Shown in pieces: positions 1 to 64,000 of a DNA stretch of 64,000 bases. The DNA is from Escherichia coli. Its GTDB lineage: Bacteria > Pseudomonadota > Gammaproteobacteria > Enterobacterales > Enterobacteriaceae. The stretch lies in NCBI RefSeq assembly GCF_002854065.1, contig NZ_CP024147.1; one strand, given 5' to 3'. The first letter of the stretch is position 1. The number at the start of each line of letters is the position of its first letter. Below the pieces are notes generated by a model. It ran no database searches. It saw nothing but the letters and a program-made list of their open reading frames with translations, and was not told where the DNA came from. The translations under genes were made by a program, and so were the position numbers.

Positions 1-629
1 AAAAAGAGCCGCCTGCACAGGCTGCTACACAATGAAAAAAGAATCATTCCACAAGCAAGGCACTTATGAGCAAGGTTAGTTGCCCTGGTGCTAACATAAC
101 GGTTAAGGCGGTAAGAACAAGCCACTAGCGGCTAAACGTTTTCCTTCCGAGTTGACAGTTTCCTGCTTGAGAGCTGCTCGTTTGTTAGCCAGAACAGGTT
201 AACGGATAAAATCAGTATATCCATAATAAATAAATAGTTGTTTAGCATTTATTTAAATAATGCCTTCCGAATAATACGCACTAAAATAATAAACAAGCTA
301 GGACTATCCAGTACTGCTAATTGATAGGCGCTCATGAAAACTGGAGAGATAATTGCTTCTGATTAGCCATCAATGCAATTACATCCTGGTCTGGGGATTC
401 CCGGGGGTTAAGTAGCGTGATTAACCATCATAAATATTGATTGAACTCATTTACCTAAAAAGCGCCATTTTGATAGGCTCGACTTAACTCGTTGACCATT
501 TACAGGATTGTAACGTTGGAAATCTTTTTTTAACCCACTGAAAAGTATCTCTTAAATATTTTTCATACATAAAAATTCATGGTCCGTTCAGTACGGATCC
601 GATTTTGTATGGGTTAAAAAAGGTACGTT

Positions 630-1238
630 ATGAAAGTTACATGGACCGTCACGCCTGTGGGGTATCAGCGCATCGCGAAACGATGCCCTTCATGCAACAT
701 TAAACGGGACTTCACGCCGTCAGGTGCATTTCGGGTTAATTCACAAAAGAAGGTGCTGGACGTGTGGAGTATCTATAAATGCACACACTGTGATTACACC
801 TGGAATATCTCCCTGTTTTCGCGTCTGCACGTCAGCAAAATTGACCGCCAGCTTTATCATCGACTAATGACAAACGATGCCGCCACGGTGCAGCACTTTG
901 CATGTGATATCGCGATGCTGAAGCGGAACAATGCAGAGCTATCGGGTCGGCCTGATTTTCACGTTCAGGAGCGCTGGCCGGTAAGCATCACCGCCCACCA
1001 GCGGGTTCGCGTTAGTGTCAGGATCTCCCGTTCATTTCAGGTAAGTCTGCTGTCGATTTTGAAGCAGCAGCTCATGCTGAGCGCTGGTGAGATTCAGAGA
1101 ATGGTGGAAGCAGGGCATATAAGTGGCGTTACACTGAAGTTGCTTAAATCGAGAAAGCTGAAGGCAGCGGAATATCACTTTCAGCTGACTGCGGAAATGT
1201 TATATGCCCGGCGCAGGATCGTTCTGACGCATCGTTAA
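630..1238 (+). CDS. hypothetical zinc-ribbon protein, DUF1062-like
   Basis: 202-aa ORF. It has two Cys pairs (CPSC, CTHC), and the block FRVNSQKKVLDVWSIYKCTHCDYTWN resembles DUF1062 as I recall that family. Purine-rich aaaaagg lies upstream of the ATG. Confidence 0.55.
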   Translation: MKVTWTVTPVGYQRIAKRCPSCNIKRDFTPSGAFRVNSQKKVLDVWSIYKCTHCDYTWNISLFSRLHVSKIDRQLYHRLMTNDAATVQHFACDIAMLKRNNAELSGRPDFHVQERWPVSITAHQRVRVSVRISRSFQVSLLSILKQQLMLSAGEIQRMVEAGHISGVTLKLLKSRKLKAAEYHFQLTAEMLYARRRIVLTHR

Positions 1239-1244
1239 AATATT

Positions 1245-1330
1245 AAGCTCCCCTGAGGTAATAAACGCCCGTGTGGCAGCGGTTCAACATAATGCCAGAT
1301 AGGCCAGGGATAGGGGAGCTTCAGTTTTTC
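1245..1330 (+). terminator. possible terminator-like long hairpin after the DUF1062-like gene
   Basis: Perfect 10-bp arms AAGCTCCCCT (1245-1254) and AGGGGAGCTT (1312-1321) are followed by CAGTTTTTC. The 57-nt loop is unusually large. Confidence 0.3.
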
Positions 1331-1454
1331 GGCTTCTGAATTGAGAACTTTAGTGAATGGGGTGATAGAGGATATCGCTTGAATTGTGCCGAGTCTAATG
1401 GTGCTTTAAGGATTGGGATATCGGGAAAGGTGTAGCTTAATTGAATGGGTTGTA

Positions 1455-1664
1455 TCAATGACCGCGTGAATCGGCAATGCGTTGCTGTAACCATAATTCG
1501 ACTTCACTTTTCTTCCAGCGGGAGCACCGGCCCAGCTTAATTGGCTTCGGGAACAGTCCGTCTTTTATCAACTTATAGAACCATTTATCCGTCAGCCCCG
1601 TTAGCTTTGTGATGAAGCGCATATCCACCAGTTGGTCATCAAGCAAAGAAATTTGTTCTGTCAT
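1455..1664 (-). CDS. AlpA-family phage/island transcriptional regulator (MerR-like HTH)
   Basis: MTEQISLLDDQLVDMRFITKLTGLTDKWFYKLIKDGLFPKPIKLGRCSRWKKSEVELWL matches the AlpA/prophage regulatory protein pattern. The start was trimmed to the internal Met (M24 of the tracked ORF). Confidence 0.8.
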   Translation of the reverse strand: MTEQISLLDDQLVDMRFITKLTGLTDKWFYKLIKDGLFPKPIKLGRCSRWKKSEVELWLQQRIADSRGH

Positions 1665-1771
1665 GATGCTGTCTTCCATTGTGGGATTATCCTGAGCTGG
1701 TGGTTGATTGCTCGTTACTACCAGCCCTTCCACATCAATGGATTGATACGTAAAAAAGTGCAGAACGTGAG

Positions 1772-2350
1772 TTATAGTGAGCGAGGACGCCCCAGTCCGC
1801 TGGGCGGCGGTACCTCACTGGCTCCGTAGTGATAGTGACCGTGCTTTTGCTCTTCTTTGGCAAGGTAGCTGATGATGTAGCGCAGGTTATCGATGGCTTC
1901 GGTATCATCGTAGTTCACCGGCTTATCAATACTGACGTCATAAGTAGGTTTGTATTCGCAGCGGTTGTAATAGCCTTCTCGTTGCGTTATTTCCCGCCAT
2001 ATTGTTCCGACTCTCTCAGCTATTGGGTAGGTAGCCTGGTTAAGGTGCCTGTCGAGATAGAACACGATATGAGCATGGCAGCCGTGGTCTACAGAGCTCT
2101 CCAGTACCCAGAAATACCCTGCCAGATTTGTGTGCTGCAGGGTGCGTTCAACCAGCATGCGTACCTCTCGCTCTGTTTCGTTCCATGAATGACGTTTAAA
2201 GCGCTCTGTACCTTTCTGATAGAACAGGTCGAGTCGGAGTGCCTGTATTTGGGAATATCGGTTCAGTAGCTGATTCAGGTGGTCATTGAGTAGAGACAGT
2301 AGAAACCAGTTCATCGTGTATCTGGGGTTAAATGGGTAAGGTGTATGCAT
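1772..2350 (-). CDS. YfjJ/YagK-family (inovirus Gp2-like) island protein
   Basis: The body from MHTPYPFNPRYT...LRLDLFY...GYFWVLE...HAHIVFYLD...LRYIISYLAKEEQK resembles the K-12 CP4 prophage YfjJ/YagK paralogs. The start was trimmed to M64 of the tracked ORF. Confidence 0.7.
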   Translation of the reverse strand: MHTPYPFNPRYTMNWFLLSLLNDHLNQLLNRYSQIQALRLDLFYQKGTERFKRHSWNETEREVRMLVERTLQHTNLAGYFWVLESSVDHGCHAHIVFYLDRHLNQATYPIAERVGTIWREITQREGYYNRCEYKPTYDVSIDKPVNYDDTEAIDNLRYIISYLAKEEQKHGHYHYGASEVPPPSGLGRPRSL

Positions 2351-2688
2351 TGATTTATCCTTTGTCAGGTGGAGTACAAAGGATTGGGATGGGATGTAAT
2401 TTTTAAGAGAAGCAGAGATACAGGGAACTGCGTATCCAGGGGAATACAGGCAGGGTTGCTTGTTGGGGAAGGGGCTATGAACAGAGTGGTATAGAAACAG
2501 GGAGTCCCCCTTAATTATACTAAAAACCCAAATGTTCATATCTGCTGTTGAACGATGCTAATGAGGTGAGCACAGGAGGATTGTAGGGTGAAAACAACAG
2601 GAATAATGCAGTAAAATGTCAGGCTTTTATCACAATTAAATCAGTAGGATATCAGTAAAAAATCAGCCATTCCTCAGCCTGTGACCCA

Positions 2689-2750
2689 CCTCCCTCTACC
2701 TAAAAGATGCTCATGCTAATCTGTGTTCAGGAGCCAGAATTAGAGGGAGG
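2689..2750 (+). promoter_or_regulatory. candidate anti-Shine-Dalgarno hairpin in the leader of the 305-aa gene
   Basis: CCTCCCTCTA (2689-2698) is the perfect reverse complement of TAGAGGGAGG (2741-2750). The latter is the SD located 5 nt upstream of the ATG at 2756. Confidence 0.35.
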
Positions 2751-2755
2751 AGACG

Positions 2756-3673
2756 ATGTTGCATTACGATATGATCCGCTATGAAATAATGTACCTAAAA
2801 ACGCTGGACAGGCATTTCAATACAGATCACTCGTTACTGTGCAGTACTTATGATAGGCCCGATGATTTTCGACGCTTGATCTCTCAGATACTTGAACGGC
2901 ATTTTCTTGGCGATCAGGACAGAATCAAAATTGCGCGGAAAACACTTAAAGAATGGGCTGACCTGCAACTGATTGATAAAGAATATTTTGATTGTTTCAA
3001 AGGCACACCAAGAGCATCGTGGTTTGCTCACCATTATATTTTTGAATACCCAGTATTACCTGCAGGGTTGAAACTTGGTGGGTTGGGGAATGACGTCGGT
3101 TGTTCAGGTGGTTTTAATTCTCTTTTAATGAACGATAATATCTTCACAAATCTTGATTTCTCTAATTTGAATATCGACCTGGACGATATAGATTGGGACC
3201 TGATAACAAATCCACAGGCCACTGCTTCGAAAAAAACGAAACGCGTTTTCTCCCGATTTTATCTGAACGCGGGAGCAAGTACCGATCTGTACAACCCCAC
3301 TCCGGTAACTGAGCGTGAACTCATCAATGGTGTGATGAGGTACATTGATGAAGCACCATGCTCACTTGGAGATAAGATCACTTATTTCAAAAAACTGCAT
3401 GAGCGCTGGCTTGAGCAATATGATTTTTTTCTAACAGATTTTGACTGGATGTCACGTGATGATGAAACTCAGTTAGTATATCTCTGGGACTATCTCAAAG
3501 GAAAGGGACGAATAGCGAGCTATCTTCGCCCTTATAATACGTCTATGCGTTATGACATGATTATTGCGGCTATGGATGTGTGGAACGCCCAACCTGAAGA
3601 GAAGCTGGAGTTTATTGAGAAGATGAAACATGCCTGGCAGGCAGCGAAATCTTACCGGAAATCTGCTAAATAG
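2756..3673 (+). CDS. hypothetical protein, 305 aa, no family recognised
   Basis: Strong SD (GAGGGAGGAG) upstream of the ATG. This is the only long ORF in the region. It is AT-rich and has an acidic, low-complexity centre (DFSNLNIDLDDIDWDL). Two similar helical segments occur: KTLKEWADLQLIDKEYFDCF and KKLHERWLEQYDFFLTDF. Confidence 0.7.
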   Translation: MLHYDMIRYEIMYLKTLDRHFNTDHSLLCSTYDRPDDFRRLISQILERHFLGDQDRIKIARKTLKEWADLQLIDKEYFDCFKGTPRASWFAHHYIFEYPVLPAGLKLGGLGNDVGCSGGFNSLLMNDNIFTNLDFSNLNIDLDDIDWDLITNPQATASKKTKRVFSRFYLNAGASTDLYNPTPVTERELINGVMRYIDEAPCSLGDKITYFKKLHERWLEQYDFFLTDFDWMSRDDETQLVYLWDYLKGKGRIASYLRPYNTSMRYDMIIAAMDVWNAQPEEKLEFIEKMKHAWQAAKSYRKSAK

Positions 3674-4035
3674 CGTTGTGATCGCAGTGATGTCTTGGTC
3701 TGATTTCTCAATGTAGTCATGAATCTGAGTCGACCCAGGGTCCTCTAACTATCTTTTCCTTGTCCCGTTAGGTACAAGCACATACTGTTAAAGATTAATA
3801 TGGCGGGGTATGGACGTCGGAGCTATGCCTACCTTTTAGATCGTTTGCTTCTGACTCGAAGCTTACAAGCTAGCTGATCTGAAGGTCCACTGTGAGCGAG
3901 GAGCGGACACCACGACTCACCAATAACTTGCTGCCCGCTTACGACCCAAAACCACCTATTGTATGTTAATTAATCTAGCAAACAAATGTTTAGCTTTTTA
4001 TCCGGCGAATGAAGCAAGAGAAATTGAACCCATTG

Positions 4036-4512
4036 CTAAGTATTACTGGGATTATTAAAAGGGATAATACTGGCCAATCCGTCATCTACATCAAGACCAT
4101 AGGCAACTGCTATTTCTGCCACAGAGGTACCACACTTTTTTCGCAGTTTAAAAAGCGCTCGCTCAAGCATAGATACTTGCACAGGATGATCAAATCGGAT
4201 GAACTGAGGGGAGCCAACACTGTCACCGAATTCTTGGCATGCCTTTCTCATTTTCCTTAATTGATTTGCTAAATATGAATCGCTCGGTAAACCTTGTAGG
4301 ATTTTAGTCAATTCAGATCTAATGCTGATAACACTCTGAATGCAATGACTAGTATCCTCCATATCGACAGGATTGAAAAGAACTCGCTTGTCCTCAAGAA
4401 AAATGACGATCTTCTTCGCTTCGTCAGCTTCTATTATTGGAGCATTCCACTGAATCCCGAATATAGGGCAGCTAAGGCCTGTAATATTTTTATAGATTCG
4501 TTCAAATTTCAA
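4036..4512 (-). CDS. hypothetical protein, 158 aa, no family recognised
   Basis: TTG start preceded by AAGGAG at a 6-nt spacing. It is the longest ORF of the region, is AT-rich, and converges on the 305-aa gene. Confidence 0.6.
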   Translation of the reverse strand: MKFERIYKNITGLSCPIFGIQWNAPIIEADEAKKIVIFLEDKRVLFNPVDMEDTSHCIQSVISIRSELTKILQGLPSDSYLANQLRKMRKACQEFGDSVGSPQFIRFDHPVQVSMLERALFKLRKKCGTSVAEIAVAYGLDVDDGLASIIPFNNPSNT

Positions 4513-4684
4513 AACTCACTCCTTTGATGGACACATAACGCCTATACAGTCATGATGAGAAACGGACTCGGTTCGAGTAATCTGTTAGATAGCATCACTC
4601 GTAACTACTGTAAAAATAGTTGCTATCATGCTTATTGTCACTATAAATATTACTTAATGTCAGTCAGTTAAGAACGATTATTAT

Positions 4685-4721
4685 CCCCCACAATATAAAA
4701 TGTGTGTGGGGGCTATTTTTT
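4685..4721 (+). terminator. intrinsic-terminator-like hairpin with its T-run on the + strand
   Basis: CCCCCACA (4685-4692) pairs with TGTGGGGG (4705-4712) across a 12-nt loop, followed by CTATTTTTT. On the - strand the hairpin is followed only by ATAATAATCG. Confidence 0.5.
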
Positions 4722-4738
4722 CCAAGAGGTAGGCTTCA

Positions 4739-4951
4739 TCAAAGATAAACTACATGAGAAGAACGCCTTAACTTGCTCAAATGGATTGTGTTACAACAGT
4801 CTTGGTAACGTTTGCTATTGGCACATAGCGGGTCTTCAACCCAGTTAGCTCGCCCATTCTGTGCAAGTAGTGGACAATGAATGAAAAGATATTGGGTCGG
4901 ATTAACCTTGCGAAGGCCATCTAAGTCTGTGACGAACATTTCTTCAAGCAT
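4739..4951 (-). CDS. small hypothetical Cys/His-containing protein (70 aa), possibly spurious or a gene remnant
   Basis: ORF lies 134 nt downstream of the helicase gene on the same strand. TGAGGG sits 8 nt upstream of the ATG. Sequence contains HCP...C...CC..H. No family recognised. Confidence 0.3.
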   Translation of the reverse strand: MLEEMFVTDLDGLRKVNPTQYLFIHCPLLAQNGRANWVEDPLCANSKRYQDCCNTIHLSKLRRSSHVVYL

Positions 4952-5085
4952 CTGAGGCCCTCAGCTCGCACCTAGAATTTTAATTTTGATGCATTTTGCC
5001 TTAGCTTGAGCATTGGAATGTGGCCTGATAACCGGTGTTTTCTTTTACTGGCCGTCCACAGACTCGATGACGCATTTATTCCCGA

Positions 5086-6903
5086 CTACCTTAAACCTGC
5101 CCCTCTCATTCGCTCCTCCAGTTCATCCAGAAATGGGGAACGCCCTAGACGCATAGGGCCGTAGCGACCATCAACAAAACCGGAATACAGCATATGCACC
5201 TCGTCCCGTGCGCGGGTCAGCCCCACATAGAAAAGACGTCGGCTTTCACGCAGCTTCTCTGGCGTCTCATTACGCCACGGCAAATTCCCCAGATCTAAGC
5301 CGACCATGATAACCACGTCATATTCGCAACCTTTGGCTGAGTGAAGTGTCAGCAAATTGAGGTGCTCAGGTGAACCGTCACGACCACCTAGGCTCGTGAT
5401 ATCCAACATCGCTAACGCACCGCCTTCGGCAAGTGCTGCAGTCATGCGATCTAGTTGCTCAGCCTGATCAGAAAGCGTTGGTTCAGTTGCCAGCAGGGAA
5501 TCAACGAGACCGTTGCGCAACGACGCGACAAAATCGGATGCAGAATGTTGGTCGGCACGAAGTGCCCAAAGTAGCCTGGTTAACTCCTGCCCCTTACTCC
5601 GGGCGCATGCATCATCCAGCCTTGCCCGATGAAATGCCAGATAACGGTCTATAAGTCCGCGCAGTTGAGGGCGCCCGATACGCCAACCGCCAGCACACCA
5701 TGCTGCGCAATCCTCCACCCAGCTCGTCAAGGCAACTTTGCGATAAGGTGCTGCGGTATCCACACGAATGTAATCAAAACCGCTAGCTGTCACCGCATCG
5801 GCCACAACATCGCCGGCACGGTAGTCCTTGTACAGAATGGCGATATCACCCAGTGTTCGGCCCGGCTTAGCAGCCAACGCAGCAGGAATAATCTGCTCGA
5901 CAGCATAGACAGCCTGATCCCCCAAGCCATCCGGACACAGCTGGAACGCAATGGTTGTCTGGCGGTTTGGGTCGTTTGCGCGATAACCACGAACCTCACC
6001 CAACACCATCTCCGATGCATTCACGATGTCCGCTCCTGATCTATAGTTCAACTGGAGCCGGACTGTTTCAACGTCTCTCCTGCCTGCCAGTTCTAGTAGT
6101 AACGCACCATCGGCACCAGTGAAACCGTAAATAGATTGGTCTGCATCACCCACTGCAAATAAGCGTACGCCTCCCTCGAAAGCCAGACGTTTGACCATAC
6201 GATGGAGTGCCACGCCCAAATCTTGATATTCATCTACCGCAAGGATCGGAAATTTCGCCTGTACTAGGGGCAGAACCCAATCATGCTCAATTATCAGACG
6301 CTGACCAAATATCACCATATCGTCGTAGTCTATCAGCCCTTGCTGCCGCAATGCAGCTTCGTAGGCCTCGGCCCATGCAGCGAGTTCCTCCTCTGTACGC
6401 CAGGCAACGCTGTTGCGATTCAACACCGAACGGCGATGCCGTCCGAGATCAATAGCCTTATAGGGATGGTTTGCGCCAAAGAGACGGTCACCAGATTGTC
6501 GAAGTAACCGTTCGCTCTCGCGCTGAGACGCTACTGACAGCGGAAATGGGATTGGCAGATCGGCCAGTCGCCCATAGGGCATCAACAGATGGCGCAAGCA
6601 GAACCCATGAACGGTTCCAATAAAGAGATTCGGTGCCTCTCTAAGCCCCAGCGCTTCGAGACGACGGGTTAGCTCGCGTGCGCATTCTTGGCTATATGTG
6701 ATACATGCCGCACCACGTGGAGCTTGAACATCCTCAGCTAGGATTCGTGCCAGCTTCAGCACAAGCGTCTTTGTCTTACCACTCCCCGGGCCCGCGAGCA
6801 CCACGCAGTGTCCCTGGGAGTGATACGCGGATAACTGGCCCGGATTCCCGGCCAGCTCGGCAGCCTGAGCTAAGTAGGCTGCACTGACACTACGTGACGG
6901 CAT
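5086..6903 (-). CDS. gajB: UvrD/Rep-family SF1 helicase, GajB-like (Gabija component B)
   Basis: Walker A AGPGSGKTKT, motif II VDEYQD, motif III GDADQSIYGFTGA, LNYRS, LHSAKGCEYD, and VGLTRARDEV. The ATG at 6903 overlaps the end of the upstream OLD-family gene by 14 nt. Confidence 0.85.
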   Translation of the reverse strand: MPSRSVSAAYLAQAAELAGNPGQLSAYHSQGHCVVLAGPGSGKTKTLVLKLARILAEDVQAPRGAACITYSQECARELTRRLEALGLREAPNLFIGTVHGFCLRHLLMPYGRLADLPIPFPLSVASQRESERLLRQSGDRLFGANHPYKAIDLGRHRRSVLNRNSVAWRTEEELAAWAEAYEAALRQQGLIDYDDMVIFGQRLIIEHDWVLPLVQAKFPILAVDEYQDLGVALHRMVKRLAFEGGVRLFAVGDADQSIYGFTGADGALLLELAGRRDVETVRLQLNYRSGADIVNASEMVLGEVRGYRANDPNRQTTIAFQLCPDGLGDQAVYAVEQIIPAALAAKPGRTLGDIAILYKDYRAGDVVADAVTASGFDYIRVDTAAPYRKVALTSWVEDCAAWCAGGWRIGRPQLRGLIDRYLAFHRARLDDACARSKGQELTRLLWALRADQHSASDFVASLRNGLVDSLLATEPTLSDQAEQLDRMTAALAEGGALAMLDITSLGGRDGSPEHLNLLTLHSAKGCEYDVVIMVGLDLGNLPWRNETPEKLRESRRLFYVGLTRARDEVHMLYSGFVDGRYGPMRLGRSPFLDELEERMRGAGLR

Positions 6904-8674
6904 CGCAGATATACTCCAGTGCTTCACGAATGTAATCCGGGCATACATCCTCCGACACCGAGGGTGCCAGCGCTTGGGCGAACCGCCCTTTGCCAATTCG
7001 CTCAATCAGTTTCAACAACCGGACATTATCAAGCTGGTCCGTGTCATCCACCCACGCCTGTATCCTGTTCAGAGTAGCTCGTCTAGGAGACAATTCCTGC
7101 TCGATAACCAACTTCATGGCTTCGCCCAGTCCACCGGTAAACAGCTCTGGCTCCAGAGTGGTCTCATTGACGAAGCATCCAAAATCTCCGGCACGTGCAA
7201 TCACCTCCTCGGTAGTCATATCATCATGATCAACATCGCTCTCAAGCACGTCTAAGATATTGATAAATCTCTTACGAACCAGCGGCTCTCCATCCTCCTC
7301 AGGATCGCGGTCTGTCAGAATCACATGTGGAATATTGAGTCCCCGCGGCCCTAGGAGCTTCACATACGGAGTGAAATTTGTTCCACCGATCGAGCACACC
7401 GTGATCCCAAGCATATCTAGGGGAATATTAAGAGCATCAGCGAATGCTGGGACAAGAAAGCGTTCAGCATCCCCTTCCACCAAGATCACCCCACGTGAAA
7501 AGAATATTTCGCCGCGAGTGACATCGATATAGCGCTGCAGATCATCTTCGTCCCGCGGCGTAAACGGTGCGTTTGCCGTTGAAACCGCAATCGTCTTCCC
7601 TCCCTCCGGATCATGGCGCAGCAAAACGATGGATCTGATTGGTGTGACGCTGGCGATATGCGGGGAATGGGTGGTCAGGATCGTTGTCAACGGTGTTCCT
7701 TCATCACCATTGTCTCCGTCAGTCCCTAGGAAATAACGGTAAACCAGGCGCTGTACGTGCGGATGTAGGTGCGCTTCCGGCTCCTCGACTACGAAAAACG
7801 TATGGTCTCGTTCTCCGTCATTAACAAGACGATCAAGTTCGAGGCTTTTTAGGGCAAGAAAAATCAGATTAGCTGTCCCCAGACTGGCATCGCCAATGCC
7901 ACGAATGCCACTATCAAGCAGCAAACGCAGGCTACGTAGCAGCGCATCAACGCGAGTCGGTGCAAGTCCGAGCGATACCGGAACGGCATGTTGCTCACCT
8001 GCGATAGCTATCAACCTTTCGCTAATTCGTTCGGCTGTCGCTGCCACCTCATCATGATCAGCCAGTTCCCGTTGAGCCTCATCAACTTGGGTTTGAATCT
8101 CCTCACGAGTCTCGTCGTCCAGAGATGCGGACAGTTCTTCAATAAGCGGTCTTAAGGGTGAATTACGCCAGCTTGAAAGGTCCTTCTCGGCATCACGCAA
8201 CGCGCCTTGAACATCAATGGGCAACATACGGCGAAAGGCACCACCAATATGCATGTCAGGATCAGCTCCACCGAAGATCACATACTCATAATCTTTTAAC
8301 GATTCAGGAGCTCGATTTAACGCGGTTTTGGGCTGAAAGCGGTAGGTAAGACGGGCCACCATCGGAGGCCCCGGATTTAGGACACAGTCATTCAGATGAG
8401 CCATCAATCGGGGATCGTCAGTGAACTCAGTAAGATCCACTGAAATTTCGATGGTCTCCCCCAGTTTGTCTTCGCCCAATCCATCCCAAAAATGTTCAAA
8501 ACCCAGTTGACGGTCACGCTCAGACAACCCTGGGTCAAGAATCAGCTGCAGGCCGCGAATAAAATTGCTCTTGCCAACCTTGTTTTCACCAACAATAACA
8601 ATACTCTCACCCGTTTCAACATCAACATCGGAGAAGTTGGCGAAATTAATTAACCGGATTCGGGAAATCCGCAT
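6890..8674 (-). CDS. gajA: OLD-family ATPase + TOPRIM nuclease, GajA-like (Gabija component A)
   Basis: N-terminal Walker A GENKVGKSN and Walker B/D-loop FFVVEEPEAHLHP. C-terminal TOPRIM signature VILVEGDAERF plus ILTDRDPEED. AGGGAGG SD is present. It is paired with a UvrD-like helicase, as in class 2 OLD/Gabija loci. Confidence 0.85.
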   Translation of the reverse strand: MRISRIRLINFANFSDVDVETGESIVIVGENKVGKSNFIRGLQLILDPGLSERDRQLGFEHFWDGLGEDKLGETIEISVDLTEFTDDPRLMAHLNDCVLNPGPPMVARLTYRFQPKTALNRAPESLKDYEYVIFGGADPDMHIGGAFRRMLPIDVQGALRDAEKDLSSWRNSPLRPLIEELSASLDDETREEIQTQVDEAQRELADHDEVAATAERISERLIAIAGEQHAVPVSLGLAPTRVDALLRSLRLLLDSGIRGIGDASLGTANLIFLALKSLELDRLVNDGERDHTFFVVEEPEAHLHPHVQRLVYRYFLGTDGDNGDEGTPLTTILTTHSPHIASVTPIRSIVLLRHDPEGGKTIAVSTANAPFTPRDEDDLQRYIDVTRGEIFFSRGVILVEGDAERFLVPAFADALNIPLDMLGITVCSIGGTNFTPYVKLLGPRGLNIPHVILTDRDPEEDGEPLVRKRFINILDVLESDVDHDDMTTEEVIARAGDFGCFVNETTLEPELFTGGLGEAMKLVIEQELSPRRATLNRIQAWVDDTDQLDNVRLLKLIERIGKGRFAQALAPSVSEDVCPDYIREALEYICDAVT

Positions 8675-9173
8675 TACTGCCTCCCTATCTTTTTAATTAT
8701 CTTCCCAAAATAAGAGTAGAACTCAAACCACAAGAGACTGCCTGGCACGACCAAATTTGCTGAGGGATACGGTTGCGATCAGAACGGTACTTGGTCATTG
8801 CACATTTTTTACTGTTCAAATCTATGCGTCCAACGAAGGTAACAACCTATCGTAACAGAGAGCTAAAACATGCCTATGATCCATCTCACATAGTGGCTGT
8901 TTGTCGTCACAGTCTTACAATGCACTCTGTGCAATGCATTACTCCCATTGGCCGACCAGACCGATGAACTGGCACGGCGGTGTGCTTCACACACTCTAGC
9001 GATACGGCACAATATCAACAGACACTGACTGGCCTCGTCAAAATAGTACAGTACAGACTTAGCACCGTCTGACTTTGGCGCTAAGCGGAGATCTTTCAGT
9101 CTTGGACTGCACAAAGTCCTTTGCGTTAATCTAAAATTCCAAATAATTTCAGACAGATATTATCTCATTGAAT

Positions 9174-9210
9174 CCCCGCCTTCCTGACTGGATCGCGGGG
9201 TTTTTAATTT
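9174..9210 (+). terminator. intrinsic-terminator-like hairpin immediately upstream of the GTPase gene
   Basis: CCCCGC (9174-9179) pairs with GCGGGG (9195-9200) across a 15-nt loop, followed by TTTTTAATTTTT. It ends 20 nt before the ATG at 9230. Confidence 0.5.
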
Positions 9211-9229
9211 TTCACGCTGAGACTTCTGT

Positions 9230-10105
9230 ATGAATAAACCTGACGGCCTTCAGGCCTTTGAACAACCGCTTGCGTCGCTTCCGTGCACACTTCGCCAGCT
9301 TATTCTTGAACGTATCCAGAACCTGACCCATTACGAGCCGGTGATTGGAATCATGGGCAAAAGTGGTACAGGTAAATCCTCTCTCTGCAACGAACTTTTC
9401 CGGGGCGAGGTGTCCCCGGTGAGTGACGTGAATGCCTGTACTCGCGACGTGCTGCGTTTCCGGTTACGCAGTGGGCGTCACAGCCTGGTGATTGTTGATT
9501 TACCGGGCGTGGGCGAAAACGGGCAGCGGGATCAAGAATACCGTGCCCTGTACCGTCGAATCCTGCCGGAGCTGGACCTGGTGCTGTGGGTCATTAAGGC
9601 CGATGATCGGGCACTAACCGTGGACGAGCAGTTCTGGCACGGTGTGATGCAAACTTACAGGCAAAAGGTACTGTTCGTGATTAACCAGGCCGACAAAATC
9701 GAACCCTGCCATGAATGGGATACCCTCACCAGCAAACCTTCACCGCACCAACTGGGAAATCTTAAAGCGAAGCAGGCTGCGATTATGGTGATGTTTAAAC
9801 CGCATCATCCGGTCTGTGTGGTGTCAGCCCGCACTGGATGGGGCATTGAGGAGATGGTGGCAGCCATGATGCGCTGTCTGCCTGACCGCGCCACCAGCCC
9901 GGTGGTGACACAACTGCACAGGAAACTCTGCACAGAGCCGGTAAAGTCGCAGGCTCGTGACAGTTTCGGTGAAGCTGTGGGCCGGGTTTTCGATACCGCA
10001 GAATCATCTTCGTTCCTGTCTACATCGCTGAAAACGGTGATTCGTAGCGTGCGTGATGCGGTGGTGTCGGTCGCACGGGCCGTCTGGGACTGGATATTCT
10101 TCTGA
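9230..10105 (+). CDS. YeeP/YfjP/YkfA-family GTPase (CP4-type island)
   Basis: G1 GKSGTGKSS, G3 DLPGVGE and G4 NQADK motifs. Overall resemblance to the K-12 prophage GTPases YfjP/YkfA. Confidence 0.85.
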   Translation: MNKPDGLQAFEQPLASLPCTLRQLILERIQNLTHYEPVIGIMGKSGTGKSSLCNELFRGEVSPVSDVNACTRDVLRFRLRSGRHSLVIVDLPGVGENGQRDQEYRALYRRILPELDLVLWVIKADDRALTVDEQFWHGVMQTYRQKVLFVINQADKIEPCHEWDTLTSKPSPHQLGNLKAKQAAIMVMFKPHHPVCVVSARTGWGIEEMVAAMMRCLPDRATSPVVTQLHRKLCTEPVKSQARDSFGEAVGRVFDTAESSSFLSTSLKTVIRSVRDAVVSVARAVWDWIFF

Positions 10106-10348
10106 TATCGCAATTTTCTCTGCGAATGATGAACTTGTTGTTAATGATGTGTTGATTGTGGACACGTCCTTTCCATTGCGTTTTATCATCAACAAAATCA
10201 GGAGAAGCATCATTATCTGTCAGACGAGCGCTCACAAGGCCGGGCTGCTCATAAAAAATAGTTCCGATGTTGTCCATACCCTGTCCACCCCTTCCTTTAA
10301 AGTAATCATTATTAATTCAGAGAGTTAACTTCTCAGGAGAAATCTTTC

Positions 10349-11065
10349 ATGACGCTTCAGGAGCGGCGACATGACCGGCTTGCCGTCAGGTTGTCGTTGA
10401 TTATCAGCCGCCTGGTGTCCGGTGAAACTCTGTTTATTCGCAAACTGGCAACTGAATTCGGGGTGTCAGAGCGCACGTTACGTCGTGACTTTCGGGAACG
10501 TCTGATGTATCTCGACCTGGATTATTACCAGGGGCAGTGCAGTCTGCGCTCGGATATTCACAGTACGCGGCAGGAAATAGATATTCTGACCTTTGCTCAC
10601 CGTACGGGGCTGGCCGGGGTTTTCCCGGGCTTTGACCGGCGACTGGTCAGCAGCCTGCTGGACTGTGATGATCGACCCTGTCTGGTATGGCATCAGGACA
10701 GACCTCATCCCCCGGCAGGAAAGCTCTCCTTCTACAGGCTGGTCAGAGCTATTTCTGAATGTCAGCGCATCACCATTCTGACTGAAGGGGAGCGTCATGA
10801 GGCCGTTGCACCTTACCGGCTAATCGCTCTGGACGGTTACTGGTATCTGGTCGCTGAACATAACAGGCAATTACGTGTCTTCCGGCTGGATGAGATTCAT
10901 CTGGTAAGGCCATCGCGGGAAACATTTATTCGCAGTGAGCTTCTCTATCAGCTGTCGGAGGATAAACATTTTATCTCTGCCTTACCTCATTTCCGTTTTA
11001 TTCAGCAGTCGCTGAATTCATTTTCTCCCTCAGAAAGTCGGGGGCAATCCGGACAAACTGATTAG
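10349..11065 (+). CDS. HTH + WYL-domain transcriptional regulator (YfjR-like)
   Basis: N-terminal HTH ([19 protein letters not shown]). C-terminal WYL-like core ([28 protein letters not shown]). Confidence 0.8.
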
Positions 11066-11100
11066 AGATGGTCTCCATAATTAAATGTAAGGTTAATCTA

Positions 11101-11553
11101 ATGAAAGAATTGAAATTGTTGTCTTTACTGCCAGTCATATTGTTCCCCTTACTTATCGCAGGTAATGCTCACGCAGCACGTCCTTATAGCGGATTCCTGC
11201 CTGCAGCAGTGAATAATAAGAGTGGGAATATATTCTGGTGTGATGCCCACCGCCAGGTCAGAAAACTGTGTACAGCGACGGAAGTGGATTCAATGGGATG
11301 GTTTATTGTTGTTCGCTCGAAACCTTCCAGAGATTGTCCGGGGGGCCTTTGGGGGTGGATCACTCCCAGTAAAGACGATGTAGCAACAGGGTATACCATT
11401 ACGCCAGGTAAAGAATTCAATCTCACCATGAAGGATATGTGCAGTCCCGATATGAAAGTAACGTTCCGCCCGAATAAAAAGGACCCTCGTTATGACGATC
11501 TCGTCGGGATTTATGCAGGGAAAGAAGCTTTTCGCTACAAACAAATAAAATAA
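11101..11553 (+). CDS. small exported protein (signal peptide), island-encoded
   Basis: MKELKLLSLLPVILFPLLIAGNAHA signal-peptide-like N-terminus. The start was trimmed to M12 of the tracked ORF. Confidence 0.55.
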   Translation: MKELKLLSLLPVILFPLLIAGNAHAARPYSGFLPAAVNNKSGNIFWCDAHRQVRKLCTATEVDSMGWFIVVRSKPSRDCPGGLWGWITPSKDDVATGYTITPGKEFNLTMKDMCSPDMKVTFRPNKKDPRYDDLVGIYAGKEAFRYKQIK

Positions 11554-11624
11554 TCCAACTGTTTTTTCGTTACTTTATTGTTTTAAACAACAAAAGCCTT
11601 ATTACATGATTTGAGGACAACATT

Positions 11625-12098
11625 ATGCGACTGCCTTACGTAATATTTACATTAGCTATGCTGGCTTCTGTATCAACAGCACAGGCTATTCCCAATATGT
11701 GGACGAGTGGTTTTGGGATGGGCGTGACCGAATATATTATTACCAGCCCGGAGAAGGTGGTGTTTAATCTGAACTGTACTGGCAATCCGGATGCGCAGAA
11801 TATTCTGCAACACGGTGTTGATCTCACCCTGCCTGATGGAACATCAGTAAGCTCTCATGACGACGGAACGGAAATCACGGTCGTCATGGATAACAGTCAG
11901 TATCCGTTACCGTCATTCCTCGGCTGGCGAAACGGTGACAATGCCTGGGTGTCATTTATTGACGCCCTGAGCCAGTCTGCGAATTTTGATGTTTACGTCA
12001 ACGATAAAAAAGTCGGCACCTTCAGTCCGGGGCTGAAGAATACGCAGAAAGAGCTGTCTGACCTCAGTGAGTGCCGGACCACACACTACAGCGATTAG
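11625..12098 (+). CDS. small exported protein (signal peptide), island-encoded
   Basis: MRLPYVIFTLAMLASVSTAQA signal-peptide-like N-terminus. GAGGA lies upstream of the ATG. Confidence 0.55.
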   Translation: MRLPYVIFTLAMLASVSTAQAIPNMWTSGFGMGVTEYIITSPEKVVFNLNCTGNPDAQNILQHGVDLTLPDGTSVSSHDDGTEITVVMDNSQYPLPSFLGWRNGDNAWVSFIDALSQSANFDVYVNDKKVGTFSPGLKNTQKELSDLSECRTTHYSD

Positions 12099-12152
12099 TT
12101 ACTTACATTTCAGACCTCTCCAGCCCGCTACGCACCAACACCAGATAGCAAC

Positions 12153-12190
12153 AGGCCATGCTCCTTCGGGAACATGGCCTTTTTTGTTTT
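12153..12190 (+). terminator. rho-independent terminator
   Basis: AGGCCATG...CATGGCCT stem with a TTCG-containing loop, followed by TTTTTTGTTTTT. Confidence 0.6.
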
Positions 12191-12218
12191 TATTTGATTA
12201 TCAGATAAGGAGTTAGCT

Positions 12219-13040
12219 ATGCGACTAGCCAGCCGCTTTGGCCGTATAAACCAGATACGCCGTGACCGGCCTCTGACCCACGAAGAGCTGATGAGTCATG
12301 TACCCAGCGTGTTCGGGAGTGACAAGCATGAATCTCGTTCAGACAGGTACACCTACATCCCGACCATCACCATCCTCGAAAGCCTGCAGCGGGAAGGCTT
12401 TGAGCCGTTCTTTGCCTGCCAGACAAAAGTTCGCGACCAGAGCAAGCGGGAGCACACCAAGCACATGCTTCGACTGCGTCGCTCCGGGCAACTGACCGGG
12501 CATCAGGTGCCGGAAATCATTCTACTTAACAGCCATGACGGCTCATCAAGCTACCAGATGCTGCCGGGCCTGTTTCGTGGCGTCTGTACCAACGGCCTGG
12601 TCTGCGGTCAGTCATTCGGAGAAGTGCGGGTACCGCATAAAGGGAATGTTGTCGAGAAGGTGATTGAAGGGGCTTACGAAGTGCTCGGTGTGTTTGACCG
12701 GGTGGAGGAGAAGCGCGATGCAATGCAGTCACTGGCACTGCCAGAACCAGCCCGTAACGCCCTGGCGAATGCCGCGCTGAAGTATCGCTTTGGTGAAGAC
12801 CACCAGCCGGTCACGGTATCGCAGTTGCTGACCCCACGTCGCCGGGAGGACTACAGCGATGACCTGTGGACCGTATACCAGCGCGTGCAGGAGAACCTGA
12901 TGAAAGGAGGTCTGTCAGGGCGAACCGCTCAGGGGAAAAGCAGCCGCACCCGTGCTGTTATCGGCATTGACGGCGATGTGAAACTCAATCGCGCCCTGTG
13001 GATTATGGCAGAAAACATGCTCGAATTTTTCGGGCGTTAA
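12219..13040 (+). CDS. DUF932 protein (YfjQ/YafZ family)
   Basis: 273 aa. Near-collinear similarity to K-12 YafZ/YfjQ as recalled (ERYTYIPTITILE, HTKHMLRLRR, PEIILLNSHDGSSSYQM, FGEVRVPHKG). Confidence 0.85.
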   Translation: MRLASRFGRINQIRRDRPLTHEELMSHVPSVFGSDKHESRSDRYTYIPTITILESLQREGFEPFFACQTKVRDQSKREHTKHMLRLRRSGQLTGHQVPEIILLNSHDGSSSYQMLPGLFRGVCTNGLVCGQSFGEVRVPHKGNVVEKVIEGAYEVLGVFDRVEEKRDAMQSLALPEPARNALANAALKYRFGEDHQPVTVSQLLTPRRREDYSDDLWTVYQRVQENLMKGGLSGRTAQGKSSRTRAVIGIDGDVKLNRALWIMAENMLEFFGR

Positions 13041-13070
13041 ACAACCGTTCCGGCATAAGGAGATAGTTTA

Positions 13071-13511
13071 ATGGATACCCACAACCCTGAGTTTGCTGAG
13101 CAGGCAGCAATTACTGCCTCGGTAGTCCCTGACGAGTTACGTATCGGCTTCTGGCCAAAGCGCTTTGGATCTATCCCACAATGGATAACCCTTGAGCCCC
13201 AAATATTTGGCTGGATGGATCGTCTGTGCGCTGATTACAGCGGCGGCGCCTGGAGCTTTTACACACTCAGCAACGGCGGCGCATTTATGGCTCCGGAGCC
13301 CGACGGTGAGAAGTGGACGTTGTTCAACCCGATGAATGGAAACGATGCGGAGATGAGCGGAGAGGCTGCCGGTATAGCGGCCTGCCTGATGGCATACAGC
13401 CACCACGCTTGTCGCACCGAATGTGACGCGATGACTGAGCACTATTATCGCTTACGTGACTACGCGCTAAACCATCCGGAATGCAGCGCCATTATGTATC
13501 TAATCGACTGA
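13071..13511 (+). CDS. antirestriction protein (YfjX/YafX/KlcA-like family)
   Basis: FWPKRFGSIPQWITLEPQIFGWMDRLCADYSGGAWSFYTLSNGGAFMAPEPD matches the CP4 prophage antirestriction paralogs. Confidence 0.8.
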   Translation: MDTHNPEFAEQAAITASVVPDELRIGFWPKRFGSIPQWITLEPQIFGWMDRLCADYSGGAWSFYTLSNGGAFMAPEPDGEKWTLFNPMNGNDAEMSGEAAGIAACLMAYSHHACRTECDAMTEHYYRLRDYALNHPECSAIMYLID

Positions 13512-13523
13512 GGAATACCTGAC

Positions 13524-14066
13524 ATGAATATCGCATTATCCCCGGTATCATCGCAGCCTGAACTCTTTCCGCTGGCGGTTATGGCCCAGCATAGTTGCCT
13601 GCTCCCCGCGACCTCCGGATTGACACCTTATGCCCAACGGACCATTCGACGTGCTATCAACCTGCTGGATAAATATCTGCGCCAGCCCGGCATGTCCTTT
13701 ACCTCAAGCACGGCTGCCCGTGACTGGCTTCGGTTACAGCTGGCAGGACAAGAACGGGAAGTGTTTATGGTGCTCTATCTCGATAACCAGCACCGTTTAC
13801 TGGAGAGTGAAACGCTATTTGCCGGTTCGGTTAACCATGTCCAGGTCCATCCCCGTGAGGTGGTGAAGTCAGCGCTTCGCTTCAATGCTGCTGCTGTTGT
13901 GCTGGCGCATAACCATCCATCCGGTGATCCGGAGCCCAGCCAATGTGACCGCAACATTACGGGCAGGCTTAAAGAAGCGCTGGCACTGGTTGATGTGAAC
14001 ACTCTCGATCATCTGGTTATCGGTTCAGATGGAATTGTGTCGTTTGCAGAGCGAGGCTGGATATGA
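13524..14066 (+). CDS. RadC-like JAB/MPN domain protein (YkfG/YfjY/YeeS family)
   Basis: JAMM motif HNHPSGDPEPS. Overall similarity to YkfG. The true start may be the internal Met at 13581. Confidence 0.8.
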   Translation: MNIALSPVSSQPELFPLAVMAQHSCLLPATSGLTPYAQRTIRRAINLLDKYLRQPGMSFTSSTAARDWLRLQLAGQEREVFMVLYLDNQHRLLESETLFAGSVNHVQVHPREVVKSALRFNAAAVVLAHNHPSGDPEPSQCDRNITGRLKEALALVDVNTLDHLVIGSDGIVSFAERGWI

Positions 14067-14076
14067 GGGCACTTCA

Positions 14077-14418
14077 ATGAAATCTACTGACTCAGAGAAC
14101 GATTCATTTCTCAAGTGGGGTCTGAATCGTAATGTGACACCTTGCTTTGGCGCTCGTCTGGTACAGGAGGGAAACCGGCTGCACTATCTGGCTGACCGGG
14201 CCAGTATCACCGGTAAGTTCAGCGAAGCAGAATGTCTTAAGCTGGATATGGCATTCCCGCATTTTATTAGCCAGATGGAATCGATGCTGACTACTGGTGA
14301 AATGAATCCTCGCCATGCCCACTGTGTCACCCTGTACCACAATGGTTTCACCTGCGAAGCCGATACCCTTGGCAGTTGCGGCTACGTATACATCGCCGTT
14401 TACTCCACCCATCGTTAA
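14077..14418 (+). CDS. CbeA/YfjZ/YafW-family type IV antitoxin
   Basis: [29 protein letters not shown]...[33 protein letters not shown] parallels K-12 CbeA (YeeU). The start was trimmed to M17 of the tracked ORF. Confidence 0.85.
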
Positions 14419-14438
14419 CTACTTTCACAAGAGCAAAT

Positions 14439-14780
14439 ATGAAAACTCTACCTGCAACAAATCCGCAGGCGGCGAAGCTATGTCTGTCGCCCGTGGCTGT
14501 CTGGCAAATGCTGCTTGCACGCCTGCTGGAACAACATTATGGCCTGACACTCAACGACACGCCATTCAGTGATGAAACGGTAATTCAGCAACATATCGAT
14601 GCCGGTATATCTTTGGCCGATGCCGTTAATTTTCTGGTGGAAAAGTACGGGCTGGTTCGTATTGATCGCAGGGGATTCGACTGGCAAGAACAGTCCCCAT
14701 ATCTGCGGGCAGTCGATATTCTGCGGGCGCGACAGGCAACTGGTTTATTGAAAAGAAATCGTATTAGCGCGGCACGGTGA
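14439..14780 (+). CDS. CbtA/YkfI/YpjF-family toxin
   Basis: [46 protein letters not shown]... matches the CbtA family. It lies directly downstream of the antitoxin gene. Confidence 0.85.
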
Positions 14781-14845
14781 ATATTGGGAATAGCCTTCCT
14801 GATTCACACTGCAGCTTTCCTTACTTATTTAATTTACTCATTCCA

Positions 14846-14880
14846 AAAAGCACCTGCCGATGCTGGTTGGTGCTTTTACT
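14846..14880 (+). terminator. rho-independent terminator after the toxin gene
   Basis: AAAAGCACC (14846-14854) pairs with GGTGCTTTT (14869-14877), followed by a T-rich tail. Confidence 0.5.
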
Positions 14881-15043
14881 TATATGGACGAAATATCATG
14901 CAAATAGAAGCTGTAATTTTAACTGGGCACATTATCGCAAGTACAATCCGGGAATGCTGGGCCGTCGTTGTTGATGGTTTTGACGCATGCGGCGAACAAG
15001 CTTATGATCCAGCTTAATTTCTTTTCCTCATGAAGGGACGGGT

Positions 15044-16051
15044 ATGGGCAACAGAATGTGGATGATTCGCGGTGACGGCGGCAAGCTCTATGACGATTTT
15101 CGCGATAAGCAAATTGTAGGCATCGGTTGGTCTCAGCTGGCTCCATTAGTCAAACCCGGCCTGTCCCGAGCCCAGTTACTCGCCTTATACCAGGAGGCAG
15201 ATCCCTTAACAAAGCTGGGAACAGCCCGTTCTGGTGCATCGCAGGTCTGGCGTTTTGTGAATGAGATCCAAAAGGGTGATTGGGTTATTACCTATTCGCC
15301 AGCCAACCGTACTTATTTGCTAGGCAAAGTCACATCCGACTTCCAATATCATCCTGAATGGGTGGAAGAGGGGATGGGGATCGCTCGGCAGGTTAAATGG
15401 AATACTCAAGAAATCGACCGCGATAGACTGTCTGTTGCTACCAAAAACACATTGGGTTCTACGCTGACGGTTTTTCAGCTTCCAGAATATGCGCTAGAAG
15501 AGCTTTTGCAGGATAAGAAACCCACTATAGATGTAATTACTCAGAATCCAGTTGCAATGGATGAAGATGAGGTCGTTTCTGATCCGCTTCGCGATATGGA
15601 AATGCTGGCGTTTGAGGGTATCAAAGATCGTATTAACTCTCTTGATTGGGACGAGATGCAAAATCTTGTTGCCGGAGTTTTACGCAGTATGGGCTATAAA
15701 ACGCAGGTTTCACCTGCGGGAGCCGATCGGGGTAAAGACATCATTGCTTCACCTGATGGGTTCGGTTTTGAAAATCCGCGTATTATCGTTGAGGTAAAGC
15801 ACCGCAGGGAACAGATGGGAAGCCAACAGATACGCAGCTTTATCGGCGGTCGCCATAAAGACGATCGCGGGCTTTATGTCAGTACAGGGGGTTTTACGAA
15901 AGATGCTCGATATGAAGCCGACCGTTCGACGATACCACTGACGCTCTGGACACTTGATGATCTCGTCCGTGCGCTTATTGAGAACTACGAACAAGTTGAT
16001 ATCGAGACTAAACTTTTGGTGCCTCTGAAGAAAACTTTCCTGCCTGCCTGA
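15044..16051 (+). CDS. Mrr-catalytic-domain (PD-(D/E)xK) restriction endonuclease with a distinct, possibly PUA/EVE-like, N-terminal domain
   Basis: C-terminal GADRGKDIIA...RIIVEVKHRRE...LYVSTGGFTKDA gives a D...ExK core and the Mrr-type TGGF/SxxA tail. The N-terminal 150 aa (MWMIRG..IVGIGWS..GDWVITYSP..YLLGKVTS..ARQVKW) is unlike the E. coli Mrr N-terminus. AAGGGA SD is present. Confidence 0.75.
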   Translation: MGNRMWMIRGDGGKLYDDFRDKQIVGIGWSQLAPLVKPGLSRAQLLALYQEADPLTKLGTARSGASQVWRFVNEIQKGDWVITYSPANRTYLLGKVTSDFQYHPEWVEEGMGIARQVKWNTQEIDRDRLSVATKNTLGSTLTVFQLPEYALEELLQDKKPTIDVITQNPVAMDEDEVVSDPLRDMEMLAFEGIKDRINSLDWDEMQNLVAGVLRSMGYKTQVSPAGADRGKDIIASPDGFGFENPRIIVEVKHRREQMGSQQIRSFIGGRHKDDRGLYVSTGGFTKDARYEADRSTIPLTLWTLDDLVRALIENYEQVDIETKLLVPLKKTFLPA

Positions 16052-16211
16052 ATCTTGCTTTGATAGCCATATCGGTGTTCTACTGGTATGGCTTTATACC
16101 CACTTGCAATGTCTATTTTTTATACGGACTTTAACTTGTGGGTACAAGTGTGGGTATAACTATTTATTCCTATTTATAAACTGCATTGATATCAGTCTGT
16201 TAGGTGTGAAA

Positions 16212-16249
16212 TTCGAGTCCGGCCTTCGCACCTTCGCACCTTCGCACCA
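16212..16249 (+). repeat. tRNA-Leu (leuX) 3-prime-end remnant / attR-like island junction with an 8-bp triplication
   Basis: TTCGAGTCCGGCCTTCGCACC matches the leuX 3-prime end (GGTTCGAGTCCGGCCTTCGGCACCA) except for one missing G. CCTTCGCA occurs three times in tandem (16223-16246), followed by CCA. Confidence 0.7.
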
Positions 16250-16450
16250 TCGGAACATCAATAGACATCAACGGACGTTTTTTTATGACTGAAATCCGCG
16301 CCACACAAGGCTTTTCGCTATTTTTCGCTCAACCTAAGTCAACCTACATCAACTTACTGATGTGGATACAGCTACAGCTGCGGCTATACCCCGATTCGAT
16401 AATGTTTGTACCCACACAAAACCCTTGAAAGGCTACAAGGCTGAAATTGT

Positions 16451-16935
16451 CTAAACCATAGAGATGATTTTTATGATCCAGTCTTTCTCTTGTTGAGATA
16501 GTTCCAGTTTGCTCACTCGTGTTAAGAAGGTATTGATCACCTGAACATCCGAATTGGTGAGCCTATTTAATAGAGCGGGTGGTATACCTTTACTAACAAT
16601 CGCTTTGCGGTGACTTTCGTAGTTTTTATTACTCATTGTTGATCCTAAAAAATCATTGTATGGCGGCATTGATCGTTTCCAGCAACCTTTACTTACTCAC
16701 TTCGAACTGCATCCTCGTAGACTGTTCCACTACAATAATCGAAAAGGCGCGGATGTCCATTCAGGTATCCCGCTAATACGTATAGCAATAACAATGGCTT
16801 ATGCGGCGCGCGCTGTTCACCCTTGTGCCAGATTTTTATATTGGCAATTGCCTGCTGTAGCGATTTACTGGAAGCTATTGATATCCCTGGCAGTGAAATA
16901 ATTGCGATCATGCTCGCAAATTTTCTGCTGTTCAA
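16451..16935 (-). pseudogene. decayed gene for a modified-DNA (sulfur-binding-domain-like) reader of a type IV restriction protein
   Basis: Two consecutive ORFs lie in different frames (16693-16935 and 16451-16669). The first carries RAPHKPLLLLYVLAGYL, a motif I associate with ScoMcrA-type SBD/HNH restriction proteins. No nuclease domain follows. Confidence 0.35.
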
Positions 16936-17014
16936 GCCTGCAAGTGAAGATATATTACCTTGATCTCATTTGTTTTTTTGCTGCCTGTTCTGAGAACGTA
17001 TAAGGACATTCTCC

Positions 17015-17665
17015 ATGAATAAACTCCCTGATCATCTTCCGCGGCGGTATATCATCGAAGCTATCCATTTATGGGATGCGGGAGAAACTCATCAGTTCCA
17101 GCCTGCGCGGTTGTATGAGATTGAATATCATGGCCGACGTTACCCCTCGAAGGCGATTGCTGGCATCGCAGCGACATTGATGACGGGGACGCAATTTACC
17201 CCTGCGGATTTCACCGGCGGAATAAAATCTAAATGTGTCAAGCTACTCATAGAGCAGGGATTTCATATTCATCTGGATAAAGCCGCTGCGGCTCCCATAG
17301 CCGACGTTCTGTTCCCGGATGAGTTGCCGTCGCAGGAGACATACCTTGAAGGTGCGGCGATAAAGGTGACAGTAAACCGCTATGAACGCGATAAAAAGGC
17401 CCGAGATAAAGCGGTCGAACATCATGGATGCCAGTGCAACGTATGCGGTGTTGATCTGGTGAAGATCTATGGTGATATCGCTGAAGGCTTTATCCATGTG
17501 CATCACCTGGTGCCGCTGTCAGCCATTAAAGAGGATTACCAGCTGGATCCAGTTAATGATTTGCTGCCTGTGTACCCTAATTGCCATGCGATGTTGCACC
17601 GACGCAAACCACCGTTTACGCCGGAGCAGTTAAAAGCGCTGATGGATGCGAATAAATCAAATTAA
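17015..17665 (+). CDS. HNH endonuclease with an N-terminal putative DNA-reader domain (type IV restriction-like)
   Basis: C-terminal HNH region is CQCNVCGV...FIHVHHLVPLS...NDLLPVYPNCHAMLH. The N-terminal part, YEIEYHGRRYPSKAIAGIAA, resembles reader domains of McrA/McrB-type enzymes. Confidence 0.75.
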   Translation: MNKLPDHLPRRYIIEAIHLWDAGETHQFQPARLYEIEYHGRRYPSKAIAGIAATLMTGTQFTPADFTGGIKSKCVKLLIEQGFHIHLDKAAAAPIADVLFPDELPSQETYLEGAAIKVTVNRYERDKKARDKAVEHHGCQCNVCGVDLVKIYGDIAEGFIHVHHLVPLSAIKEDYQLDPVNDLLPVYPNCHAMLHRRKPPFTPEQLKALMDANKSN

Positions 17666-17672
17666 TGAACGC

Positions 17673-18653
17673 TCACCTTTCGCGCCAAAACTGCAAAATT
17701 GCTTCTACAAACTTGTCAGAAATAATCCCCCGACGGGCTGCCGTGCTGAAATGACTGCTTCGCAGTGCCGTCGTCCAGTTCTCCGGTGACCGGTACGCTG
17801 AACCGTAATATCCCGTGCTTAAATCGTCCGGGTCTTCATCAGGCGCGTTCGTCAGTCCTCTTTCACCTTGTTGCTGGAAGTCGACGAAAATAATATTGGC
17901 TAAAACATTATTTTGATAATTGCCATAAATAACTTCATACGCATGAGGGAAATTTTCTTTCCAGTACCAGGTGGTATCGCCGCAAAACCACGGTGCGTCA
18001 GTAATATTATTAAGCTGAGAATGGTATTGTTTTAGATCCCTACGAAAGGCTTCAACCATATGATTAAAGTGTTGAGGGTGTGACGCGTAGTCACTGGTCA
18101 TTAAGTCAAATTCGCCTTGCATCCAGCATACGCCGAGGAATTTGTTATGCGGATTTTTTGCCAGTGCGGCTCGCGTTCTGCTGACTAAATCCTGGTATAG
18201 CGGAGTATCCGTTCCCCAACGACAAGCATCATGGCTGGCTCCGTGCCGTTCTGAATATGTTCCTTCGCTGCCCGCGGTAAAAGCCGATCCGCCACGGCAA
18301 CACGGAACGATGAGAACCCCTGCATTATCAGGAATAAAGGGCAGTAATTTCCGTGCTATATGCAGTGCCTGGCCAACGGTGCCGTACTGTGTTTGATGAT
18401 TCGTTGCCAGAGGATGGTGATAACCCTGCATATCCTGAACATCGTGTGGGCAGTGAGTCAGTGGAATAATGTCGTTAAAGTGACATGACGGGCCTCCGGG
18501 ATGCGTATGCGCAAATCTCGCTAATTGTTTAATTCTGGGATGAGGCGCATCTTCCCTGTCCGGTAATGGCAGTCCTTCGCCATACGCCATGGCATTAGAC
18601 TGACCAGCAACGGTAAGAATATAGTAATAATCAGGCGATATTATTGCGTTCAT
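17673..18653 (-). CDS. nanS: 9-O-acetyl-N-acetylneuraminate esterase
   Basis: Near-identical to K-12 NanS (YjhS) as recalled, 326 aa from MNAIISPDYYY. Confidence 0.9.
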   Translation of the reverse strand: MNAIISPDYYYILTVAGQSNAMAYGEGLPLPDREDAPHPRIKQLARFAHTHPGGPSCHFNDIIPLTHCPHDVQDMQGYHHPLATNHQTQYGTVGQALHIARKLLPFIPDNAGVLIVPCCRGGSAFTAGSEGTYSERHGASHDACRWGTDTPLYQDLVSRTRAALAKNPHNKFLGVCWMQGEFDLMTSDYASHPQHFNHMVEAFRRDLKQYHSQLNNITDAPWFCGDTTWYWKENFPHAYEVIYGNYQNNVLANIIFVDFQQQGERGLTNAPDEDPDDLSTGYYGSAYRSPENWTTALRSSHFSTAARRGIISDKFVEAILQFWRER

Positions 18654-18717
18654 ATAAATTTCGCGTAATTGAAATGACAAATTGATAGCAGGGCCCCTTT
18701 ACCGGGGCCCTGAAGCG

Positions 18718-19824
18718 TTAGTTTTGTACTGTGACTTTATTATCCTTCACAGAAATTAAAACTGAATCCATCACTGCTTTGCCGCCTGCAGTTTCACCGC
18801 CAATAATTAATAAACTATTATTCCAGGGCAATGATACTCCGTAGGCCCGACCTTGCGATAATTCACCCGATTTATCCCATTTCCCGTTATACCAAAGATG
18901 AATATCAACGCTATATGATTTTTTCAGGCCTTCATGCGCATAGTTCTTACCGTTCTGGTAATTTTCTCGTGAACCTTTGAATCCGGCCCCTCCAGCAAAT
19001 ATAAGAGAATCATTGCTTATCCCCGCAAAACCGCCAGCGACGCCATCTGGTGATGAGACGGGATCAAGCTTATTCCATTTTAAATTATCACCGGTGAAGT
19101 CAAGTTCAAATACGGCATCCGTTCGCAATCCTGGTTTGGCTTCGCCATTAATAAGCCAGGTTTTATCACCTTTATTCACAACCGCCGCACCAGCCGTTCC
19201 GTACCAGGGAGATTCGCCAGCGTAACTCCATTGCTGTGTTGAGGGATCAAAAGACAACAGAAACTTATTGAAGAAATAATCTTCTGCTTTTTTGTCAAAA
19301 TAGTAGGCGTTGATTTTATCTATAGCGGTTGAATCTTTTCCAGCTTCGTTGAGATCTTCAAAATAGCCATTGAAGATATTCTGGTTAACACCGCCAGTAA
19401 CATAAGCCTTGCCGTTGTGTACAAAAGTCACATGGCCCGCCATGCCCATCGGCGCGTGCGACATCAATTTAACCCAGCTATTGGTTTTGGGGTTGTATTT
19501 GTGTACGTCATTAAATACCTGAGTCAAGCCCTCGCTGTTTTTGCCAATGCCGCCAAACACATACAGATTGCCATCAATAAATGCAGAGGTTGCTTGATCT
19601 CTCGGTCCGCCAGGGAATGCAGCTAACGCTGTCCATCTTTTATCTTTGGCCTGTGTATCCAGCTTGTACCATGCCGTACCTGCGCTACCTAAACCAATGT
19701 AGACAGTGTCGTTATCAATTGCTCCGGTACCACTTTTAAATGGCACAGGAGTTTCCGGTAATACAGACGCGTTTGCGGCAAATGAAGCCATTATGATAGT
19801 AAGCGCCGTTATTGTTTTATTCAT
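18718..19824 (-). CDS. nanM: N-acetylneuraminate mutarotase (Kelch repeat)
   Basis: Near-identical to K-12 NanM (YjhT), 368 aa from MNKTITAL. Confidence 0.9.
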   Translation of the reverse strand: MNKTITALTIIMASFAANASVLPETPVPFKSGTGAIDNDTVYIGLGSAGTAWYKLDTQAKDKRWTALAAFPGGPRDQATSAFIDGNLYVFGGIGKNSEGLTQVFNDVHKYNPKTNSWVKLMSHAPMGMAGHVTFVHNGKAYVTGGVNQNIFNGYFEDLNEAGKDSTAIDKINAYYFDKKAEDYFFNKFLLSFDPSTQQWSYAGESPWYGTAGAAVVNKGDKTWLINGEAKPGLRTDAVFELDFTGDNLKWNKLDPVSSPDGVAGGFAGISNDSLIFAGGAGFKGSRENYQNGKNYAHEGLKKSYSVDIHLWYNGKWDKSGELSQGRAYGVSLPWNNSLLIIGGETAGGKAVMDSVLISVKDNKVTVQN

Positions 19825-19843
19825 TGTGACTGTCTCCTGTCTA

Positions 19844-20560
19844 CTACAGTTTAAATGACACACCAATGCGATAACTGTTTTCCGATAAATTATCTCTGCC
19901 GTTGTAAACACCCTGACGGTCAAGGTAGTCATATTCTATGTATGGCGTAATATCGGGCGTCATATGGTATTGTAGAACAAATGCATTTTCCGTCGCCCAT
20001 TTCTTATGGTTTGCATAGCGATAATCGTTCTGTTTACTGTATAGCGTCGTTTGCCATGCGAAGGTGAAATCACTATTAATATGGTAAGTGACATATCCAT
20101 CCCAACGATGAACGTTATCACGAGACATATCACCAGATAAGTCTTGTTGTCGGTAAGCTTTCCAGTCGTAACGATAGCGAATGCCAAAATTAAGATCTTT
20201 TGTCGCGTCCCAGGACAGTTTTACGTAGGGTCCGTAGCGTGTGCCATTGCTGCTAAAATGCGTTAACATTCCCGGGCGCACCGTCCATTGATCATCAAGT
20301 TTAATCGCGTAATTAACTTCAACCTGAACATCATTGAGTGCGGCATTTTCCTTTTTATTATCATGAATGGTATTCCAGGTATTACTTTCCATGCTTGCCC
20401 ACCATCCATTTTGCCATCCCTCACTGACTTTGAGTCGAGTCTCATAGGCGTGGCTTCCACTACGATATCCACCACGTACGTCCAGTGTCGCAGCCTGAGA
20501 AATTAATGGGGACGAAAAGCACAGTAATAATACGCTAGAAAGTATTTTAGCCTTTTTCAT
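19844..20560 (-). CDS. nanC: N-acetylneuraminic acid outer-membrane channel
   Basis: Near-identical to K-12 NanC (YjhA), 238 aa from MKKAKILS. Confidence 0.9.
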   Translation of the reverse strand: MKKAKILSSVLLLCFSSPLISQAATLDVRGGYRSGSHAYETRLKVSEGWQNGWWASMESNTWNTIHDNKKENAALNDVQVEVNYAIKLDDQWTVRPGMLTHFSSNGTRYGPYVKLSWDATKDLNFGIRYRYDWKAYRQQDLSGDMSRDNVHRWDGYVTYHINSDFTFAWQTTLYSKQNDYRYANHKKWATENAFVLQYHMTPDITPYIEYDYLDRQGVYNGRDNLSENSYRIGVSFKL

Positions 20561-20985
20561 AAATTTCACTCATTTGTAGGATACAGAAAGCAATACAAAG
20601 CCCGCATAAACAATTAGCATTTATGTTGTGTAATATTTTTTTGCCAGGCTTATAGTGTCTTTGGCAACCGGTAGCTGTATTTTATATTTTTTGTATAATA
20701 TCTCCTGTGAAAAATCTCTTTCCACATTATTTAAATAAACAGAGGGCCAGATTAAATACCTGAGTATAAAATCTCTGCTGATGTTTAATTGATTTGAATT
20801 TTCGTAAGCTATATCGCTTACTCAATCCATTTTACCCAGAGTCATAAAATAGAGTGTCTGTTGATCTCATTTTCATATTCCTTTCAGACTGAAGTGCGTT
20901 TTCATCACCCGATGAGAAAGAACTGAAGTGATGTTTGCCATAGATTACGAGATGCCCAGTCTCATTGACTATCGCGGTGCACCTT

Positions 20986-21005
20986 TATACCTGTTATACC
21001 AGATC
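20986..21005. promoter_or_regulatory. NanR operator-like GGTATA repeats with adjacent Dam GATC site (nanC/fimB regulatory region)
   Basis: TATACC is present at 20986-20991 and at 20995-21000 (GGTATA on the - strand). GATC follows at 21002-21005. This matches the described NanR site in the nanC-fimB intergenic region. Confidence 0.5.
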
Positions 21006-22013
21006 AAAAATCACGCAATCCATACAACAAAACCAGATTTGCAATTCGTGTCACAAAATATGTCGATCTTTTCCTAAGAAGCAGATGCCATGTGAAGCCA
21101 GACGAACACTTGCATTGGTCTTCAAAAACTAAAGGTTTTCTTTTAACAATCTGTTTTGTAAATAATTTATTTAGAATCTAAACAAAGAAAGCTTTGCAAG
21201 CTAACTCAGTGAGCTTGGTGAAAATAAGTGTTTACCCGCCATCAGGCTGAGTATAATTCTCATCATGAAATATGTTTCTTGGTTTGTGGCTTGTAACTGG
21301 TCACTCCTGATGTCGATCTGGAGAGGCTTGTTGATGTTGGTGTTTTCAGGATGATGTTTCACTTAGTTTGTTTGCCGTATCGCCCGGCGAATAGCTGTGA
21401 TTGAGGAAGGTTTAAGTCGTAGTGACCAAAGCCATAGTTACCAACGGATGTAGATGAAAAAGCGTCGCCTGCGTTCCCCCATATCTCCAGGATAAAAGGG
21501 AATGTAACAATCTCATGGCCTAAGCTGACGAACCAGGCAGGAATAATCGCTAGGGATCTAAGAATTAGCATGATAATAGCCACTAAGAAATTACTGCGTT
21601 CCATGAAATAGCCATTTTGTGGCAAATGCAGTTGACTAATAATGTCATATGTGAGACGGCTAGTTGAACGAATATTAAATTTTGCTGAATTTTTTATGTT
21701 GATTTTACTTGTTACAGAACATATCACATGATATATAGATAAGATTAGTTGCATTAATGATGAGGGTTATTATTCGATTCGTATCAGATTTATAAATATA
21801 TAAAGGTACATAGCATGCAAGAGCATGGCGTTTGTATGGCAAAGTTATTATAAGTAACTATCGCTACTCCATTTAAGTTCACTCAGAAGAACTGGTCCAC
21901 TTACGTTAGTTATTAAGCAAACGTTCGCTTTTATAAACATAATCAGGATTAAAATGTTGGATTATTGCTAACCCAGCACAGCTAGTGCGCGTCTGTAATT
22001 ATAAGGGAAAACG

Positions 22014-22616
22014 ATGAAGAATAAGGCTGATAACAAAAAAAGGAACTTCCTGACCCATAGTGAAATCGAATCACTCCTTAAAGCAGCAAATACCGGGCCT
22101 CATGCAGCACGTAATTATTGTCTGACTTTGCTTTGTTTTATTCATGGTTTCCGGGCGAGTGAAATTTGTCGATTGAGGATTTCGGATATTGATCTTAAGG
22201 CAAAGTGTATCTATATCCATCGATTAAAAAAAGGCTTTTCAACAACGCACCCGCTATTGAACAAAGAAGTTCAGGCTTTAAAAAACTGGTTGAGTATCCG
22301 TACTTCGTACCCGCATGCTGAGAGCGAATGGGTATTTTTATCGCGTAAGGGGAATCCGCTTTCTCGGCAACAGTTTTACCATATTATCTCGACTTCCGGT
22401 GGTAATGCCGGGTTGTCACTGGAGATTCATCCGCACATGTTACGCCATTCGTGTGGTTTTGCTTTGGCGAATATGGGAATAGATACGCGACTTATCCAGG
22501 ATTATCTTGGGCATCGCAATATTCGTCATACTGTCTGGTATACCGCCAGCAATGCAGGGCGTTTTTACGGCATCTGGGATAGGGCCAGAGGACGACAGCG
22601 TCACGCTGTTTTATAG
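22014..22616 (+). CDS. fimB: type 1 fimbriae recombinase FimB (tyrosine recombinase)
   Basis: 200 aa, matches K-12 FimB. Contains HMLRHSCG...LGHRNIRHTVWY. Confidence 0.95.
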   Translation: MKNKADNKKRNFLTHSEIESLLKAANTGPHAARNYCLTLLCFIHGFRASEICRLRISDIDLKAKCIYIHRLKKGFSTTHPLLNKEVQALKNWLSIRTSYPHAESEWVFLSRKGNPLSRQQFYHIISTSGGNAGLSLEIHPHMLRHSCGFALANMGIDTRLIQDYLGHRNIRHTVWYTASNAGRFYGIWDRARGRQRHAVL

Positions 22617-23092
22617 AGATAGTTGAGATACCAGGGATGGTGTTAAAAACTACATTATTCTTACGATATATCAAAAATGATTAACCATTTATTAATTGAT
22701 GTTATTGTAAGTGTGATTCTTAATTATAATAATAAACATTAAGTTAACCATATCCATACAAAATACAATGGTTTATGTTCTTCAAAATAAATAAACAAAA
22801 TCATTCATAAATTTACACATCACTTAAATTCATCTGTTTTCACATTTTTTCTTTATTTTTTAAGCAACTGGAAGTTAATCCACTGCAATCTATTGTTATA
22901 TTGAATCAAATCAATGAAAATAGATGTTATCACATCAGTGATATTTTATTTTTGTATGATATTTAATGTAATTGACTGATAGCCACATCACTTCGTGTGT
23001 GGTTATCTTTTTATCTATTGGGCTAATTTTGACCGATTGAGGTTTCCTATAGGTATTCATTCAAATATATCTCAGTCAGGAGTACTACTATT

Positions 23093-23689
23093 GTGAGTAA
23101 ACGTCGTTATCTTACCGGTAAAGAAGTTCAGGCCATGATGCAGGCGGTTTGTTACGGGGCAACGGGAGCCAGAGATTATTGTCTTATTCTGTTGGCATAT
23201 CGGCATGGGATGCGTATTAGTGAACTGCTTGATCTGCATTATCAGGACCTTGACCTTAATGAAGGTCGAATAAATATTCGCCGACTGAAGAACGGATTTT
23301 CTACCGTTCACCCGTTACGTTTTGATGAGCGTGAAGCCGTGGAACGCTGGACCCAGGAACGTGCTAACTGGAAAGGCGCTGACCGGACCGACGCTATATT
23401 TATTTCTCGCCGCGGGAGTCGGCTTTCTCGCCAGCAGGCCTATCGCATTATTCGCGATGCCGGTATTGAAGCTGGAACCGTAACGCAGACTCATCCTCAT
23501 ATGTTAAGGCATGCTTGCGGTTATGAACTGGCGGAGCGTGGTGCAGATACCCGTTTAATTCAGGATTATCTCGGGCATCGAAATATTCGCCATACTGTGC
23601 GTTATACCGCCAGTAATGCTGCTCGTTTTGCCGGATTATGGGAAAGAAATAATCTTATAAACGAAAAATTAAAAAGAGAAGAGGTTTAA
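23093..23689 (+). CDS. fimE: type 1 fimbriae recombinase FimE
   Basis: 198 aa with a GTG start, matches K-12 FimE. Confidence 0.95.
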   Translation: MSKRRYLTGKEVQAMMQAVCYGATGARDYCLILLAYRHGMRISELLDLHYQDLDLNEGRINIRRLKNGFSTVHPLRFDEREAVERWTQERANWKGADRTDAIFISRRGSRLSRQQAYRIIRDAGIEAGTVTQTHPHMLRHACGYELAERGADTRLIQDYLGHRNIRHTVRYTASNAARFAGLWERNNLINEKLKREEV

Positions 23690-23736
23690 TTTAACTTATT
23701 GATAGTAAAGGTAAAAAACAAATAAATACAAGACAA

Positions 23737-24051
23737 TTGGGGCCAAAACTGTCCATATCATAAATAAGTTACGTATTTTTTCTCAAGCATAAAAATATTA
23801 TAAAACGACAAAAAGCATCTAACTGTTTGATATGTAAATCATTTCTCTTGTAAATTAATTTCACATCACCTCCGCTAAATGTAAAGCTAACGTTTCTGTG
23901 TCTCGAAGCAACTTCCTCATTCTTCTCTCCAAAAACCACCTCATGCAATATAAAAATCTATAAATAAAGATAACAATAGAATATAAAGCCAACAAATAAA
24001 CTGAAAAAGTTTGTGCGCGATGCTTTCCTCTATGAGTCAAAATGGCCCCAA
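23737..24051. promoter_or_regulatory. fimS: fimS invertible promoter element (phase switch), read as OFF orientation
   Basis: 9-bp inverted repeats TTGGGGCCA (23737-23745) and TGGCCCCAA (24043-24051). The only good sigma70 promoter is TTGAGA-18 nt-TATGAT (complement of 23781-23786 and 23757-23762). It is on the - strand and points toward fimE. Confidence 0.85.
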
Positions 24052-24170
24052 ATGTTTCATCTTTTGGGGGGAAACTGTGCAGTGTTGGCAGTCAAACTCG
24101 TTGACAAAACAAAGTGTACGGAACGACTGCCCATGTCGATTTAGAAATAGTTTTTTGAAAGGAAAGCAGT

Positions 24171-24725
24171 ATGAAAATTAAAACTCTGGCAATTGTTGTT
24201 CTGTCGGCTCTGTCCCTGAGTTCTACAGCGGCTCTGGCTGAAACTACACCCACGACGGTAAATGGTGGGACCGTTCACTTTAAAGGGGAAGTTGTTAACG
24301 CCGCTTGCGCAGTTGATGCAGGCTCTGTTGATCAAACCGTTCAGTTGGGCCAGGTTCGTACCGCTAGTCTGAAGCAGACTGGAGCAACCAGCTCTGCTGT
24401 CGGTTTTAACATTCAGCTGAATGATTGCGATACCAGTGTTGCCACAAAAGCCGCTGTTGCCTTCTTGGGGACTGCGATTGACAGTGCTCATCCTAAAGTA
24501 CTGGCTCTGCAGAGTTCAGCTGCGGGTAGCGCAACAAATGTTGGTGTGCAGATACTGGACAGAACAGGAAATGAGCTGACGCTGGACGGTGCGACATTTA
24601 GTGCACAAACAACCCTGAATAACGGTACCAACACCATTCCGTTCCAGGCGCGTTATTATGCAATCGGCGAGGCAACCCCGGGTGCTGCTAATGCGGATGC
24701 GACCTTCAAGGTTCAGTATCAATAA
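24171..24725 (+). CDS. fimA: major type 1 fimbrial subunit
   Basis: 184 aa with a signal peptide and fimbrial subunit C-terminus (ATFKVQYQ). Conserved position in the fim cluster. Confidence 0.95.
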
Positions 24726-24789
24726 CCTACCCAGGTTCAGGGACGTCATTACGGGCAGGGATGCCCACCCTTGTGCGATAAAAATAACG

Positions 24790-25329
24790 ATGAAAAGGAA
24801 GAGATTATTTCTATTAGCGTCGTTGCTGCCAATGTTTGCTCTGGCCGGAAATAAATGGAACACCACGCTGCCCGGCGGAAATATGCAATTTCAGGGCGTC
24901 ATTATTGCGGAAACTTGCCGGATTGAAGCCGGTGATAAACAAATGACGGTCAATATGGGGCAAATCAGCAGTAACCGGTTTCATGCGGTAGGGGAAGATA
25001 GCGCACCGGTGCCTTTTGTTATTCATTTACGGGAATGTAGCACGGTGGTGAGTGAACGTGTGGGTGTGGCGTTTCACGGTGTCGCGGATGGTAAAAATCC
25101 AGATGTGCTTTCCGTGGGAGAGGGGCCAGGGATAGCCACCAATATTGGCGTAGCGTTGTTTGATGATGAAGGAAACCTCGTACCGATTAATCGTCCTCCA
25201 GCAAACTGGAAACGGCTTTACTCAGGCTCTACTTCGCTACATTTCATCGCCAAATATCGTGCTACCGGGCGTCGGGTTACTGGCGGCATCGCCAATGCCC
25301 AGGCCTGGTTCTCTTTAACCTATCAGTAA
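24790..25329 (+). CDS. fimI: fimbrial protein FimI
   Basis: 179 aa from [13 protein letters not shown], matches K-12 FimI. The start was trimmed from the tracked ORF. Confidence 0.9.
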
Positions 25330-25365
25330 TTGTTCAGCAGATAATGTGATAACAGGAACAGGACA

Positions 25366-26091
25366 GTGAGTAATAAAAACGTCAATGTAAGGAAATCGCA
25401 GGAAATAACATTCTGCTTGCTGGCAGGTATCCTGATGTTCATGGCAATGATGGTTGCCGGACGCGCCGAAGCGGGAGTGGCCTTAGGTGCGACTCGCGTA
25501 ATTTATCCGGCAGGGCAAAAACAAGTGCAACTTGCCGTGACAAATAATGATGAAAATAGCACCTATTTAATTCAATCATGGGTGGAAAATGCCGATGGTG
25601 TAAAGGATGGTCGTTTTATCGTGACGCCACCTCTGTTTGCGATGAAGGGAAAAAAAGAGAATACCTTACGTATTCTTGATGCAACAAATAACCAATTGCC
25701 ACAGGATCGGGAAAGTTTATTCTGGATGAACGTTAAAGCGATTCCGTCAATGGATAAATCAAAATTGACTGAGAATACGCTACAGCTCGCAATTATCAGC
25801 CGCATTAAACTGTACTATCGCCCGGCTAAATTAGCGTTGCCACCCGATCAGGCCGCAGAAAAATTAAGATTTCGTCGTAGCGCGAATTCTCTGACTCTGA
25901 TTAACCCGACACCCTATTACCTGACGGTAACAGAGTTGAATGCCGGAACCCGGGTTCTTGAAAATGCATTGGTGCCTCCAATGGGCGAAAGCACGGTTAA
26001 ATTGCCTTCTGATGCAGGAAGCAATATTACTTACCGAACAATAAATGATTATGGCGCACTTACCCCCAAAATGACGGGCGTAATGGAATAA
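25366..26091 (+). CDS. fimC: periplasmic fimbrial chaperone
   Basis: 241 aa with a GTG start, matches K-12 FimC. Confidence 0.95.
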   Translation: MSNKNVNVRKSQEITFCLLAGILMFMAMMVAGRAEAGVALGATRVIYPAGQKQVQLAVTNNDENSTYLIQSWVENADGVKDGRFIVTPPLFAMKGKKENTLRILDATNNQLPQDRESLFWMNVKAIPSMDKSKLTENTLQLAIISRIKLYYRPAKLALPPDQAAEKLRFRRSANSLTLINPTPYYLTVTELNAGTRVLENALVPPMGESTVKLPSDAGSNITYRTINDYGALTPKMTGVME

Positions 26092-26157
26092 CGCAGGGGG
26101 AATTTTTCGCCTGAATAAAAAGAATTGACTGCCGGGTGATTTTAAACCGGAGGAATA

Positions 26158-37978: not shown

Positions 37979-38760
37979 GCGTGCACGTTCATGTTTACGT
38001 GTTAACTCACTGTCGACTTTTGGATGATGAAGGAAGTGATTATATGTAATAATTTAACTCTGAAGGGCATTGCTTAATGGCATAGACATAATAGTTACCT
38101 TTATGAGTATTTCACTGATGCTTAGAAAAATAGATAAATTTTTCTGTGGTAAAAAGAGAAGTAAACAAATGACATGCATGTTTCTGTTGTAGTGATATCA
38201 ACTCTACACAGTGATATTAAATGGTGGGAAACACTCTAAAGTATCAAAAAACGCTCATTTAAAATTATTTGCATGCAATTTAAAAGCATATCTTATTACT
38301 AATTGGAATTTGATGTTGCTATATTGATGTCTATATTAATAATGCCTGTGAATGGTATTTTTGATGTATTTGATATGTTATCAATTTATATTATTTACAA
38401 ACTAATTGTTTTAAATAATACATAGCTGATTATGCGGAAATAAATAATTTCCCACCGGAATTAAGTAGCGGTGGTGACAAGTATTTTCATCTACGTAACT
38501 ATTCGGAATATTCAGAATATACTAGCGGTTTTTTTTTGAGTTTGATGATTTTTATCAAATCATGACTTTTTTCCTGAAAAGTCAGTAGATATTCATAGGC
38601 AAGTAAGGTTTTATACTTTGCTGACAGGATTCAGGCCTGTCTCAGACTGACATGGATGTAATGAACAAAAGGGAATGGCTATGGAAAATGAGCATCAATA
38701 CAGTGGTGCCCGGTGTTCAGGGCAAGCCGCATATGTTGCTAAACGTCAGGAGTGCGCAAA

Positions 38761-39153
38761 ATGATGCGCCAATCACTTCAGGCTGTTTTACCTGAAATTT
38801 CAGGCAATAAAACGTCACCGCTGCGTAAATCAGTATGCAGCGATCTCCTCACTCTTTTTAATTCTCCTCATTCGGCATTACCGTCATTACTTGTTTCAGG
38901 CATGCCCGAGTGGCAAGTGCATAACCCGAGCGACAAACATCTCCAGAGCTGGTATTGCCGTCAGCTGCGTTCTGCACTGTTATTTCATGAGCCACGGATT
39001 GCGGCGTTGCAGGTTAATTTGAAAGAAGCGTACTGCCACACTCTGGCGATCAGCCTTGAGATAATGCTGTATCACGACGATGAATCGCTAACGTTTGATC
39101 TGGTCTGGGATAATGGCGGTTGGCGCAGTGCGACGCTGGAGAATGTCAGCTAA
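38761..39153 (+). CDS. iraD: anti-adaptor protein stabilising RpoS
   Basis: 130 aa from [18 protein letters not shown], matches K-12 IraD (YjiD). Confidence 0.9.
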
Positions 39154-40057
39154 GCACAATCTCCAGCTCGCGCAGTTCACGCCAGAAGCGTTCGGCAACT
39201 GGATTCATGCGGGTATTCATCCGGTATGCATAGGCCTGAATCGGGATCACCAGTTCGTCCCGATTCAGTACAACGAGCTGCCCGCTGCGAATTTCTTGTT
39301 GGATGGCGTATTCCGGTAGCCAGGCAATCCCACAGCCGTCGAGGGCAACCTGCTTTAAAAGCTCGCTCATCGAAGAGACAAAAAAGGTGCTGAAACTTAA
39401 CTCACTGTGGCGCGTCAGGGTGCGATTAATCAATCGCCCCATGTAGGAGTTGCGGCTGTAATTCAGTAACGGAAAGTGTGGCTGCGCGAGGTTAAAAAGT
39501 GCTTCTCCGTGTTCGTCACTGGCGCAAACGGGGAACAATTGAGATTCAAATAAGCGAATGTGGTCAAACGGCGCTTCCAGCAAATCTTCGTCGTGAAAGG
39601 AAAAAATACAGTCACTTTGCCCTTCACGCAGTTTATCGACCGCTTCATCGACATCAATAGCTTCAATTGCCCAGGTAAAGAGCGGCGGCATCTGGCTGAT
39701 AATGGACGGTAACAGCCCGAGGGAAAGAGAGTGTGCAGCGGCTATTTTAATTTTGCGTTGCGCGTAATCGCTGCCACCACGGAGTTCTGCAAGGTTGCTC
39801 TCTAACTGTTGCAACAGATGGCGGATCTGCGAATGGAATATTTTACCTTGTTCCGAGAGTTGCAGCGGCGTCACCTGGCGGTTAAACAATTCAACGCCAA
39901 TCGCCTGTTCCAGCGCACGGATGCGGCGGCTGAATGCCGGTTGCGAGACGTTGCGACTGACTGCTGCCTGGGAAAAATTGCGGCATTTTTCCAGGGTCAG
40001 AAAATCATAAAGCCATTTAGTTTCAATATTATGCAAAACCGCACCACAGTCATCCAT
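39146..40057 (-). CDS. hypT: LysR-family hypochlorite-responsive regulator
   Basis: 303 aa, matches K-12 YjiE/HypT. Its 3-prime end overlaps iraD by 8 nt. Confidence 0.9.
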
Positions 40058-40121
40058 TACGTTTTACTCTGTCAGCCGCCCTTGCGGGCATTCTACGTCC
40101 ATTCGGGCGGCTGACAACCGT

Positions 40122-41294
40122 TTATGCCGTTTCAAACGTTCCTTTCACGCAGGCTTTGCCGTCTTTGACCATCAGCTTGCCGCGAGCGTATACCTGCTCA
40201 ATGCGTAATTCTGGCGTCATGACCAGTAAGTCTGCGTCATTGCCTGGCAGAATTTCGCCTTTCCCGCTCAGGTTAAGGAAACCGGCTACGCTACTGGTGA
40301 GCGGGCGCAGGGCATCGCTGATACTGAAATCATAATCTTTGACCAGCACCTGCACGGTTTCCAGCAACGTTTCAAAACCGGCAACACCGATATGGGTTAA
40401 ATTCCCTTCGTCATCGAAGAACGGCTGGCTACCGTTGCCGTCGGAGCTGAGGGTGACGCGTGCCAGCGGAATACCTGCCTGAACGGCGCGGGCAATACCT
40501 TCGGCAGGGGCGACTGGTTCGTCAATGCTGCTGGTGATATCGATGGTGCCGCCTTTGCGCGCGAACTCCAGCGCCTGCTCAAACAACGGAACGTTGCGGT
40601 TAACGTGGGTCGGCAGCAACTTGCTAATCGGCACATCGCAGTTTTCCAGCAGGTCATAGACAGGCTGTAACGCCTTTTTGCTGTCGCCCATGTGGAACAC
40701 GGTGACGCCAGGTTTACCGCCGAGCAAACCGCCAACGCGGGATTCCGCCGCCATATTAGCCAGGTGATAAACGTCCGGTGCGGCAGAACGGTGATCAGAG
40801 ATGGCGCATTTCACGCCAATCACGCGATCGATAATCGCCACGTCTTTTTCCACGGAACCCGTAATAGTGCGGGAAGGGACATGATAAGCGCCGGTCAGCA
40901 TCCAGGCGCTGATGCCTTCTTCATTGAGCGCACGGGTCTTGGCGAGCAGGGATTCCGGGTGGCGAGAGATAGAGTCGGTGCCCAGCAGACCAACCACTGA
41001 CGTGACGCCTGCTTCCGTCAGACGACTTAACGCCACTTCCGGCGTGCGCGTCGTGGGACCTGCTTCGCCGCCACCGCCAATCAAATGGACGTGTTGATCA
41101 ATAAAACCTGGGCAGAGGATCTGCCCGCTGAGATCGACAACCGTGCAGTCCGGTACAATGTCAGAAGGGATATTACTGGCAACGGCGATAATTTTGCCGT
41201 TAGCGACGAGGACATCGCAAATTCCCCGATCTTCCGGCGCATACAAATGCGCTCCCTGCAGCAGGGTAAAACCGGCTGCGGTATAATCAATCAT
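40122..41294 (-). CDS. iadA: isoaspartyl dipeptidase
   Basis: 390 aa, matches K-12 IadA. Confidence 0.95.
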   Translation of the reverse strand: MIDYTAAGFTLLQGAHLYAPEDRGICDVLVANGKIIAVASNIPSDIVPDCTVVDLSGQILCPGFIDQHVHLIGGGGEAGPTTRTPEVALSRLTEAGVTSVVGLLGTDSISRHPESLLAKTRALNEEGISAWMLTGAYHVPSRTITGSVEKDVAIIDRVIGVKCAISDHRSAAPDVYHLANMAAESRVGGLLGGKPGVTVFHMGDSKKALQPVYDLLENCDVPISKLLPTHVNRNVPLFEQALEFARKGGTIDITSSIDEPVAPAEGIARAVQAGIPLARVTLSSDGNGSQPFFDDEGNLTHIGVAGFETLLETVQVLVKDYDFSISDALRPLTSSVAGFLNLSGKGEILPGNDADLLVMTPELRIEQVYARGKLMVKDGKACVKGTFETA

Positions 41295-41306
41295 GGTAAC
41301 TCCTTG

Positions 41307-41768
41307 TTAAACAATAAGCTGCATAACCCAGATCGACAGCAATGCGTTAATCACGCAGACCGTAATGATATGCGGGTAATATTTGGCATTCACTTCGGCT
41401 GTCCCCAGGCAGCGACCGACATTTTGCACCGGGTTGCCCATTAAATACATCGCGGGCAGTAAAACGGTGACATCGTGACCGGTTAATGCGCCAGCGGTTG
41501 CCAGACTGGCGGCAACACCGACTGCGCCACCCATACTCATTAATGCGGCTAAAAGGACGGTTGCCGCTTCACCGGGTAATCCCCACAGCGCCATTACGGG
41601 TTCACAGATATGCCCCACCCAGTCGAGCAGGCCGGTAATTTTCAGCGCCTGAATGATGACAAACGCCATCACCACGTTTGGCAGCAGGTTGGTCGTGGCG
41701 ATAGTAAAGCCACGGCGCGCACCATCGATAAACATATCCATGATGTTTTTGCGGACCTGAGTTGTCAT
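41307..41768 (-). CDS. yjiG: inner-membrane protein YjiG (SpmB-like)
   Basis: 153 aa and hydrophobic. Position matches K-12. Confidence 0.9.
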   Translation of the reverse strand: MTTQVRKNIMDMFIDGARRGFTIATTNLLPNVVMAFVIIQALKITGLLDWVGHICEPVMALWGLPGEAATVLLAALMSMGGAVGVAASLATAGALTGHDVTVLLPAMYLMGNPVQNVGRCLGTAEVNAKYYPHIITVCVINALLSIWVMQLIV

Positions 41769-42448
41769 GCTTGCGCTCCTTGCGTTGGGTTGCGACGTTC
41801 TTCGAAGTTAAGCCAGACGCGCAAAATGTTGGCTCCGACAAATTTAAACACCAGGATGACTGCTAAAGGTACGATTACGGACGTGCCCAGAAAGGCAAAC
41901 ACCGCGACGCCGGAAGAGAAGTAGTTGGTGATAATGGCGCTACCGCTGGTTTGATATGCGGCGAAAATCACTTTATCGCGTTCGGTAATTTCACCTTCCT
42001 GCGCCAGCTCTTTGGTCATACCTGCGGCGGCATCGGTGTTTTGCAGGTTAGCGATCAGCGCCAGCGAGCAGATCCCTGGAATGCCCAACAACGGTTTTAG
42101 CACTGGCGTCATTAACTGCTGCGCGGCGCGTGATCCGCCAAGACCATCGGTAATTGAAATAATCCCCAGAGAGAGAATGACTGACGGTGCCAGCTCCAGC
42201 GCAAAGAGAAAGCCATCTTTAGCCCCCGCGCCACCCGCGCCGCGAAACGAGGTGGTGGCTCCGTTCGCACCAGGCAGTTGCCCAAACGATCCGTTCAGAA
42301 CGGAAAAATCAAAAACGCGCCACCAACTGTCTGTCCCGGAAAAAACACCGGAAAAAAAGATTATGGTGAGAAAAAAAGCCAGATACCCTTTAATGCCCAC
42401 TTTTTCTGTCGCCAGCTCCCCGGCTACAGCATCCCCTTGTTGTGTCAT
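41765..42448 (-). CDS. yjiH: inner-membrane protein YjiH (SpmA-like)
   Basis: 227 aa from MTQQGDAVAGELATEKV. ATGA overlap with yjiG. Confidence 0.85.
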   Translation of the reverse strand: MTQQGDAVAGELATEKVGIKGYLAFFLTIIFFSGVFSGTDSWWRVFDFSVLNGSFGQLPGANGATTSFRGAGGAGAKDGFLFALELAPSVILSLGIISITDGLGGSRAAQQLMTPVLKPLLGIPGICSLALIANLQNTDAAAGMTKELAQEGEITERDKVIFAAYQTSGSAIITNYFSSGVAVFAFLGTSVIVPLAVILVFKFVGANILRVWLNFEERRNPTQGAQA

Positions 42449-42696
42449 AACAATCCCCATTGTTTTTTGTGTTTGTGTGTTGCTTGAGCCAGGAAAATTC
42501 CTGGAGCTGAAAAACCTTATCAGCCATGTGGGTATGGGGAAAATGCAAGTATGTTTCTGACTATGCGTTTTTTGCATAGCGGTAAAATTACGCTGTGTGG
42601 AAAAGGTTCTACGCAGGATTGAGTTGCAGAAAATTCATAAACCCAGTGACAATGACATAGTAAATAAAAAACAGATAATCCAGGGACGAAAACGCG

Positions 42697-43251
42697 ATGG
42701 CAAAGTACAACGAAAAAGAGCTGGCGGATACGAGCAAGTTTTTAAGTTTTGTCCTCCGACACAAACCGGAGGCGATTGGTATCGTACTGGACCGTGAAGG
42801 ATGGGCGGATATCGATAAGCTCATACTTTGTGCCCAAAAAGCGGGCAAGCGGTTAACCCGTGCATTGCTGGATACCGTGGTTGCCACCAGCGATAAAAAG
42901 CGTTTTAGTTATTCCAGTGATGGTAGGTGCATCCGCGCGGTTCAGGGGCATTCGACTTCGCAGGTCGCTATTTCCTTTGCCGAAAAAACACCGCCACAGT
43001 TTCTCTACCACGGTACGGCAAGCCGTTTCCTTGACGAGATAAAAAAACAGGGGCTGATTGCAGGTGAGCGTCACTACGTACATCTCTCTGCTGATGAAGC
43101 AACGGCACGCAAAGTGGGAGCAAGACACGGATCGCCGGTTATTTTAACCGTCAAAGCACAGGAAATGGCGAAACGAGGCCTCCCTTTCTGGCAAGCGGAA
43201 AACGGGGTCTGGCTGACATCAACGGTTGCGGTCGAATTTCTTGAGTGGTAA
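42697..43251 (+). CDS. kptA: RNA 2-prime-phosphotransferase (Tpt1 family)
   Basis: 184 aa, matches K-12 KptA. Confidence 0.95.
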
Positions 43252-43263
43252 GGGAAACACTCC

Positions 43264-44442
43264 TCATGAAGTGACCACTTGCAGCTTAAATAATTGTACT
43301 GTGCTGATAAGCGCAGCAATAAACAACGCCGCCGCGCCGCAGAGAGTGGCGCCGGCAAGCGCCGATGTTCCATTGCCGAGCATACTGGTCAGCGCCGGGC
43401 CGAGGATTTGTCCAATGCCGTAAATGAGCGTCACAAAGCCTAAAAGATTGAGATTTCCCGGTACGCTCAGTTGGCGGGCGATAGTCATCACCAGAGATGT
43501 CGTGCCCATAAAGGTACCGCCAAAACCAAGACTGCTGATGATAAGCAAGAGAGGCGAGTCGCTGGCGAGAGTAAGCAGCACACAGATAGCCTGCACCAGC
43601 AAATTCGCCGTCAGGCAGGGCAAAGCCCACCAACGTTTTGCTGCCCATAGCCAGCCAAAGCAACCAGGCACAATTGATAAGCCGACTAACGTCCAGAGAT
43701 GGGCGGTTAACAATGGTGAGCCTGCATCTTTCGCCATGAGCGGCAGGTAAGTCGCGACGATGATATAACCAAATCCCGCCAGGCCGTACAGAATAGCCAG
43801 TAACCACCAGCTCATTATCTGTTGCTCCGTTTTTGCCAATGGCATTGGTGTGATGGCGTGTTTTTTCGAGGGCATTAAAAGCGTAAGTGCAATCAGCATC
43901 ATGCCAGAAAGCGCCCCGGCGCCTTGCCATAACGTTTGCGAGGAGAGGTCAAAATGCAGGCCTGCCAGAACATATTCATTGCCCAGTGCGATGCCAATGC
44001 CAACGCCAGAAAACAAAGCTGCCAGCACAAAAGGATGGCGCGTGTGCTGCATAATCAGCGTCGAACCAAAAATCAGCATACCGGCGCTGGCGACACCTGC
44101 CAGGACGCGAATCAATAACACCAGAATAAATGGCAGCAACCATGCCATTGCGAGGATCAACAACCCGCTCGCCAGGGCAGAAGCCAACAGAAATGGGCGC
44201 AGGCGCGATGGCTGGTGAAATGCGCCAAACGAAAATAGCAGACTGCCAGCCAGATACCCCGCATAGTTGCCGCTGGCAATCCACGAGAGCTGGCTAAATG
44301 AAAACGATCCTTCCGCCATCATGACGGGCAACATAGGCGTATAAAGGAAGCGGCCTAAACCCATACCTAAGGTCAGAACCAGCATCCCGAAAAGCGCGGT
44401 GCTGAAAGAAAAGCGTTCTACGGGATGCGAGGGCGAAGGCAT
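43264..44442 (-). CDS. yjiJ: MFS-like membrane protein YjiJ
   Basis: 392 aa with multiple TM segments. Position matches K-12. Confidence 0.9.
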
Positions 44443-44509
44443 GTTTAACCTTGTTTGTCATTTTTGTTGTTAACAAGTTAATAACAAAAAGGTGAAACAT
44501 GCCAGCCTG

Positions 44510-47617
<3,108 letters not shown>

Positions 47618-47732
47618 GATTTTCCTTCCCCGTACCACGGGAGATAATGAAAAGAGGCCACATTATTACCATTCTTTTAGTGTGGTTTATTTGATCTCTC
47701 TCGCGGTTAGCCACTTAGTTTTTCATGGATTT

Positions 47733-49013
47733 CTATAAATTGCCGAGGGGGAACAAGGCCGGGAGCTGCGACAGCAAATACAAAATAAGTCCAATACAAC
47801 CGCCAACCAGCGTACCGTTGACACGGATAAACTGGAGATCTTTGCCGATATTTAACTCGATTTGCCGCGACATGTCCCGTGCGTCCCAGCTTTTTACCGT
47901 GTCGCTGATATGGCGAGTCAGGAATGCGGAAAACTCAGGCGCAATGCGGTGTGCGGCTTGTTCCAGATGACCATTTAACGACGCCCGCAAGGCATCATCG
48001 GCAATTAACGTTTCGCCAAACCATTGACCAGCCCGCGCGATACGTTCTTTCACACGAGAATCTTCACTGTTGATATCCGCTTTCAGCCATTCCCGTAAAT
48101 CCCCCCACAATTCACTGAGATAGCGGTTAAAAGCTTCATCTTCTTTCAGATAGCTTTTTACGGCATCGGCTCGCGCCGCCATTTCCGGATCGTTTTTCAG
48201 TTTCTCGATCAGGGCGAAGGTAGCGCGATCAAACGCATGGCGGATCTGATGCGCACGATCGCGGCTGATATCATCAAGCAAAGAATTCACCGCGTCAGAA
48301 ACCAACTCCGCGCTATGTTCGCCCAGCCATTCAGTGGGCAAAATTTTGGCTTTCAGTGGATGCTCGCTCTCCAGCCAGCGAACAATTTGCTGGGCAATAA
48401 ACTTGCGCGATTTATCGCGCTGGAGAAGGGCGATCAACTGTGCGATCAGCGTATCCAGCAGCACCTGATGACGATCGTTTTTAGTCATACTCTCCAGCAT
48501 CAACGCACTGGTGCCAGAAAGATCGACTTTATCAATCGCCCGGTGGACCGCGCGCTTAAGCAGGCGCTGAATACGCGCATCATCGGTTAGTTCAAGAAAA
48601 CCGCTCATGATCTGCAACAGATGCTGACCAACGCGGCGGGCGTTTTCTGGCTGACTAAACCAGTTGCCAATCAACAACGCCGGTTCGTGACGTCGAATCA
48701 ATGCCACCAGCGATTGGGTATCGAGAAATTTTTCCTGCACGAACTGGCCGAGATTTTCGCCAATCCGGTCTTTATTACGCGGAATAATCGCCGTATGACG
48801 AGAAATGATCGGAATCGGCACGCGGCGAAACAGCGCCACCACCGCAAACCAGTCCGCCAGCGCGCCGACCATCGCCGCTTCAGCAATCGCCTTCACGCCG
48901 CTCACCCAAAAATTGGGCGGCAAAAACAGCGTAACGACAAAGGTAGCAGCGGCGATAAGCAGTAAAGAGAGCGCCAACATTTTGGCGCGTCTGAGTTCAA
49001 TGAGTTTATTCAT
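47733..49013 (-). CDS. yjiN: DUF445 membrane protein YjiN
   Basis: 426 aa from [12 protein letters not shown], matches K-12 YjiN. Confidence 0.9.
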
Positions 49014-49053
49014 AATGTTAAGAATAGAGCCTGACGGCAGGATCGCGCAAAAA

Positions 49054-50286
49054 TCACCGCTCCTCCGCCAGCTCGGCAGCCTGATGTTGGCGCACGCGAT
49101 TAAGCAATCCGGCCAGGGTGAAAACGACGATAACGCCTGCCACAACGGCTAACAGATGAAACGGCAAGCGACCGCTGTTAAACCACAGCCAGCGGCCGAT
49201 TTCGACCGAGACAGACATCACCATCAGGATCACCATATTCAGCGATGCGGAGACGGTCCCTTTCGGTAAGTTATTGGAAAACAGCGTAAAGCGGAATAAG
49301 GTCGGGAAAATCAAACCAATCCCGAAAGCATACAGACTGGTGCCCAGCACCGACCACAGCCAGACGTGCGGTGACAGCAGATTGCCGATAATCAACAGCG
49401 CGAGGCCAACCAGTTGAAGGGGTACGGCACGCCAGATAAAGCGCGGTTCGGTCGGATCTTTAACGAAACGCGCCACGATGGCATTCGCGACAATCACCGC
49501 GCCGAACACCGGAACCTGTGTCCAGGCGAACTGCGAAGTTGTTAAGCCGCCCGCGTCGATCAGGATCACCGGCGAGACAGCCACCCAACTCATCATGGGG
49601 ATATAGCTTAAAGAGATGGTTGCTGCGCCAAAGAGGAACAGCCGATTGCAAAAGACATTACGAAAATCGCGCAAGACGCTTTTGGCGCTAAATGGAACCG
49701 CGCCGCGCTTCACCGTCTCTGGCATCGCCAGCAGTAAGCCAACAAATGAGATAAAACCCATAACCGCAATGATGGCAAAAAGGACTTTCCAGTGCACAAA
49801 GTGCATCAGAGCTGCGCCGGAAAGCGGGCCAATAATCGGCGCAATCAGTACGATGGAGGTGATAATCGCCATCAACTTGATCCCTTTTGTCTGTCCGAAC
49901 GCCTCCTGCACCGTGACATAACCAACGGTGGCAATAAAACAGATACTGGTGCCCTGAATTGCACGCGCGATAAGAAACTGTGTCATAGACGTTGTGAACA
50001 TTGTCGCAGCGCAGGCAAGGGTAAATATTAGCGCCCCGGTAATCAGCACCGGCCTGCGGCCAACCCTGTCGGAAAGCGGCCCCAGCAGCCACTGCAATGC
50101 CATGCCTCCAGCGAGATAGAGACTGACGGCAGCCGGGGCCAGACTGACATCGGCATTAAAATCACGGACCACATTAATGATCCCTGGCTGGATCAGGTCC
50201 GTCGACAGATACGCAGCAAAGTCATACAAAATCAACGCCATCGGGAAAAACAGCGTGGCGGCATGGCGGGCAAAAAAACGTGGCAT
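49054..50286 (-). CDS. mdtM: MFS multidrug efflux pump
   Basis: 410 aa from [14 protein letters not shown], matches K-12 MdtM (YjiO). Confidence 0.95.
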
Positions 50287-50600
50287 AACAAACAACTCCT
50301 TGTCCGGAGAACCCCAATGGGGAAAACGAAATTCAATACCGTCGGTAATGACGAAAGGCAGGCGAGAAGGACAAATGTACTGAATTTCATGTAATCAACC
50401 ACACTGCCTGCGAATACACAGACAGAGAAATACCTTCTGACTCCAGGTCAGAATGTATAACGATTACAAATAGTCATCAGCACATTACACCTCTTTAATT
50501 GATGGCTTGCATAGAAAATATACACCTTAAGTGTAATTAAAATTTGGTAATGCTGCCAACTTACTGATTTAGTGTATGATGGTGATTTTAAGGTGCTTGC

Positions 50601-50876
50601 GTGGCTTCCATTTCCATCAGATGTCCTTCCTGCTCCACTACTGAAGGCGTGGTGCGTAACGGCAAAAGCACTGCCGGACATCAGCGCTATCTCTGCTCTC
50701 ATTGCCGTAAAACATGGCAACTACAGTTCACTTACACCGCCTCTCAGCCCGGTACGCACCAGAAAATCATTGATATGGCCATGAATGGCGTCGGATGTCG
50801 CGCCAGTGCACGCATTATGGGCGTTGGCCTCAACACGGTTTTACGTCACTTAAAAAACTCAGGCCGCAGTCGGTAA
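50601..50876 (+). CDS. insA: IS1 InsA (variant)
   Basis: 91 aa, [43 protein letters not shown]... Confidence 0.85.
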
Positions 50877-51298
50877 CCTCGCGCATACAACCGGGCAGTG
50901 ATGTGATTGTCTGCGCTGAAATGGACGAACAGTGGGGCTACGTCGGTGCTAAATCACGTCAGCGCTGGCTGTTTTACGCGTATGACAGGATACGGAGGAC
51001 GGTTGTGGCGCACGTCTTCGGTGAACGCACTCTGGCCACACTGGAGCGTCTTCTGAGCCTGCTGTCGGCCTTTGAGGTCGTAGTATAGATGACGGATGGC
51101 TGGCCGCTGTATGAATCACGCCTGAAGGGAAAGCTGCACGTTATCAGCAAGCGTTACACTCAGCGCATTGAGCGACATAACCTGAATCTGAGACAACATC
51201 TGGCAAGGCTGGGACGGAAGTCACTGTCGTTCTCAAAATCGGTGGAGCTGCATGACAAGGTCATCGGGCATTATCTGAACATAAAACACTATCAGTAA
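50795..51298 (+). pseudogene. insB: IS1 insB frame interrupted by a nonsense codon
   Basis: TAG at 51086-51088 (FEVVV*MTDGW) where the fimH copy has TGG ([11 protein letters not shown]). Confidence 0.85.
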
Positions 51299-51496
51299 GT
51301 TGGAGTCATTACCCGACAGCGAGGTGTTTAGTGTGCCATGTCAGGCGAGAAATTCTATTGGATGAATCAAGTCCAACTTACTCATTGTCAATTTCATGGT
51401 TGATTATTCGAAACGTGATGCTATTTCCAACATCAACGCTATAATTGCAGAATAATTGTAGATACATTTTTGTATATACAATTAGGGATGGCAATT

Positions 51497-51784
51497 ATGC
51501 CAATGGAGTTTGAATGGGATGAAAACAAGGCCAAAAGTAATCGGGTGAAACATGGCATCCGCTTTGAAGATGCGGTGTTATTGTTTGATGATCCACAACA
51601 TTTGTCACAGCAAGAACGCATAGAAAACGGTGAGTATCGCTGGCAGACAATCGGCCTGGTTTACGGCATCGTGGTTATTCTGGTTGCGCATACCATCCGT
51701 TTCGAAAGCGGAAATGAAATTATTCGAATCATCAGTGCACGAAAAGCAGATCGTAAAGAGAGGAATCGCTATGAGCATGGTTAA
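51497..51784 (+). CDS. brnT: BrnT-family toxin (DUF497 ribonuclease)
   Basis: MPMEFEWDENKAKSNRVKHGIRFEDAVLLFDDP matches the BrnT/DUF497 N-terminal signature. TAGGGA SD is present. Confidence 0.8.
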   Translation: MPMEFEWDENKAKSNRVKHGIRFEDAVLLFDDPQHLSQQERIENGEYRWQTIGLVYGIVVILVAHTIRFESGNEIIRIISARKADRKERNRYEHG

Positions 51785-52073
51785 ACATAAACGAGGGACC
51801 TCCTCTACACTCGATGTGCAGCATGAGGCCGAACTGAAGGCGCTGACGAATAAATCCGACGAAGATATTGATTACAGTGATATCCCACCTTCCAGCGATG
51901 AGCAATGGTCTAACGCCGAACGCGGTAAGTTTTATCGGCCATTGAAAACTCAGGCTTCGGTGCGTATTGATGCTGATGTGATGGAATGGTTGAAGCGACC
52001 AGGTAAAGGCTATCAAACTCGCCTGAACGCAATTTTACGTGAAGCGATGCTGCGCGATCAGAACAAAAAATAA
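51771..52073 (+). CDS. brnA: BrnA-family antitoxin
   Basis: DEDIDYSDIPP...FYRPLKTQASVRIDADVMEWLKRPGKGYQTRLNAILREAM matches the BrnA (DUF4415-like) pattern. Its ATG overlaps the end of brnT by 14 nt. Confidence 0.8.
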   Translation: MSMVKHKRGTSSTLDVQHEAELKALTNKSDEDIDYSDIPPSSDEQWSNAERGKFYRPLKTQASVRIDADVMEWLKRPGKGYQTRLNAILREAMLRDQNKK

Positions 52074-52106
52074 TTCAGGCCGCCACATGGCGGCCATCAT
52101 CCAAAA

Positions 52107-53063
52107 TTACTTCCTCAACCCCGCAAACGCTGCCCGAATCTCTTCCTCCGGCAACTGAATCCCGATAAACACCATTGTGCTATGCGGTTTTTCATCGCCC
52201 CACGGGCGGTCCCAGTCGGCGCTGTAGAGGCGCTGGACGCCCTGGAACAGCAGGCGGTTAGGTTCGCCGTCAATCCACAGCATCCCTTTGTAACGCAGCA
52301 GTTTATCTGCCGATTCCAGAAGCAGGTTTTCCATCACCCGGGAAACTTCGCTGATATCTACCGGGTAATCCAGTTCCACCACAATCGACGAAATATCGTT
52401 TTGTTTATCCGCGATAAAGTGGAAACGCGGTTTGGTGCTGACGACGTTCTCTTCCAGCATAAAACCGTTGGTGTTGAACAGCAGGCCCAGGTCGATGTCG
52501 CCGTGGGTGACGGTGTAGACCGGTGCACGGGCGTTGATGCGCGCCAGGCGTTCACGCAGTTTTTCTGCTTCGCCTGCGACGTCGGTTTTGGTCAGCAGAA
52601 TACGGTCGGCGTAGCCAACCTGGGACTGGGCGATGGTGAACTGGTTCATCTGCTCGTCGGCATGTACCGCATCCACCAGCGCAATCACACCGTCCAGCAG
52701 GTAACGCTGGCATAAAATCTCATGGGAGAAAAAGGTCTGAATAATCGGGCCGGGATCGGCCATGCCGGTGCATTCAATGACCAGACGGTCAAACTGAATA
52801 TTGCCCTTGTCGAGATTATCCAGCAGGTCGAGTAGTGCGTCTTCCAGCTCGTTGGAGCGCGAACAGCAGATGCAGCCGTTGGTCAGCGTTTTGATCTGCG
52901 TGGCGCGGTCGCCAATTAGTTGATCATCAACGGAGACTTCGCCGAATTCGTTTTCAATCACGGCAATCTTGTAGCCGTGTTGTTCGTTAAGAATATGGCG
53001 CAGCAGGGTGGTTTTTCCCGCGCCTAAAAAACCGGTGAGTAGGGTAACTGCAATCGGGTTCAT
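52107..53063 (-). CDS. yjiA: COG0523 P-loop GTPase / metal chaperone
   Basis: 318 aa from MNPIAVTLLTGFLGAGKTT, matches K-12 YjiA. Confidence 0.95.
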   Translation of the reverse strand: MNPIAVTLLTGFLGAGKTTLLRHILNEQHGYKIAVIENEFGEVSVDDQLIGDRATQIKTLTNGCICCSRSNELEDALLDLLDNLDKGNIQFDRLVIECTGMADPGPIIQTFFSHEILCQRYLLDGVIALVDAVHADEQMNQFTIAQSQVGYADRILLTKTDVAGEAEKLRERLARINARAPVYTVTHGDIDLGLLFNTNGFMLEENVVSTKPRFHFIADKQNDISSIVVELDYPVDISEVSRVMENLLLESADKLLRYKGMLWIDGEPNRLLFQGVQRLYSADWDRPWGDEKPHSTMVFIGIQLPEEEIRAAFAGLRK

Positions 53064-53073
53064 GCTCTCTCCA

Positions 53074-53277
53074 TTAACAACAGCGCATACCGCCTTTACC
53101 ATCGCCGCCGTAGCGCGCGTTCTGGCGTTCGCGGAAGAATTCTTCATAGCTCATGTACGGCTTGTCGGGATGGTTGGTCTTCATATGCTCGACGTAGTTG
53201 TCGTAGTCTGGAATGCCAATCAACATCTTTGCCGCCTGGCCGAGATATTTTTTTGCCTGTCCTAAGTTACCAAACAT
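53074..53277 (-). CDS. yjiX: small DUF466 protein YjiX
   Basis: 67 aa, matches K-12 YjiX, downstream of btsT. Confidence 0.9.
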
Positions 53278-53326
53278 AGTTCACTCTGATAAGAACAAAG
53301 CCCCGCCGAAGCGGGGCTAAACACGG

Positions 53327-55477
53327 TTAGTGGTGCGAAGAGATCTTCACGCCGCCTTCCGGGATTGGAACGTACGGTGTTTCTTTGTCAGTACGTTTGT
53401 CGCTGTTACGCACCGCAAGCCAGGTTTTGAAACCGTAGAAGATGATGCTGTACACCACAATCAGGAACAGAATACTCAGGCCCGCGTTGGTGTAGTTGTT
53501 CACAACGATGTGGTTCATGTTGGCAATCTGCTGCGCCGTCAGGTCAGTACCGTTAGCAATCTTCTCTTTGTACTGGCTTGCCATGTAGAAGAAGCCTTCC
53601 ATCTGCGGGTTGGTGCTGAACAGTTTCAGACCCAGCGCCCAGGTGGTGCAGATAAGCAGCCATACAGCCGGAACAACAGTTACCCAGATGTATTGGGTGC
53701 GCTTCATCTTAATCAGCACAACGGTGCCCAGTACCAGCGCTACGGCTGCCAGCATCTGGTTGGAGATACCGAACAGCGGCCACAGGCTCTTAACGCCGCC
53801 CAGCGGATCGACCACGCCCTGATACAGCAGGTAGCCCCACAGACCCACACAGCCCGCAGTACCGATGATACCGGCAACCAGAGAGTCGGTTTTTTTCAGG
53901 AATGGGATGAAGTTACCCAGCAGGTCTTGCAGCATAAAGCGGCCAGAACGGGTACCCGCATCCAGCGCGGTCAGGATGAACAGGGCTTCGAACAGAATAC
54001 CGAAGTGATACCAGAAGCCCATGTCAGCCATCGGCAGCACTTTGTGGAACACATGAGCGATACCTACCGCCAGCGTCGGCGCACCACCTGCACGGTTCAG
54101 GACAGAAGGCTCACCAATGTCTTTCGCGGTTTGCAGGATCTGCTCTGGCGAAATCACGAAGCCCCAGGAGCTGACGGTCGCCGCCGCGTGTGCGGTAACG
54201 TCTTTCAGCTGCGCCATGATGATCGGCGCGTTCTCGCCACCCATTTCATGCAGGTTAGGCATGGTGATGCCAAGGCCCGCAGGCGGGGTATTCATCGCGA
54301 AGTAAAGACCCGGTTCGATGATGGACGCAGCAACCAGCGCCATAATCGCCACGAAGGACTCCATCAGCATTGCGCCGTAGCCAATGAAACGCGCGTCGGT
54401 TTCGTTAGCCAGCAGTTTCGGCGTCGTACCGGAAGAGATCAGCGCGTGGAAGCCAGATACCGCACCACAGGCGATGGTGATGAACAGGAACGGGAACAGA
54501 GCGCCTTTCCACAGCGGGCCAGTACCGTCAATGTACTGGGTCATCGCAGGCATTTTCAGTTCCGGGTTCAGCACCACGATACCCAGCGCCAGGCCGACGA
54601 TAACGCCGATTTTCAGGAAGGTTGCCAGATAGTCGCGCGGTGCGAGGATCAGCCACACCGGCAGCAGTGCGGAAACAAACGCATAGCCAATCAGCGCGAA
54701 GGTAATGGTGGTGTCTTTAAAGGTCAGTGCCGGACCCCAGTACGGATCGTGAGCAATCACGCCACCGAAGTAGATAGAGGCAACCAGCAGCACGATACCA
54801 ATGACAGAGACTTCACCCACACGCCCCGGACGGATAAAGCGCATGTAGATACCCATAAACAGCGCAATCGGTACGGTTGAGCAAACGGTGAAGACACCCC
54901 ACGGACTTTCGGCCAGGGCTTTAACCACAATCAGCGCCAGGACGGCGAGGATGATGATCATGATTAAGAAACAGCCAAACAGCGCGATAGTCCCCGGTAC
55001 TGGTCCCATCTCTTCTTTGATCATCTCACCAAGAGATGCGCCATTACGGCGAGAGGAGATAAACAGCACCATAAAGTCCTGAACCGCACCGGCCAGCACG
55101 ACCCCCGCCAGCAGCCACAGCGTGCCAGGCAGGTAGCCCATCTGCGCGGCGAGAACCGGACCCACCAGCGGACCAGCACCGGCGATAGCGGCGAAGTGGT
55201 GACCAAACAACACGTAACGGTTGGTCGGAACGTAGTTCAGACCGTCGTTGTTAATAACCGCAGGCGTCGCGCGCGTGGGGTCGAGTTTCATCACCTTCTG
55301 GGCGATGTACAGACTGTAGTAGCGATACGCCACCAGATACACCGACACAGAGGCGACCACGATCCACAGGGCGCTGACGTGCTCCCCCCGACGTAATGCA
55401 ACTACCGCGAGGCAGAATGCACCGATGATTCCGAGAATCACCCAGGGTATGTGCTTGAATATCTTTTTAGTATCCAT
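53327..55477 (-). CDS. btsT: pyruvate/H+ symporter (CstA family)
   Basis: 716 aa from MDTKKIFKHIPWV, matches K-12 BtsT (YjiY). Confidence 0.95.
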   Translation of the reverse strand: MDTKKIFKHIPWVILGIIGAFCLAVVALRRGEHVSALWIVVASVSVYLVAYRYYSLYIAQKVMKLDPTRATPAVINNDGLNYVPTNRYVLFGHHFAAIAGAGPLVGPVLAAQMGYLPGTLWLLAGVVLAGAVQDFMVLFISSRRNGASLGEMIKEEMGPVPGTIALFGCFLIMIIILAVLALIVVKALAESPWGVFTVCSTVPIALFMGIYMRFIRPGRVGEVSVIGIVLLVASIYFGGVIAHDPYWGPALTFKDTTITFALIGYAFVSALLPVWLILAPRDYLATFLKIGVIVGLALGIVVLNPELKMPAMTQYIDGTGPLWKGALFPFLFITIACGAVSGFHALISSGTTPKLLANETDARFIGYGAMLMESFVAIMALVAASIIEPGLYFAMNTPPAGLGITMPNLHEMGGENAPIIMAQLKDVTAHAAATVSSWGFVISPEQILQTAKDIGEPSVLNRAGGAPTLAVGIAHVFHKVLPMADMGFWYHFGILFEALFILTALDAGTRSGRFMLQDLLGNFIPFLKKTDSLVAGIIGTAGCVGLWGYLLYQGVVDPLGGVKSLWPLFGISNQMLAAVALVLGTVVLIKMKRTQYIWVTVVPAVWLLICTTWALGLKLFSTNPQMEGFFYMASQYKEKIANGTDLTAQQIANMNHIVVNNYTNAGLSILFLIVVYSIIFYGFKTWLAVRNSDKRTDKETPYVPIPEGGVKISSHH

Positions 55478-55633
55478 AGTAAAACCTGGCATGTATTGAT
55501 TAATAGTTGGCCGAAGCCGTTCTAGGTTTGCGTTGCGTTTGAGGAGGTAAATTGACCGCTATCCTGTAGTGATGTTGCCAGAGTTACGCGCGCGTAAAGT
55601 AAGGTAAATAACTGAGTGGTTATTTTAGGGATG

Positions 55634-55661
55634 TAAGCGGTCAGTTTTGCGGTTGAGCGGC
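55634..55661 (-). promoter_or_regulatory. candidate BtsR (YehT) binding repeat upstream of btsT
   Basis: On the - strand, GCCGCTCA-12 nt-ACCGCTTA resembles the reported ACC[G/T]CT[C/T]A direct repeat of the yjiY promoter. Confidence 0.4.
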
Positions 55662-55853
55662 AAAGGCGTCGTTTAAGTGACGATAAATATGTGATTCATA
55701 TCACATATTTATATTGTGAGTAATTTATGTAAATAATGGCTTTTTAAATTCAGAGTGTGAATAAAATTACTCGGCGTAATCTCCGCGGGATATTCATAAA
55801 GTTTTTCCTTTCCTGGCCGAAAATCTTGCATCGGTCCACAGGAAAGAGAAACC

Positions 55854-57518
55854 ATGTTAAAACGTATCAAAATTGTGACCAGCTTACTGCTGGTTTTGGC
55901 CGTTTTTGGCCTTTTACAACTGACATCAGGCGGTCTGTTCTTTAATGCCTTAAAGAATGACAAAGAAAATTTCACTGTTTTACAAACCATTCGCCAGCAG
56001 CAATCCACGCTGAATGGCAGCTGGGTCGCGTTGTTGCAGACGCGTAACACCCTCAACCGCGCGGGTATCCGCTACATGATGGATCAGAATAATATTGGTA
56101 GCGGTTCAACCGTTGCTGAGCTGATGGAGAGTGCCAGTATTTCGCTGAAACAGGCGGAAAAAAACTGGGCGGATTACGAAGCGTTGCCGCGTGACCCGCG
56201 TCAGAGCACCGCCGCAGCGGCAGAGATCAAACGTAATTACGATATTTATCACAATGCGCTGGCGGAGCTGATCCAACTGTTAGGTGCAGGCAAAATCAAC
56301 GAGTTCTTTGATCAGCCGACCCAGGGATATCAGGACGGTTTCGAGAAGCAGTATGTGGCTTACATGGAGCAAAACGATCGGCTCTATGATATCGCCGTCA
56401 GCGATAATAATGCCTCCTACAGCCAGGCGATGTGGATTCTGGTGGGCGTGATGATCGTCGTACTGGCAGTCATCTTCGCCGTCTGGTTCGGTATTAAAGC
56501 CTCGTTGGTAGCGCCAATGAATCGCCTGATTGACAGCATTCGTCATATTGCAGGCGGCGATCTGGTGAAACCGATTGAGGTGGATGGCTCTAATGAGATG
56601 GGGCAACTGGCAGAGAGTTTGCGCCATATGCAGGGAGAGCTGATGCGTACCGTCGGTGATGTGCGCAACGGGGCCAATGCCATCTATAGCGGTGCCAGCG
56701 AAATCGCTACCGGCAATAACGATCTCTCTTCGCGCACCGAGCAACAGGCCGCTTCGCTGGAAGAGACGGCAGCCAGCATGGAGCAACTGACCGCAACGGT
56801 GAAACAGAACGCCGAAAATGCGCGCCAGGCCAGCCACCTGGCGTTAAGTGCTTCTGAAACGGCGCAACGCGGCGGCAAAGTGGTAGATAACGTGGTGCAG
56901 ACTATGCGCGATATCTCCACCAGTTCGCAGAAAATCGCCGATATTATCAGCGTAATTGACGGCATTGCCTTCCAGACCAATATTCTGGCTTTGAACGCGG
57001 CGGTTGAAGCAGCGCGCGCGGGTGAGCAAGGGCGCGGTTTTGCGGTGGTCGCGGGTGAAGTGCGTAATCTGGCCCAGCGCAGCGCTCAGGCGGCTCGTGA
57101 AATTAAAAGCCTGATTGAAGACTCGGTGGGGAAAGTAGATGTTGGCTCTACGCTGGTCGAAAGCGCAGGGGAAACAATGGCGGAGATTGTCAGTGCCGTG
57201 ACCCGCGTGACGGACATTATGGGCGAAATTGCTTCTGCTTCTGATGAGCAGAGCCGTGGTATCGATCAGGTTGGCTTAGCGGTTGCTGAGATGGACCGGG
57301 TAACTCAACAGAACGCTGCGCTGGTGGAAGAATCTGCCGCTGCCGCCGCCGCGCTGGAAGAGCAGGCCAGTCGCCTGACCGAAGCTGTGGCAGTGTTCCG
57401 GATTCAGCAACAGCAGCAACAGCAGCGTGAAACATCGGCTGTGGTAAAAAACGTGACGCCAGCTACGCCGCGTAAAATGGCAGTGGCAGATAGCGGGGAG
57501 AACTGGGAAACGTTTTAA
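55854..57518 (+). CDS. tsr: serine chemoreceptor (MCP I)
   Basis: 554 aa with HAMP and MCP signalling domains and a C-terminal NWETF pentapeptide. Matches K-12 Tsr except for a longer Gln run. Confidence 0.95.
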
Positions 57519-57566
57519 TCGCCATAAAAATGCCCGATAAGCAAAATGTTATCGGGCATAGGGAGT

Positions 57567-58928
57567 TTAATCTTTACGCGGGTCGTTGATCGGCTGACGA
57601 ACCAGGAAGATGTACGCCAGTGCTCCCGCTGCGGTGACGCAACCGCAGATGATTAGTGCCAGACGGAATGAGTGGGTGGTATCAACAATAAAACCAGTAA
57701 TGATCGGCGCAAAAGAGGCGCAGATGAAGCTGGCAAAGTTCTGGATACTGCCCACCGACGCCGTCATGCGAGAAGCAACTGCGACGTGGATCAAGCCCCA
57801 GCAGGATGTTCCGGCAAAGTGAATACAGAACAGTGCCATGCCAATCAGCAGAACCGCCGTCATGGATGTTGTCGCTTGCGGTACGACCAGCGTAAAGGCG
57901 GCAGAACAGAACATCCCGGCAATAATGCAGATCTTACGGCTTTTAATCGGAGCCATTCCCCCTTTGACCAGCCAGTCAGTAACGTAACCGTTGACCAGCA
58001 TCCCGGCAGCCCCAAACAGGAAAGGGATAGCCGCCATCAACCCTGTGCTTTTTAAATCCAGGTTATAGGCTGTTTGCAGGTAACCAGGAAGCCAGGCCAG
58101 ATACAGCCACGCAGTGTAGTTGATGCCACTGAATCCGAGCATCATTCCCCACATTGTGCGGTTACGGAACAGGCTGCGCCATTCGGCAAAACTGAGCGGA
58201 TCTCGGCGGGCATTGACGCTACCTGCATTGAGATAAGCTTGTTCAACGGCAGTCAGTTCTACGTGCTCGCGGTTGCGATAGAGCATATACCAGCCAATGG
58301 CGAGAAAAATCCCCAGCACACCAATGGTAATAAACATCCCACGCCAGCCCATCACCAGCATCATCGCCGCCAGAATCGGTGGGCTTACGGCAACGCCAAT
58401 GGTAGAAGCTGCGTTGAAGAAGCCCATCGGGCGTCCGCGCTCTTTGATGTTGAACCAGTCGTTAATGACTTTTACGCCACATGGGTTCATCGGCGCTTCA
58501 CCAATCCCCATACCGATACGCACCAACACGAACTGCGTAAAGCTGTGCACCATGCCAGACATGGCCTGGAACAGTGACCAGAAGAACATCCCCAGTCCCA
58601 GCATCAGGCGTGGGCCTTTACGATCCAATAGTGGGCCGCAAGGAAGTTGCGCAATCCCGTAAGCGAGTGAAAACACGGAGAGCAAAGCGCCGATTTCGGT
58701 GGCACTTAATCCCAATTCTTCACGAATCGTTAAATTTGCTACCGACAGCGAACTGCGGTCGAGATAATTGATTACCGCCGCAAAAAATAATAACAACATG
58801 GCGGTGGTTTGAATGCGTTTAATTCGGGTACTGCGTTGAACTAATCCATCTGGTGGCACGGGAATATCTGCCGACGAAGATGGAGTAAATGAAGAACGCG
58901 GATCGAGGGTGATATTTTCTTTTTCCAC
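57567..58928 (-). CDS. lgoT: L-galactonate:H+ symporter (MFS)
   Basis: 453 aa, matches K-12 LgoT (YjjL). Confidence 0.9.
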   Translation of the reverse strand: MEKENITLDPRSSFTPSSSADIPVPPDGLVQRSTRIKRIQTTAMLLLFFAAVINYLDRSSLSVANLTIREELGLSATEIGALLSVFSLAYGIAQLPCGPLLDRKGPRLMLGLGMFFWSLFQAMSGMVHSFTQFVLVRIGMGIGEAPMNPCGVKVINDWFNIKERGRPMGFFNAASTIGVAVSPPILAAMMLVMGWRGMFITIGVLGIFLAIGWYMLYRNREHVELTAVEQAYLNAGSVNARRDPLSFAEWRSLFRNRTMWGMMLGFSGINYTAWLYLAWLPGYLQTAYNLDLKSTGLMAAIPFLFGAAGMLVNGYVTDWLVKGGMAPIKSRKICIIAGMFCSAAFTLVVPQATTSMTAVLLIGMALFCIHFAGTSCWGLIHVAVASRMTASVGSIQNFASFICASFAPIITGFIVDTTHSFRLALIICGCVTAAGALAYIFLVRQPINDPRKD

Positions 58929-59141
58929 GCCGGACTCCTGTATTTATAATTTTAATTGTTTACGTAATTGTGCATTACGCAAGGTTGACATTAACGGCAG
59001 GTTAAAGTTTTAGGACTTTACTACCGCTCACAAAAACATTTTTAGTCGACTGATTGTGAGCATAGGTAAGCGGGAATTTCCCGGTATTTATCTTTTGATA
59101 AAACCGTGCACCGCTAATAGTTTGCTGTTTTTAATCCGTAC

Positions 59142-60056
59142 TTAATGAGCATAACGCGTGTTCTCATTAATGGATCGAATCATTGATTGTTTAGCTGAAT
59201 TCAAATGGTTACGGAGCGCAAGGGTGGCATCAAGGTCACTGCGGCAAATCAGAGCGCTGAGAATGGTCATATGCTCATCGACGGCAATGATATTGCGCTG
59301 TTTAAGATCGCTTTCGTCCCATTGATAGTGAAAATGAAAGATGACTGAGATGATCTCAAGAGATTGATCAAAAAAGATATTGTCGGCAGCTGAAAGCAGT
59401 AAGGAGTGAAAATCTCTGTCAAGTTGCGAGAACATGCGAAAGCTATTGCCGATGTTGTCACGCAGTAGCCGATGACGTTCGAGCATGGTTTTCGCCTGCA
59501 GCCAGCGGGGATCATGATCAGGCAGGTTGAGAAAGTGCTGAAGTGAATGTGTTTCGAGCATTTCGCGTAGTTCAAACAGCTGCTCGGCGTAGGATTGATC
59601 GAATTGCTTCATGCTCCACTGGCCGCGCTTTTCGCTTTGAATAAGATTATAACGGCCGAATTTTAAAAGATATTCTCTTACTACAACCGGGCTGACACCC
59701 GCGGGCCGAGCCAGTTGCAGTTCAGAAAAAGTTTCCCCAGGGCGTAACTGGCGCTGGTTTATCATCGTGAAAAAAGCCTGCTCAAACACTTTGTTTTGTT
59801 CACTCATTGAAGCGGTAGTACAGGCGAAACCGTCATCATGGTCAGGTTTACGCGCAATCACATAGTCGTTTCCAACCTGCGTTAAGACGCCGCATTCGCG
59901 TAAGTGGCTGAGAATATGACGCACTGTAGTGCGGCTGATGTTGTACATTTCCGCCAGCGCACTTTGCGATGGAAGTGGGGAAGGGATATGACCCCGCACC
60001 ATATCATCAATGACCTGGTTAATCACATTGTGGCGTAAATTTTGTGAACGACTCAT
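59142..60056 (-). CDS. lgoR: GntR-type regulator of L-galactonate utilisation
   Basis: 304 aa, matches K-12 LgoR (YjjM). Confidence 0.9.
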   Translation of the reverse strand: MSRSQNLRHNVINQVIDDMVRGHIPSPLPSQSALAEMYNISRTTVRHILSHLRECGVLTQVGNDYVIARKPDHDDGFACTTASMSEQNKVFEQAFFTMINQRQLRPGETFSELQLARPAGVSPVVVREYLLKFGRYNLIQSEKRGQWSMKQFDQSYAEQLFELREMLETHSLQHFLNLPDHDPRWLQAKTMLERHRLLRDNIGNSFRMFSQLDRDFHSLLLSAADNIFFDQSLEIISVIFHFHYQWDESDLKQRNIIAVDEHMTILSALICRSDLDATLALRNHLNSAKQSMIRSINENTRYAH

Positions 60057-60194
60057 ATTTTCCTCCTTGTGAGTCCATTAAAACCCGATTTAAAACATTT
60101 TTATGCGTGTGTTTTCACAAAACAGATTTTCCGTTCCGCTGCCATTTTTCATTTTTATTGATATCTAAGGCAACAAAAAATGGAGAGCCGAATC

Positions 60195-61217
60195 ATGTCT
60201 ACGATGAATGTTTTAATTTGCCAGCAGCCGAAAGAATTAGTCTGGAAACAACGCGAGATACCTATTCCGGGTGACAATGAAGCATTAATAAAAATTAAGT
60301 CTGTCGGGATTTGTGGTACCGATATTCATGCCTGGGGTGGAAATCAACCATTTTTTAGTTATCCACGTGTTTTAGGCCATGAAATATGTGGGGAGATTGT
60401 TGGGCTGGGTAAAAATATTGCTGATCTTAAAAATGGTCAGCAAGTTGCTGTGATCCCTTATGTTGCCTGTCAGCAATGCCCGGCGTGTAAAAGCGGGCGT
60501 ACCAATTGCTGTGAAAAAATTTCAGTCATTGGCGTGCATCAGGATGGCGGTTTTAGTGAGTATTTGAGCGTGCCGGTGGCGAACATTTTGCCCGCAGACG
60601 GTATTGACCCGCAGGCGGCAGCATTGATTGAACCTTTCGCTATTAGCGCTCATGCGGTGCGTCGCGCAGCCATTGCTCCCGGCGAGCAGGTGCTGGTGGT
60701 CGGGGCGGGGCCAATCGGTCTGGGCGCGGCGGCAATCGCTAAAGCCGATGGCGCACAGGTGGTGGTGGCGGATACCAGTCCGGCGCGCCGTGAACATGTG
60801 GCAACGCGTCTGGAATTACCTTTACTGGACCCGTCAGCCGAAGATTTTGACGCGCAGCTACGGGCGCAGTTTGGTGGTTCGCTGGCGCAGAAAGTGATCG
60901 ACGCGACAGGTAATCAACATGCGATGAATAACACCGTGAATTTGATTCGTCACGGCGGCACGGTGGTATTTGTCGGCCTGTTTAAAGGTGAGTTGCAGTT
61001 CTCCGATCCGGAATTCCATAAAAAAGAAACGACGATGATGGGCAGCCGCAACGCCACGCCGGAAGATTTTGCTAAAGTCGGTCGACTGATGGCGGAAGGA
61101 AAAATCACTGCCGACATGATGTTAACCCATCGCTATCCGTTCGCCACGCTGGCAGAAACCTACGAGCGCGATGTGATTAACAATCGTGAGTTGATTAAGG
61201 GTGTAATTACTTTCTGA
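60195..61217 (+). CDS. lgoD: L-galactonate-5-dehydrogenase (Zn-dependent ADH family)
   Basis: 340 aa from MSTMNVLICQQPKE, matches K-12 LgoD (YjjN). Confidence 0.9.
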   Translation: MSTMNVLICQQPKELVWKQREIPIPGDNEALIKIKSVGICGTDIHAWGGNQPFFSYPRVLGHEICGEIVGLGKNIADLKNGQQVAVIPYVACQQCPACKSGRTNCCEKISVIGVHQDGGFSEYLSVPVANILPADGIDPQAAALIEPFAISAHAVRRAAIAPGEQVLVVGAGPIGLGAAAIAKADGAQVVVADTSPARREHVATRLELPLLDPSAEDFDAQLRAQFGGSLAQKVIDATGNQHAMNNTVNLIRHGGTVVFVGLFKGELQFSDPEFHKKETTMMGSRNATPEDFAKVGRLMAEGKITADMMLTHRYPFATLAETYERDVINNRELIKGVITF

Positions 61218-61312
61218 TAAGGCGAGATTATTAAAGTTGCCATGCAGCGTCCGGGGAAGTGTTGGGCGCTGTTTTTTTTCTGTTTCTCAATGATGTTTTG
61301 TAGGCCGGAGAA

Positions 61313-61347
61313 GATGTGTAGGTCGCACCTTATGCGACCTACACATC
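61313..61347. terminator. perfect 15-bp hairpin (REP-like / bidirectional terminator) between lgoD and opgB
   Basis: GATGTGTAGGTCGCA-CCTTA-TGCGACCTACACATC. Confidence 0.5.
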
Positions 61348-61356
61348 AGTCAGAAA

Positions 61357-63648
61357 TTACCCTTCACGTTCCACAACTTTAATTTCCACCATGCCGATCC
61401 CGAGCTTACGCGGAGAGTGTCCGAGGATATTCCCTTCGTTGGTTGAGACAGGTTCCGGCGGCACAATTACCAGTGTGTCGGCATCGGTTGGGTTATCGAA
61501 ATGCAGTGTGGTGGTGGTCACTTCATTGCCCAGCACAAGAGTTTGTTCTTCATTGCCTACGCGTACCGGAATAGGACGGCTGGCGTTATTGCCGTATGCT
61601 TTGGCGGTAATCACCAGGTCAAATTTCTTCGGCAGCGGATGCTTGTACTCGATTTTTACTTCATCGCCCAGCTGCGCGTTGGACCAGCGGCCCCACGACT
61701 CTGGACGGGAAATCCCACTAAACTGTTTCACCTCTTCTGGCGCACCGGCGACGTTGAAGATGAAACTGTCGGCTTTGTAGCGAATATCGTTATCAACAAT
61801 TTTCAGCGTATCGACATTGCCTTTATAACGCGCCATGTCGATGACCGTATCTTTAAATGCCGTTTTGCCCTGCCATGTTGTTTTGTCAACATGCTGAACA
61901 ATTTGCTGACCGCCAAGCTGCCCTTGCGAGACACACCAGTCGGTGGAGAGTGCCAGTTCCGGAGCCCAGAGTTGTGCCATCTTATAGCAACGGTCAACCC
62001 AGACGAAATTGTCGCGTGGAGCGAAATCGGCCAGCTGGAAACGCAGCGGTGCTGAGTATTCGCTTTCCGGCAGCGGTTCCACGCGTTTGTCTGAAACCCG
62101 CAACAGCAGTGGCAAACGGAAATGGCTACCCGAGAAGGCAATCATGTTTTTCTGCTGGTCGATGGTGAACTCTTTCATCTCTTTAGGGAATTTCCACAGG
62201 CGGATGATATCCGGCTTCCACGCCAATGTTTTCTCTTTGATATTGAGGAAGATTTCCGACATTGACTGCCCGGATAAACTGCTACGACCAAGTCCGAGAT
62301 AGTTATCGCCACCGAGAATGTCCAGCACCGTCGCGCCGTTATCCATCGTGTTACGCTTCACTGCCAGCGTCTCTTGCTGCGGCTTGTCGCCACGAATGAC
62401 AAAAAACAGGTTATTGCGATCCTGCTTATTAAGGTATTTCCACGCCGTGTTGTTCATCGCTAAATGGTCAGAAGAGACGACGATGACGGTATCTTTAAAC
62501 CACGGTGACGCTTTGATTTTGTTGATAAACGCCGCGATATTCTCCTGGCTGCAACTTACCGCGCTGAATGACTGGTTCGGCTTACCGTCAAAATCATATT
62601 TTTTGCGGTTACAGGTACGCGAGATAAAACCATCCGGGTGATGGGTATCGACTGTCAGGGTAAACAGTGAGAATCGCTGACCTGAGCGGGAAAGCTCTTC
62701 AAACTTTTTCCACGCTTCATCGAGAACGGTATCGTCGTAGAATCCCCAGTCGTTGCGATAGTGCGGGTCGGCCACCACGCTTTTCAGCTCTTCTGAGCCG
62801 TATAAGTGGTCGAAGCCATGCGACTTCAGGAACACATCTTTACCGGCAAAACGCAGATTCGCGCCCTGCACGAAATAGTTCTGATAACCCGAGTTTTTCA
62901 GGATATCGCCCAGACAGATGTTCTGCGGGAAGAAGCTGGAGACAGAGGCGGAGGCGTTGCCTTCAAAGGGGGCAAACAGCGGTATGCCGCACTGAGAAGC
63001 CACCATGCCCGCAATCGTGTAATCCGTTCCTGGCAGCTGCTGCGTGTGGCTGAAATCCAGGCCTTCATTTTTCAACGCGCCCAGTTCAGGCGTGAGATCC
63101 GGGAAAGCTTCGTTATCAAAATAGGTCCGCTCGAGACTTTCGCCGTAGATATAAACCAGGTTGAGTTTCGGGTCAGGGATAGTTTTCGACGGCTCTTTAT
63201 AATAAGCCGCAAAGTCCGGGTCGCCATCGCGTGACTGGGATTTCACCAGTTCCGTTATCTGACGAAATGCCGGGCTGGCATCCACTGAACCCAGCGCCAG
63301 TAAGAGTGCCAGCAGGCTGTAACCAAAATGGTGCGGATGATGGCGACGACGGCGCAGGATCCAGCCCAGCGCACCGAACACCGCCGTCAGCCCCAGCACA
63401 ATGCCGATACCCGGAAGAATGTATTTGCTGACACCAGCACCGGTCAGGCTGTTGGTTAAGGTATAGAGAACCGCGTCGTTAATACCATCGCCAGTAAAAT
63501 AGTCGCTGGCAAACAGGGTGATATTTAAAACGACAAATAGCCCCAGCACCGTTAACGTGGCTGCAAACCACCAGGTGTTACGTCCCGCTTTCCATGCGTA
63601 AATCAGCACAGAGGCGAGAAAAAGGGCGAAAGAGAGTAGTTCTGACAA
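61357..63648 (-). CDS. opgB: phosphoglycerol transferase I (OPG biosynthesis)
   Basis: 763 aa, matches K-12 OpgB (MdoB). Confidence 0.95.
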
Positions 63649-63901
63649 CGGGCGATCCTCACTAAACCGGGCCGTTTAGCCAACGTTTAAGCTTTTTGAG
63701 AAGCACAATGTAATGGCGTCGCCATATTGCTGCAATTCTAGTGTCAAAAAAATGCGATGTTGTTAGGAATTAGTTTATAAACAGACTTTTTTGATTACGG
63801 TCGCTTCCCGTGTAACAGGGGGAAAACCGTCCAGGAGCAGGGAAAAGGGCAGGAGAGAGCCGCGTCAGCCGGGTAACAGCTAAAACGCGGCGTTTCGCGG
63901 T

Positions 63902-64000: not shown

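Follow-up and report, generated by a model that had tools for sequence, protein, structure and literature searches.

Genes and borders of the interval

The interval described here lies within a 64-kb stretch of DNA, referred to below as the window. It contains three ORFs, which are found exactly where an earlier note on this DNA had placed them: a 305-aa gene with an ATG start on the + strand (2756-3673), a 158-aa gene with a TTG start on the - strand (4036-4512) and a 70-aa ORF, also on the - strand (4739-4951). On the left, the 305-aa gene adjoins a YagK/YfjJ-like gene (1772-2350, - strand). On the right lies a Gabija module on the - strand (4813-9070), with gajB at 5086-6903 according to the RefSeq annotation, gajA at 6890-8674 and flanks of its own. 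GajA and GajB were recognized by PADLOC, and the borders of the module were derived from locus L021 and other Gabija strains (loci used for comparison carry L numbers).

The earlier note assigned all three ORFs, together with Gabija, to one cargo slot. The 305-aa gene does not belong there. Homology to L002, L003 and L015, which is ~90% in the 3' tail that follows this gene (3674-3909), ends at 3907-3909 and resumes at 9076-9077, where the right backbone begins (9076-10105, + strand) with a YeeP/YfjP-type GTPase gene (9230-10105). Because the backbone homology reaches ~3909, the slot proper extends from ~3910 to 9075 and the 305-aa gene is outside it.

The contrast in base composition that had been pointed out is real: the GC contents of the 305-aa gene, the 158-aa gene and the 70-aa ORF are 41.5%, 39.8% and 42.3%, compared with 55.1% for gajB and 51.1% for gajA. 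The further suggestion, that these sequences were acquired separately from Gabija, is backed by the module borders. At other Gabija loci, homology to the window starts only at 4988 (or 4813), and on this sequence comparison gajAB travels without the three ORFs, which do not belong to the Gabija system. The family scans that had been recommended gave a Pfam match for the 158-aa protein, discussed below, and placed neither of the other two: the 305-aa and 70-aa proteins had no match in scans of Pfam, PADLOC, PHROGs and NCBIfam. PADLOC returned no match for any of the three ORFs.

The 305-aa gene and its control region

A YagK/YfjJ (Rep-like) gene divergently adjoins the 305-aa gene in Escherichia, Morganella, Yersinia and Budvicia. 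This position is conserved irrespective of cargo at nine loci in five genera, and also in one remote, ~18%-identical relative that bears a ribbon-helix-helix (RHH) domain. Downstream of the 305-aa homologues the cargo differs from locus to locus, and in Yersinia the GTPase gene follows the homologue directly, so that the slot is empty. Judged by this synteny, the 305-aa gene is part of the backbone of a family of integrative islands with the order AlpA / YagK-YfjJ / ... / GTPase, and flanks the slot. It is under purifying selection, with dN/dS values of 0.09-0.30.

The predicted structure, a confident two-domain model, consists of helical domains at residues 1-105 and 180-305 and a basic C-terminal tail. 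The acidic, low-complexity center noted previously corresponds to a disordered linker (residues 110-172), and the two similar helical segments turned out to reflect a genuine internal domain duplication (hhalign 97%, E=1.9e-10, for the N-terminal against the C-terminal half of the family). The C-terminal domain is common to 102 relatives. When the wider family was compared with MatP, the two aligned over the helical region, the basic linker and the RHH (E=1.4e-3, hhalign 81%). In remote members the duplicated helical domain is succeeded by a MatP/CopG-type RHH, and some of them match the Pfam models RHH_1 and RepB-RCR_reg. A profile search of an index of 5.8 billion proteins gained one remote member only. 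The protein encoded in the window and its subfamily contain no RHH, their sequences ending at the basic linker. From synteny, profile comparison and the structure model, the 305-aa protein may be assigned to a MatP-like/RHH family, in a branch that has lost or never had the RHH.

Between the YagK/YfjJ-like gene and the 305-aa gene is a divergent control region (2351-2755) that can be aligned across Escherichia, Morganella, Yersinia and Budvicia. Within it, a 33-bp block (2507-2539) is 100% identical to Yersinia, compared with 72-79% for the flanking genes. An iteron-like array follows on the + strand (2607-2677), in which seven nTCAG motifs start at 2607, 2618, 2629, 2640, 2651, 2662 and 2673, at an exact spacing of 11 bp. 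All seven are in phase, whereas none of 200 shuffles gave more than 4 and no other part of the window has more than 3. The array is conserved in L002, L003, L015, L018 and L013, where it precedes the homologous ATG by 147-167 bp, and its motifs are probably protein-binding sites, either of an operator or as origin iterons.

We infer that the 305-aa protein helps to regulate or maintain the island, and that it would do so together with YfjJ at the conserved control region. It would either contact DNA through the helical domains and the basic C-terminal tail or bind a partner protein. The competing proposal gives the protein a role of its own in immunity, such as that of a death-fold/CARD-like adaptor or sensor, in place of island maintenance; we regard this as very improbable.

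The 158-aa gene encodes a DUF6650 protein

The 158-aa protein had been described as unclassifiable. In fact it matches Pfam DUF6650 (PF20355) with E=1.1e-16 and 61.5 bits (cut-off 27), and phrog_29952 with E=1.5e-96 over residues 1-157, i.e. full length; RefSeq annotates the gene as encoding a DUF6650 family protein. Its homologues form 107 clusters, in all of which PF20355 was detected. The AAGGAG Shine-Dalgarno (SD) sequence and the TTG start reported for this gene are present, and 10 of 11 relatives, which represent different genera, have kept them. The dN/dS values are 0.08-0.35.

Nor is this domain any longer undescribed: a December 2025 preprint (bioRxiv 10.64898/2025.12.03.692087) presents DUF6650 as the domain of ThsG, the effector in type VI Thoeris, where 2'cADPR made upon infection sets off a growth arrest through the effector. 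The validated E. coli type VI effectors are of the type "DUF6650 and TM", and ThsG proteins without a transmembrane (TM) segment from Bacillus confer both defense and a growth arrest induced by 2'cADPR (bioRxiv 10.64898/2025.12.03.692087). The protein encoded in the window has no TM segment. Some 37 positions, each conserved in 85% or more of the DUF6650 family, are common to the members linked to a TIR gene, and almost all of these are intact in the 158-aa protein, which departs from the family consensus at positions 24 and 143. In the monomer model (pLDDT 79) the conserved residues R43, R65, R89 and R124, together with a conserved N-terminal loop of low confidence, are compatible with a ring such as the homo-hexameric tube of type VI Thoeris, in which basic pockets lie between protomers.

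One possible precedent was considered and set aside. DefensePredictor DS-27 (WP_087896215.1), a SMEK domain-containing protein with a DUF6650-like C-terminus, gave an hhalign probability of only 0.2% against the family profile of the 158-aa protein. DS-27 is the sole validated TIR-less "DUF6650" system. Among the rows listed in the DefensePredictor tables, the accessions from the window are absent.

A single-gene cassette at several hotspots

The 158-aa gene is contained in a cassette of ~0.76 kb (3874-4634, - strand) that comprises a 3' tail, the gene with its SD and TTG start, and ~120 bp of upstream sequence. The borders recur in other elements: in a P2 prophage (L004) the shared segment corresponds to 3877-4629, in Pectobacterium (L027) to 3901-4634, and in an island riddled with insertion sequences (L111) to 3874-4634. 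In ~20 complete E. coli genomes the cassette is located in the tail-gene (Z/fun) hotspot of P2 prophages, with 83-90% DNA identity. The P2 Z/fun locus is a recognized defense hotspot (PMC9122126, PMC13586616); no mention of the DUF6650 cassette was found in the searched passages of these papers, and PADLOC has no model for it. At the border between backbone and cargo is a junction motif, CTGAAGGTCCACTGTGAGCGAGGAGCGGA (3879-3907), that is common to other hotspots. It occurs once in the window and in 126 of 5,426 E. coli genomes, always in an intergenic position between variable genes. A 61-bp shared element was also considered as an integrase relic and rejected, as no protein similarity was found.

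Absence of a TIR partner

The usual partner of ThsG is a TIR protein, ThsB. The 158-aa gene is flanked by the 70-aa ORF and Gabija on one side and by the gene for the all-helical 305-aa protein on the other, none of which encodes a TIR protein, and no ORF of at least 60 aa in the 64-kb window matched a TIR HMM. Among ~74 distinct DUF6650 loci, only about three have a TIR gene within 6 kb (L063, L102, in which the match is weak, and L007/L030), so that ~96% are without one; TIRs were sought with Pfam, PADLOC and a home-made HMM, and very divergent ones, or any more than 6 kb away, would escape this search. Other genes near DUF6650 copies include those for AbiEii, MADS, PARIS and Toprim proteins, and no partner is conserved, 111 of 127 neighbors being singletons. 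A divergent 125-aa gene in the P2 context was rejected as a candidate partner: it is absent from the window and is unrelated to a 125-aa gene of Comamonas. The new aspect of this locus is that its DUF6650 copy, like most of its subfamily, is without a TIR partner. Any signal for its product would have to be made by another source, either a TIR protein encoded in trans or the phage, as the cassette itself includes no TIR gene.

It may be asked whether the 158-aa gene simply belongs to a type VI Thoeris system that has been split, as an ordinary ThsG gene whose ThsB partner is encoded elsewhere in the genome. Type VI Thoeris is present in E. coli S1 and ACN001, the family signature of DUF6650 is conserved, and a close (72%-identical) Pseudomonas copy is located two genes upstream of a ThsA_Macro/ThsB_TIR pair, in the same direction and in a putative operon. 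Against these points must be set the lack of a TIR in the 64-kb window and near the great majority of sampled loci, and the mobility of the cassette, which moves alone, with fixed borders, across unrelated elements and genera. A single mobile gene cannot count on a resident partner in every new host. A split system seems improbable.

By homology with ThsG, the 158-aa protein would form an oligomeric ring with basic pockets, bind 2'cADPR or a related small nucleotide signal, and halt the growth of the infected cell. A more general proposal, which we put forward tentatively and consider unlikely as it stands, is that short TIR-less DUF6650 proteins are widespread, autonomous, single-gene immune effectors gated by a ligand, or else sponges, that respond to cADPR-type signals, are carried on the ~0.76-kb cassette and are exchanged at the ~30-bp junction motif. 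In that reading they have spread through prophage and island hotspots and many phyla, the signals being supplied by other systems or by phages.

A purely counter-defensive role deserves separate comment. Here the solo DUF6650 protein would have kept its pocket and lost the ability to kill, and would sequester 2'cADPR-type signals in the manner of Tad1/Tad2. The carrier, P2 prophage or island, would thereby be protected from Thoeris-type immunity. The absence of a TM segment and of a TIR partner, the retention of the residues common to TIR-linked relatives and the carriage of the cassette by P2 prophages all agree with such a sponge; moreover, the preprint calls the mechanism of toxicity of TM-less ThsG unclear, and 2'cADPR sponges exist (bioRxiv 10.64898/2025.12.03.692087). 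However, the TM-less ThsG proteins of Bacillus do defend and do arrest growth, and the loci that receive the cassette are known for defense cargo, with defense genes adjoining it in many phyla. Non-phage chromosomal islands carry the DUF6650 gene as well, and tblastn with the 158-aa protein found no match in 50,697 deposited phage genomes. We judge an exclusive sponge function to be a minor possibility. Whichever activity applies, the TIR-less ThsG-like cassette is the sole lead to defense or counter-defense in the interval. Of the three genes that the earlier note ranked as the best candidates for such functions, only the 158-aa gene remains one.

The 362-bp gap and the 70-aa ORF

The two larger genes converge on a 362-bp gap (3674-4035) that had attracted attention for its length. 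The gap is real, with stop codons in all six frames, and there is nothing unusual about it: it is composed of the 236-bp backbone tail described above and a cassette tail of ~130-160 bp, i.e. of two abutting 3' tails. It tolerates an IS66 insertion. Two other interpretations of the gap were rejected. As an RNA gene it has no Rfam match, and its folding z-scores are +0.6 and +0.3. As for a remnant of a lost DUF6650 partner, the genes that lie downstream as partners in Pseudomonas, Comamonas and Guyparkeria served as tblastn queries and gave no match. A scan for promoters and terminators performed no better than on shuffled sequences.

The DUF6650 cassette is joined to the Gabija module by unique filler DNA (4635-4812), for which no homology was found outside the six genomes that carry the whole block. 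The filler contains a hairpin followed by a T-run on the + strand (~4685-4721, read by eye), and a sub-threshold Rfam match to STnc210 lies at 4667-4778 (E=0.64). The 70-aa ORF, said to lie directly after gajB, in reality spans the junction between this filler and the 3' flank of Gabija. It has no RefSeq annotation, tblastn found no match to it in plasmids, and its exact sequence occurs only in the same block arrangement. In L021, the only divergent copy, the ATG has been lost, two 1-bp indels are present and homology ends at 4813. Most likely, the 70-aa ORF is not a gene, but a non-coding chance ORF. Together with the gap it may be viewed as recombination debris, in which abutting 3' tails, filler and a chimeric ORF would be the residue of exchanges.

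The interval as a probable mosaic

As a whole, the most probable reading of the interval, to which we assign a probability of about 0.7, is that it is a mosaic of three independent pieces, namely a backbone gene, a solo DUF6650 cassette and debris, and not a three-gene system. The opposite view combines the 305-aa and 158-aa genes, and optionally the 70-aa ORF and the gap as well, into one new defense or toxin-antitoxin-like system that is co-resident with Gabija. The two genes are indeed adjacent, are alike in AT-richness and lie within a defense-rich island, and the exact block is frequent in draft assemblies (934 index blocks). Their distribution, however, already largely refutes this view. 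Co-occurrence had been proposed as a check, and the two genes are found together in only 6 of 5,426 complete E. coli genomes, in a single near-identical block. Each is far more common alone: in the same genomes the 305-aa half occurs apart in ~9 and the DUF6650 half in ~21. Further, the genes are convergent and their modules have separate borders, the 305-aa gene persists beside other cargo or none, IS66 between the two is tolerated, and no partner is conserved across DUF6650 loci. A single system would be highly improbable on these grounds.

Implications and comparison with known systems

If the interval is a mosaic, the hidden three-gene defense system dissolves, and the 305-aa gene and the 70-aa ORF should not be pursued as defense candidates. 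A mobile DUF6650 gene without a TIR raises the question of whether such genes are orphan effectors that answer signals in trans, autonomous abortive-infection genes, or sponges. The YagK/YfjJ islands, which are common in Enterobacterales and rich in defense genes, contain an uncharacterized conserved module made up of a Rep-like gene, an nTCAG array and a MatP-like duplicated protein, and this module offers a handle on the regulation or maintenance of these "cryptic prophage" islands. The slot borders (~3910-9075) and the junction motif can serve as landmarks for defining the cargo of related islands.

Several known systems invite comparison. Among RHH regulators, MatP can be aligned with the wider family of the 305-aa protein over the helical region, basic linker and RHH, RepB-RCR_reg is matched by some members, and like copG the 305-aa gene has a Rep-like gene and a control region with repeats beside it. 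The 158-aa protein resembles ThsG in being small and helical, in that PF20355 spans nearly its whole length, in the conserved arginines and the Gly/Pro/Phe/Trp loop that it shares with TIR-linked relatives, and in its location in defense hotspots. It differs in having no adjoining ThsB (TIR) gene, as do ~96% of its sampled relatives, in lacking the TM segment of the validated E. coli effectors, and in its mobility as a single-gene cassette. The rapid swapping and the near-identical modules shared across mobile elements that PMC9122126 and PMC13586616 describe for P2 Z/fun cargo match the behavior of this cassette, although in the window it resides beside Gabija in the slot of a chromosomal island and not in a phage.

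A close parallel for the island is CP4-57 of K-12. The earlier note's description of this element was correct: its slot between yfjJ and yfjP contains abpB/abpA (yfjK/yfjL), yfjM and rnlAB. Both islands possess a variable, defense-rich slot between a YfjJ-family gene and a YfjP/YeeP-type GTPase gene, after which come DUF932, antirestriction, RadC and toxin-antitoxin genes. CP4-57 differs in that tblastn detects no homologue of the 305-aa gene there and in that its YfjJ is barely related to that of the window. The orientation differs as well: the alpA-yfjI-yfjJ unit of CP4-57 points into the slot, whereas its counterpart in the window points away from it.

Distribution and composition of the three ORFs

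The three ORFs proposed in the earlier note as defence candidates beside Gabija had been placed exactly, at 2756-3673 (+ strand, 305 aa), 4036-4512 (- strand, 158 aa, TTG start) and 4739-4951 (- strand, 70 aa). What had been observed about them was largely accurate; their grouping and interpretation do not stand, and they resolve into one backbone gene, one probably spurious ORF and one gene of a domain family recently linked to Thoeris. All three are indeed more AT-rich than Gabija, with GC contents of 41.5%, 39.8% and 42.3%, respectively, against 55.1% for gajB and 51.1% for gajA, and the Gabija pair was verified by PADLOC (GajB, E=1e-258; GajA, E=1e-234). The statement that no family could be recognized holds for the 305-aa and 70-aa products, which gave no match in Pfam, PADLOC, PHROGs or NCBIfam, but not for the 158-aa product, which belongs to Pfam DUF6650.

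Among 5,426 complete E. coli genomes, the whole block is present in 6, at 98-100% identity. The half containing the 305-aa gene is found alone in about 9 further genomes and the DUF6650 half alone in about 21, each at approximately 90% identity, so that the 305-aa and 158-aa genes mostly occur apart and the three genes do not move as a unit. In draft assemblies the exact 70-aa sequence is frequent (934 index blocks), and in all the places examined the order around it is GajA-GajB-70aa-DUF6650-305aa-YfjJ-AlpA. Because this arrangement is identical at each place, the block is best described as one lineage-specific unit. The same block is carried by Klebsiella pneumoniae ATCC 13883.

The 70-aa ORF is unannotated in RefSeq, has no plasmid match and spans the junction between filler sequence and the Gabija flank at 4812/4813. 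In its sole diverged copy, from another Gabija strain (L021), the ATG has disappeared, two 1-bp indels are present and the homology stops in the middle of the ORF. In view of these features and the lack of a family match, we take it to be a chance ORF formed in recombination debris and not a good defence candidate. Similar small remnants between genes have been described at P2/P4 hotspots (PMC13586616).

The 305-aa gene is island backbone

In every context read (E. coli W284, SE11, Morganella, Yersinia and Budvicia), the 305-aa gene is divergent from an adjoining YagK/YfjJ gene, with AlpA beyond, and a relative of only about 18% identity is also paired with YagK/YfjJ. Downstream, the content varies by locus, with either a DUF2971 protein or hypothetical proteins that are not the same from one locus to the next; in Yersinia no cargo follows the homologue and the GTPase gene begins 113 bp past its stop codon. 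The close relatives (63-93% identity) are unannotated, restricted to the Enterobacterales and nearly all exactly 305 aa long, and dN/dS is 0.09-0.30. The 305-aa gene is thus part of the island backbone. The earlier note had correctly described the K-12 CP4-57 slot; there, abpBA, yfjM and rnlAB lie between yfjJ and yfjP. This slot is analogous but has no homologue of the 305-aa gene.

An exhaustive search yielded 102 relatives, mostly of 280-330 aa, with a C-terminal domain in common. Their profile aligns to the helical region, basic linker and ribbon-helix-helix (RHH) of MatP (E=1.4e-3 PDB-wide, hhalign 81%), and several remote relatives match the Pfam models RHH_1 and RepB-RCR_reg. The window protein and its entire subfamily end at the basic linker, and the RHH is therefore missing. 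In the AlphaFold model (pLDDT 82, pTM 0.77), helical domains at residues 1-105 and 180-305 are separated by a disordered acidic linker. These domains are homologous to one another (hhalign 97%, E=1.9e-10), which accounts for the two similar helical segments noticed earlier.

The YagK/YfjJ-like gene and the 305-aa gene are separated by a divergent region of 405 bp with two conserved features. The first is a 33-bp block, CCCCTTAATTATACTAAAAACCCAAATGTTCAT (2507-2539), in which E. coli and Yersinia agree at 100% of positions, compared with 72-79% identity for the flanking genes. The second, at 2607-2677, is an array of seven nTCAG motifs with an exact spacing of 11 bp (the maximum in 200 shuffles was 4), kept in four other genera, among them Morganella, Yersinia and Budvicia, where its distance upstream from the homologous start codon is likewise 147-167 bp. 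We read the Rep-like gene, the candidate binding-site array and the MatP-like accessory protein as an island replication or regulation module. The 33-bp block also contains a -10-like TATACT and includes the ATG of a longer, 255-aa reading of the YfjJ ORF, of which RefSeq annotates only 192 aa.

To the left of AlpA, members of this island family have dynamin-like GTPase pairs and DUF6361 in Yersinia enterocolitica (L018-L020) and YjiT/YjiV-like giant helicase genes in Morganella (L015/L017). This defence-like cargo points to a second variable slot, located across the AlpA-YfjJ unit from the first. In the window, a DUF1062 zinc-ribbon protein (630-1238, Pfam E=4e-43) adjoins AlpA at the left edge of the island and is kept in SE11 and VTB96935v.

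Limits of the cargo slot and the convergent gap

The left backbone, comprising AlpA, the YfjJ-like gene, the 305-aa gene and a 236-bp tail, extends to about 3909, based on approximately 90% identity to E. coli W284, SE11 and Morganella. The DUF6650 cassette runs from 3874/3877/3901 to 4629/4634, and its borders are shared by P2 prophages (L004), an island full of IS elements (L111) and Pectobacterium (L027). It is followed by filler seen nowhere else (4635-4812), by the Gabija module (4813-9070, as in L021; in most other Gabija strains the match begins only at 4988) and by the right backbone from 9076, with its GTPase gene at 9230. These borders define a cargo slot of about 3910-9075, which places the 305-aa gene outside the slot to which it had been assigned.

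The 362-bp gap between the convergent genes (3674-4035) is real, with stops in all six frames, but it is not special, since it consists of two 3' tails placed end to end. An RNA gene in the gap was considered and rejected: there is no Rfam match, the folding energy is unremarkable (z-scores of +0.6 and +0.3), and the promoter and terminator scan, which found sites no more often than in shuffles, placed none within the gap. In CP024667.1 (L025), an IS66-family element with three ORFs (4987-7572) occupies the gap at the equivalent of 3996-4004, 32 bp beyond the stop codon of the DUF6650 gene, with a 9-bp stretch overlapping at both borders.

A 29-bp motif, CTGAAGGTCCACTGTGAGCGAGGAGCGGA (3879-3907), coincides exactly with the border between backbone and cargo and with the end of the DUF6650 cassette. 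Of the 5,426 E. coli genomes, 126 have one or two copies, always in an intergenic position with variable genes on both sides; these settings include a P2 Z/fun hotspot whose cargo is different and two further islands that bear an integrase. The motif may be the mark of a recombination junction. In the filler, a hairpin noticed by eye at about 4685-4721 (+ strand) has an 8-bp GC-rich stem, CCCCCACA ... TGTGGGGG, followed by CTATTTTTT. It is oriented as a + strand terminator, yet no + strand gene runs into it; the terminator scan did not list it, and a weak, sub-threshold Rfam match to STnc210 (4667-4778, E=0.64) overlaps it.

The 158-aa gene: a ThsG-like cassette on its own

The 158-aa protein had been called unclassifiable; it matches Pfam DUF6650 (E=1.1e-16) and, over its full length, phrog_29952 (E=1.5e-96), and is named a DUF6650 family protein in RefSeq. 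Its tight family (156-158 aa) extends across Proteobacteria, with more distant members in many phyla. About 37 positions that at least 85% of members conserve, among them four arginines and a Gly-Pro-Phe-Gly-Trp loop, are common to TIR-linked and solo members, and the window protein keeps almost all of them, deviating from the consensus at 24 and 143. For this gene dN/dS is 0.08-0.35. The AAGGAG and TTG start (4513-4532) are kept by 10 of 11 relatives drawn from different genera, spanning Enterobacterales, Pseudomonas, Achromobacter, Halomonadaceae, Comamonas and Guyparkeria; this non-ATG start is unusually stable.

The commonest E. coli setting of the DUF6650 gene is a P2-like prophage, where it is flanked by the tail-sheath and tail-fibre-assembly genes; this locus is a recognized accessory and defence hotspot (PMC13586616). 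There, a divergent 125-aa neighbour is hydrophobic and TM-like (L004 7941-8318, L005 7925-8302); the window lacks it, and no similarity between it and other DUF6650 neighbours could be detected. Across about 74 distinct related loci no conserved partner was found, 111 of 127 immediate neighbours being singletons, and the identifiable ones are frequently defence genes (AbiEii, MADS, PARIS AriA, ATPase-Toprim).

In type VI Thoeris, as defined in a preprint of December 2025, a TIR protein is combined with the DUF6650 effector ThsG and the signal is 2'cADPR; the predicted ThsG assembly is a hexameric tube that has basic pockets (bioRxiv 10.64898/2025.12.03.692087). Pfam TIR proteins comprise only 2 of the 127 neighbours, and no ThsB family is among the 25 PADLOC families listed for them. 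With HMMs built from the TIR sequences of that preprint, a TIR was detected within 6 kb of DUF6650 only in the loci L063 and L102 (weak) and in Pseudomonas spirodelae (L007/L030), and none in the 64-kb window. In P. spirodelae (6001-8821), the genes after a 72%-identical DUF6650 copy, co-directional and closely spaced, encode an unannotated TM-like protein of 243 aa, ThsA_Macro and ThsB_TIR. This position two genes upstream of the ThsA_Macro/ThsB_TIR pair links the subfamily to TIR signalling, and the locus is possibly a Thoeris operon that includes an additional DUF6650 effector.

The 158-aa gene, then, forms a ThsG-like cassette by itself. That it is half of a split system, served by a distant TIR, appears unlikely, and it is equally doubtful that the protein acts as a signal sponge. 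The best reading is that it would be a ligand-gated abortive-infection effector, now independent of a cis-encoded TIR. A domain family recently tied to Thoeris immunity is encountered here in an uncharacterised, TIR-less and cassette-like form. This subfamily is unrelated to DS-27 of DefensePredictor, a validated "DUF6650" system. The window protein, which has no TM segment, differs from the validated E. coli type VI effectors, described as "DUF6650 and TM", whereas those of Bacillus consist of DUF6650 alone (bioRxiv 10.64898/2025.12.03.692087).

What the first reader, a model, noticed from the sequence alone, without database searches (positions are those of the whole stretch)
5086..8674. Gabija-type gajA-gajB operon as a GC-richer cassette in the island cargo slot
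A 594-aa protein combines an ABC/OLD-type ATPase (GENKVGKSN, VVEEPEAHLHP) with a C-terminal TOPRIM domain (VEGDAERF, TDRDPEED). It is followed by a 605-aa SF1 helicase carrying all the UvrD/Rep motifs. The two genes overlap by 14 nt (stop at 6890-6892, ATG at 6901-6903), which implies translational coupling. This pairing defines class 2 OLD/Gabija systems. The helicase is about 100 aa longer than the Bacillus GajB as I recall it. The cassette is visibly more GC-rich than both flanks.
Basis: partly seen in the sequence, partly recalled or inferred. Interest (0 to 1): 0.5.

Follow-up and report, generated by a model that had tools for sequence, protein, structure and literature searches.

The report
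Intact Gabija defence operon in E. coli island
This is an ordinary, intact two-gene Gabija anti-phage system (an OLD-type nuclease plus a UvrD-like helicase) carried as mobile cargo in an E. coli genomic island; it belongs to a subfamily whose nuclease has been crystallised but which has not, as far as I found, been tested against phages.

Summary
On the minus strand, gajA (6890-8674, 594 aa) and gajB (5086-6903, 605 aa) overlap by 14 nt. PADLOC gives full-length GajA (776 bits) and GajB (790 bits) matches. Pfam gives AAA_15 + OLD-like TOPRIM and UvrD-helicase + UvrD_C. All catalytic residues defined for class 2 OLD nucleases are present at the numbering of Burkholderia pseudomallei (Bp) OLD, and all SF1 helicase motifs are present.

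The GajA C-terminal region is 75% identical to the crystallised Xanthomonas campestris (Xcc) class 2 OLD. It is only distantly related to B. cereus GajA.

The window is E. coli chromosome. The cassette (4988-8916) sits beside the GTPase gene of a CP4-57-like island, where K-12 carries AbpAB and RnlAB. It also occurs in a thrW island and in an ICE. It is rare: 20 of 5,426 complete E. coli genomes.

Relatives at 75-100% identity, nearly all with the same 14-nt overlap, occur across Proteobacteria and beyond.

The GC claim is only partly right: 53% against 41-45% in the immediate flanks, but 50% in the island backbone.

The extra 111 aa in GajB is normal for this subfamily, which looks more UvrD-like than Bacillus GajB.

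Verdict: a known kind of system, low interest.

The parts
6890..8674 (-). gajA: class 2 OLD-family nuclease, 594 aa. The N-terminal ABC-type ATPase spans aa 1 to about 373. The C-terminal Toprim plus helical domain spans aa 374-594.
   Evidence: PADLOC GajA PDLC00070, 776 bits, aa 1-593 of a 596-position model. Pfam AAA_15 and OLD-like_TOPRIM. Aa 374-593 match the Xcc class 2 OLD C-terminal region 6NJV (E 3e-104, 75% identity) and Bp 6NK8 (62% identity). Residues K35, H336, E400, E404, D455, D457, T506, E508 and K562 are present.
5086..6903 (-). gajB: UvrD/PcrA/Rep-like SF1A helicase, 605 aa
   Evidence: PADLOC GajB PDLC00117, 790 bits, aa 5-600 of a 604-position model. Pfam UvrD-helicase and UvrD_C. 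Motifs found: AGPGSGKT 37-44, TYSQECA 69-75, DEYQD 224-228, GDADQSIY 252-259, LNYRS 285-289, TLHSAKG 519-525, VGLTRAR 560-566. It aligns end to end with E. coli UvrD residues 1-640.
6890..6903 (-). 14-nt overlap between the gajA stop and the gajB start; inferred translational coupling
   Evidence: Read directly from the sequence. The same overlap geometry is seen in nearly all related loci from other species that hold both genes.
8675..8916 (-). Non-coding leader that travels with the cassette: RBS AGGGAGG at 8681-8687 and a presumed promoter or regulatory region
   Evidence: DNA homology with independent insertions in an E. coli ICE and in Pantoea ends sharply at 8910-8916; in Pectobacterium it ends at 8872. 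The RBS was read from the sequence. No strong sigma-70 consensus was found on the minus strand here, so the promoter is inferred, not shown.
4988..5085 (-). 3' non-coding tail that travels with the cassette
   Evidence: The left homology border is at 4988 in two unrelated contexts. No convincing intrinsic terminator: the fold z-score is +1.35 and the scan found no terminator-like site there.

Best explanation
This is a complete, apparently functional Gabija (class 2 OLD) anti-phage system of the Xanthomonas/Burkholderia-type subfamily, carried as a 3.9-kb self-contained cassette (4988-8916) in the variable cargo region of a CP4-57-like E. coli island.

Shown:
- The two genes are intact and co-oriented, and overlap by 14 nt.
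- GajA has an ABC ATPase (Walker A K35, Walker B E297/E298, H-loop H336).
- GajA has a Toprim plus helical nuclease domain with the full two-metal site: E400, D455 and D457 for metal A; E404, T506 and E508 for metal B; and K562.
- GajB has all SF1A motor motifs.

Inferred from characterised relatives:
- The two proteins are made in coupled fashion and assemble into a GajA-GajB complex (4:4 in B. cereus).
- The complex attacks invading DNA. GajA nicks or degrades it by two-metal catalysis, and GajB supplies ATP-driven DNA translocation or unwinding.
- By analogy with P. aeruginosa Gabija, the most likely target is linear phage DNA ends that are not occupied by RecBCD.
- By analogy with Bp and Xcc OLD, the nuclease is likely non-specific and little affected by ATP. 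B. cereus GajA, in contrast, is a sequence-specific nickase inhibited by NTPs.
For: Family assignment. Close structural relatives with defined catalytic residues. Operon architecture is conserved in nearly all of 69 loci across Alpha-, Beta- and Gammaproteobacteria and several other phyla, with 75-100% protein identity, which indicates strong purifying selection and horizontal spread. The cassette occurs in three different E. coli mobile contexts with sharp common borders. It sits next to other defence genes: Hachiman in L003; an HNH endonuclease, a cytosine methyltransferase and a restriction endonuclease in L002; and AbpAB and RnlAB at the same position in K-12 CP4-57. Distribution is patchy: 20 of 5,426 E. 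coli genomes, with copies 99.7-100% identical in six of them. Mechanistic analogies: PMC6755086, PMC10568477, PMC12407980, PMC10681800.
Against: No experiment bears on this locus or, as far as I found, on anti-phage activity of this subfamily; the review table lists the phages targeted by Bp OLD as unknown. Sequence identity to the Gabija systems tested in vivo is low: B. cereus GajA matches at E 1e-11 over aa 292-459 only, the enterobacterial plasmid type is about 26% identical, and PA14 GajB has DESQ where this one has DEYQD. No clear promoter or terminator was found. The two published activation models disagree with each other: nucleotide depletion with abortive infection, or RecBCD-free DNA ends without abortive infection.
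Confidence: 0.88

Rival explanations
1. It belongs to another OLD-class system (retron-associated class 3, PARIS AriA-like, or Septu PtuA-like) that merely sits next to a helicase.
For: Weak partial NCBIfam hits to the retron Eco8 effector (44 bits) and PtuA (26 bits) reflect the shared ABC and Toprim core.
Against: Those hits are far below their cut-offs of 250 and 500 bits. The 25 best PADLOC families listed are all GajA, and the best match is full length. No reverse transcriptase or AriB/PtuB-like partner is present, and Rfam finds no ncRNA. The helicase partner with the same overlap is conserved in nearly all relatives.
Confidence: 0.02
2. It is a DNA-repair or recombination nuclease-helicase pair, or an element-maintenance and inter-element competition module serving the island, rather than an anti-phage system.
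For: GajB is strongly UvrD/PcrA-like: 133 bits to PcrA and an end-to-end alignment with UvrD. The cassette travels on ICEs and islands. P. aeruginosa Gabija also restricts plasmid and transduced DNA.
Against: The distribution is patchy and horizontally acquired, not core. The cassette sits among defence genes in defence cargo slots. Every Gabija tested so far defends against phage.
Confidence: 0.07
3. It is a silent or decaying remnant in a degraded island. In this window the island is not followed by an integrase.
For: The island backbone looks like a cryptic CP4-type remnant. No strong promoter consensus was found. [quoted passage not shown]
Against: Both ORFs are full length relative to their HMMs, and all catalytic residues are intact. 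The proteins are identical in K. pneumoniae ATCC 13883, and the DNA is 99.7-100% identical in six E. coli genomes. The 240-bp leader is conserved with the cassette.
Confidence: 0.05

Closest known systems
Class 2 OLD nucleases of Xanthomonas campestris pv. campestris and Burkholderia pseudomallei (PDB 6NJV, 6NK8; Schiltz et al. 2019, PMC6755086) with their downstream UvrD-like helicase genes
   Same: Same subfamily. The C-terminal region aa 374-593 is 75% (Xcc) and 62% (Bp) identical. The catalytic residues E400, E404, D455, D457, T506, E508 and K562 fall at identical numbering. The overlapping helicase gene downstream matches the class 2 layout that paper describes as frequent. A Xanthomonas citri GajB homologue is 84% identical.
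   Different: The host and element differ: here it is E. coli island cargo. Those proteins were studied only in vitro, as non-specific nickases and 5'-3' exonucleases that are ATP-insensitive; no phage phenotype is known for them or for this locus.
Bacillus cereus VD045 Gabija (GajA/GajB; PDB 8SM3, 8J4T, 8TK0)
   Same: Same two-gene architecture and domain order. GajA residues match: Walker A K35, H-loop H320 = H336 here, Toprim E379/E383 = E400/E404, D432/D434 = D455/D457, and E513 = E508. GajB is an SF1A-like ATPase.
   Different: Sequence similarity is only distant (E 1e-11 for GajA, 1e-13 for GajB). Bc D511 is replaced by T506, as in Bp. GajB here is 111 aa longer. It keeps the N-terminal Q-motif region, a GIG-like motif (P412-x-x-R415-G416-L-I-D-R420, with P412, R415, G416 and R420 invariant in the subfamily) and a pin-like GRYGP segment that aligns with the UvrD pin region. 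BcGajB is reported to lack the gating helix, GIG motif and separation pin and to have no helicase activity (PMC10681800).
Pseudomonas aeruginosa PA14 Gabija on PAPI-1 (Hong et al. 2025 preprint, PMC12407980)
   Same: A Gram-negative, element-borne gajA-gajB operon. It offers the most applicable in vivo model: non-abortive, and it blocks circularisation of linear DNA not loaded with RecBCD.
   Different: Probably another subtype: motif II of GajB is DESQ there and DEYQD here. I could not obtain the PA14 sequences to measure identity.
E. coli conjugative-plasmid Gabija that co-occurs with tmn (Wu et al., bioRxiv 10.1101/2022.08.21.504612)
   Same: A Gabija from E. coli shown to protect against phages such as lambda. 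GajA K35 and an H-loop histidine are required.
   Different: Presumably a different subtype. I did not obtain that plasmid system's sequence. The best enterobacterial plasmid GajA-like hits are only about 26% identical, and the window's subtype is absent from true plasmid records.

Membership tests
Gabija / class 2 OLD system | GajA: N-terminal ABC-type ATPase fused to a C-terminal Toprim nuclease domain | tested here: met
   Pfam AAA_15 (81 bits) and OLD-like_TOPRIM (70 bits). PADLOC GajA full length, 776 bits.
Gabija / class 2 OLD system | A UvrD/PcrA/Rep-like SF1 helicase gene immediately downstream, often overlapping | tested here: met
   gajB starts 14 nt before the gajA stop. Pfam UvrD-helicase and UvrD_C. 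PADLOC GajB full length, 790 bits. The adjacency is conserved in nearly all of 69 related loci.
Gabija / class 2 OLD system | Class 2 catalytic set: Toprim E, DxD, second acidic pair, T/E of helix alpha1H, and a catalytic lysine (Bp E400, E404, D455, D457, T506, E508, K562) | tested here: met
   All seven residues are present at the same positions.
Gabija / class 2 OLD system | Helical insert in the Toprim region that distinguishes class 2 from class 1 | tested here: met
   Aa 374-593 align without large gaps to the Xcc and Bp crystallised regions, which comprise the Toprim and helical domains. The class 1 Thermus OLD matches only through aa 458.
Gabija / class 2 OLD system | Intact ATPase motifs in GajA (Walker A Lys, Walker B Glu, H-loop His) and in GajB (motifs I, II, III, V, VI) | tested here: met
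   GajA K35, E297/E298 and H336. GajB G38-T44, D224-E225, GDADQSIY, TLHSAKG and VGLTRAR.
Gabija / class 2 OLD system | GajA-GajB hetero-oligomer (4:4 in B. cereus) | not testable with these tools
   No complex prediction is available. The single-chain AF2 model of GajB was poor (pLDDT 59.8).
Gabija / class 2 OLD system | Protection against phage that requires both genes | not testable with these tools
   This needs plaque assays. No report was found for this subfamily.
Retron-associated (class 3) OLD / Septu PtuA / PARIS AriA | Match to the family model above its cut-off, and the cognate partner (RT plus ncRNA, PtuB, or AriB) adjacent | tested here: not met
   Retron Eco8 effector 44 bits against 250; PtuA 26 bits against 500. 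No such partners appear among neighbouring ORFs. Rfam finds nothing.
Housekeeping UvrD/Rep/PcrA helicase | Score above the NCBIfam equivalog cut-offs; core-genome gene | tested here: not met
   PcrA 179 bits against 911; UvrD 157 against 1144; Rep 158 against 951. The gene is present in only 20 of 5,426 E. coli genomes, and it lacks the UvrD C-terminal 80 aa.

The most novel reading that the evidence does not exclude
The Xcc/Bp-type Gabija subfamily represented here may work differently from the B. cereus paradigm. Its GajB keeps UvrD elements that BcGajB has lost: the Q-motif N-terminus, a GIG-like duplex-binding motif, and a pin-like hairpin. It could therefore be a true helicase that feeds DNA to an ATP-insensitive, non-specific GajA exonuclease. 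That would make it a RecBCD-like processive degrader of unprotected linear DNA, rather than a nucleotide-sensing site-specific nickase. A branch of the same subfamily has also recruited a third gene, an Mrr-like nuclease.
Probability: 0.3. Interest if true: 0.4.

Novelty: already known. Interest (0 to 1): 0.15.

Why it matters
It adds little beyond annotation. RefSeq labels the two genes only as 'ATP-dependent nuclease' and 'ATP-dependent helicase', so calling them Gabija improves the map of this strain's defence repertoire. It also documents a CP4-57-type cargo slot being used for Gabija. The wider point is modest. This subfamily is extremely conserved and widely transferred: 75-100% protein identity from enterics to Alphaproteobacteria and beyond. 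It has crystal structures and in vitro nuclease data but no phage phenotype. Its helicase also looks more UvrD-like than the Bacillus model. An E. coli-native copy would therefore be a convenient system in which to test the competing activation models for Gabija.

Tried and rejected
1. AlphaFold2 of GajB, using 44 homologues at 75-94% identity, gave a poor model (mean pLDDT 59.8, pTM 0.41). I ran no fold search on it because the matches would be meaningless. The homologue search lists only the 120 closest proteins, so I could not build a deeper alignment.
2. A search of phage records for the cassette found no match.
3. A search of plasmid records found only distant GajA-like genes. The one 92% hit is a 5.4-Mb record, evidently a chromosome.
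4. Rfam and repeat scans of 3600-9400 found no RNA family. Only short repeats at chance level appeared, apart from one 14-nt inverted pair noted separately.
5. Promoter and terminator scans found no convincing minus-strand promoter upstream of gajA and no terminator after gajB.
6. I tested whether the DUF6650 gene or the 70-aa ORF downstream of gajB belongs to the system. The cassette borders in other contexts exclude both, and neither matches the third gene seen in other clades.
7. I tested whether the 'restriction endonuclease' downstream of gajB in L002 is that third gene. There is no similarity.
8. I could not retrieve B. cereus GajB or the PA14 Gabija sequences for full pairwise alignment. 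Only the partial PDB alignments were available.
Full report
**Observation**

The region 5086-8674 holds two long minus-strand ORFs.
- gajA is 6890-8674, with an ATG start, and encodes 594 aa.
- gajB runs from the ATG at 6903-6901 to the stop at 5086-5088 and encodes 605 aa.

The mechanical ORF list extends gajB upstream to a TTG at 7005. RefSeq annotation of identical DNA and the N-termini of homologues (MPSRSVS...) support the ATG. The gajA stop TAG is at 6892-6890, so the genes overlap by 14 nt. gajA is preceded by AGGGAGG 6 nt upstream of its ATG.

**Identity**

PADLOC matches both proteins over their full length:
- protein 1 to GajA model PDLC00070 (776 bits, E 6e-234);
- protein 2 to GajB model PDLC00117 (790 bits, aa 5-600 of 604 positions).

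A truncated GajB model, PDLC00108, scores 856 bits. The 25 best families listed for protein 1 are all GajA, and 24 of the 25 for protein 2 are GajB. Pfam gives AAA_15 plus OLD-like_TOPRIM for the first protein and UvrD-helicase plus UvrD_C for the second.

NCBIfam has no model that either protein passes. The retron Eco8 effector (44 bits against a cut-off of 250) and PtuA (26 against 500) are far below threshold. So are PcrA, UvrD and Rep (157-179 bits against cut-offs of 911-1144).

**Relation to solved structures**

The C-terminal region of GajA (aa 374-593) matches two crystallised class 2 OLD catalytic regions:
- Xanthomonas campestris pv. campestris (Xcc), PDB 6NJV: E 3e-104, 165 of 221 residues identical (75%);
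- Burkholderia pseudomallei (Bp), PDB 6NK8: 136 of 220 identical (62%).

Schiltz et al. 2019 (PMC6755086) define the Bp two-metal site as follows:
- metal A: E400, D455 and D457;
- metal B: E404, T506 and E508;
- a catalytic lysine, K562.

All seven residues occur in the window protein at the same numbers.

B. cereus VD045 GajA is only a distant relative (E 1e-11). The alignable blocks still show the correspondences below.

| B. cereus GajA | Window GajA |
|---|---|
| K35 | K35 |
| H320 | H336 |
| E379 / E383 | E400 / E404 |
| D432 / D434 | D455 / D457 |
| E513 | E508 |
| D511 | T506 |

**The helicase**

GajB matches PcrA, Rep and UvrD best (123-133 bits). B. cereus GajB matches only over aa 216-307 (54 bits). 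All SF1A motifs are present.

A MAFFT alignment of the subfamily with E. coli UvrD runs end to end over UvrD residues 1-640.
- The window protein lacks only the UvrD C-terminal extension and about 45 residues of the 2B region.
- The UvrD GIG motif (T-P-T-R-G-I-G-D-R) aligns with R-P-Q-L-R-G-L-I-D-R. P412, Q413, R415, G416 and R420 are invariant among 44 subfamily members.
- The UvrD pin region (RRLYGKE) aligns with GRYGPMR.

Oh et al. [quoted passage not shown] The extra 111 aa therefore reflect a more UvrD-like subfamily, not an anomaly. PADLOC GajB models commonly have 565-637 positions. This rests on sequence alignment only, because my AlphaFold2 model was too poor to use (pLDDT 59.8).

**Genomic context**

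The window is E. coli chromosome.
- Positions 1-16232 are 99.9% identical to strain 744.
- Downstream lie a truncated nanS, then nanM, nanC, fimB and the fim operon.
- To the right of the cassette runs a backbone of GTPase, HTH regulator, DUF932, antirestriction protein, RadC, YeeU antitoxin and CbtA toxin. This matches the right half of K-12 CP4-57, from yfjP and yfjQ through lfgA, lfgB, yfjZ and ypjF.
- In CP4-57, the segment just upstream of the GTPase gene yfjP holds the AbpAB defence system and the RnlAB toxin-antitoxin pair.
- In a second E. coli island at thrW (L002), the same position holds an HNH endonuclease, a cytosine methyltransferase, an AAA ATPase pair, a restriction endonuclease and this same gajAB cassette.

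This supports the 'cargo slot' reading.

**A self-contained mobile cassette**

The cassette also occurs in an ICE next to Hachiman, near a tRNA-Asn gene (L003, 92.6% identity), and in Pantoea (L006). In both cases homology stops sharply at window 4988 and 8910-8916. So the unit consists of the two genes, about 240 bp of leader and about 100 bp of tail. The borders carry no terminal inverted repeats.

Hochhauser et al. 2023 already describe Gabija among the alternative cargos of an E. coli ICE slot (PMC10121019).

This subtype is rare in E. coli. It is found in 20 of 5,426 complete genomes, always on the chromosome. It is absent from phage records and from true plasmid records.

**Wider distribution**

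A scan of one genome per species found 69 loci with GajA at 75-100% identity (one at 61%). They come from Enterobacterales, Pseudomonas, Beta- and Alphaproteobacteria, and from MAGs labelled Gemmatimonadota, Acidobacteria, Actinomycetota and Lentisphaeria. K. pneumoniae ATCC 13883 has identical proteins and shares 12.6 kb of the island at 97%.

In nearly all loci that hold both genes, gajB follows with the same overlap geometry. Identical protein identities recur in different genera, which points to recent transfer.

Cassette GC varies by host group:
- 53-54% in most enterics;
- about 57% in Pseudomonas and Betaproteobacteria, where the flanks are about 65%;
- 61-66% in the Alphaproteobacteria and related loci.

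The cassette therefore does not match its hosts on either side.

**The GC claim**

The cassette is 53.1% GC. The comparisons are as follows:
- 40.7% and 44.5% in the adjacent non-coding stretches;
- 43.7% for window 1-5085;
- 50.2% for window 8675-16051;
- 49.1% for the whole window.

Backbone genes reach 55-58%. The contrast is real locally but modest.

**Mechanism**

The following is shown by the sequence:
- intact ORFs;
- intact catalytic and motor residues;
- a conserved overlap;
- a mobile, defence-associated context.

The following is inferred from relatives:
- coupled synthesis of the two proteins;
- assembly into a GajA-GajB complex (4:4 in B. cereus; PMC10781630, PMC10822852; abstracts listed);
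- metal-dependent cleavage of invading DNA by the Toprim domain;
- regulation by the ABC ATPase;
- ATP-driven translocation or unwinding by GajB.

Two activation models exist. One is release of NTP inhibition when phage depletes nucleotides, followed by abortive infection, as proposed for B. cereus (PMC8136825; summaries). The other is a non-abortive attack on linear DNA ends not loaded with RecBCD, as proposed for P. aeruginosa PA14 (PMC12407980).

The nearest biochemically studied relatives are Bp and Xcc OLD. They are non-specific nickases and 5'-3' exonucleases that are insensitive to ATP, and Bp OLD hydrolyses ATP. Because GajB here also looks UvrD-like, I favour a DNA-end-directed, processive nuclease-helicase mode for this subfamily. 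The confidence for that particular step is only about 0.3-0.4.

**Novelty and verdict**

This is a textbook Gabija locus that current defence-finder HMMs recognise at full length. Its subfamily is already represented in the PDB. It is a known kind of system and of low interest. The only open points are the absence of any phage phenotype for this subfamily and the possibility that it works differently from the Bacillus model.

Noticed in passing
L029:8745-9659 (+); also L031, L032, L034-L037, L039, L041, L043, L044, L046, L047, L049-L054, L056, L058, L062, L063, L066, L069: In about 26 of the 69 related loci, mostly Alphaproteobacteria, a conserved 301-305-aa gene starts 10-15 nt after the gajB stop. 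Its C-terminal half matches Pfam Mrr_cat (29 bits), so it is a PD-(D/E)xK nuclease. This looks like a three-gene Gabija variant. The gene is absent from the window.
   Followed up: partly
window 4036-4512 (-) and 2756-3673 (+): A DUF6650 protein (158 aa) and a 305-aa protein with no Pfam or PADLOC match lie in the same cargo segment, between the YfjJ-like gene and Gabija. Both lie within the 12.6 kb that K. pneumoniae ATCC 13883 shares with the window (DUF6650 protein 98.7% identical). They fall outside the cassette borders. Their function is unknown; they may be further defence cargo.
   Followed up: partly
window 15044-16051 (+): A 335-aa gene annotated 'restriction endonuclease', just after the CbtA toxin gene, matches the PADLOC candidate system PDC-S02 over its full length (272 bits).
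   Followed up: no
window 4922-4935 and 8904-8917: A 14-nt inverted repeat (TAAGTCTGTGACGA / TCGTCACAGTCTTA, one mismatch) brackets the cassette. The right arm coincides with the right homology border at 8910-8916. The left arm lies 53 nt outside the left border. It may be chance, since ten pairs of similar length occur in 5.8 kb, or it may be a recombination scar.
   Followed up: partly
window 4739-4951 (-): An unannotated 70-aa ORF lies in the AT-rich 570-bp gap downstream of gajB, followed by a CCCCCACA...TGTGGGGG hairpin near 4690-4720. It has no Pfam match. It is partly conserved in the thrW island (L002) but not in the ICE context.
   Followed up: partly
window about 16232 onward; L001:27734-33000: The window and strain 744 diverge at 16232. 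Strain 744 continues with a tyrosine integrase, IS1 and a Hachiman-like pair (HamA C-terminal domain protein plus DEAD/DEAH helicase). The window, judging from the near-identical strain VTB96935v (L004), continues with a fragment of a phosphorothioate-dependent restriction endonuclease gene, an HNH endonuclease gene (17015-17665) and a truncated nanS. This junction is another variable defence site.
   Followed up: no
L008, L009, L010; L011, L012, L013, L068; L019, L020, L021, L055, L065: Groups of loci from different genera show exactly the same GajA and GajB identities to the query, for example Azonexus, Achromobacter and a MAG, or Marinobacter, Stutzerimonas, P. putida and a Sphingomonadaceae MAG. 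Where flanks were measured, flank GC within a group is also nearly the same. A 221-aa ORF upstream of gajA recurs in 18 loci; I did not characterise it. This suggests very recent transfer of the cassette on a shared element.
   Followed up: no

Follow-up and report, generated by a model that had tools for sequence, protein, structure and literature searches.

A DUF8426–Mrr_cat protein on an Escherichia coli leuX island as a candidate stand-alone type IV restriction endonuclease

The gene at 15044..16051 (+ strand) of a 64,000-nucleotide stretch of Escherichia coli DNA (contig NZ_CP024147.1; the whole stretch is called the window below) most likely encodes a not yet characterised enzyme of the known class that cleaves chemically modified DNA of foreign origin. 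More specifically, our analysis gives a probability of about 0.6 that its product is a stand-alone, single-polypeptide type IV (modification-dependent) restriction endonuclease that acts independently of NTP. We favour this reading because the architecture of the protein fits stand-alone type IV logic, because a corresponding 'EVE-PD(D/E)XK' class has been predicted and because PADLOC lists the protein under PDC-S02. Stand-alone type IV enzymes such as MspJI/AspBHI and VcaM4I combine a base-flipping reader of the PUA superfamily with a nuclease (reviewed in PMC12707154 and PMC6765204), and Bell, Wolf and Koonin (2020) placed both 'EVE-PD(D/E)XK' and rare EVE-GmrSD fusions among the predicted type IV enzymes. 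Much of this is already catalogued: the two domains in Pfam (DUF8426 and Mrr_cat), the whole protein in PADLOC (PDC-S02) and the EVE-PD(D/E)xK architecture class as a prediction of 2020. The modest new points are the fold assignment of DUF8426 and a recurrent, operon-like association with type I restriction-modification (R-M) genes.

Results

An intact accessory gene under purifying selection

The gene is a complete, ATG-initiated ORF of 335 amino acids, as described in the first-pass annotation of this DNA, which had been made from the letters and their translations. The nuclease motifs named there are present in the translation (GKDIIA at residues 230-235, IVEVKH at 248-253 and STGGFTKDA at 280-288), and so are the strand-like segments MWMIRG, IVGIGWS, GDWVITYSP, YLLGKVTS and ARQVKW in the N-terminal half. 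A Shine-Dalgarno-like AAGGGA (15033-15038, +) lies 5 nt 5' of the ATG. A sigma-70-like consensus scan gave weak evidence of a possible promoter of its own, TTGACG-17-TATGAT (14980-15008, +; 10/12 match), and promoter-like sites upstream of the ORF were no more numerous than in shuffled sequence.

The gene gave dN/dS values of 0.036-0.039 in comparisons with two E. coli copies (about 97.5% nucleotide identity) and with a copy from Rahnella (90% identity at the protein level). The ORF is real and is under strong purifying selection. It is an accessory gene in E. coli, found in 42 of 5426 complete genomes, always on the chromosome and annotated merely as 'restriction endonuclease'; four of the 42 genomes have partial copies. 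The protein is 98-99% identical over more than 15 enterobacterial genera; in the neighbourhood survey, the range across Klebsiella, Serratia, Citrobacter, Enterobacter, Yersinia, Xenorhabdus and others is 97-99%, which implies recent horizontal spread. The versions in Pseudomonas, Bordetella and Xanthomonas are 61-67% identical.

The N-terminal domain resembles EVE and YTH readers in fold

The N-terminal domain (residues 1-160; 15044..15523, +) corresponds to Pfam DUF8426. In our local Pfam copy, residues 1-197 had no match at E<=1, Mrr_N, EVE and YTH included. An NCBIfam search of the protein returned no match, and phmmer against PDB sequences returned spurious weak matches only, such as an ADP-ribosyltransferase at E=0.18. 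A profile of 46 diverse DUF8426 domains retrieved no EVE/YTH chain from the PDB at E<=10, so the link to the PUA superfamily cannot be claimed at the sequence level; the 'Rhobin9' match of this profile looks like chance and was discarded as spurious. The newer Pfam family PF28530 (DUF8426) covers the domain, with precomputed matches in 120 of 120 listed homologues, 99%-identical ones among them; membership was read from the annotation of these homologues, the local Pfam copy predating the model. We found no paper that mentions PF28530 or DUF8426.

Structure comparison was more informative. An AlphaFold2 model of residues 1-160, built with 25 homologues, reached a pLDDT of 89.6 and a pTM of 0.85, and Foldseek placed YTH domains at the top ranks with a probability of 1.00 and a TM of about 0.5. 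Two independent structure-comparison methods assigned the model to the PUA superfamily, nearest to the EVE and YTH modified-base readers, and its pseudobarrel is superimposable on solved EVE/YTH domains. Residues about 42-74 of the model form two helices, an extra helical insertion. The model and the Foldseek ranking together support a pseudobarrel fold of the EVE/YTH branch of the PUA superfamily, at the fold level only. The first-pass annotation had suggested a PUA/EVE-like domain and had proposed AlphaFold and Foldseek on this region as a check. That check yielded a confident model with a PUA-superfamily fold; the suggestion holds for the fold, whereas profile searches of Pfam and the PDB gave it no match. 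The further claim that this half is unlike the winged-helix N-terminus of E. coli Mrr agrees with the lack of an Mrr_N match at E<=1 and with the EVE/YTH-like pseudobarrel found in its place.

Residues conserved throughout the family, in domains of only 34-54% identity, are W6, R9, G28-W29, Q67, R70-F71, G78-D79, T83-Y84, R89, Y91, G94, R115, W119, R126-D127, N135, L137-G138, T142 and F144. The aromatic residues W6, W29, Y84, Y91, W119 and F144 are each at least 80% conserved among the 46 domains. G-W29, which comes directly after strand 2, may correspond to the pocket tryptophan of EVE ('WG') and YTH ('VWST') domains, judging from its place in the secondary structure. In VcaM4I the flipped base is sandwiched between W82 and Y130 (PMC7897488).

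The C-terminal domain keeps the residues of a PD-(D/E)xK nuclease

Residues 198-310 (15635..15973, +) match Pfam Mrr_cat, a PD-(D/E)xK nuclease core, with E=1.9e-24 and 86 bits (cut-off 21 bits). The putative catalytic residues are D232 (15737-15739, +), E250 (15791-15793, +) and K252 (15797-15799, +), and the helix residue E191 (15614-15616, +) is invariant. In an alignment of 49 homologues of 62-91% identity, D228-R-G-K-D232, E250-V-K252-H and E191 are unchanged in all sequences, which points to a classical E...D...ExK restriction-endonuclease active site. The Pfam match and the intact catalytic residues bear out the earlier assignment of the C-terminal half as an Mrr_cat PD-(D/E)xK nuclease. 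An inactive, NA-iREase1-like nuclease was considered and rejected, as the match (24 bits) lies below the 27-bit cut-off and the catalytic residues are invariant. The 'END nucleases', also considered as relatives, use an inactive EndoIII sensor and are unrelated.

The interdomain linker (residues 159-180; 15518..15583, +) is variable, acidic and predicted to be disordered. Its pLDDT is below 50 in the full-length model, and it is the sole poorly conserved, indel-rich part of the homologue alignment. The protein is built of two independently folded domains and this roughly 22-residue acidic disordered linker. It carries a reader-like domain and a nuclease in one polypeptide, with no NTPase and no further Pfam domain.

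DUF8426 is found with restriction-type nucleases

An exhaustive HMMER search with residues 1-165 returned 1671 cluster representatives at E<=1e-3. Mrr_cat is carried by 43 of the 78 longer representatives, and most of the others look, from their lengths, like truncated metagenomic fragments. One of the 78 has Mrr_cat together with a Top1-type zinc ribbon, and a metagenomic protein of 1176 amino acids (P0256) joins DUF8426 to a GmrSD type IV nuclease (GmrSD_N) and a C-terminal Schlafen/AlbA_2 domain. The N-terminal domain also matches part of the PADLOC 'REase_II' model and one PHROG of unknown function. From these partners and from the 'REase_II' match, DUF8426 appears to be essentially a nuclease-associated module. 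In a Burkholderia locus (L005), a separate Schlafen/AlbA_2-HATPase gene lies immediately 5' of the DUF8426-Mrr gene. This locus and P0256 hint at a recurring association between DUF8426 and AlbA_2.

Of about 186,000 species-level genomes, one per species, 290 contained a relative that matched strict peptide patterns. Full-length relatives of 25-46% identity are present on plasmids of Proteus, Bacillus, Corynebacterium, Butyrivibrio and haloarchaea, and looser similarity extends to Firmicutes, Actinobacteria and archaeal plasmids. The gene does not appear to be phage-borne: two of 50,697 records in a phage collection matched, and neither is a convincing phage.

The PDC-S02 profile PDLC04819 matches the protein over its full length (E=1.8e-81; residues 1-335 against profile positions 1-330 of 334), and PADLOC models PDC-S02 as a single-gene candidate defence system. 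In the literature PDC-S02 occurs in census-type papers only, plus one negative spot test, in which a PDC-S02 from a cold seep did not figure among the systems that gave E. coli B protection from T4, T5 or T7. The tested protein may belong to a different PDC-S02 subfamily from the one described here.

The gene closes a leuX island

A direct repeat of the leuX tRNA-Leu 3' end and about 25 nt of its downstream flank (attR; 16212..16274, +) marks the island boundary. The match is unique in the window, with 0 expected by chance, and begins about 160 bp after the stop codon, which makes the gene the last cargo gene before attR. The earlier reading of the gene as the last one before a leuX-derived junction is confirmed, since no later ORF precedes the repeat, which was matched to leuX of NZ_CP178662.1. 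We used this genome as the reference for attR; its copy of the gene is 100% identical. The repeat contains a tripled 8-bp unit, CTTCGCAC x3, and the leuX tRNA has a single CTTCGGCACCA. Overall, the first 30 kb of the window are 98.8% identical to NZ_CP178662.1, and in that locus there is a 9-bp difference between the gene and the next ORF.

On its 5' side the gene is preceded by genes for a DUF932 protein, an antirestriction protein, RadC and a CbeA/YeeU-CbtA toxin-antitoxin pair. The same end, CbtA followed by the restriction endonuclease, was found in two other E. coli strains, in which the upstream cargo differs. The island also carries a complete Gabija system (5086-8674, -), composed of the GajB helicase (5086-6903, -; PADLOC E=1e-258; the listed ORF extends to 7005 from an upstream TTG) and the GajA ATPase-nuclease (6890-8674, -; PADLOC E=1e-233). 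Between the island regulatory genes and Gabija lie a 305-aa ORF without a Pfam or PADLOC match (2756-3673, +) and a DUF6650 protein (4036-4512, -), both uncharacterised cargo of this defence-rich island. In NZ_CP178662.1 the island begins at leuX and extends for about 38 kb. Its leuX-proximal part, seen in that genome (4025281-4039988, L013), would lie upstream of the window start and so outside the window; it contains an integrase, type I hsdRMS next to the integrase, an AAA ATPase and a pair formed by an argonaute/piwi protein and a PD-(D/E)xK nuclease. The NZ_CP178662.1 island is a dense multi-system defence island.

Just outside attR, the window has a remnant of a phosphorothioate-DNA-binding (HNH_2-type) restriction endonuclease (16693-16935, -) and an intact 216-aa HNH endonuclease (17015-17665, +). 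Two other E. coli strains (L002 and L003) show the reversed state, with the phosphorothioate-dependent enzyme intact and the HNH gene reduced to a remnant. These opposite states suggest that two alternative restriction cassettes occupy this chromosomal spot.

The canonical mrr/mcrBC/hsd locus is absent from the window, as noted before. Between mdtM (49054-50295) and yjiA (52107-53147) there is a gap of only about 1.8 kb (50296-52106), which indicates that the K-12 stretch from yjiP to mrr (mcrBC, hsdRMS, mrr) is missing here. At this position NZ_CP178662.1 has a penicillin G acylase gene and yjiR/yjiS, so the window and that genome represent different strains despite the common island.

Gene neighbourhoods and the association with type I R-M

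From the 290 relative-bearing genomes we fetched 80 loci, grouped the ORFs around the gene into clusters and assigned Pfam families to these. Twenty-six of the loci, with identities of 79% or more, come from enterobacteria; the remaining 54 are more distant and nearly all non-enterobacterial, and include Pseudomonas, Bordetella, Achromobacter, Xanthomonas and Thauera. In 18 of the 54 distant loci, the gene is succeeded on its own strand by hsdM, hsdS and hsdR, with the start of hsdM 0-73 bp downstream. Only an AAA ATPase and S8 peptidase pair separates the nuclease gene from hsdM in three, and the gene comes directly after hsdR or hsdM in five; overall, it adjoins a type I operon in about 28 of the 54. 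A small MarR/HVO_A0114-type wHTH gene lies 33 bp 5' of the gene in 14 of these loci, and 12 occupy the mnmE hotspot, often with an integrase. The full array of wHTH gene, DUF8426-Mrr_cat gene and hsdM/hsdS/hsdR recurs in many beta- and gammaproteobacteria (L051-L093; for example, L052 10001-10984), and independent locus look-ups gave the same arrangement of the gene and hsdM as in the distant loci. The enterobacterial loci have a CbeA/CbtA module 5' of the gene (16/26) and a type I hsdM within the 10-kb flanks in four of 26; none has a co-directional type I hsdM within 5 kb downstream. The E. coli contexts showed no adjacent methyltransferase gene, and no conserved immunity or antitoxin partner was found beside the gene across the two context types.

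Type I adjacency in about half of the 54 distant loci could signal a coupled rather than a stand-alone role. The protein would then be an accessory nuclease, a partner of or back-up to the type I complex instead of an independent modification reader, activated for example by inhibition or stalling of the type I enzyme, and the E. coli copy would be a detached version on an island with a separate type I system at its far end. The close spacing to hsdM in 18 of the 54 loci and the hsdRMS operon next to the integrase of the 98.8%-identical NZ_CP178662.1 island are consistent with such a role. However, genes can be neighbours without being linked physically or functionally. Unrelated defence genes are well known to insert at type I R-M loci, and the proximity of hsdM could be island co-location, as for mrr and hsd in K-12. 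Moreover, the downstream co-directional hsdM is missing from all 26 enterobacterial loci, with only four having hsdM in their 10-kb flanks, many Pseudomonas loci are entirely without a type I operon, and PADLOC treats the protein as a single-gene candidate. We regard the coupled role as unlikely.

Discussion

The type IV reading suggests how the protein might work. Its N-terminal domain would extract a modified base from incoming DNA by flipping it into a pocket of family-invariant aromatics, for which W29, Y84/Y91 and W119 are candidates, and the conserved arginines R9, R89, R115 and R126 would contact the backbone. Capture of the base would position or license the nuclease domain to cut nearby. 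The active form would probably be a dimer or a higher oligomer, as in MspJI/AspBHI, and host DNA, which would not bear the target mark, would be spared. Beside a type I R-M system, such an enzyme would deal with modified DNA that classical restriction lets through, and this division of labour would be the same as in the hsd/mcrBC/mrr region of K-12.

Enterobacterales hosts carry Dam and Dcm methylation. A reader that is conserved in Dam+/Dcm+ hosts and beside type I m6A methyltransferases is unlikely to target ordinary Dam, Dcm or type I methylation, and on these grounds we consider both m6A, read in a YTH-like manner, and Dcm-type 5mC improbable marks. A phage-type hypermodified base or a non-host methylation context is the more likely target.

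Several points weigh against a type IV enzyme, among them the negative PDC-S02 spot test and the type I linkage, which may signify coupling. The kinship with EVE and YTH is at the fold level only, many YTH and EVE domains bind RNA and not DNA, and the m6A and m5C of the host exclude the simplest specificities. The PUA-like domain might instead respond to a different signal from a modified DNA base, for example damaged or single-stranded DNA, modified RNA (by YTH-like m6A RNA binding) or a nucleotide or protein made by a phage, and the result might be indiscriminate DNA cutting with an abortive-infection or toxin-like outcome. In line with this, the YTH domains that head the Foldseek ranking are RNA binders, as EVE, ASCH and PUA domains classically are (PMC6765204); the gene adjoins the CbtA/CbeA pair, and the protein resembles NACHT-associated REase-like domains at a sub-threshold level. 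However, the fusions of DUF8426 are essentially limited to DNA restriction-type nucleases (Mrr_cat and GmrSD), and the nearest structural analogues among restriction enzymes, VcaM4I, TgMcrB-N and MspJI/AspBHI, read modified DNA. The lack of an immunity or antitoxin partner conserved across both context types also argues against a toxin-like role, and we find the sensing of another signal doubtful. That the gene is a decaying or catalytically dead passenger of the island without current function, as its rarity in E. coli, its four partial copies and the weak match to the 'inactive REase' family NA-iREase1 might suggest, is already disfavoured and very improbable in view of a dN/dS of about 0.04 relative to copies of 97% as well as 90% identity, the invariant catalytic residues, and the near-identity over enterobacterial genera together with 61-67% identity in Pseudomonas, Bordetella and Xanthomonas.

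Returning to the modification-dependent endonuclease, a bolder form of this reading, which we put forward tentatively and think somewhat unlikely, is that DUF8426 is a distinct branch of EVE/YTH readers for a modification beyond those of the characterised type IV enzymes, and that its first-gene position reflects a co-regulated, two-pronged type I R-M cassette. If the branch is distinct, candidate marks would include a 7-deazaguanine, hypermodified forms of thymidine or adenine, and methylation in a context that occurs in none of the hosts. In a two-pronged cassette, the type I enzyme would cut unmodified DNA and DUF8426-Mrr would cut modified DNA.

Our analysis supplies a structural and functional hypothesis for DUF8426 and for PDC-S02, a widespread, unvalidated PADLOC candidate. 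If the specificity is new, the enzyme could become a reagent to map a DNA modification, and it would explain host-range limits of modified phages used in therapy; if it is not, the protein would be an expected variation on a well-understood theme. The recurrent adjacency to type I R-M also offers a case in which the pairing of two defences, one against unmodified and one against modified DNA, can be tested.

Comparison with known systems places DUF8426-Mrr among several familiar designs. With E. coli K-12 Mrr it has in common the Mrr_cat catalytic domain, what appears to be a type IV logic without a methyltransferase of its own and, in other proteobacteria, a position beside a type I hsd operon like that of mrr in K-12. 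Unlike K-12 Mrr, it has no winged-helix Mrr_N, and its motif is D...ExK, compared with the D...QxK cited for Mrr (PMC11037411). YTH-McrB of Thermococcus gammatolerans (PDB 6P0G) and EVE-McrB belong to GTP-dependent, two-component McrBC machines, whereas DUF8426-Mrr has no NTPase domain. Among databases, Pfam still labels DUF8426 a domain of unknown function, and the HMMs of the PADLOC candidate PDC-S02 match the whole protein end to end, although one tested member gave no protection. The MspJI/AspBHI/LpnPI family shows no detectable sequence similarity to DUF8426-Mrr; the reader in that family is SRA-like, whereas that of DUF8426-Mrr is closest to EVE/YTH, and the specificity of MspJI is for 5mC/5hmC. 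VcaM4I, an EVE-HNH type IV enzyme (PDB 6YEX), has an HNH nuclease in place of PD-(D/E)xK and a sequence identity of about 10% to DUF8426-Mrr, and DUF8426 differs from it by the extra helical insertion. The 'EVE-PD(D/E)XK' class of Bell, Wolf and Koonin (2020) has the same predicted domain arrangement, a likeness at the level of architecture, and P0256 is the counterpart here of their EVE-GmrSD fusions.

Follow-up and report, generated by a model that had tools for sequence, protein, structure and literature searches.

Does the damaged piece of leuX that closes a genomic island in Escherichia coli belong to that island, or to something older? The question is raised by positions 16212 to 16249 of a 64,000-nucleotide stretch of E. 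coli DNA (hereafter the window), which read TTCGAGTCCGG(CCTTCGCA)x3CCA, that is, the 3' end of the tRNA gene leuX minus one G, with an 8-bp unit present three times in tandem. A sequence-only reading had taken this for the attR-like junction of an island integrated at leuX, and its description of the sequence and all of its coordinates, including the G loss, the three units and the CCA, were exact on re-inspection. Our analysis suggests an older origin for the fragment. With a probability that we put at about 0.8, it is a displaced leuX tail that represents the reused fossil attL of an older P4-like island, now decayed and carrying a repeat expanded by slippage.

The junction and the DNA on its two sides

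Compared with leuX of K-12, whose end is TTCGAGTCCGGCCTTCGGCACCA (L004:2468; also given as ...GCCGGTTCGAGTCCGGCCTTCGGCACCA), the window has 17 identical bases, lacks one G, contains two extra 8-bp units and has the terminal CACCA. The 17-mer has a single match in the 64-kb window, at 16212, where the chance expectation for an exact 17-mer is ~7.5e-6 and a shuffle control gave 0.12 matches at up to three mismatches. The full 23-mer of the leuX end has no match in the window at up to three mismatches, because the deletion shifts the register, and a search across the window for further leuX fragments, which would mark internal junctions, found none besides that at 16212. ARAGORN detected no tRNA gene in the whole window. 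Tandem Repeats Finder reports a period of 8, 3.8 copies and 95% matches for 16223-16252, with a fractional copy that corresponds to the CCATCG opening the flank. The 17-mer is the direct repeat that this site has in common with intact leuX, and it contains the probable strand-exchange region, GAGTCCGGCCTTCG. Coordinates are collected in Table 1.

Table 1. Features of the window around the leuX fragment, and elements found to the left of the same tail in other sequences
Feature	Position or sequence	Strand	Copies (n)	Basis or remark
Distal 16 kb of a leuX-integrated island that extends upstream of the window	1..16211	+		match to NZ_CP178662.1
Mrr-type restriction endonuclease	15044-16051	+		Pfam Mrr_cat match
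Exact 17-nt copy of the leuX 3' end, TTCGAGTCCGGCCTTCG (T-loop through acceptor 3' strand)	16212..16228	+		leuX alignment
Copy-number-variable 8-bp tandem repeat of CCTTCGCA	16223..16246	+	3	Tandem Repeats Finder; alleles of other genomes
Position at which one G of leuX is missing, CTTCGGCACCA to CTTCG-CACCA	16228..16229	+		leuX alignments
CACCA, the discriminator base and CCA end of the displaced leuX copy	16245..16249	+		alignment with intact leuX ends
Imperfect fourth copy, CCATCGGA	16247-16254	+		directly 3' of the three CCTTCGCA units
Probable fossil leuX-to-integrase spacer of an older P4-like island	16250..16436	+		spacer alignments
Decayed leuX terminator (hairpin and T-run)	about 16264-16284	+		folding energy comparison
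Deletion junction	16437..16440	.		spacer alignments; comparison with L007
150-nt N-terminal remnant of a phosphorothioated-DNA-binding (PT-DNA-binding) restriction endonuclease gene	16729..16878	-		RefSeq annotation of the identical sequence in L001 and L002
HNH endonuclease gene (after the endonuclease remnant)	17015-17665			RefSeq annotation; ORF list
Abi/DUF262/DUF3696 island left of the tail	L001		3	
PAI II536-like end left of the tail	L009; L015		2; 4	
16-kb RelE/HTH island left of the tail	L008/L026		7	own integrase, 79% identical to that of the sister island
fos/IS region left of the tail	L010			diverged (88.8%) flank variant with two degenerate repeat units
P4-like prophages left of the tail	L021-L023		4, 3, 2	

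The left side of the junction is the end of a CP4-type island. Positions 1-16184 are 99.969% identical to the island of strain VTB96935v (NZ_CP178662.1, L002), in which an intact leuX and an intact P4-like integrase gene lie 38 kb upstream of the same junction. The integrase of VTB96935v, which shares 58% identity with P4 Int, has Arm-DNA-bind_3, Phage_int_M and Phage_integrase domains. Since the window contains neither leuX nor an integrase gene, we infer attL of the source genome from this near-identical sister, and leuX is expected ~22 kb before the start of the window in its own genome. Two proposals of the sequence-only reading are supported by the comparison, namely that the fragment lies at the right-hand, attR-type junction of a leuX island, and that leuX should be located upstream in the same orientation.

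Within the window the island encodes a Gabija-like nuclease/helicase pair, a GTPase, a DUF932 protein, antirestriction, RadC and YeeU/CbtA proteins, and the Mrr-type endonuclease next to the junction. It is a defence-type island (for example at about 5086-8674 on the - strand), in which the Gabija-like pair consists of an ATP-dependent nuclease and a helicase. In VTB96935v the Gabija-like pair also lies between leuX/integrase and the junction. The part of the VTB96935v island beyond the window includes a type I restriction-modification system, an AAA ATPase and a long pAgo gene beside a PD-(D/E)XK nuclease.

The right side begins with DNA of a different kind. Positions 16250-16436 can be aligned with the 198-nt leuX-int spacer of VTB96935v over its full length (152 matches, 35 mismatches and 6 gaps), and the homology stops ~10 nt short of the position of the int ATG. 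The same segment shares 82% identity with an internal junction in L005, where the sequence continues with the N-terminus of an integrase (MALSDVKVRSAKPE), and 84% with the L006 spacer, which is of the K-12 type. Its terminator hairpin has a folding energy of -4.4 kcal/mol (z -0.1), compared with -14.5 and -15.7 kcal/mol behind live leuX copies (z -2.6 and -4.9). The deletion at 16437..16440 has removed the old island's body, from int onward, together with the C-terminal part of a backbone endonuclease gene. The backbone then resumes at 16441, and L007 has the sequence from 16441 on with a different left neighbour. A leuX-int spacer with a decayed terminator, followed by backbone, suggests that fragment and flank together are a fossil attL, left by an older P4-like island that has lost its body. 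In tandem arrays of L005 and L011, a G-deleted leuX fragment still precedes the remnant of an integrase, which indicates that newcomers do insert between leuX and resident elements.

Inside the spacer, Tandem Repeats Finder also reports a 10-bp tandem repeat of the TCAACC type (TCAACCTACA x2.9; 16329-16357). (T/C)CAAC motifs are kept in all aligned spacer types, and are therefore candidate arm-type integrase-binding sites.

The order of genes further to the right is the PT-DNA-binding endonuclease remnant, which is the first recognisable backbone gene, the HNH endonuclease gene, a nanS fragment, nanM, nanC and fimB, which on the K-12 map is chromosomal backbone distal to the leuX hot spot. Homology to the complete restriction endonuclease gene of strain 536 (L003) starts at 16735. 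Decay in the two strains is reciprocal, in that the PT-DNA-binding endonuclease gene is a 150-nt stump here and complete in strain 536, while the HNH gene is complete here and mostly deleted in strain 536; the nanS fragment is found in both. The ~290 nt between the fossil spacer and the endonuclease stump (16441-16734) are absent from K-12 and 536, and are also present in L007, a genome without the leuX fragment.

Some part of 15700-16800 is matched by 2,914 of 5,426 complete E. coli genomes. Most of these matches start at 16207-16212, so the junction is a boundary between variable and conserved DNA. Left of 16212, the window and VTB96935v differ at one position in 6.5 kb, and to the right they have diverged by ~2.8%. 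The change falls inside 16212-16267, so that divergence between the two rises from 0.03% to ~2.8% at the fragment. The right flank of the window is identical to that of strains with other islands. This sharp change of ancestry indicates that the island and the adjacent backbone have separate histories.

Copy number of the repeat and the elements that share the tail

Variation in the number of units (n) was surveyed with a query of eight synthetic copies anchored in the right flank, for which the start of the alignment reports copy number. This query matched 1,003 of the 5,426 complete genomes, 778 of them across the junction. In a sample spaced evenly along the ranking, 36 of 46 junction-bearing records have n=3, five have n=2, three have n=4, and one each has n=5 and n=7; sequences were checked directly for n=2, 3, 4 and 7. 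Short exact queries recovered the junction in 727 genomes, of which ~94-114 have at least four copies and ~600 are consistent with three, but these proportions are approximate, because with queries of 40-56 nt the imperfect fourth copy lets alignments run on and mixes alleles. The allele frequencies given here therefore rest on the right-anchored query, and not on the coverage and identity bands of short queries.

In all, about 730-780 of the 5,426 genomes (~14%) carry the junction, with n ranging from 2 to 7 and three copies in roughly 80%, and the same 48-mer, or a version with one mismatch, occurs in several hundred complete genomes. The sequence-only reading had proposed that the junction be compared across E. 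coli genomes and had called the triplication unusual; the comparison reveals a common tail, of which three copies is the modal allele. We also scanned one genome per GTDB species with GGCCTTCGCACCTTCGCACC, which returned chance matches in unrelated GC-rich bacteria and one contig, and is uninformative on other Escherichia. A 2.8-kb contig of a "Lachnospiraceae MAG" (L015, CAKRJY010000038.1) carries the E. coli junction with a PAI II-like end and n=4, and is probably a binning contaminant.

The left side of the junction is occupied, in one genome or another, by at least six different elements, P4-like prophages among them (Table 1). In strain 13E0767, a P4-like prophage is the sole DNA between an intact leuX and an n=3 fragment. 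The presence of the same tail beside at least six unrelated elements speaks against the earlier picture of a lesion made by the present island. One could still suppose that the present island entered a virgin leuX, and that a one-off G deletion and triplication followed in one lineage, so that the fragment would be a private attR. This would fit the position and orientation of the fragment, and the integrase gene of the sister genome does adjoin leuX. However, the flank is integrase-upstream DNA and not virgin chromosome, the identical tail is found in hundreds of genomes with unrelated left neighbours, and the carriers are not one clone with one island. The 99.97%-identical sister island, moreover, sits on a different backbone haplotype and has n=4. 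A private attR is therefore extremely unlikely.

If the tail does not belong to the present island, it might still travel with mobile elements, as a G-deleted, repeated stretch of their attP that is deposited at each integration. The occurrence of the G deletion on several flank types gives the appearance of such travel. The attP core of P4, however, is intact and unrepeated, yet P4-like prophages end on the repeated tail, and integration through an attP so damaged would leave leuX inactive. Copy number also follows the flank. One island type has n=3 or n=4. In the RelE/HTH family, n is 7 on a window-type flank (L008) but 1 on the different flank of L005. Values of 2, 3 and 4 all occur beside the same P4-like prophage end. 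Because n differs with the flank within the RelE/HTH family and the P4 attP is unrepeated, we conclude that the repeat travels with the flank and not with the elements, and deposition from attP seems highly improbable.

The P4-like prophages also help to place the point of strand exchange. In NC_001609 the attP core is annotated as GAGTCCGGCCTTCGGCACCA, preceded by TTT. The right ends of P4-like prophages consist of the P4 arm, TTTGAGTCCGG and the damaged tail, with TTT followed by GAGTCCGGCCTTCG. The switch at GAGTCCGGCCTTCG suggests that, for P4-like elements, exchange takes place within this sequence, upstream of the lesions. Exchange at this place is reportedly in line with Williams (2002). 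A start in the T-loop has been described for the att sites of P4-like integrases (bioRxiv 10.1101/2020.11.02.365908), and fits exchange within GAGTCCGGCCTTCG. Since P4-like prophages have the fragment as their right junction, and the sister integrase resembles P4 Int, the fragment is probably a substrate of P4-family integrases.

Elements of the RelE/HTH type have a different and more degenerate left half, with GCGGTGCGG before CCTTCG, and the exchange point may not be the same for all elements. We dropped an attempt to narrow the crossover to CGGCCTTCG by means of these elements, since their left half resembles a longer and degenerate leuX piece that lacks the T-loop.

Origin of the repeat and a possible history of the locus

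The flank itself offers a source for the repeat. An intact attL of the window type (W) reads CCTTCGGCA CCATCGGAA, in which two imperfect copies are already present. After loss of the G, both imperfect copies are in an 8-nt register, CCTTCGCA CCATCGGA. Expansion of the repeat is seen only on the W flank; G-deleted fragments with K-12-type and L005-type flanks are single-copy. The restriction of expansion to the W flank, together with differences in n between near-identical islands and within backbone haplotypes, favours an origin by replication slippage.

Repeated or aberrant strand exchange by an integrase, which would duplicate part of the crossover core, is the other mechanism that the sequence-only reading had offered. 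A unit of 8 bp does resemble the overlap regions of tyrosine recombinases in length, and lesions (a G here, GC in strain 536) cluster at one spot beside the shared 17-mer. However, tyrosine recombinases perform conservative strand exchange without DNA synthesis, and the unit lies 3' of the exchange region that P4-like junctions define, which makes an integrase origin unlikely. In addition, n=3 and n=4 occur in islands that are 99.97% identical, single backbone haplotypes include values of n between 2 and 7, as slippage would predict, and expansion is found only where the flank supplies the imperfect second copy CCATCGGA. Of the two mechanisms put forward earlier, slippage is thus the better supported by the variation in n, and we consider manufacture of the copies by an integrase very improbable.

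Polymorphic copy number is also a property of phase-variable loci, and the repeat might be a functional contingency locus or RNA element that tunes, for example, the expression of a neighbouring gene. No ORF of at least 80 amino acids crosses the repeat, a scan for promoters and terminators found no promoter-like site adjoining it on the + strand, and a search of 15900-17000 against Rfam gave no match. Moreover, the adjacent terminator is decayed, and the integrase gene that the spacer once served downstream has been deleted. A functional role of this kind is the least probable of the explanations that we considered.

Taken as a fossil attL, the locus probably arose as follows. An older P4-like island would have left its attL, comprising the tRNA 3' end, the terminator and the spacer upstream of the integrase gene, at leuX, and the remainder of that island would have been deleted up to the backbone restriction endonuclease gene. 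Each element that later entered leuX would have brought its own intact tRNA 3' end, and would have pushed the resident 3' copy to the far side, where this copy becomes the right boundary, or attR side, of any occupant. Freed from selection for tRNA function, the fragment would then have decayed, with loss of one G and degradation of the terminator hairpin, and the proto-repeat CCTTCG(G)CA beside CCATCGGA would have expanded by replication slippage into an 8-bp microsatellite of 2-7 copies. If P4-family integrases exchange strands within GAGTCCGGCCTTCG, and hence left of the lesions, the chromosome would keep the broken tail with its flank while the elements on the left turn over.

Recurrent G loss, excision and the leuX hot spot

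Loss of a single G before CACCA is not confined to the W flank (16228/16229), but is also found on the L005-type flank (L005:2992-3004) and on the K-12-type flank (L011, about 2480-2510). On the K-12-type flank it occurs in up to 213 genomes, counted as those in which the best match to a G-deleted K-type query reaches 99% identity or more. Strain 536 (L003:1393-1413) has a 2-nt loss at the same spot. The attR of GI-pheV, an island with a P4-type integrase at a different tRNA gene, has an analogous single-G deletion in its tRNA 3' end (TTCGATTCCGAGTCCGG-CACCA), with no tandem repeat reported (PMC11537424, Table 1). Independent neutral decay is not expected to hit the same base repeatedly. The cause might be a hot spot of slippage, the survival of those islands that are costly to excise, or a scar left where the exchange region ends.

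The sequence-only reading had anticipated that the triplication would probably cripple excision. This expectation is not supported, since the lesions are 3' of the inferred exchange region, and PAI II536 is reported to excise despite similar damage. Its excision reportedly occurs by site-specific recombination of its 18-bp direct repeats, which include the preceding G (PMC9686529), and the 17-nt identity that it uses is intact at the window fragment. Re-integration into the deletion mutant 536-21 restores "the complete tRNA gene" (PMC3202238), which implies that excision in strain 536 leaves leuX truncated. By analogy, excision at the present locus would more probably yield a truncated leuX than be blocked. 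It would leave an empty site of the form leuX(1-79)+CACCTTCGCACCTTCGCACCA, and an attP with an intact GGCACCA.

None of the 5,426 genomes joins the 5' part of leuX to the repeated tail. The best match over the full length, at 90%, is a natural empty site in HCP6S3_I1 (L013, NZ_CM149868.1, 6057-6700), in which leuX is intact according to ARAGORN. The order there is ahr, intact leuX, directly followed by the truncated restriction endonuclease gene, HNH, nan and fim. Its spacer is chimeric: the part beside leuX is of the K-12 type, and the remainder, from about 16290, has the same sequence as the window. The two parts meet within a 28-mer common to both types, CTGAAATCCGCGCCACACAAGGCTTTTC. The island of HCP6S3_I1 thus appears to have been lost through homologous recombination in the spacer, which would have removed the damaged tail and kept leuX intact.

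A displaced tDNA fragment at the leuX/P4 site is already known, the damaged repeat of PAI II536 is a close counterpart, and no new mechanism is involved. As in the Islander principle (PMC4383910), the fragment is a tRNA 3' end in the orientation of the gene and, to judge from VTB96935v, lies at the opposite end of the island from a regenerated tRNA gene with a tyrosine integrase; arrays of islands in tandem, each with a fragment of its own, are also known. Unlike the fragments of that scheme, the one studied here would be older than the present island, reused by many elements, and equipped with an 8-bp microsatellite. PAI II536 (PMC9686529, PMC3202238) uses the same tRNA gene and the same family of P4-like integrases, and shares (G)TTCGAGTCCGGCCTTCG. 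Its right repeat passes from TTCGAGTCCGGCCTTCG directly into ACCA (CCTTCG/ACCA), and is therefore damaged at the same position, but differs in its flank, in the loss of 2 nt and in having no tandem repeat. It also lies ~3.4 kb upstream of a complete endonuclease gene, of which the window keeps only the N-terminal remnant.

P4 itself attaches in leuX through the 20-bp core given above, which is not complete at the fragment: only its first 14 nt are contiguous, the G is lost, and the two extra 8-bp units place 16 nt before CACCA. P4-like prophages elsewhere nevertheless use exactly this fragment as their right junction, whereas the element to the left here is a 38-kb defence island and not P4. 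A full-text search of the literature for the repeat sequence gave no matches. A reused fossil attL in ~14% of genomes, an 8-bp microsatellite with n=2-7, and the recurrent loss of a G are not described in the searchable literature.

For the delimitation of leuX islands in E. coli, the junction is an exact and widely common right-hand landmark, the practical value of which is modest. The "direct repeat" at the end of an island need not come from the adjacent island, and a repeat of variable length could mislead programs that call island boundaries, or serve as a typing marker.

We also entertain the doubtful, though not negligible, idea that the damaged tail contributes to continued occupation of the locus, or that integrase chemistry lies behind the recurrent loss of the G. 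With a defective 3' copy on the chromosome side, precise excision would leave a dead leuX, and repair would come only with a new element that has an intact 3' end. The result would be a self-perpetuating docking site that must stay occupied, at which replacement is favoured over loss, and the recurrent G loss could be a "lock" kept by selection, or a scar from the border of exchange by P4-family integrases, and not random decay. More generally, the findings support a view of tRNA hot spots as sites of serial element replacement against a fixed, decaying chromosomal relic.

What the first reader, a model, noticed from the sequence alone, without database searches (positions are those of the whole stretch)
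50287..52106. The hsd-mcr-mrr immigration control region is missing; its place is taken by an IS1 without target duplication plus a brnTA pair
As I recall K-12, mdtM and yjiA are separated by about 25 kb (yjiP..yjiV, mcrBC, symE, hsdSMR, mrr). Here they are only 1.8 kb apart. The interval contains about 250 bp upstream of mdtM, a 768-bp IS1 variant, about 180 bp of AT-rich DNA, and brnT-brnA. The IS1 flanks (TTAAAATTT versus CGACAGCGA) are not a direct repeat. That is the signature expected after an IS1-mediated adjacent deletion or recombination between two IS1 copies. The strain would therefore lack the classical type I and type IV restriction systems. It carries instead Gabija, an Mrr-cat fusion and an HNH enzyme in the leuX island.
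Basis: partly seen in the sequence, partly recalled or inferred. Interest (0 to 1): 0.6.

Follow-up and report, generated by a model that had tools for sequence, protein, structure and literature searches.

The report
Old IS1 deletion emptied restriction island
In this E. coli, an old insertion-sequence-associated deletion removed about 11 kb of restriction genes from a well-known variable defence island; one in five complete E. coli genomes share the same scar, so it is real but ordinary.

Summary
mdtM and yjiA are 1,820 bp apart. The interval holds 259 bp of mdtM upstream DNA, a 768-bp IS1 with no target duplication, a 183-bp spacer and brnT-brnA.

An IS1-associated deletion is strongly supported. 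Relative to full-length relatives, IS1 replaces exactly 11.3 kb: rpn, yjiR, yjiS, symE, a non-EcoKI Type I hsdMSR and an Mrr-cat endonuclease gene. No IS1-less short allele exists in 5,426 complete E. coli genomes.

Four points need correcting:
- The ancestor was not the K-12 arrangement, and nothing shows mcrBC was ever there.
- brnTA did not take the island's place. It is the resident right edge of that alternative haplotype.
- The event is old and common, not strain-specific. The IS1|brnT junction is in 1,112 of 5,426 genomes (20%), with two different left junctions: 450 like the window and 664 carrying a yghX-yghW fragment fused to mdtM.
- The element is the IS1F isoform, whose insB carries the same nonsense codon as K-12's IS1F.

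The K-12 gap is 19.4 kb, not 25 kb. Loss of restriction genes genome-wide cannot be tested from this window. Interest is low.

The parts
49054..50286 (-). mdtM (multidrug efflux MFS transporter), the left anchor gene. It is intact with its normal N-terminus MPRFFARHA...
   Evidence: ORF list. RefSeq annotation of the collinear locus L001. N-terminus translated.
50287..50545 (.). 259 bp of native mdtM upstream DNA, retained. It ends in the all-A/T 9-mer TTAAAATTT (50537..50545) that abuts the IS1 left end.
   Evidence: Homology with K-12, O157 and full-length haplotypes runs to 50545 or 50546 and stops there.
50546..51313 (+). IS1, isoform IS1F, 768 bp. insA is at 50601..50876 (91 aa, intact). 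The A6C frameshift motif is present. The insB frame is interrupted by TAG at 51086..51088, where TGG (Trp) stands in other IS1 copies. There is no 9-bp target duplication.
   Evidence: It is 99.1% identical to K-12 IS1F, which carries the same stop, and 91% identical to IS1A/IS1B copies. RefSeq annotates the orthologous copy as 'IS1 family transposase; programmed frameshift; internal stop'.
51314..51496 (+). 183-bp spacer. This is the native intergenic DNA upstream of brnT. In full-length haplotypes the divergent Mrr_cat gene starts 14 bp to the left of 51314. It begins with CGACAGCGA.
   Evidence: Homology with L002, L003 and L004 begins exactly at 51314. The restriction endonuclease CDS ends at locus position 11987 and the match starts at 12001.
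51497..51784 (+). brnT, the type II toxin (95 aa).
   Evidence: PF04365 BrnT_toxin, E 4e-24, 85 bits against a cut-off of 34.5. Annotated as BrnT family toxin in relatives.
51771..52073 (+). brnA, the antitoxin (100 aa). It overlaps brnT by 14 bp.
   Evidence: PF14384 BrnA_antitoxin, E 2e-17, 63.8 bits against a cut-off of 26.1.
52078..52095 (.). G+C-rich hairpin GGCCGCCATGTGGCGGCC between the convergent brnA and yjiA genes. It looks like a terminator.
   Evidence: Terminator-like site in the pattern scan. This is a pattern match only.
52107..53063 (-). yjiA (COG0523 GTPase), the right anchor gene. Sequence divergence between carriers of the scar rises abruptly from 52131 onwards.
   Evidence: Annotation of L001. 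Positions of differences.

Best explanation
The interval is an old, fixed deletion allele of the E. coli immigration control region (ICR), the variable defence island bounded by yjiN/mdtM and yjiA.

The ancestor carried the gene order mdtM - rpn - yjiR - yjiS - symE - hsdR - hsdS - hsdM (a Type I family other than EcoKI/IA) - a 388-aa Mrr_cat endonuclease - brnT - brnA - yjiA.

Proposed steps, all inferred:
1. An IS1F element inserted 14 bp upstream of the Mrr_cat gene, in the intergenic DNA it shares with brnT.
2. Its left end then joined the all-A/T site TTAAAATTT, 259 bp upstream of mdtM. This was most likely intramolecular transposition, the classical IS1 'adjacent deletion'.
3. The intervening 11.3 kb were lost and no target duplication was left.

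Because IS1F itself encodes a truncated InsB, the transposase would have come in trans from another IS1. The right-hand neighbour brnTA kept its own upstream DNA and mdtM kept 259 bp of its own.

The allele then spread and persisted. About 20% of complete genomes carry it, partly through homologous recombination into different yjiA backgrounds. A second rearrangement at the IS1 left end produced a more common sister allele.

The consequence is that this locus encodes no restriction enzyme, only the BrnTA toxin-antitoxin pair.
For: Shown:
- IS1 replaces 11.3 kb exactly, relative to three full-length loci.
- The flanks are not a duplication, while the window's other IS1 has a perfect 9-bp duplication.
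- The short allele never occurs without IS1: 0 of 5,426 genomes.
- The IS1|brnT junction is in 1,112 genomes. Two left junctions share it: 450 of the window type and 664 with a yghX'-yghW' fragment. This argues that the right junction is the older, anchored one and the left end the rearranging one.
- IS1 plus spacer plus brnTA are nearly identical across both classes. Spacer and brnTA differ by at most 2 substitutions (locus L006 also has an 11-bp spacer deletion), and IS1 by 1-8 nt. yjiA differs by about 3% from 52131 onwards. This indicates a single origin.
- An independent IS1 insertion in this same spot with the full island still present exists in strain Ec-91, so such intermediates do occur.

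Established knowledge: IS1 promotes adjacent deletions and prefers A/T-rich targets.
Against: - Neither predicted intermediate was found in 5,426 genomes. These are the Mrr_cat gene-CGACAGCGA-IS1F junction with the island intact and the IS1F-TTAAAATTT-GCGG junction.
- IS1F has a nonsense codon in insB that K-12's IS1F shares. It could not supply its own full transposase, and IS1 transposase is known to act preferentially in cis.
- The final sequence is equally well explained by RecA recombination between two direct IS1F copies.
- The sampled full-length haplotypes differ from the window's brnTA by about 1.4-2.7%, so the true parent haplotype was not sampled.
Confidence: 0.55

Rival explanations
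1. Homologous (RecA-dependent) recombination between two directly repeated IS1F copies. One copy had inserted upstream of mdtM with duplication TTAAAATTT, the other upstream of brnT with duplication CGACAGCGA. Recombination deleted everything between them and left one hybrid IS1F.
For: - It gives exactly the observed sequence: no duplication, and each flank a plausible original target.
- It needs no transposase at the deletion step, which fits the insB nonsense codon.
- IS1 is abundant in these genomes, with a median of about 10 matching places per genome.
Against: - It needs two IS1F insertions within 11 kb in the same orientation.
- Neither single insertion survives in 5,426 genomes.
- The two left-junction classes sharing one right junction are explained more simply by repeated activity at one end of a single anchored element.
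Confidence: 0.3
2. The IS1 was first inserted upstream of mdtM (left-anchored) and deleted rightwards up to brnT.
For: TTAAAATTT is a typical A/T-rich IS1 target and could equally be the original insertion site.
Against: The left junction is the variable one (450 against 664 genomes, with unrelated left flanks), whereas the right junction is common to all 1,112. A left-anchored element predicts the opposite pattern. No IS1F-TTAAAATTT-GCGG intermediate exists.
Confidence: 0.08
3. One reading: a recent, strain-specific IS1 deletion of a K-12-like yjiP..mcrBC-symE-hsdSMR-mrr region, with brnTA arriving in its place.
For: mdtM and yjiA are the same anchor genes as in K-12, and the K-12 genes are indeed absent.
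Against: - K-12 has mrr, not brnTA, next to yjiA.
- DNA to the right of IS1 is continuous with a different haplotype whose HsdM is 24% identical to EcoKI HsdM.
- The scar is in 1,112 genomes. The best matches differ from the window by only about 5 nt over 2.6-4.4 kb, so it is neither recent nor strain-specific.
Confidence: 0.03
4. The short mdtM-brnTA-yjiA arrangement is a natural IS-free variant of this hypervariable locus, into which an IS1 later inserted.
For: The island is known to vary like a cassette. Only 36% of enterobacterial ICR loci hold a Type I system (PMC12707154).
Against: The IS1-less junction is found in 0 of 5,426 genomes. A simple insertion would have left a 9-bp duplication, as the fimH IS1 in this window did.
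Confidence: 0.02

Closest known systems
E. coli immigration control region (ICR, hotspot 36), described by Sibley & Raleigh 2004 and the Raleigh EcoSal Plus 2025 review (PMC12707154)
   Same: Same chromosomal site and the same anchor genes (yjiN/mdtM on one side, yjiA-yjiX-btsT on the other). brnAT is listed there as one of three toxin-antitoxin pairs that accompany the island. Restriction-free versions are known, for example E. coli C, W and Crooks.
   Different: Here the framework genes rpn(yjiP)-yjiR-yjiS are gone too, and an IS1F marks the deletion. I did not find this exact allele described in the papers I could search. ATCC 8739 (Crooks) has a different arrangement, with a DUF262 gene and an IS3 in hsdM.
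IS1-mediated adjacent deletion (classical IS1 behaviour; from established knowledge)
   Same: One IS1 copy remains. There is no target duplication. One flank is the original and the other a new A/T-rich target. The intervening DNA is lost precisely from the IS end.
   Different: The element is IS1F with a nonsense codon in insB, so the transposase would have had to act in trans. The event was not observed, only inferred from its end product.
IS1F of E. coli K-12 (between fecI and yjhU)
   Same: 99.1% identical over all 768 bp, with the same TGG->TAG change in insB.
   Different: Different chromosomal site. It differs by 7 nt.
BrnTA type II toxin-antitoxin system (first characterised in Brucella abortus; the attribution is from my own knowledge)
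   Same: Both Pfam domains are matched end to end. The toxin gene comes first, the two genes overlap, and the proteins are small (95 and 100 aa).
   Different: No functional data here. PADLOC has no defence model that matches it.

Membership tests
IS1 family insertion sequence (IS1F isoform) | About 768 bp with imperfect terminal inverted repeats of about 23 bp | tested here: met
   50546..51313 is 768 bp. The left end is GGTAATGCTGCCAACTTACTGAT and the reverse complement of the right end is GGTAATGACTCCAACTTACTGAT.
IS1 family insertion sequence (IS1F isoform) | insA and insB frames joined by an A6C -1 frameshift site to give the InsAB' transposase | tested here: inconclusive
   insA is intact (91 aa) and TTAAAAAACTC is present. 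The insB frame has TAG at 51086..51088, removing its last 69 codons. K-12 IS1F has the same stop.
IS1 family insertion sequence (IS1F isoform) | High nucleotide identity to a named reference copy | tested here: met
   99.1% to K-12 IS1F and about 91% to IS1A/IS1B.
IS1 family insertion sequence (IS1F isoform) | 9-bp (sometimes 8-bp) target site duplication after simple insertion | tested here: not met
   The flanks are TTAAAATTT and CGACAGCGA. This is expected if a deletion or recombination followed insertion. It does not bear on the identity of the element.
IS-mediated adjacent deletion (event type) | The IS exactly replaces a contiguous segment that is present in relatives | tested here: met
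   L003:657..12000 (11.3 kb) is replaced. Both junctions were aligned to the base.
IS-mediated adjacent deletion (event type) | A precursor exists with the IS at one of the two sites, its duplication, and the segment intact | tested here: not met
   0 of 5,426 genomes for either site. Only an unrelated IS1 about 200 bp away in Ec-91.
IS-mediated adjacent deletion (event type) | Catalysed by transposase rather than by homologous recombination between two copies | not testable with these tools
   The two routes give the same final sequence.
BrnT/BrnA type II toxin-antitoxin | BrnT_toxin (PF04365) and BrnA_antitoxin (PF14384) domains in adjacent small genes | tested here: met
   85.1 and 63.8 bits, above cut-offs of 34.5 and 26.1. 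The genes overlap by 14 bp.
BrnT/BrnA type II toxin-antitoxin | Ribonuclease toxicity neutralised by the antitoxin | not testable with these tools
   Needs an experiment.
Immigration control region (ICR) | Variable segment between the conserved anchors yjiN/mdtM and yjiA | tested here: met
   yjiN, mdtM, yjiA, yjiX and btsT are all present and collinear with annotated relatives.
Immigration control region (ICR) | Encodes restriction or modification enzymes | tested here: not met
   Only IS1F and brnTA lie between the anchors.

The most novel reading that the evidence does not exclude
The IS1F-brnTA 'emptied' island is not just a neutral scar. It may be a selected, recombining allele. It shows near-identity across carriers next to about 3% divergence in yjiA, is present in 20% of complete genomes, and appears among the listed hits in strains labelled ST167, NDM and ESBL. 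This could mean that losing the resident Type I and Mrr-cat enzymes was favoured, for example because it eases plasmid uptake. In addition, the sister allele's in-frame yghW'-'mdtM fusion may rewire expression of the MdtM efflux pump.
Probability: 0.12. Interest if true: 0.35.

Novelty: already known. Interest (0 to 1): 0.12.

Why it matters
It matters only modestly. It shows that a large fraction of E. coli (about one in five complete genomes) carries no restriction enzyme at the classical hsd/mcr/mrr site, because of one ancient IS1F-associated deletion. It also shows that K-12 is a poor reference for what was lost. This is useful for annotating defence repertoires, and for anyone predicting transformation or phage-plating behaviour of these lineages. 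It does not reveal a new mechanism or system.

Tried and rejected
- I searched for an IS1-less short junction and for both duplication-bearing intermediates. None was found.
- I checked whether ATCC 8739 (Crooks), reported to have an IS-altered island (PMC3032704), carries this allele. It does not.
- I first read the insB stop as locus-specific decay. I rejected that because K-12's IS1F has the same stop.
- I tried to read Sibley & Raleigh 2004 (PMC373321). It is not held.
- Literature searches for this specific allele found nothing specific.
- I did not assign the lost Type I system to family IB or ID. Only 'not IA' is shown.
- Using strain 13P484A as an annotated proxy for the whole window failed upstream of about 27.9 kb, because its island differs there.
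- Four family-scan calls failed on coordinates or on a pseudogene and were repeated.

Full report
**1. What is there**

Reading the sequence gives this layout:
- mdtM on the minus strand at 49054..50286.
- 259 bp of its upstream DNA at 50287..50545.
- A 768-bp IS1 at 50546..51313, with insA then insB on the plus strand.
- A 183-bp spacer at 51314..51496.
- brnT at 51497..51784 and brnA at 51771..52073.
- A G+C-rich hairpin at 52078..52095.
- yjiA on the minus strand at 52107..53063.

The mdtM-yjiA gap is 1,820 bp. The nine bases on either side of IS1 are TTAAAATTT and CGACAGCGA, which are not a duplication. BrnT and BrnA match their Pfam families over the full domain and above the cut-offs.

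A useful internal control is a second IS1 in the window, at 30226..30993 inside fimH. It has a perfect 9-bp duplication TAATTCGAG.

**2. How common it is**

The 2.6-kb arrangement was searched against 5,426 complete E. coli genomes.
- 1,005 genomes hold at least 80% of it in one place.
- The IS1|brnT junction itself is in 1,112 genomes, or 20%.
- The best matches differ from the window by about 5 nt over 2.6-4.4 kb.

So this is an old allele shared by many strains, not a feature of this one. RefSeq annotates the orthologous locus as mdtM, an IS1 family transposase pseudogene ('programmed frameshift; internal stop'), BrnT, BrnA and yjiA.

**3. What was lost**

Many other genomes match the DNA to the right of IS1 starting exactly at window 51314. 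In three of them (p4A, MS7163 and ECOD1) the locus reads mdtM - rpn - yjiR - yjiS - symE - hsdR - hsdS - hsdM - 'restriction endonuclease' - brnT - brnA - yjiA. One or more of the restriction genes is itself disrupted in each of them. In p4A an IS1A interrupts hsdR, in ECOD1 only hsdR and hsdM fragments remain, and in MS7163 the endonuclease gene has an internal stop.

Base-level alignment shows these loci read ...TTAAAATTT|GCGGTTAATC... on the left and ...CCCTTAA|CGACAGCGAGG... on the right. The window has IS1 exactly in place of the 11.3 kb between those two points (L003:657..12000).

The lost endonuclease is a 388-aa Mrr_cat protein. It matches PADLOC models PDC-S02 and the Type IV methyl-directed enzyme. 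It shares 31% identity with K-12 Mrr, over the catalytic domain only. The lost HsdM is 24% identical to EcoKI HsdM, so the Type I system belongs to a family other than IA. I did not determine which.

K-12 has mrr, not brnTA, next to yjiA, and its mdtM-yjiA gap is 19.4 kb. Two conclusions follow. brnTA is the native right edge of an alternative island haplotype and not something that arrived with the deletion. And the ancestor was not K-12-like, so nothing shows that mcrBC was ever present. The Raleigh review of this island lists brnAT as one of three toxin-antitoxin pairs that accompany it. It also reports Type I systems in only 36% of enterobacterial loci (PMC12707154).

**4. Tests of the deletion idea**

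A 220-bp query spanning the hypothetical IS1-less junction finds no match in 5,426 genomes.
- A simple later insertion is also excluded by the missing duplication.
- The two possible precursors were each sought with chimeric junction queries. These are IS1 with its duplication at the right site or at the left site, with the island still intact. Neither exists in the collection.
- Strain Ec-91 has an independent, intact IS1 of another isoform in the 5' end of brnT, with the full Type I and Mrr_cat genes present. So intermediates of this kind do arise here.

**5. Which end moved**

The window-type left junction (mdtM upstream|IS1) is in only 450 genomes. The other 664 genomes have the same IS1 and the same right junction. 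To the left of IS1 they carry about 270 bp copied from the unlinked yghX-yghW region. That fragment is fused in frame to mdtM, so MdtM starts MAGLKATHA... instead of MPRFFARHA....

The two classes sum to 1,114, which matches the 1,112 right junctions. One right junction with two unrelated left junctions argues that the IS1|brnT junction is the older, anchored one and that rearrangements happened at the left end.

Across the two classes, the spacer and brnTA differ by at most 2 substitutions, apart from an 11-bp spacer deletion in locus L006, and IS1 differs by 1-8 nt. Divergence jumps to about 3% from window 52131, just inside yjiA. This points to a single origin of the IS1-brnTA unit, followed by recombination in the flanks. 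That fits the known high recombination around this island.

**6. The element**

The IS1 is 99.1% identical to K-12's IS1F (next to fecI/yjhU) and about 91% identical to IS1A/IS1B. Its insA is intact and the A6C frameshift site is present. The insB frame has TAG where other IS1 copies have TGG (Trp), at 51086..51088. That removes the last 69 codons.

K-12's IS1F has the same stop. The stop is therefore a trait of the isoform and not decay at this site. It follows that any transposase-driven step needed InsAB' from another IS1, acting in trans.

**7. Mechanism**

The best-supported account is as follows:
1. IS1F inserted 14 bp upstream of the Mrr_cat gene.
2. Its left end then attacked the all-A/T site TTAAAATTT upstream of mdtM.
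3. The 11.3 kb in between were lost, leaving no duplication. This is the classical IS1 adjacent deletion.

What is shown is the exact replacement, the missing duplication, the absence of an IS1-less allele, the shared right junction and the single origin. What is inferred is the order of events and the enzyme.

The main rival is RecA recombination between two direct IS1F copies. It gives the same final sequence, needs no transposase and cannot be excluded. I put about 0.55 on right-anchored adjacent deletion and 0.3 on IS1-IS1 recombination. That some IS1-associated deletion of a non-K-12 island occurred I hold at above 0.9.

**8. Consequences**

This locus now encodes no restriction enzyme. 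The genes symE, yjiS, yjiR and rpn are also gone. brnTA keeps its upstream DNA and mdtM keeps 259 bp of its own.

Whether the strain lacks Type I or Type IV restriction altogether cannot be judged from 64 kb. The window itself encodes Gabija (GajA at 6890..8674 and GajB at 5086..7005). It also encodes another Mrr_cat protein at 15044..16051 and a weak, sub-threshold HNH match at 17015..17665. No tRNA gene lies in the window, so the 'leuX island' label rests on position only.

**9. Novelty**

The island, its cassette-like variation, restriction-free versions and IS1 deletions are all textbook. This allele is already annotated in more than a thousand RefSeq genomes. I found no paper that describes this exact scar. 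Crooks, reported as IS-altered, has a different arrangement. This is a correct but ordinary finding, and interest is low.

Noticed in passing
window 30226..30993: A second IS1 (IS1A/B-like, 91% identical to the ICR copy) is inserted inside fimH, with a perfect 9-bp target duplication TAATTCGAG. The type 1 fimbrial adhesin gene is therefore interrupted in this strain. Strain 13P484A has fimH intact at this point.
   Followed up: partly
L005:3150..3430 and L006 (not in the window): A sister allele occurs in 664 of 5,426 genomes. It has the same IS1F and the same right junction. About 270 bp copied from the unlinked yghX-yghW region lie left of IS1. That fragment is fused in frame to mdtM through a short microhomology (CATGCCGCC), giving the N-terminus MAGLKATHA.... 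mdtM would then be driven by the yghW promoter. How this allele arose is unexplained. One possibility is illegitimate recombination anchored in IS1F.
   Followed up: partly
window 51086..51088; L011:533..1300: K-12's own IS1F (between fecI and yjhU) has the same insB TGG->TAG nonsense codon as this copy. A transposase-defective isoform therefore sits at two or more distinct sites, which implies mobilisation in trans or spread by recombination.
   Followed up: partly
window 52074..52131: There is a sharp change in divergence among carriers of the scar. At most 2 substitutions separate them across the spacer and brnTA, plus an 11-bp spacer deletion in locus L006. From 52131 into yjiA-yjiX the divergence is about 3%. 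This looks like a recombination breakpoint at the brnA/yjiA boundary.
   Followed up: partly
L012 (strain Ec-91) 4381..5078: An independent, intact IS1 of another isoform sits in the 5' end of brnT, with the full Type I and Mrr_cat genes still present. It is a natural example of the kind of precursor proposed here.
   Followed up: partly
window 5086..8674: A Gabija pair is present: GajA at 6890..8674 and GajB at 5086..7005. Both match PADLOC models over nearly their full length (E 6e-234 and 2e-258).
   Followed up: partly
window 9230..16051: The gene content resembles a prophage remnant. It includes a YeeP-like GTPase, a WYL regulator, DUF932, a KlcA-type antirestriction protein (13071..13511), RadC, the CbeA/CbtA toxin-antitoxin pair (14029..14780), and a 335-aa Mrr_cat protein (15044..16051). 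An antirestriction gene thus sits near a restriction-type nuclease.
   Followed up: no
NZ_CP025842.1 (strain 720632), record positions 2397659..2404895: In this strain the two junctions of the scar lie 7 kb apart on opposite strands. That suggests a later inversion between IS1 copies.
   Followed up: no
L010 (ATCC 8739) 17583..23001: The Crooks strain has another version of the island: a DUF262 (GmrSD-like) gene next to yjiA, and an IS3 interrupting hsdM.
   Followed up: no
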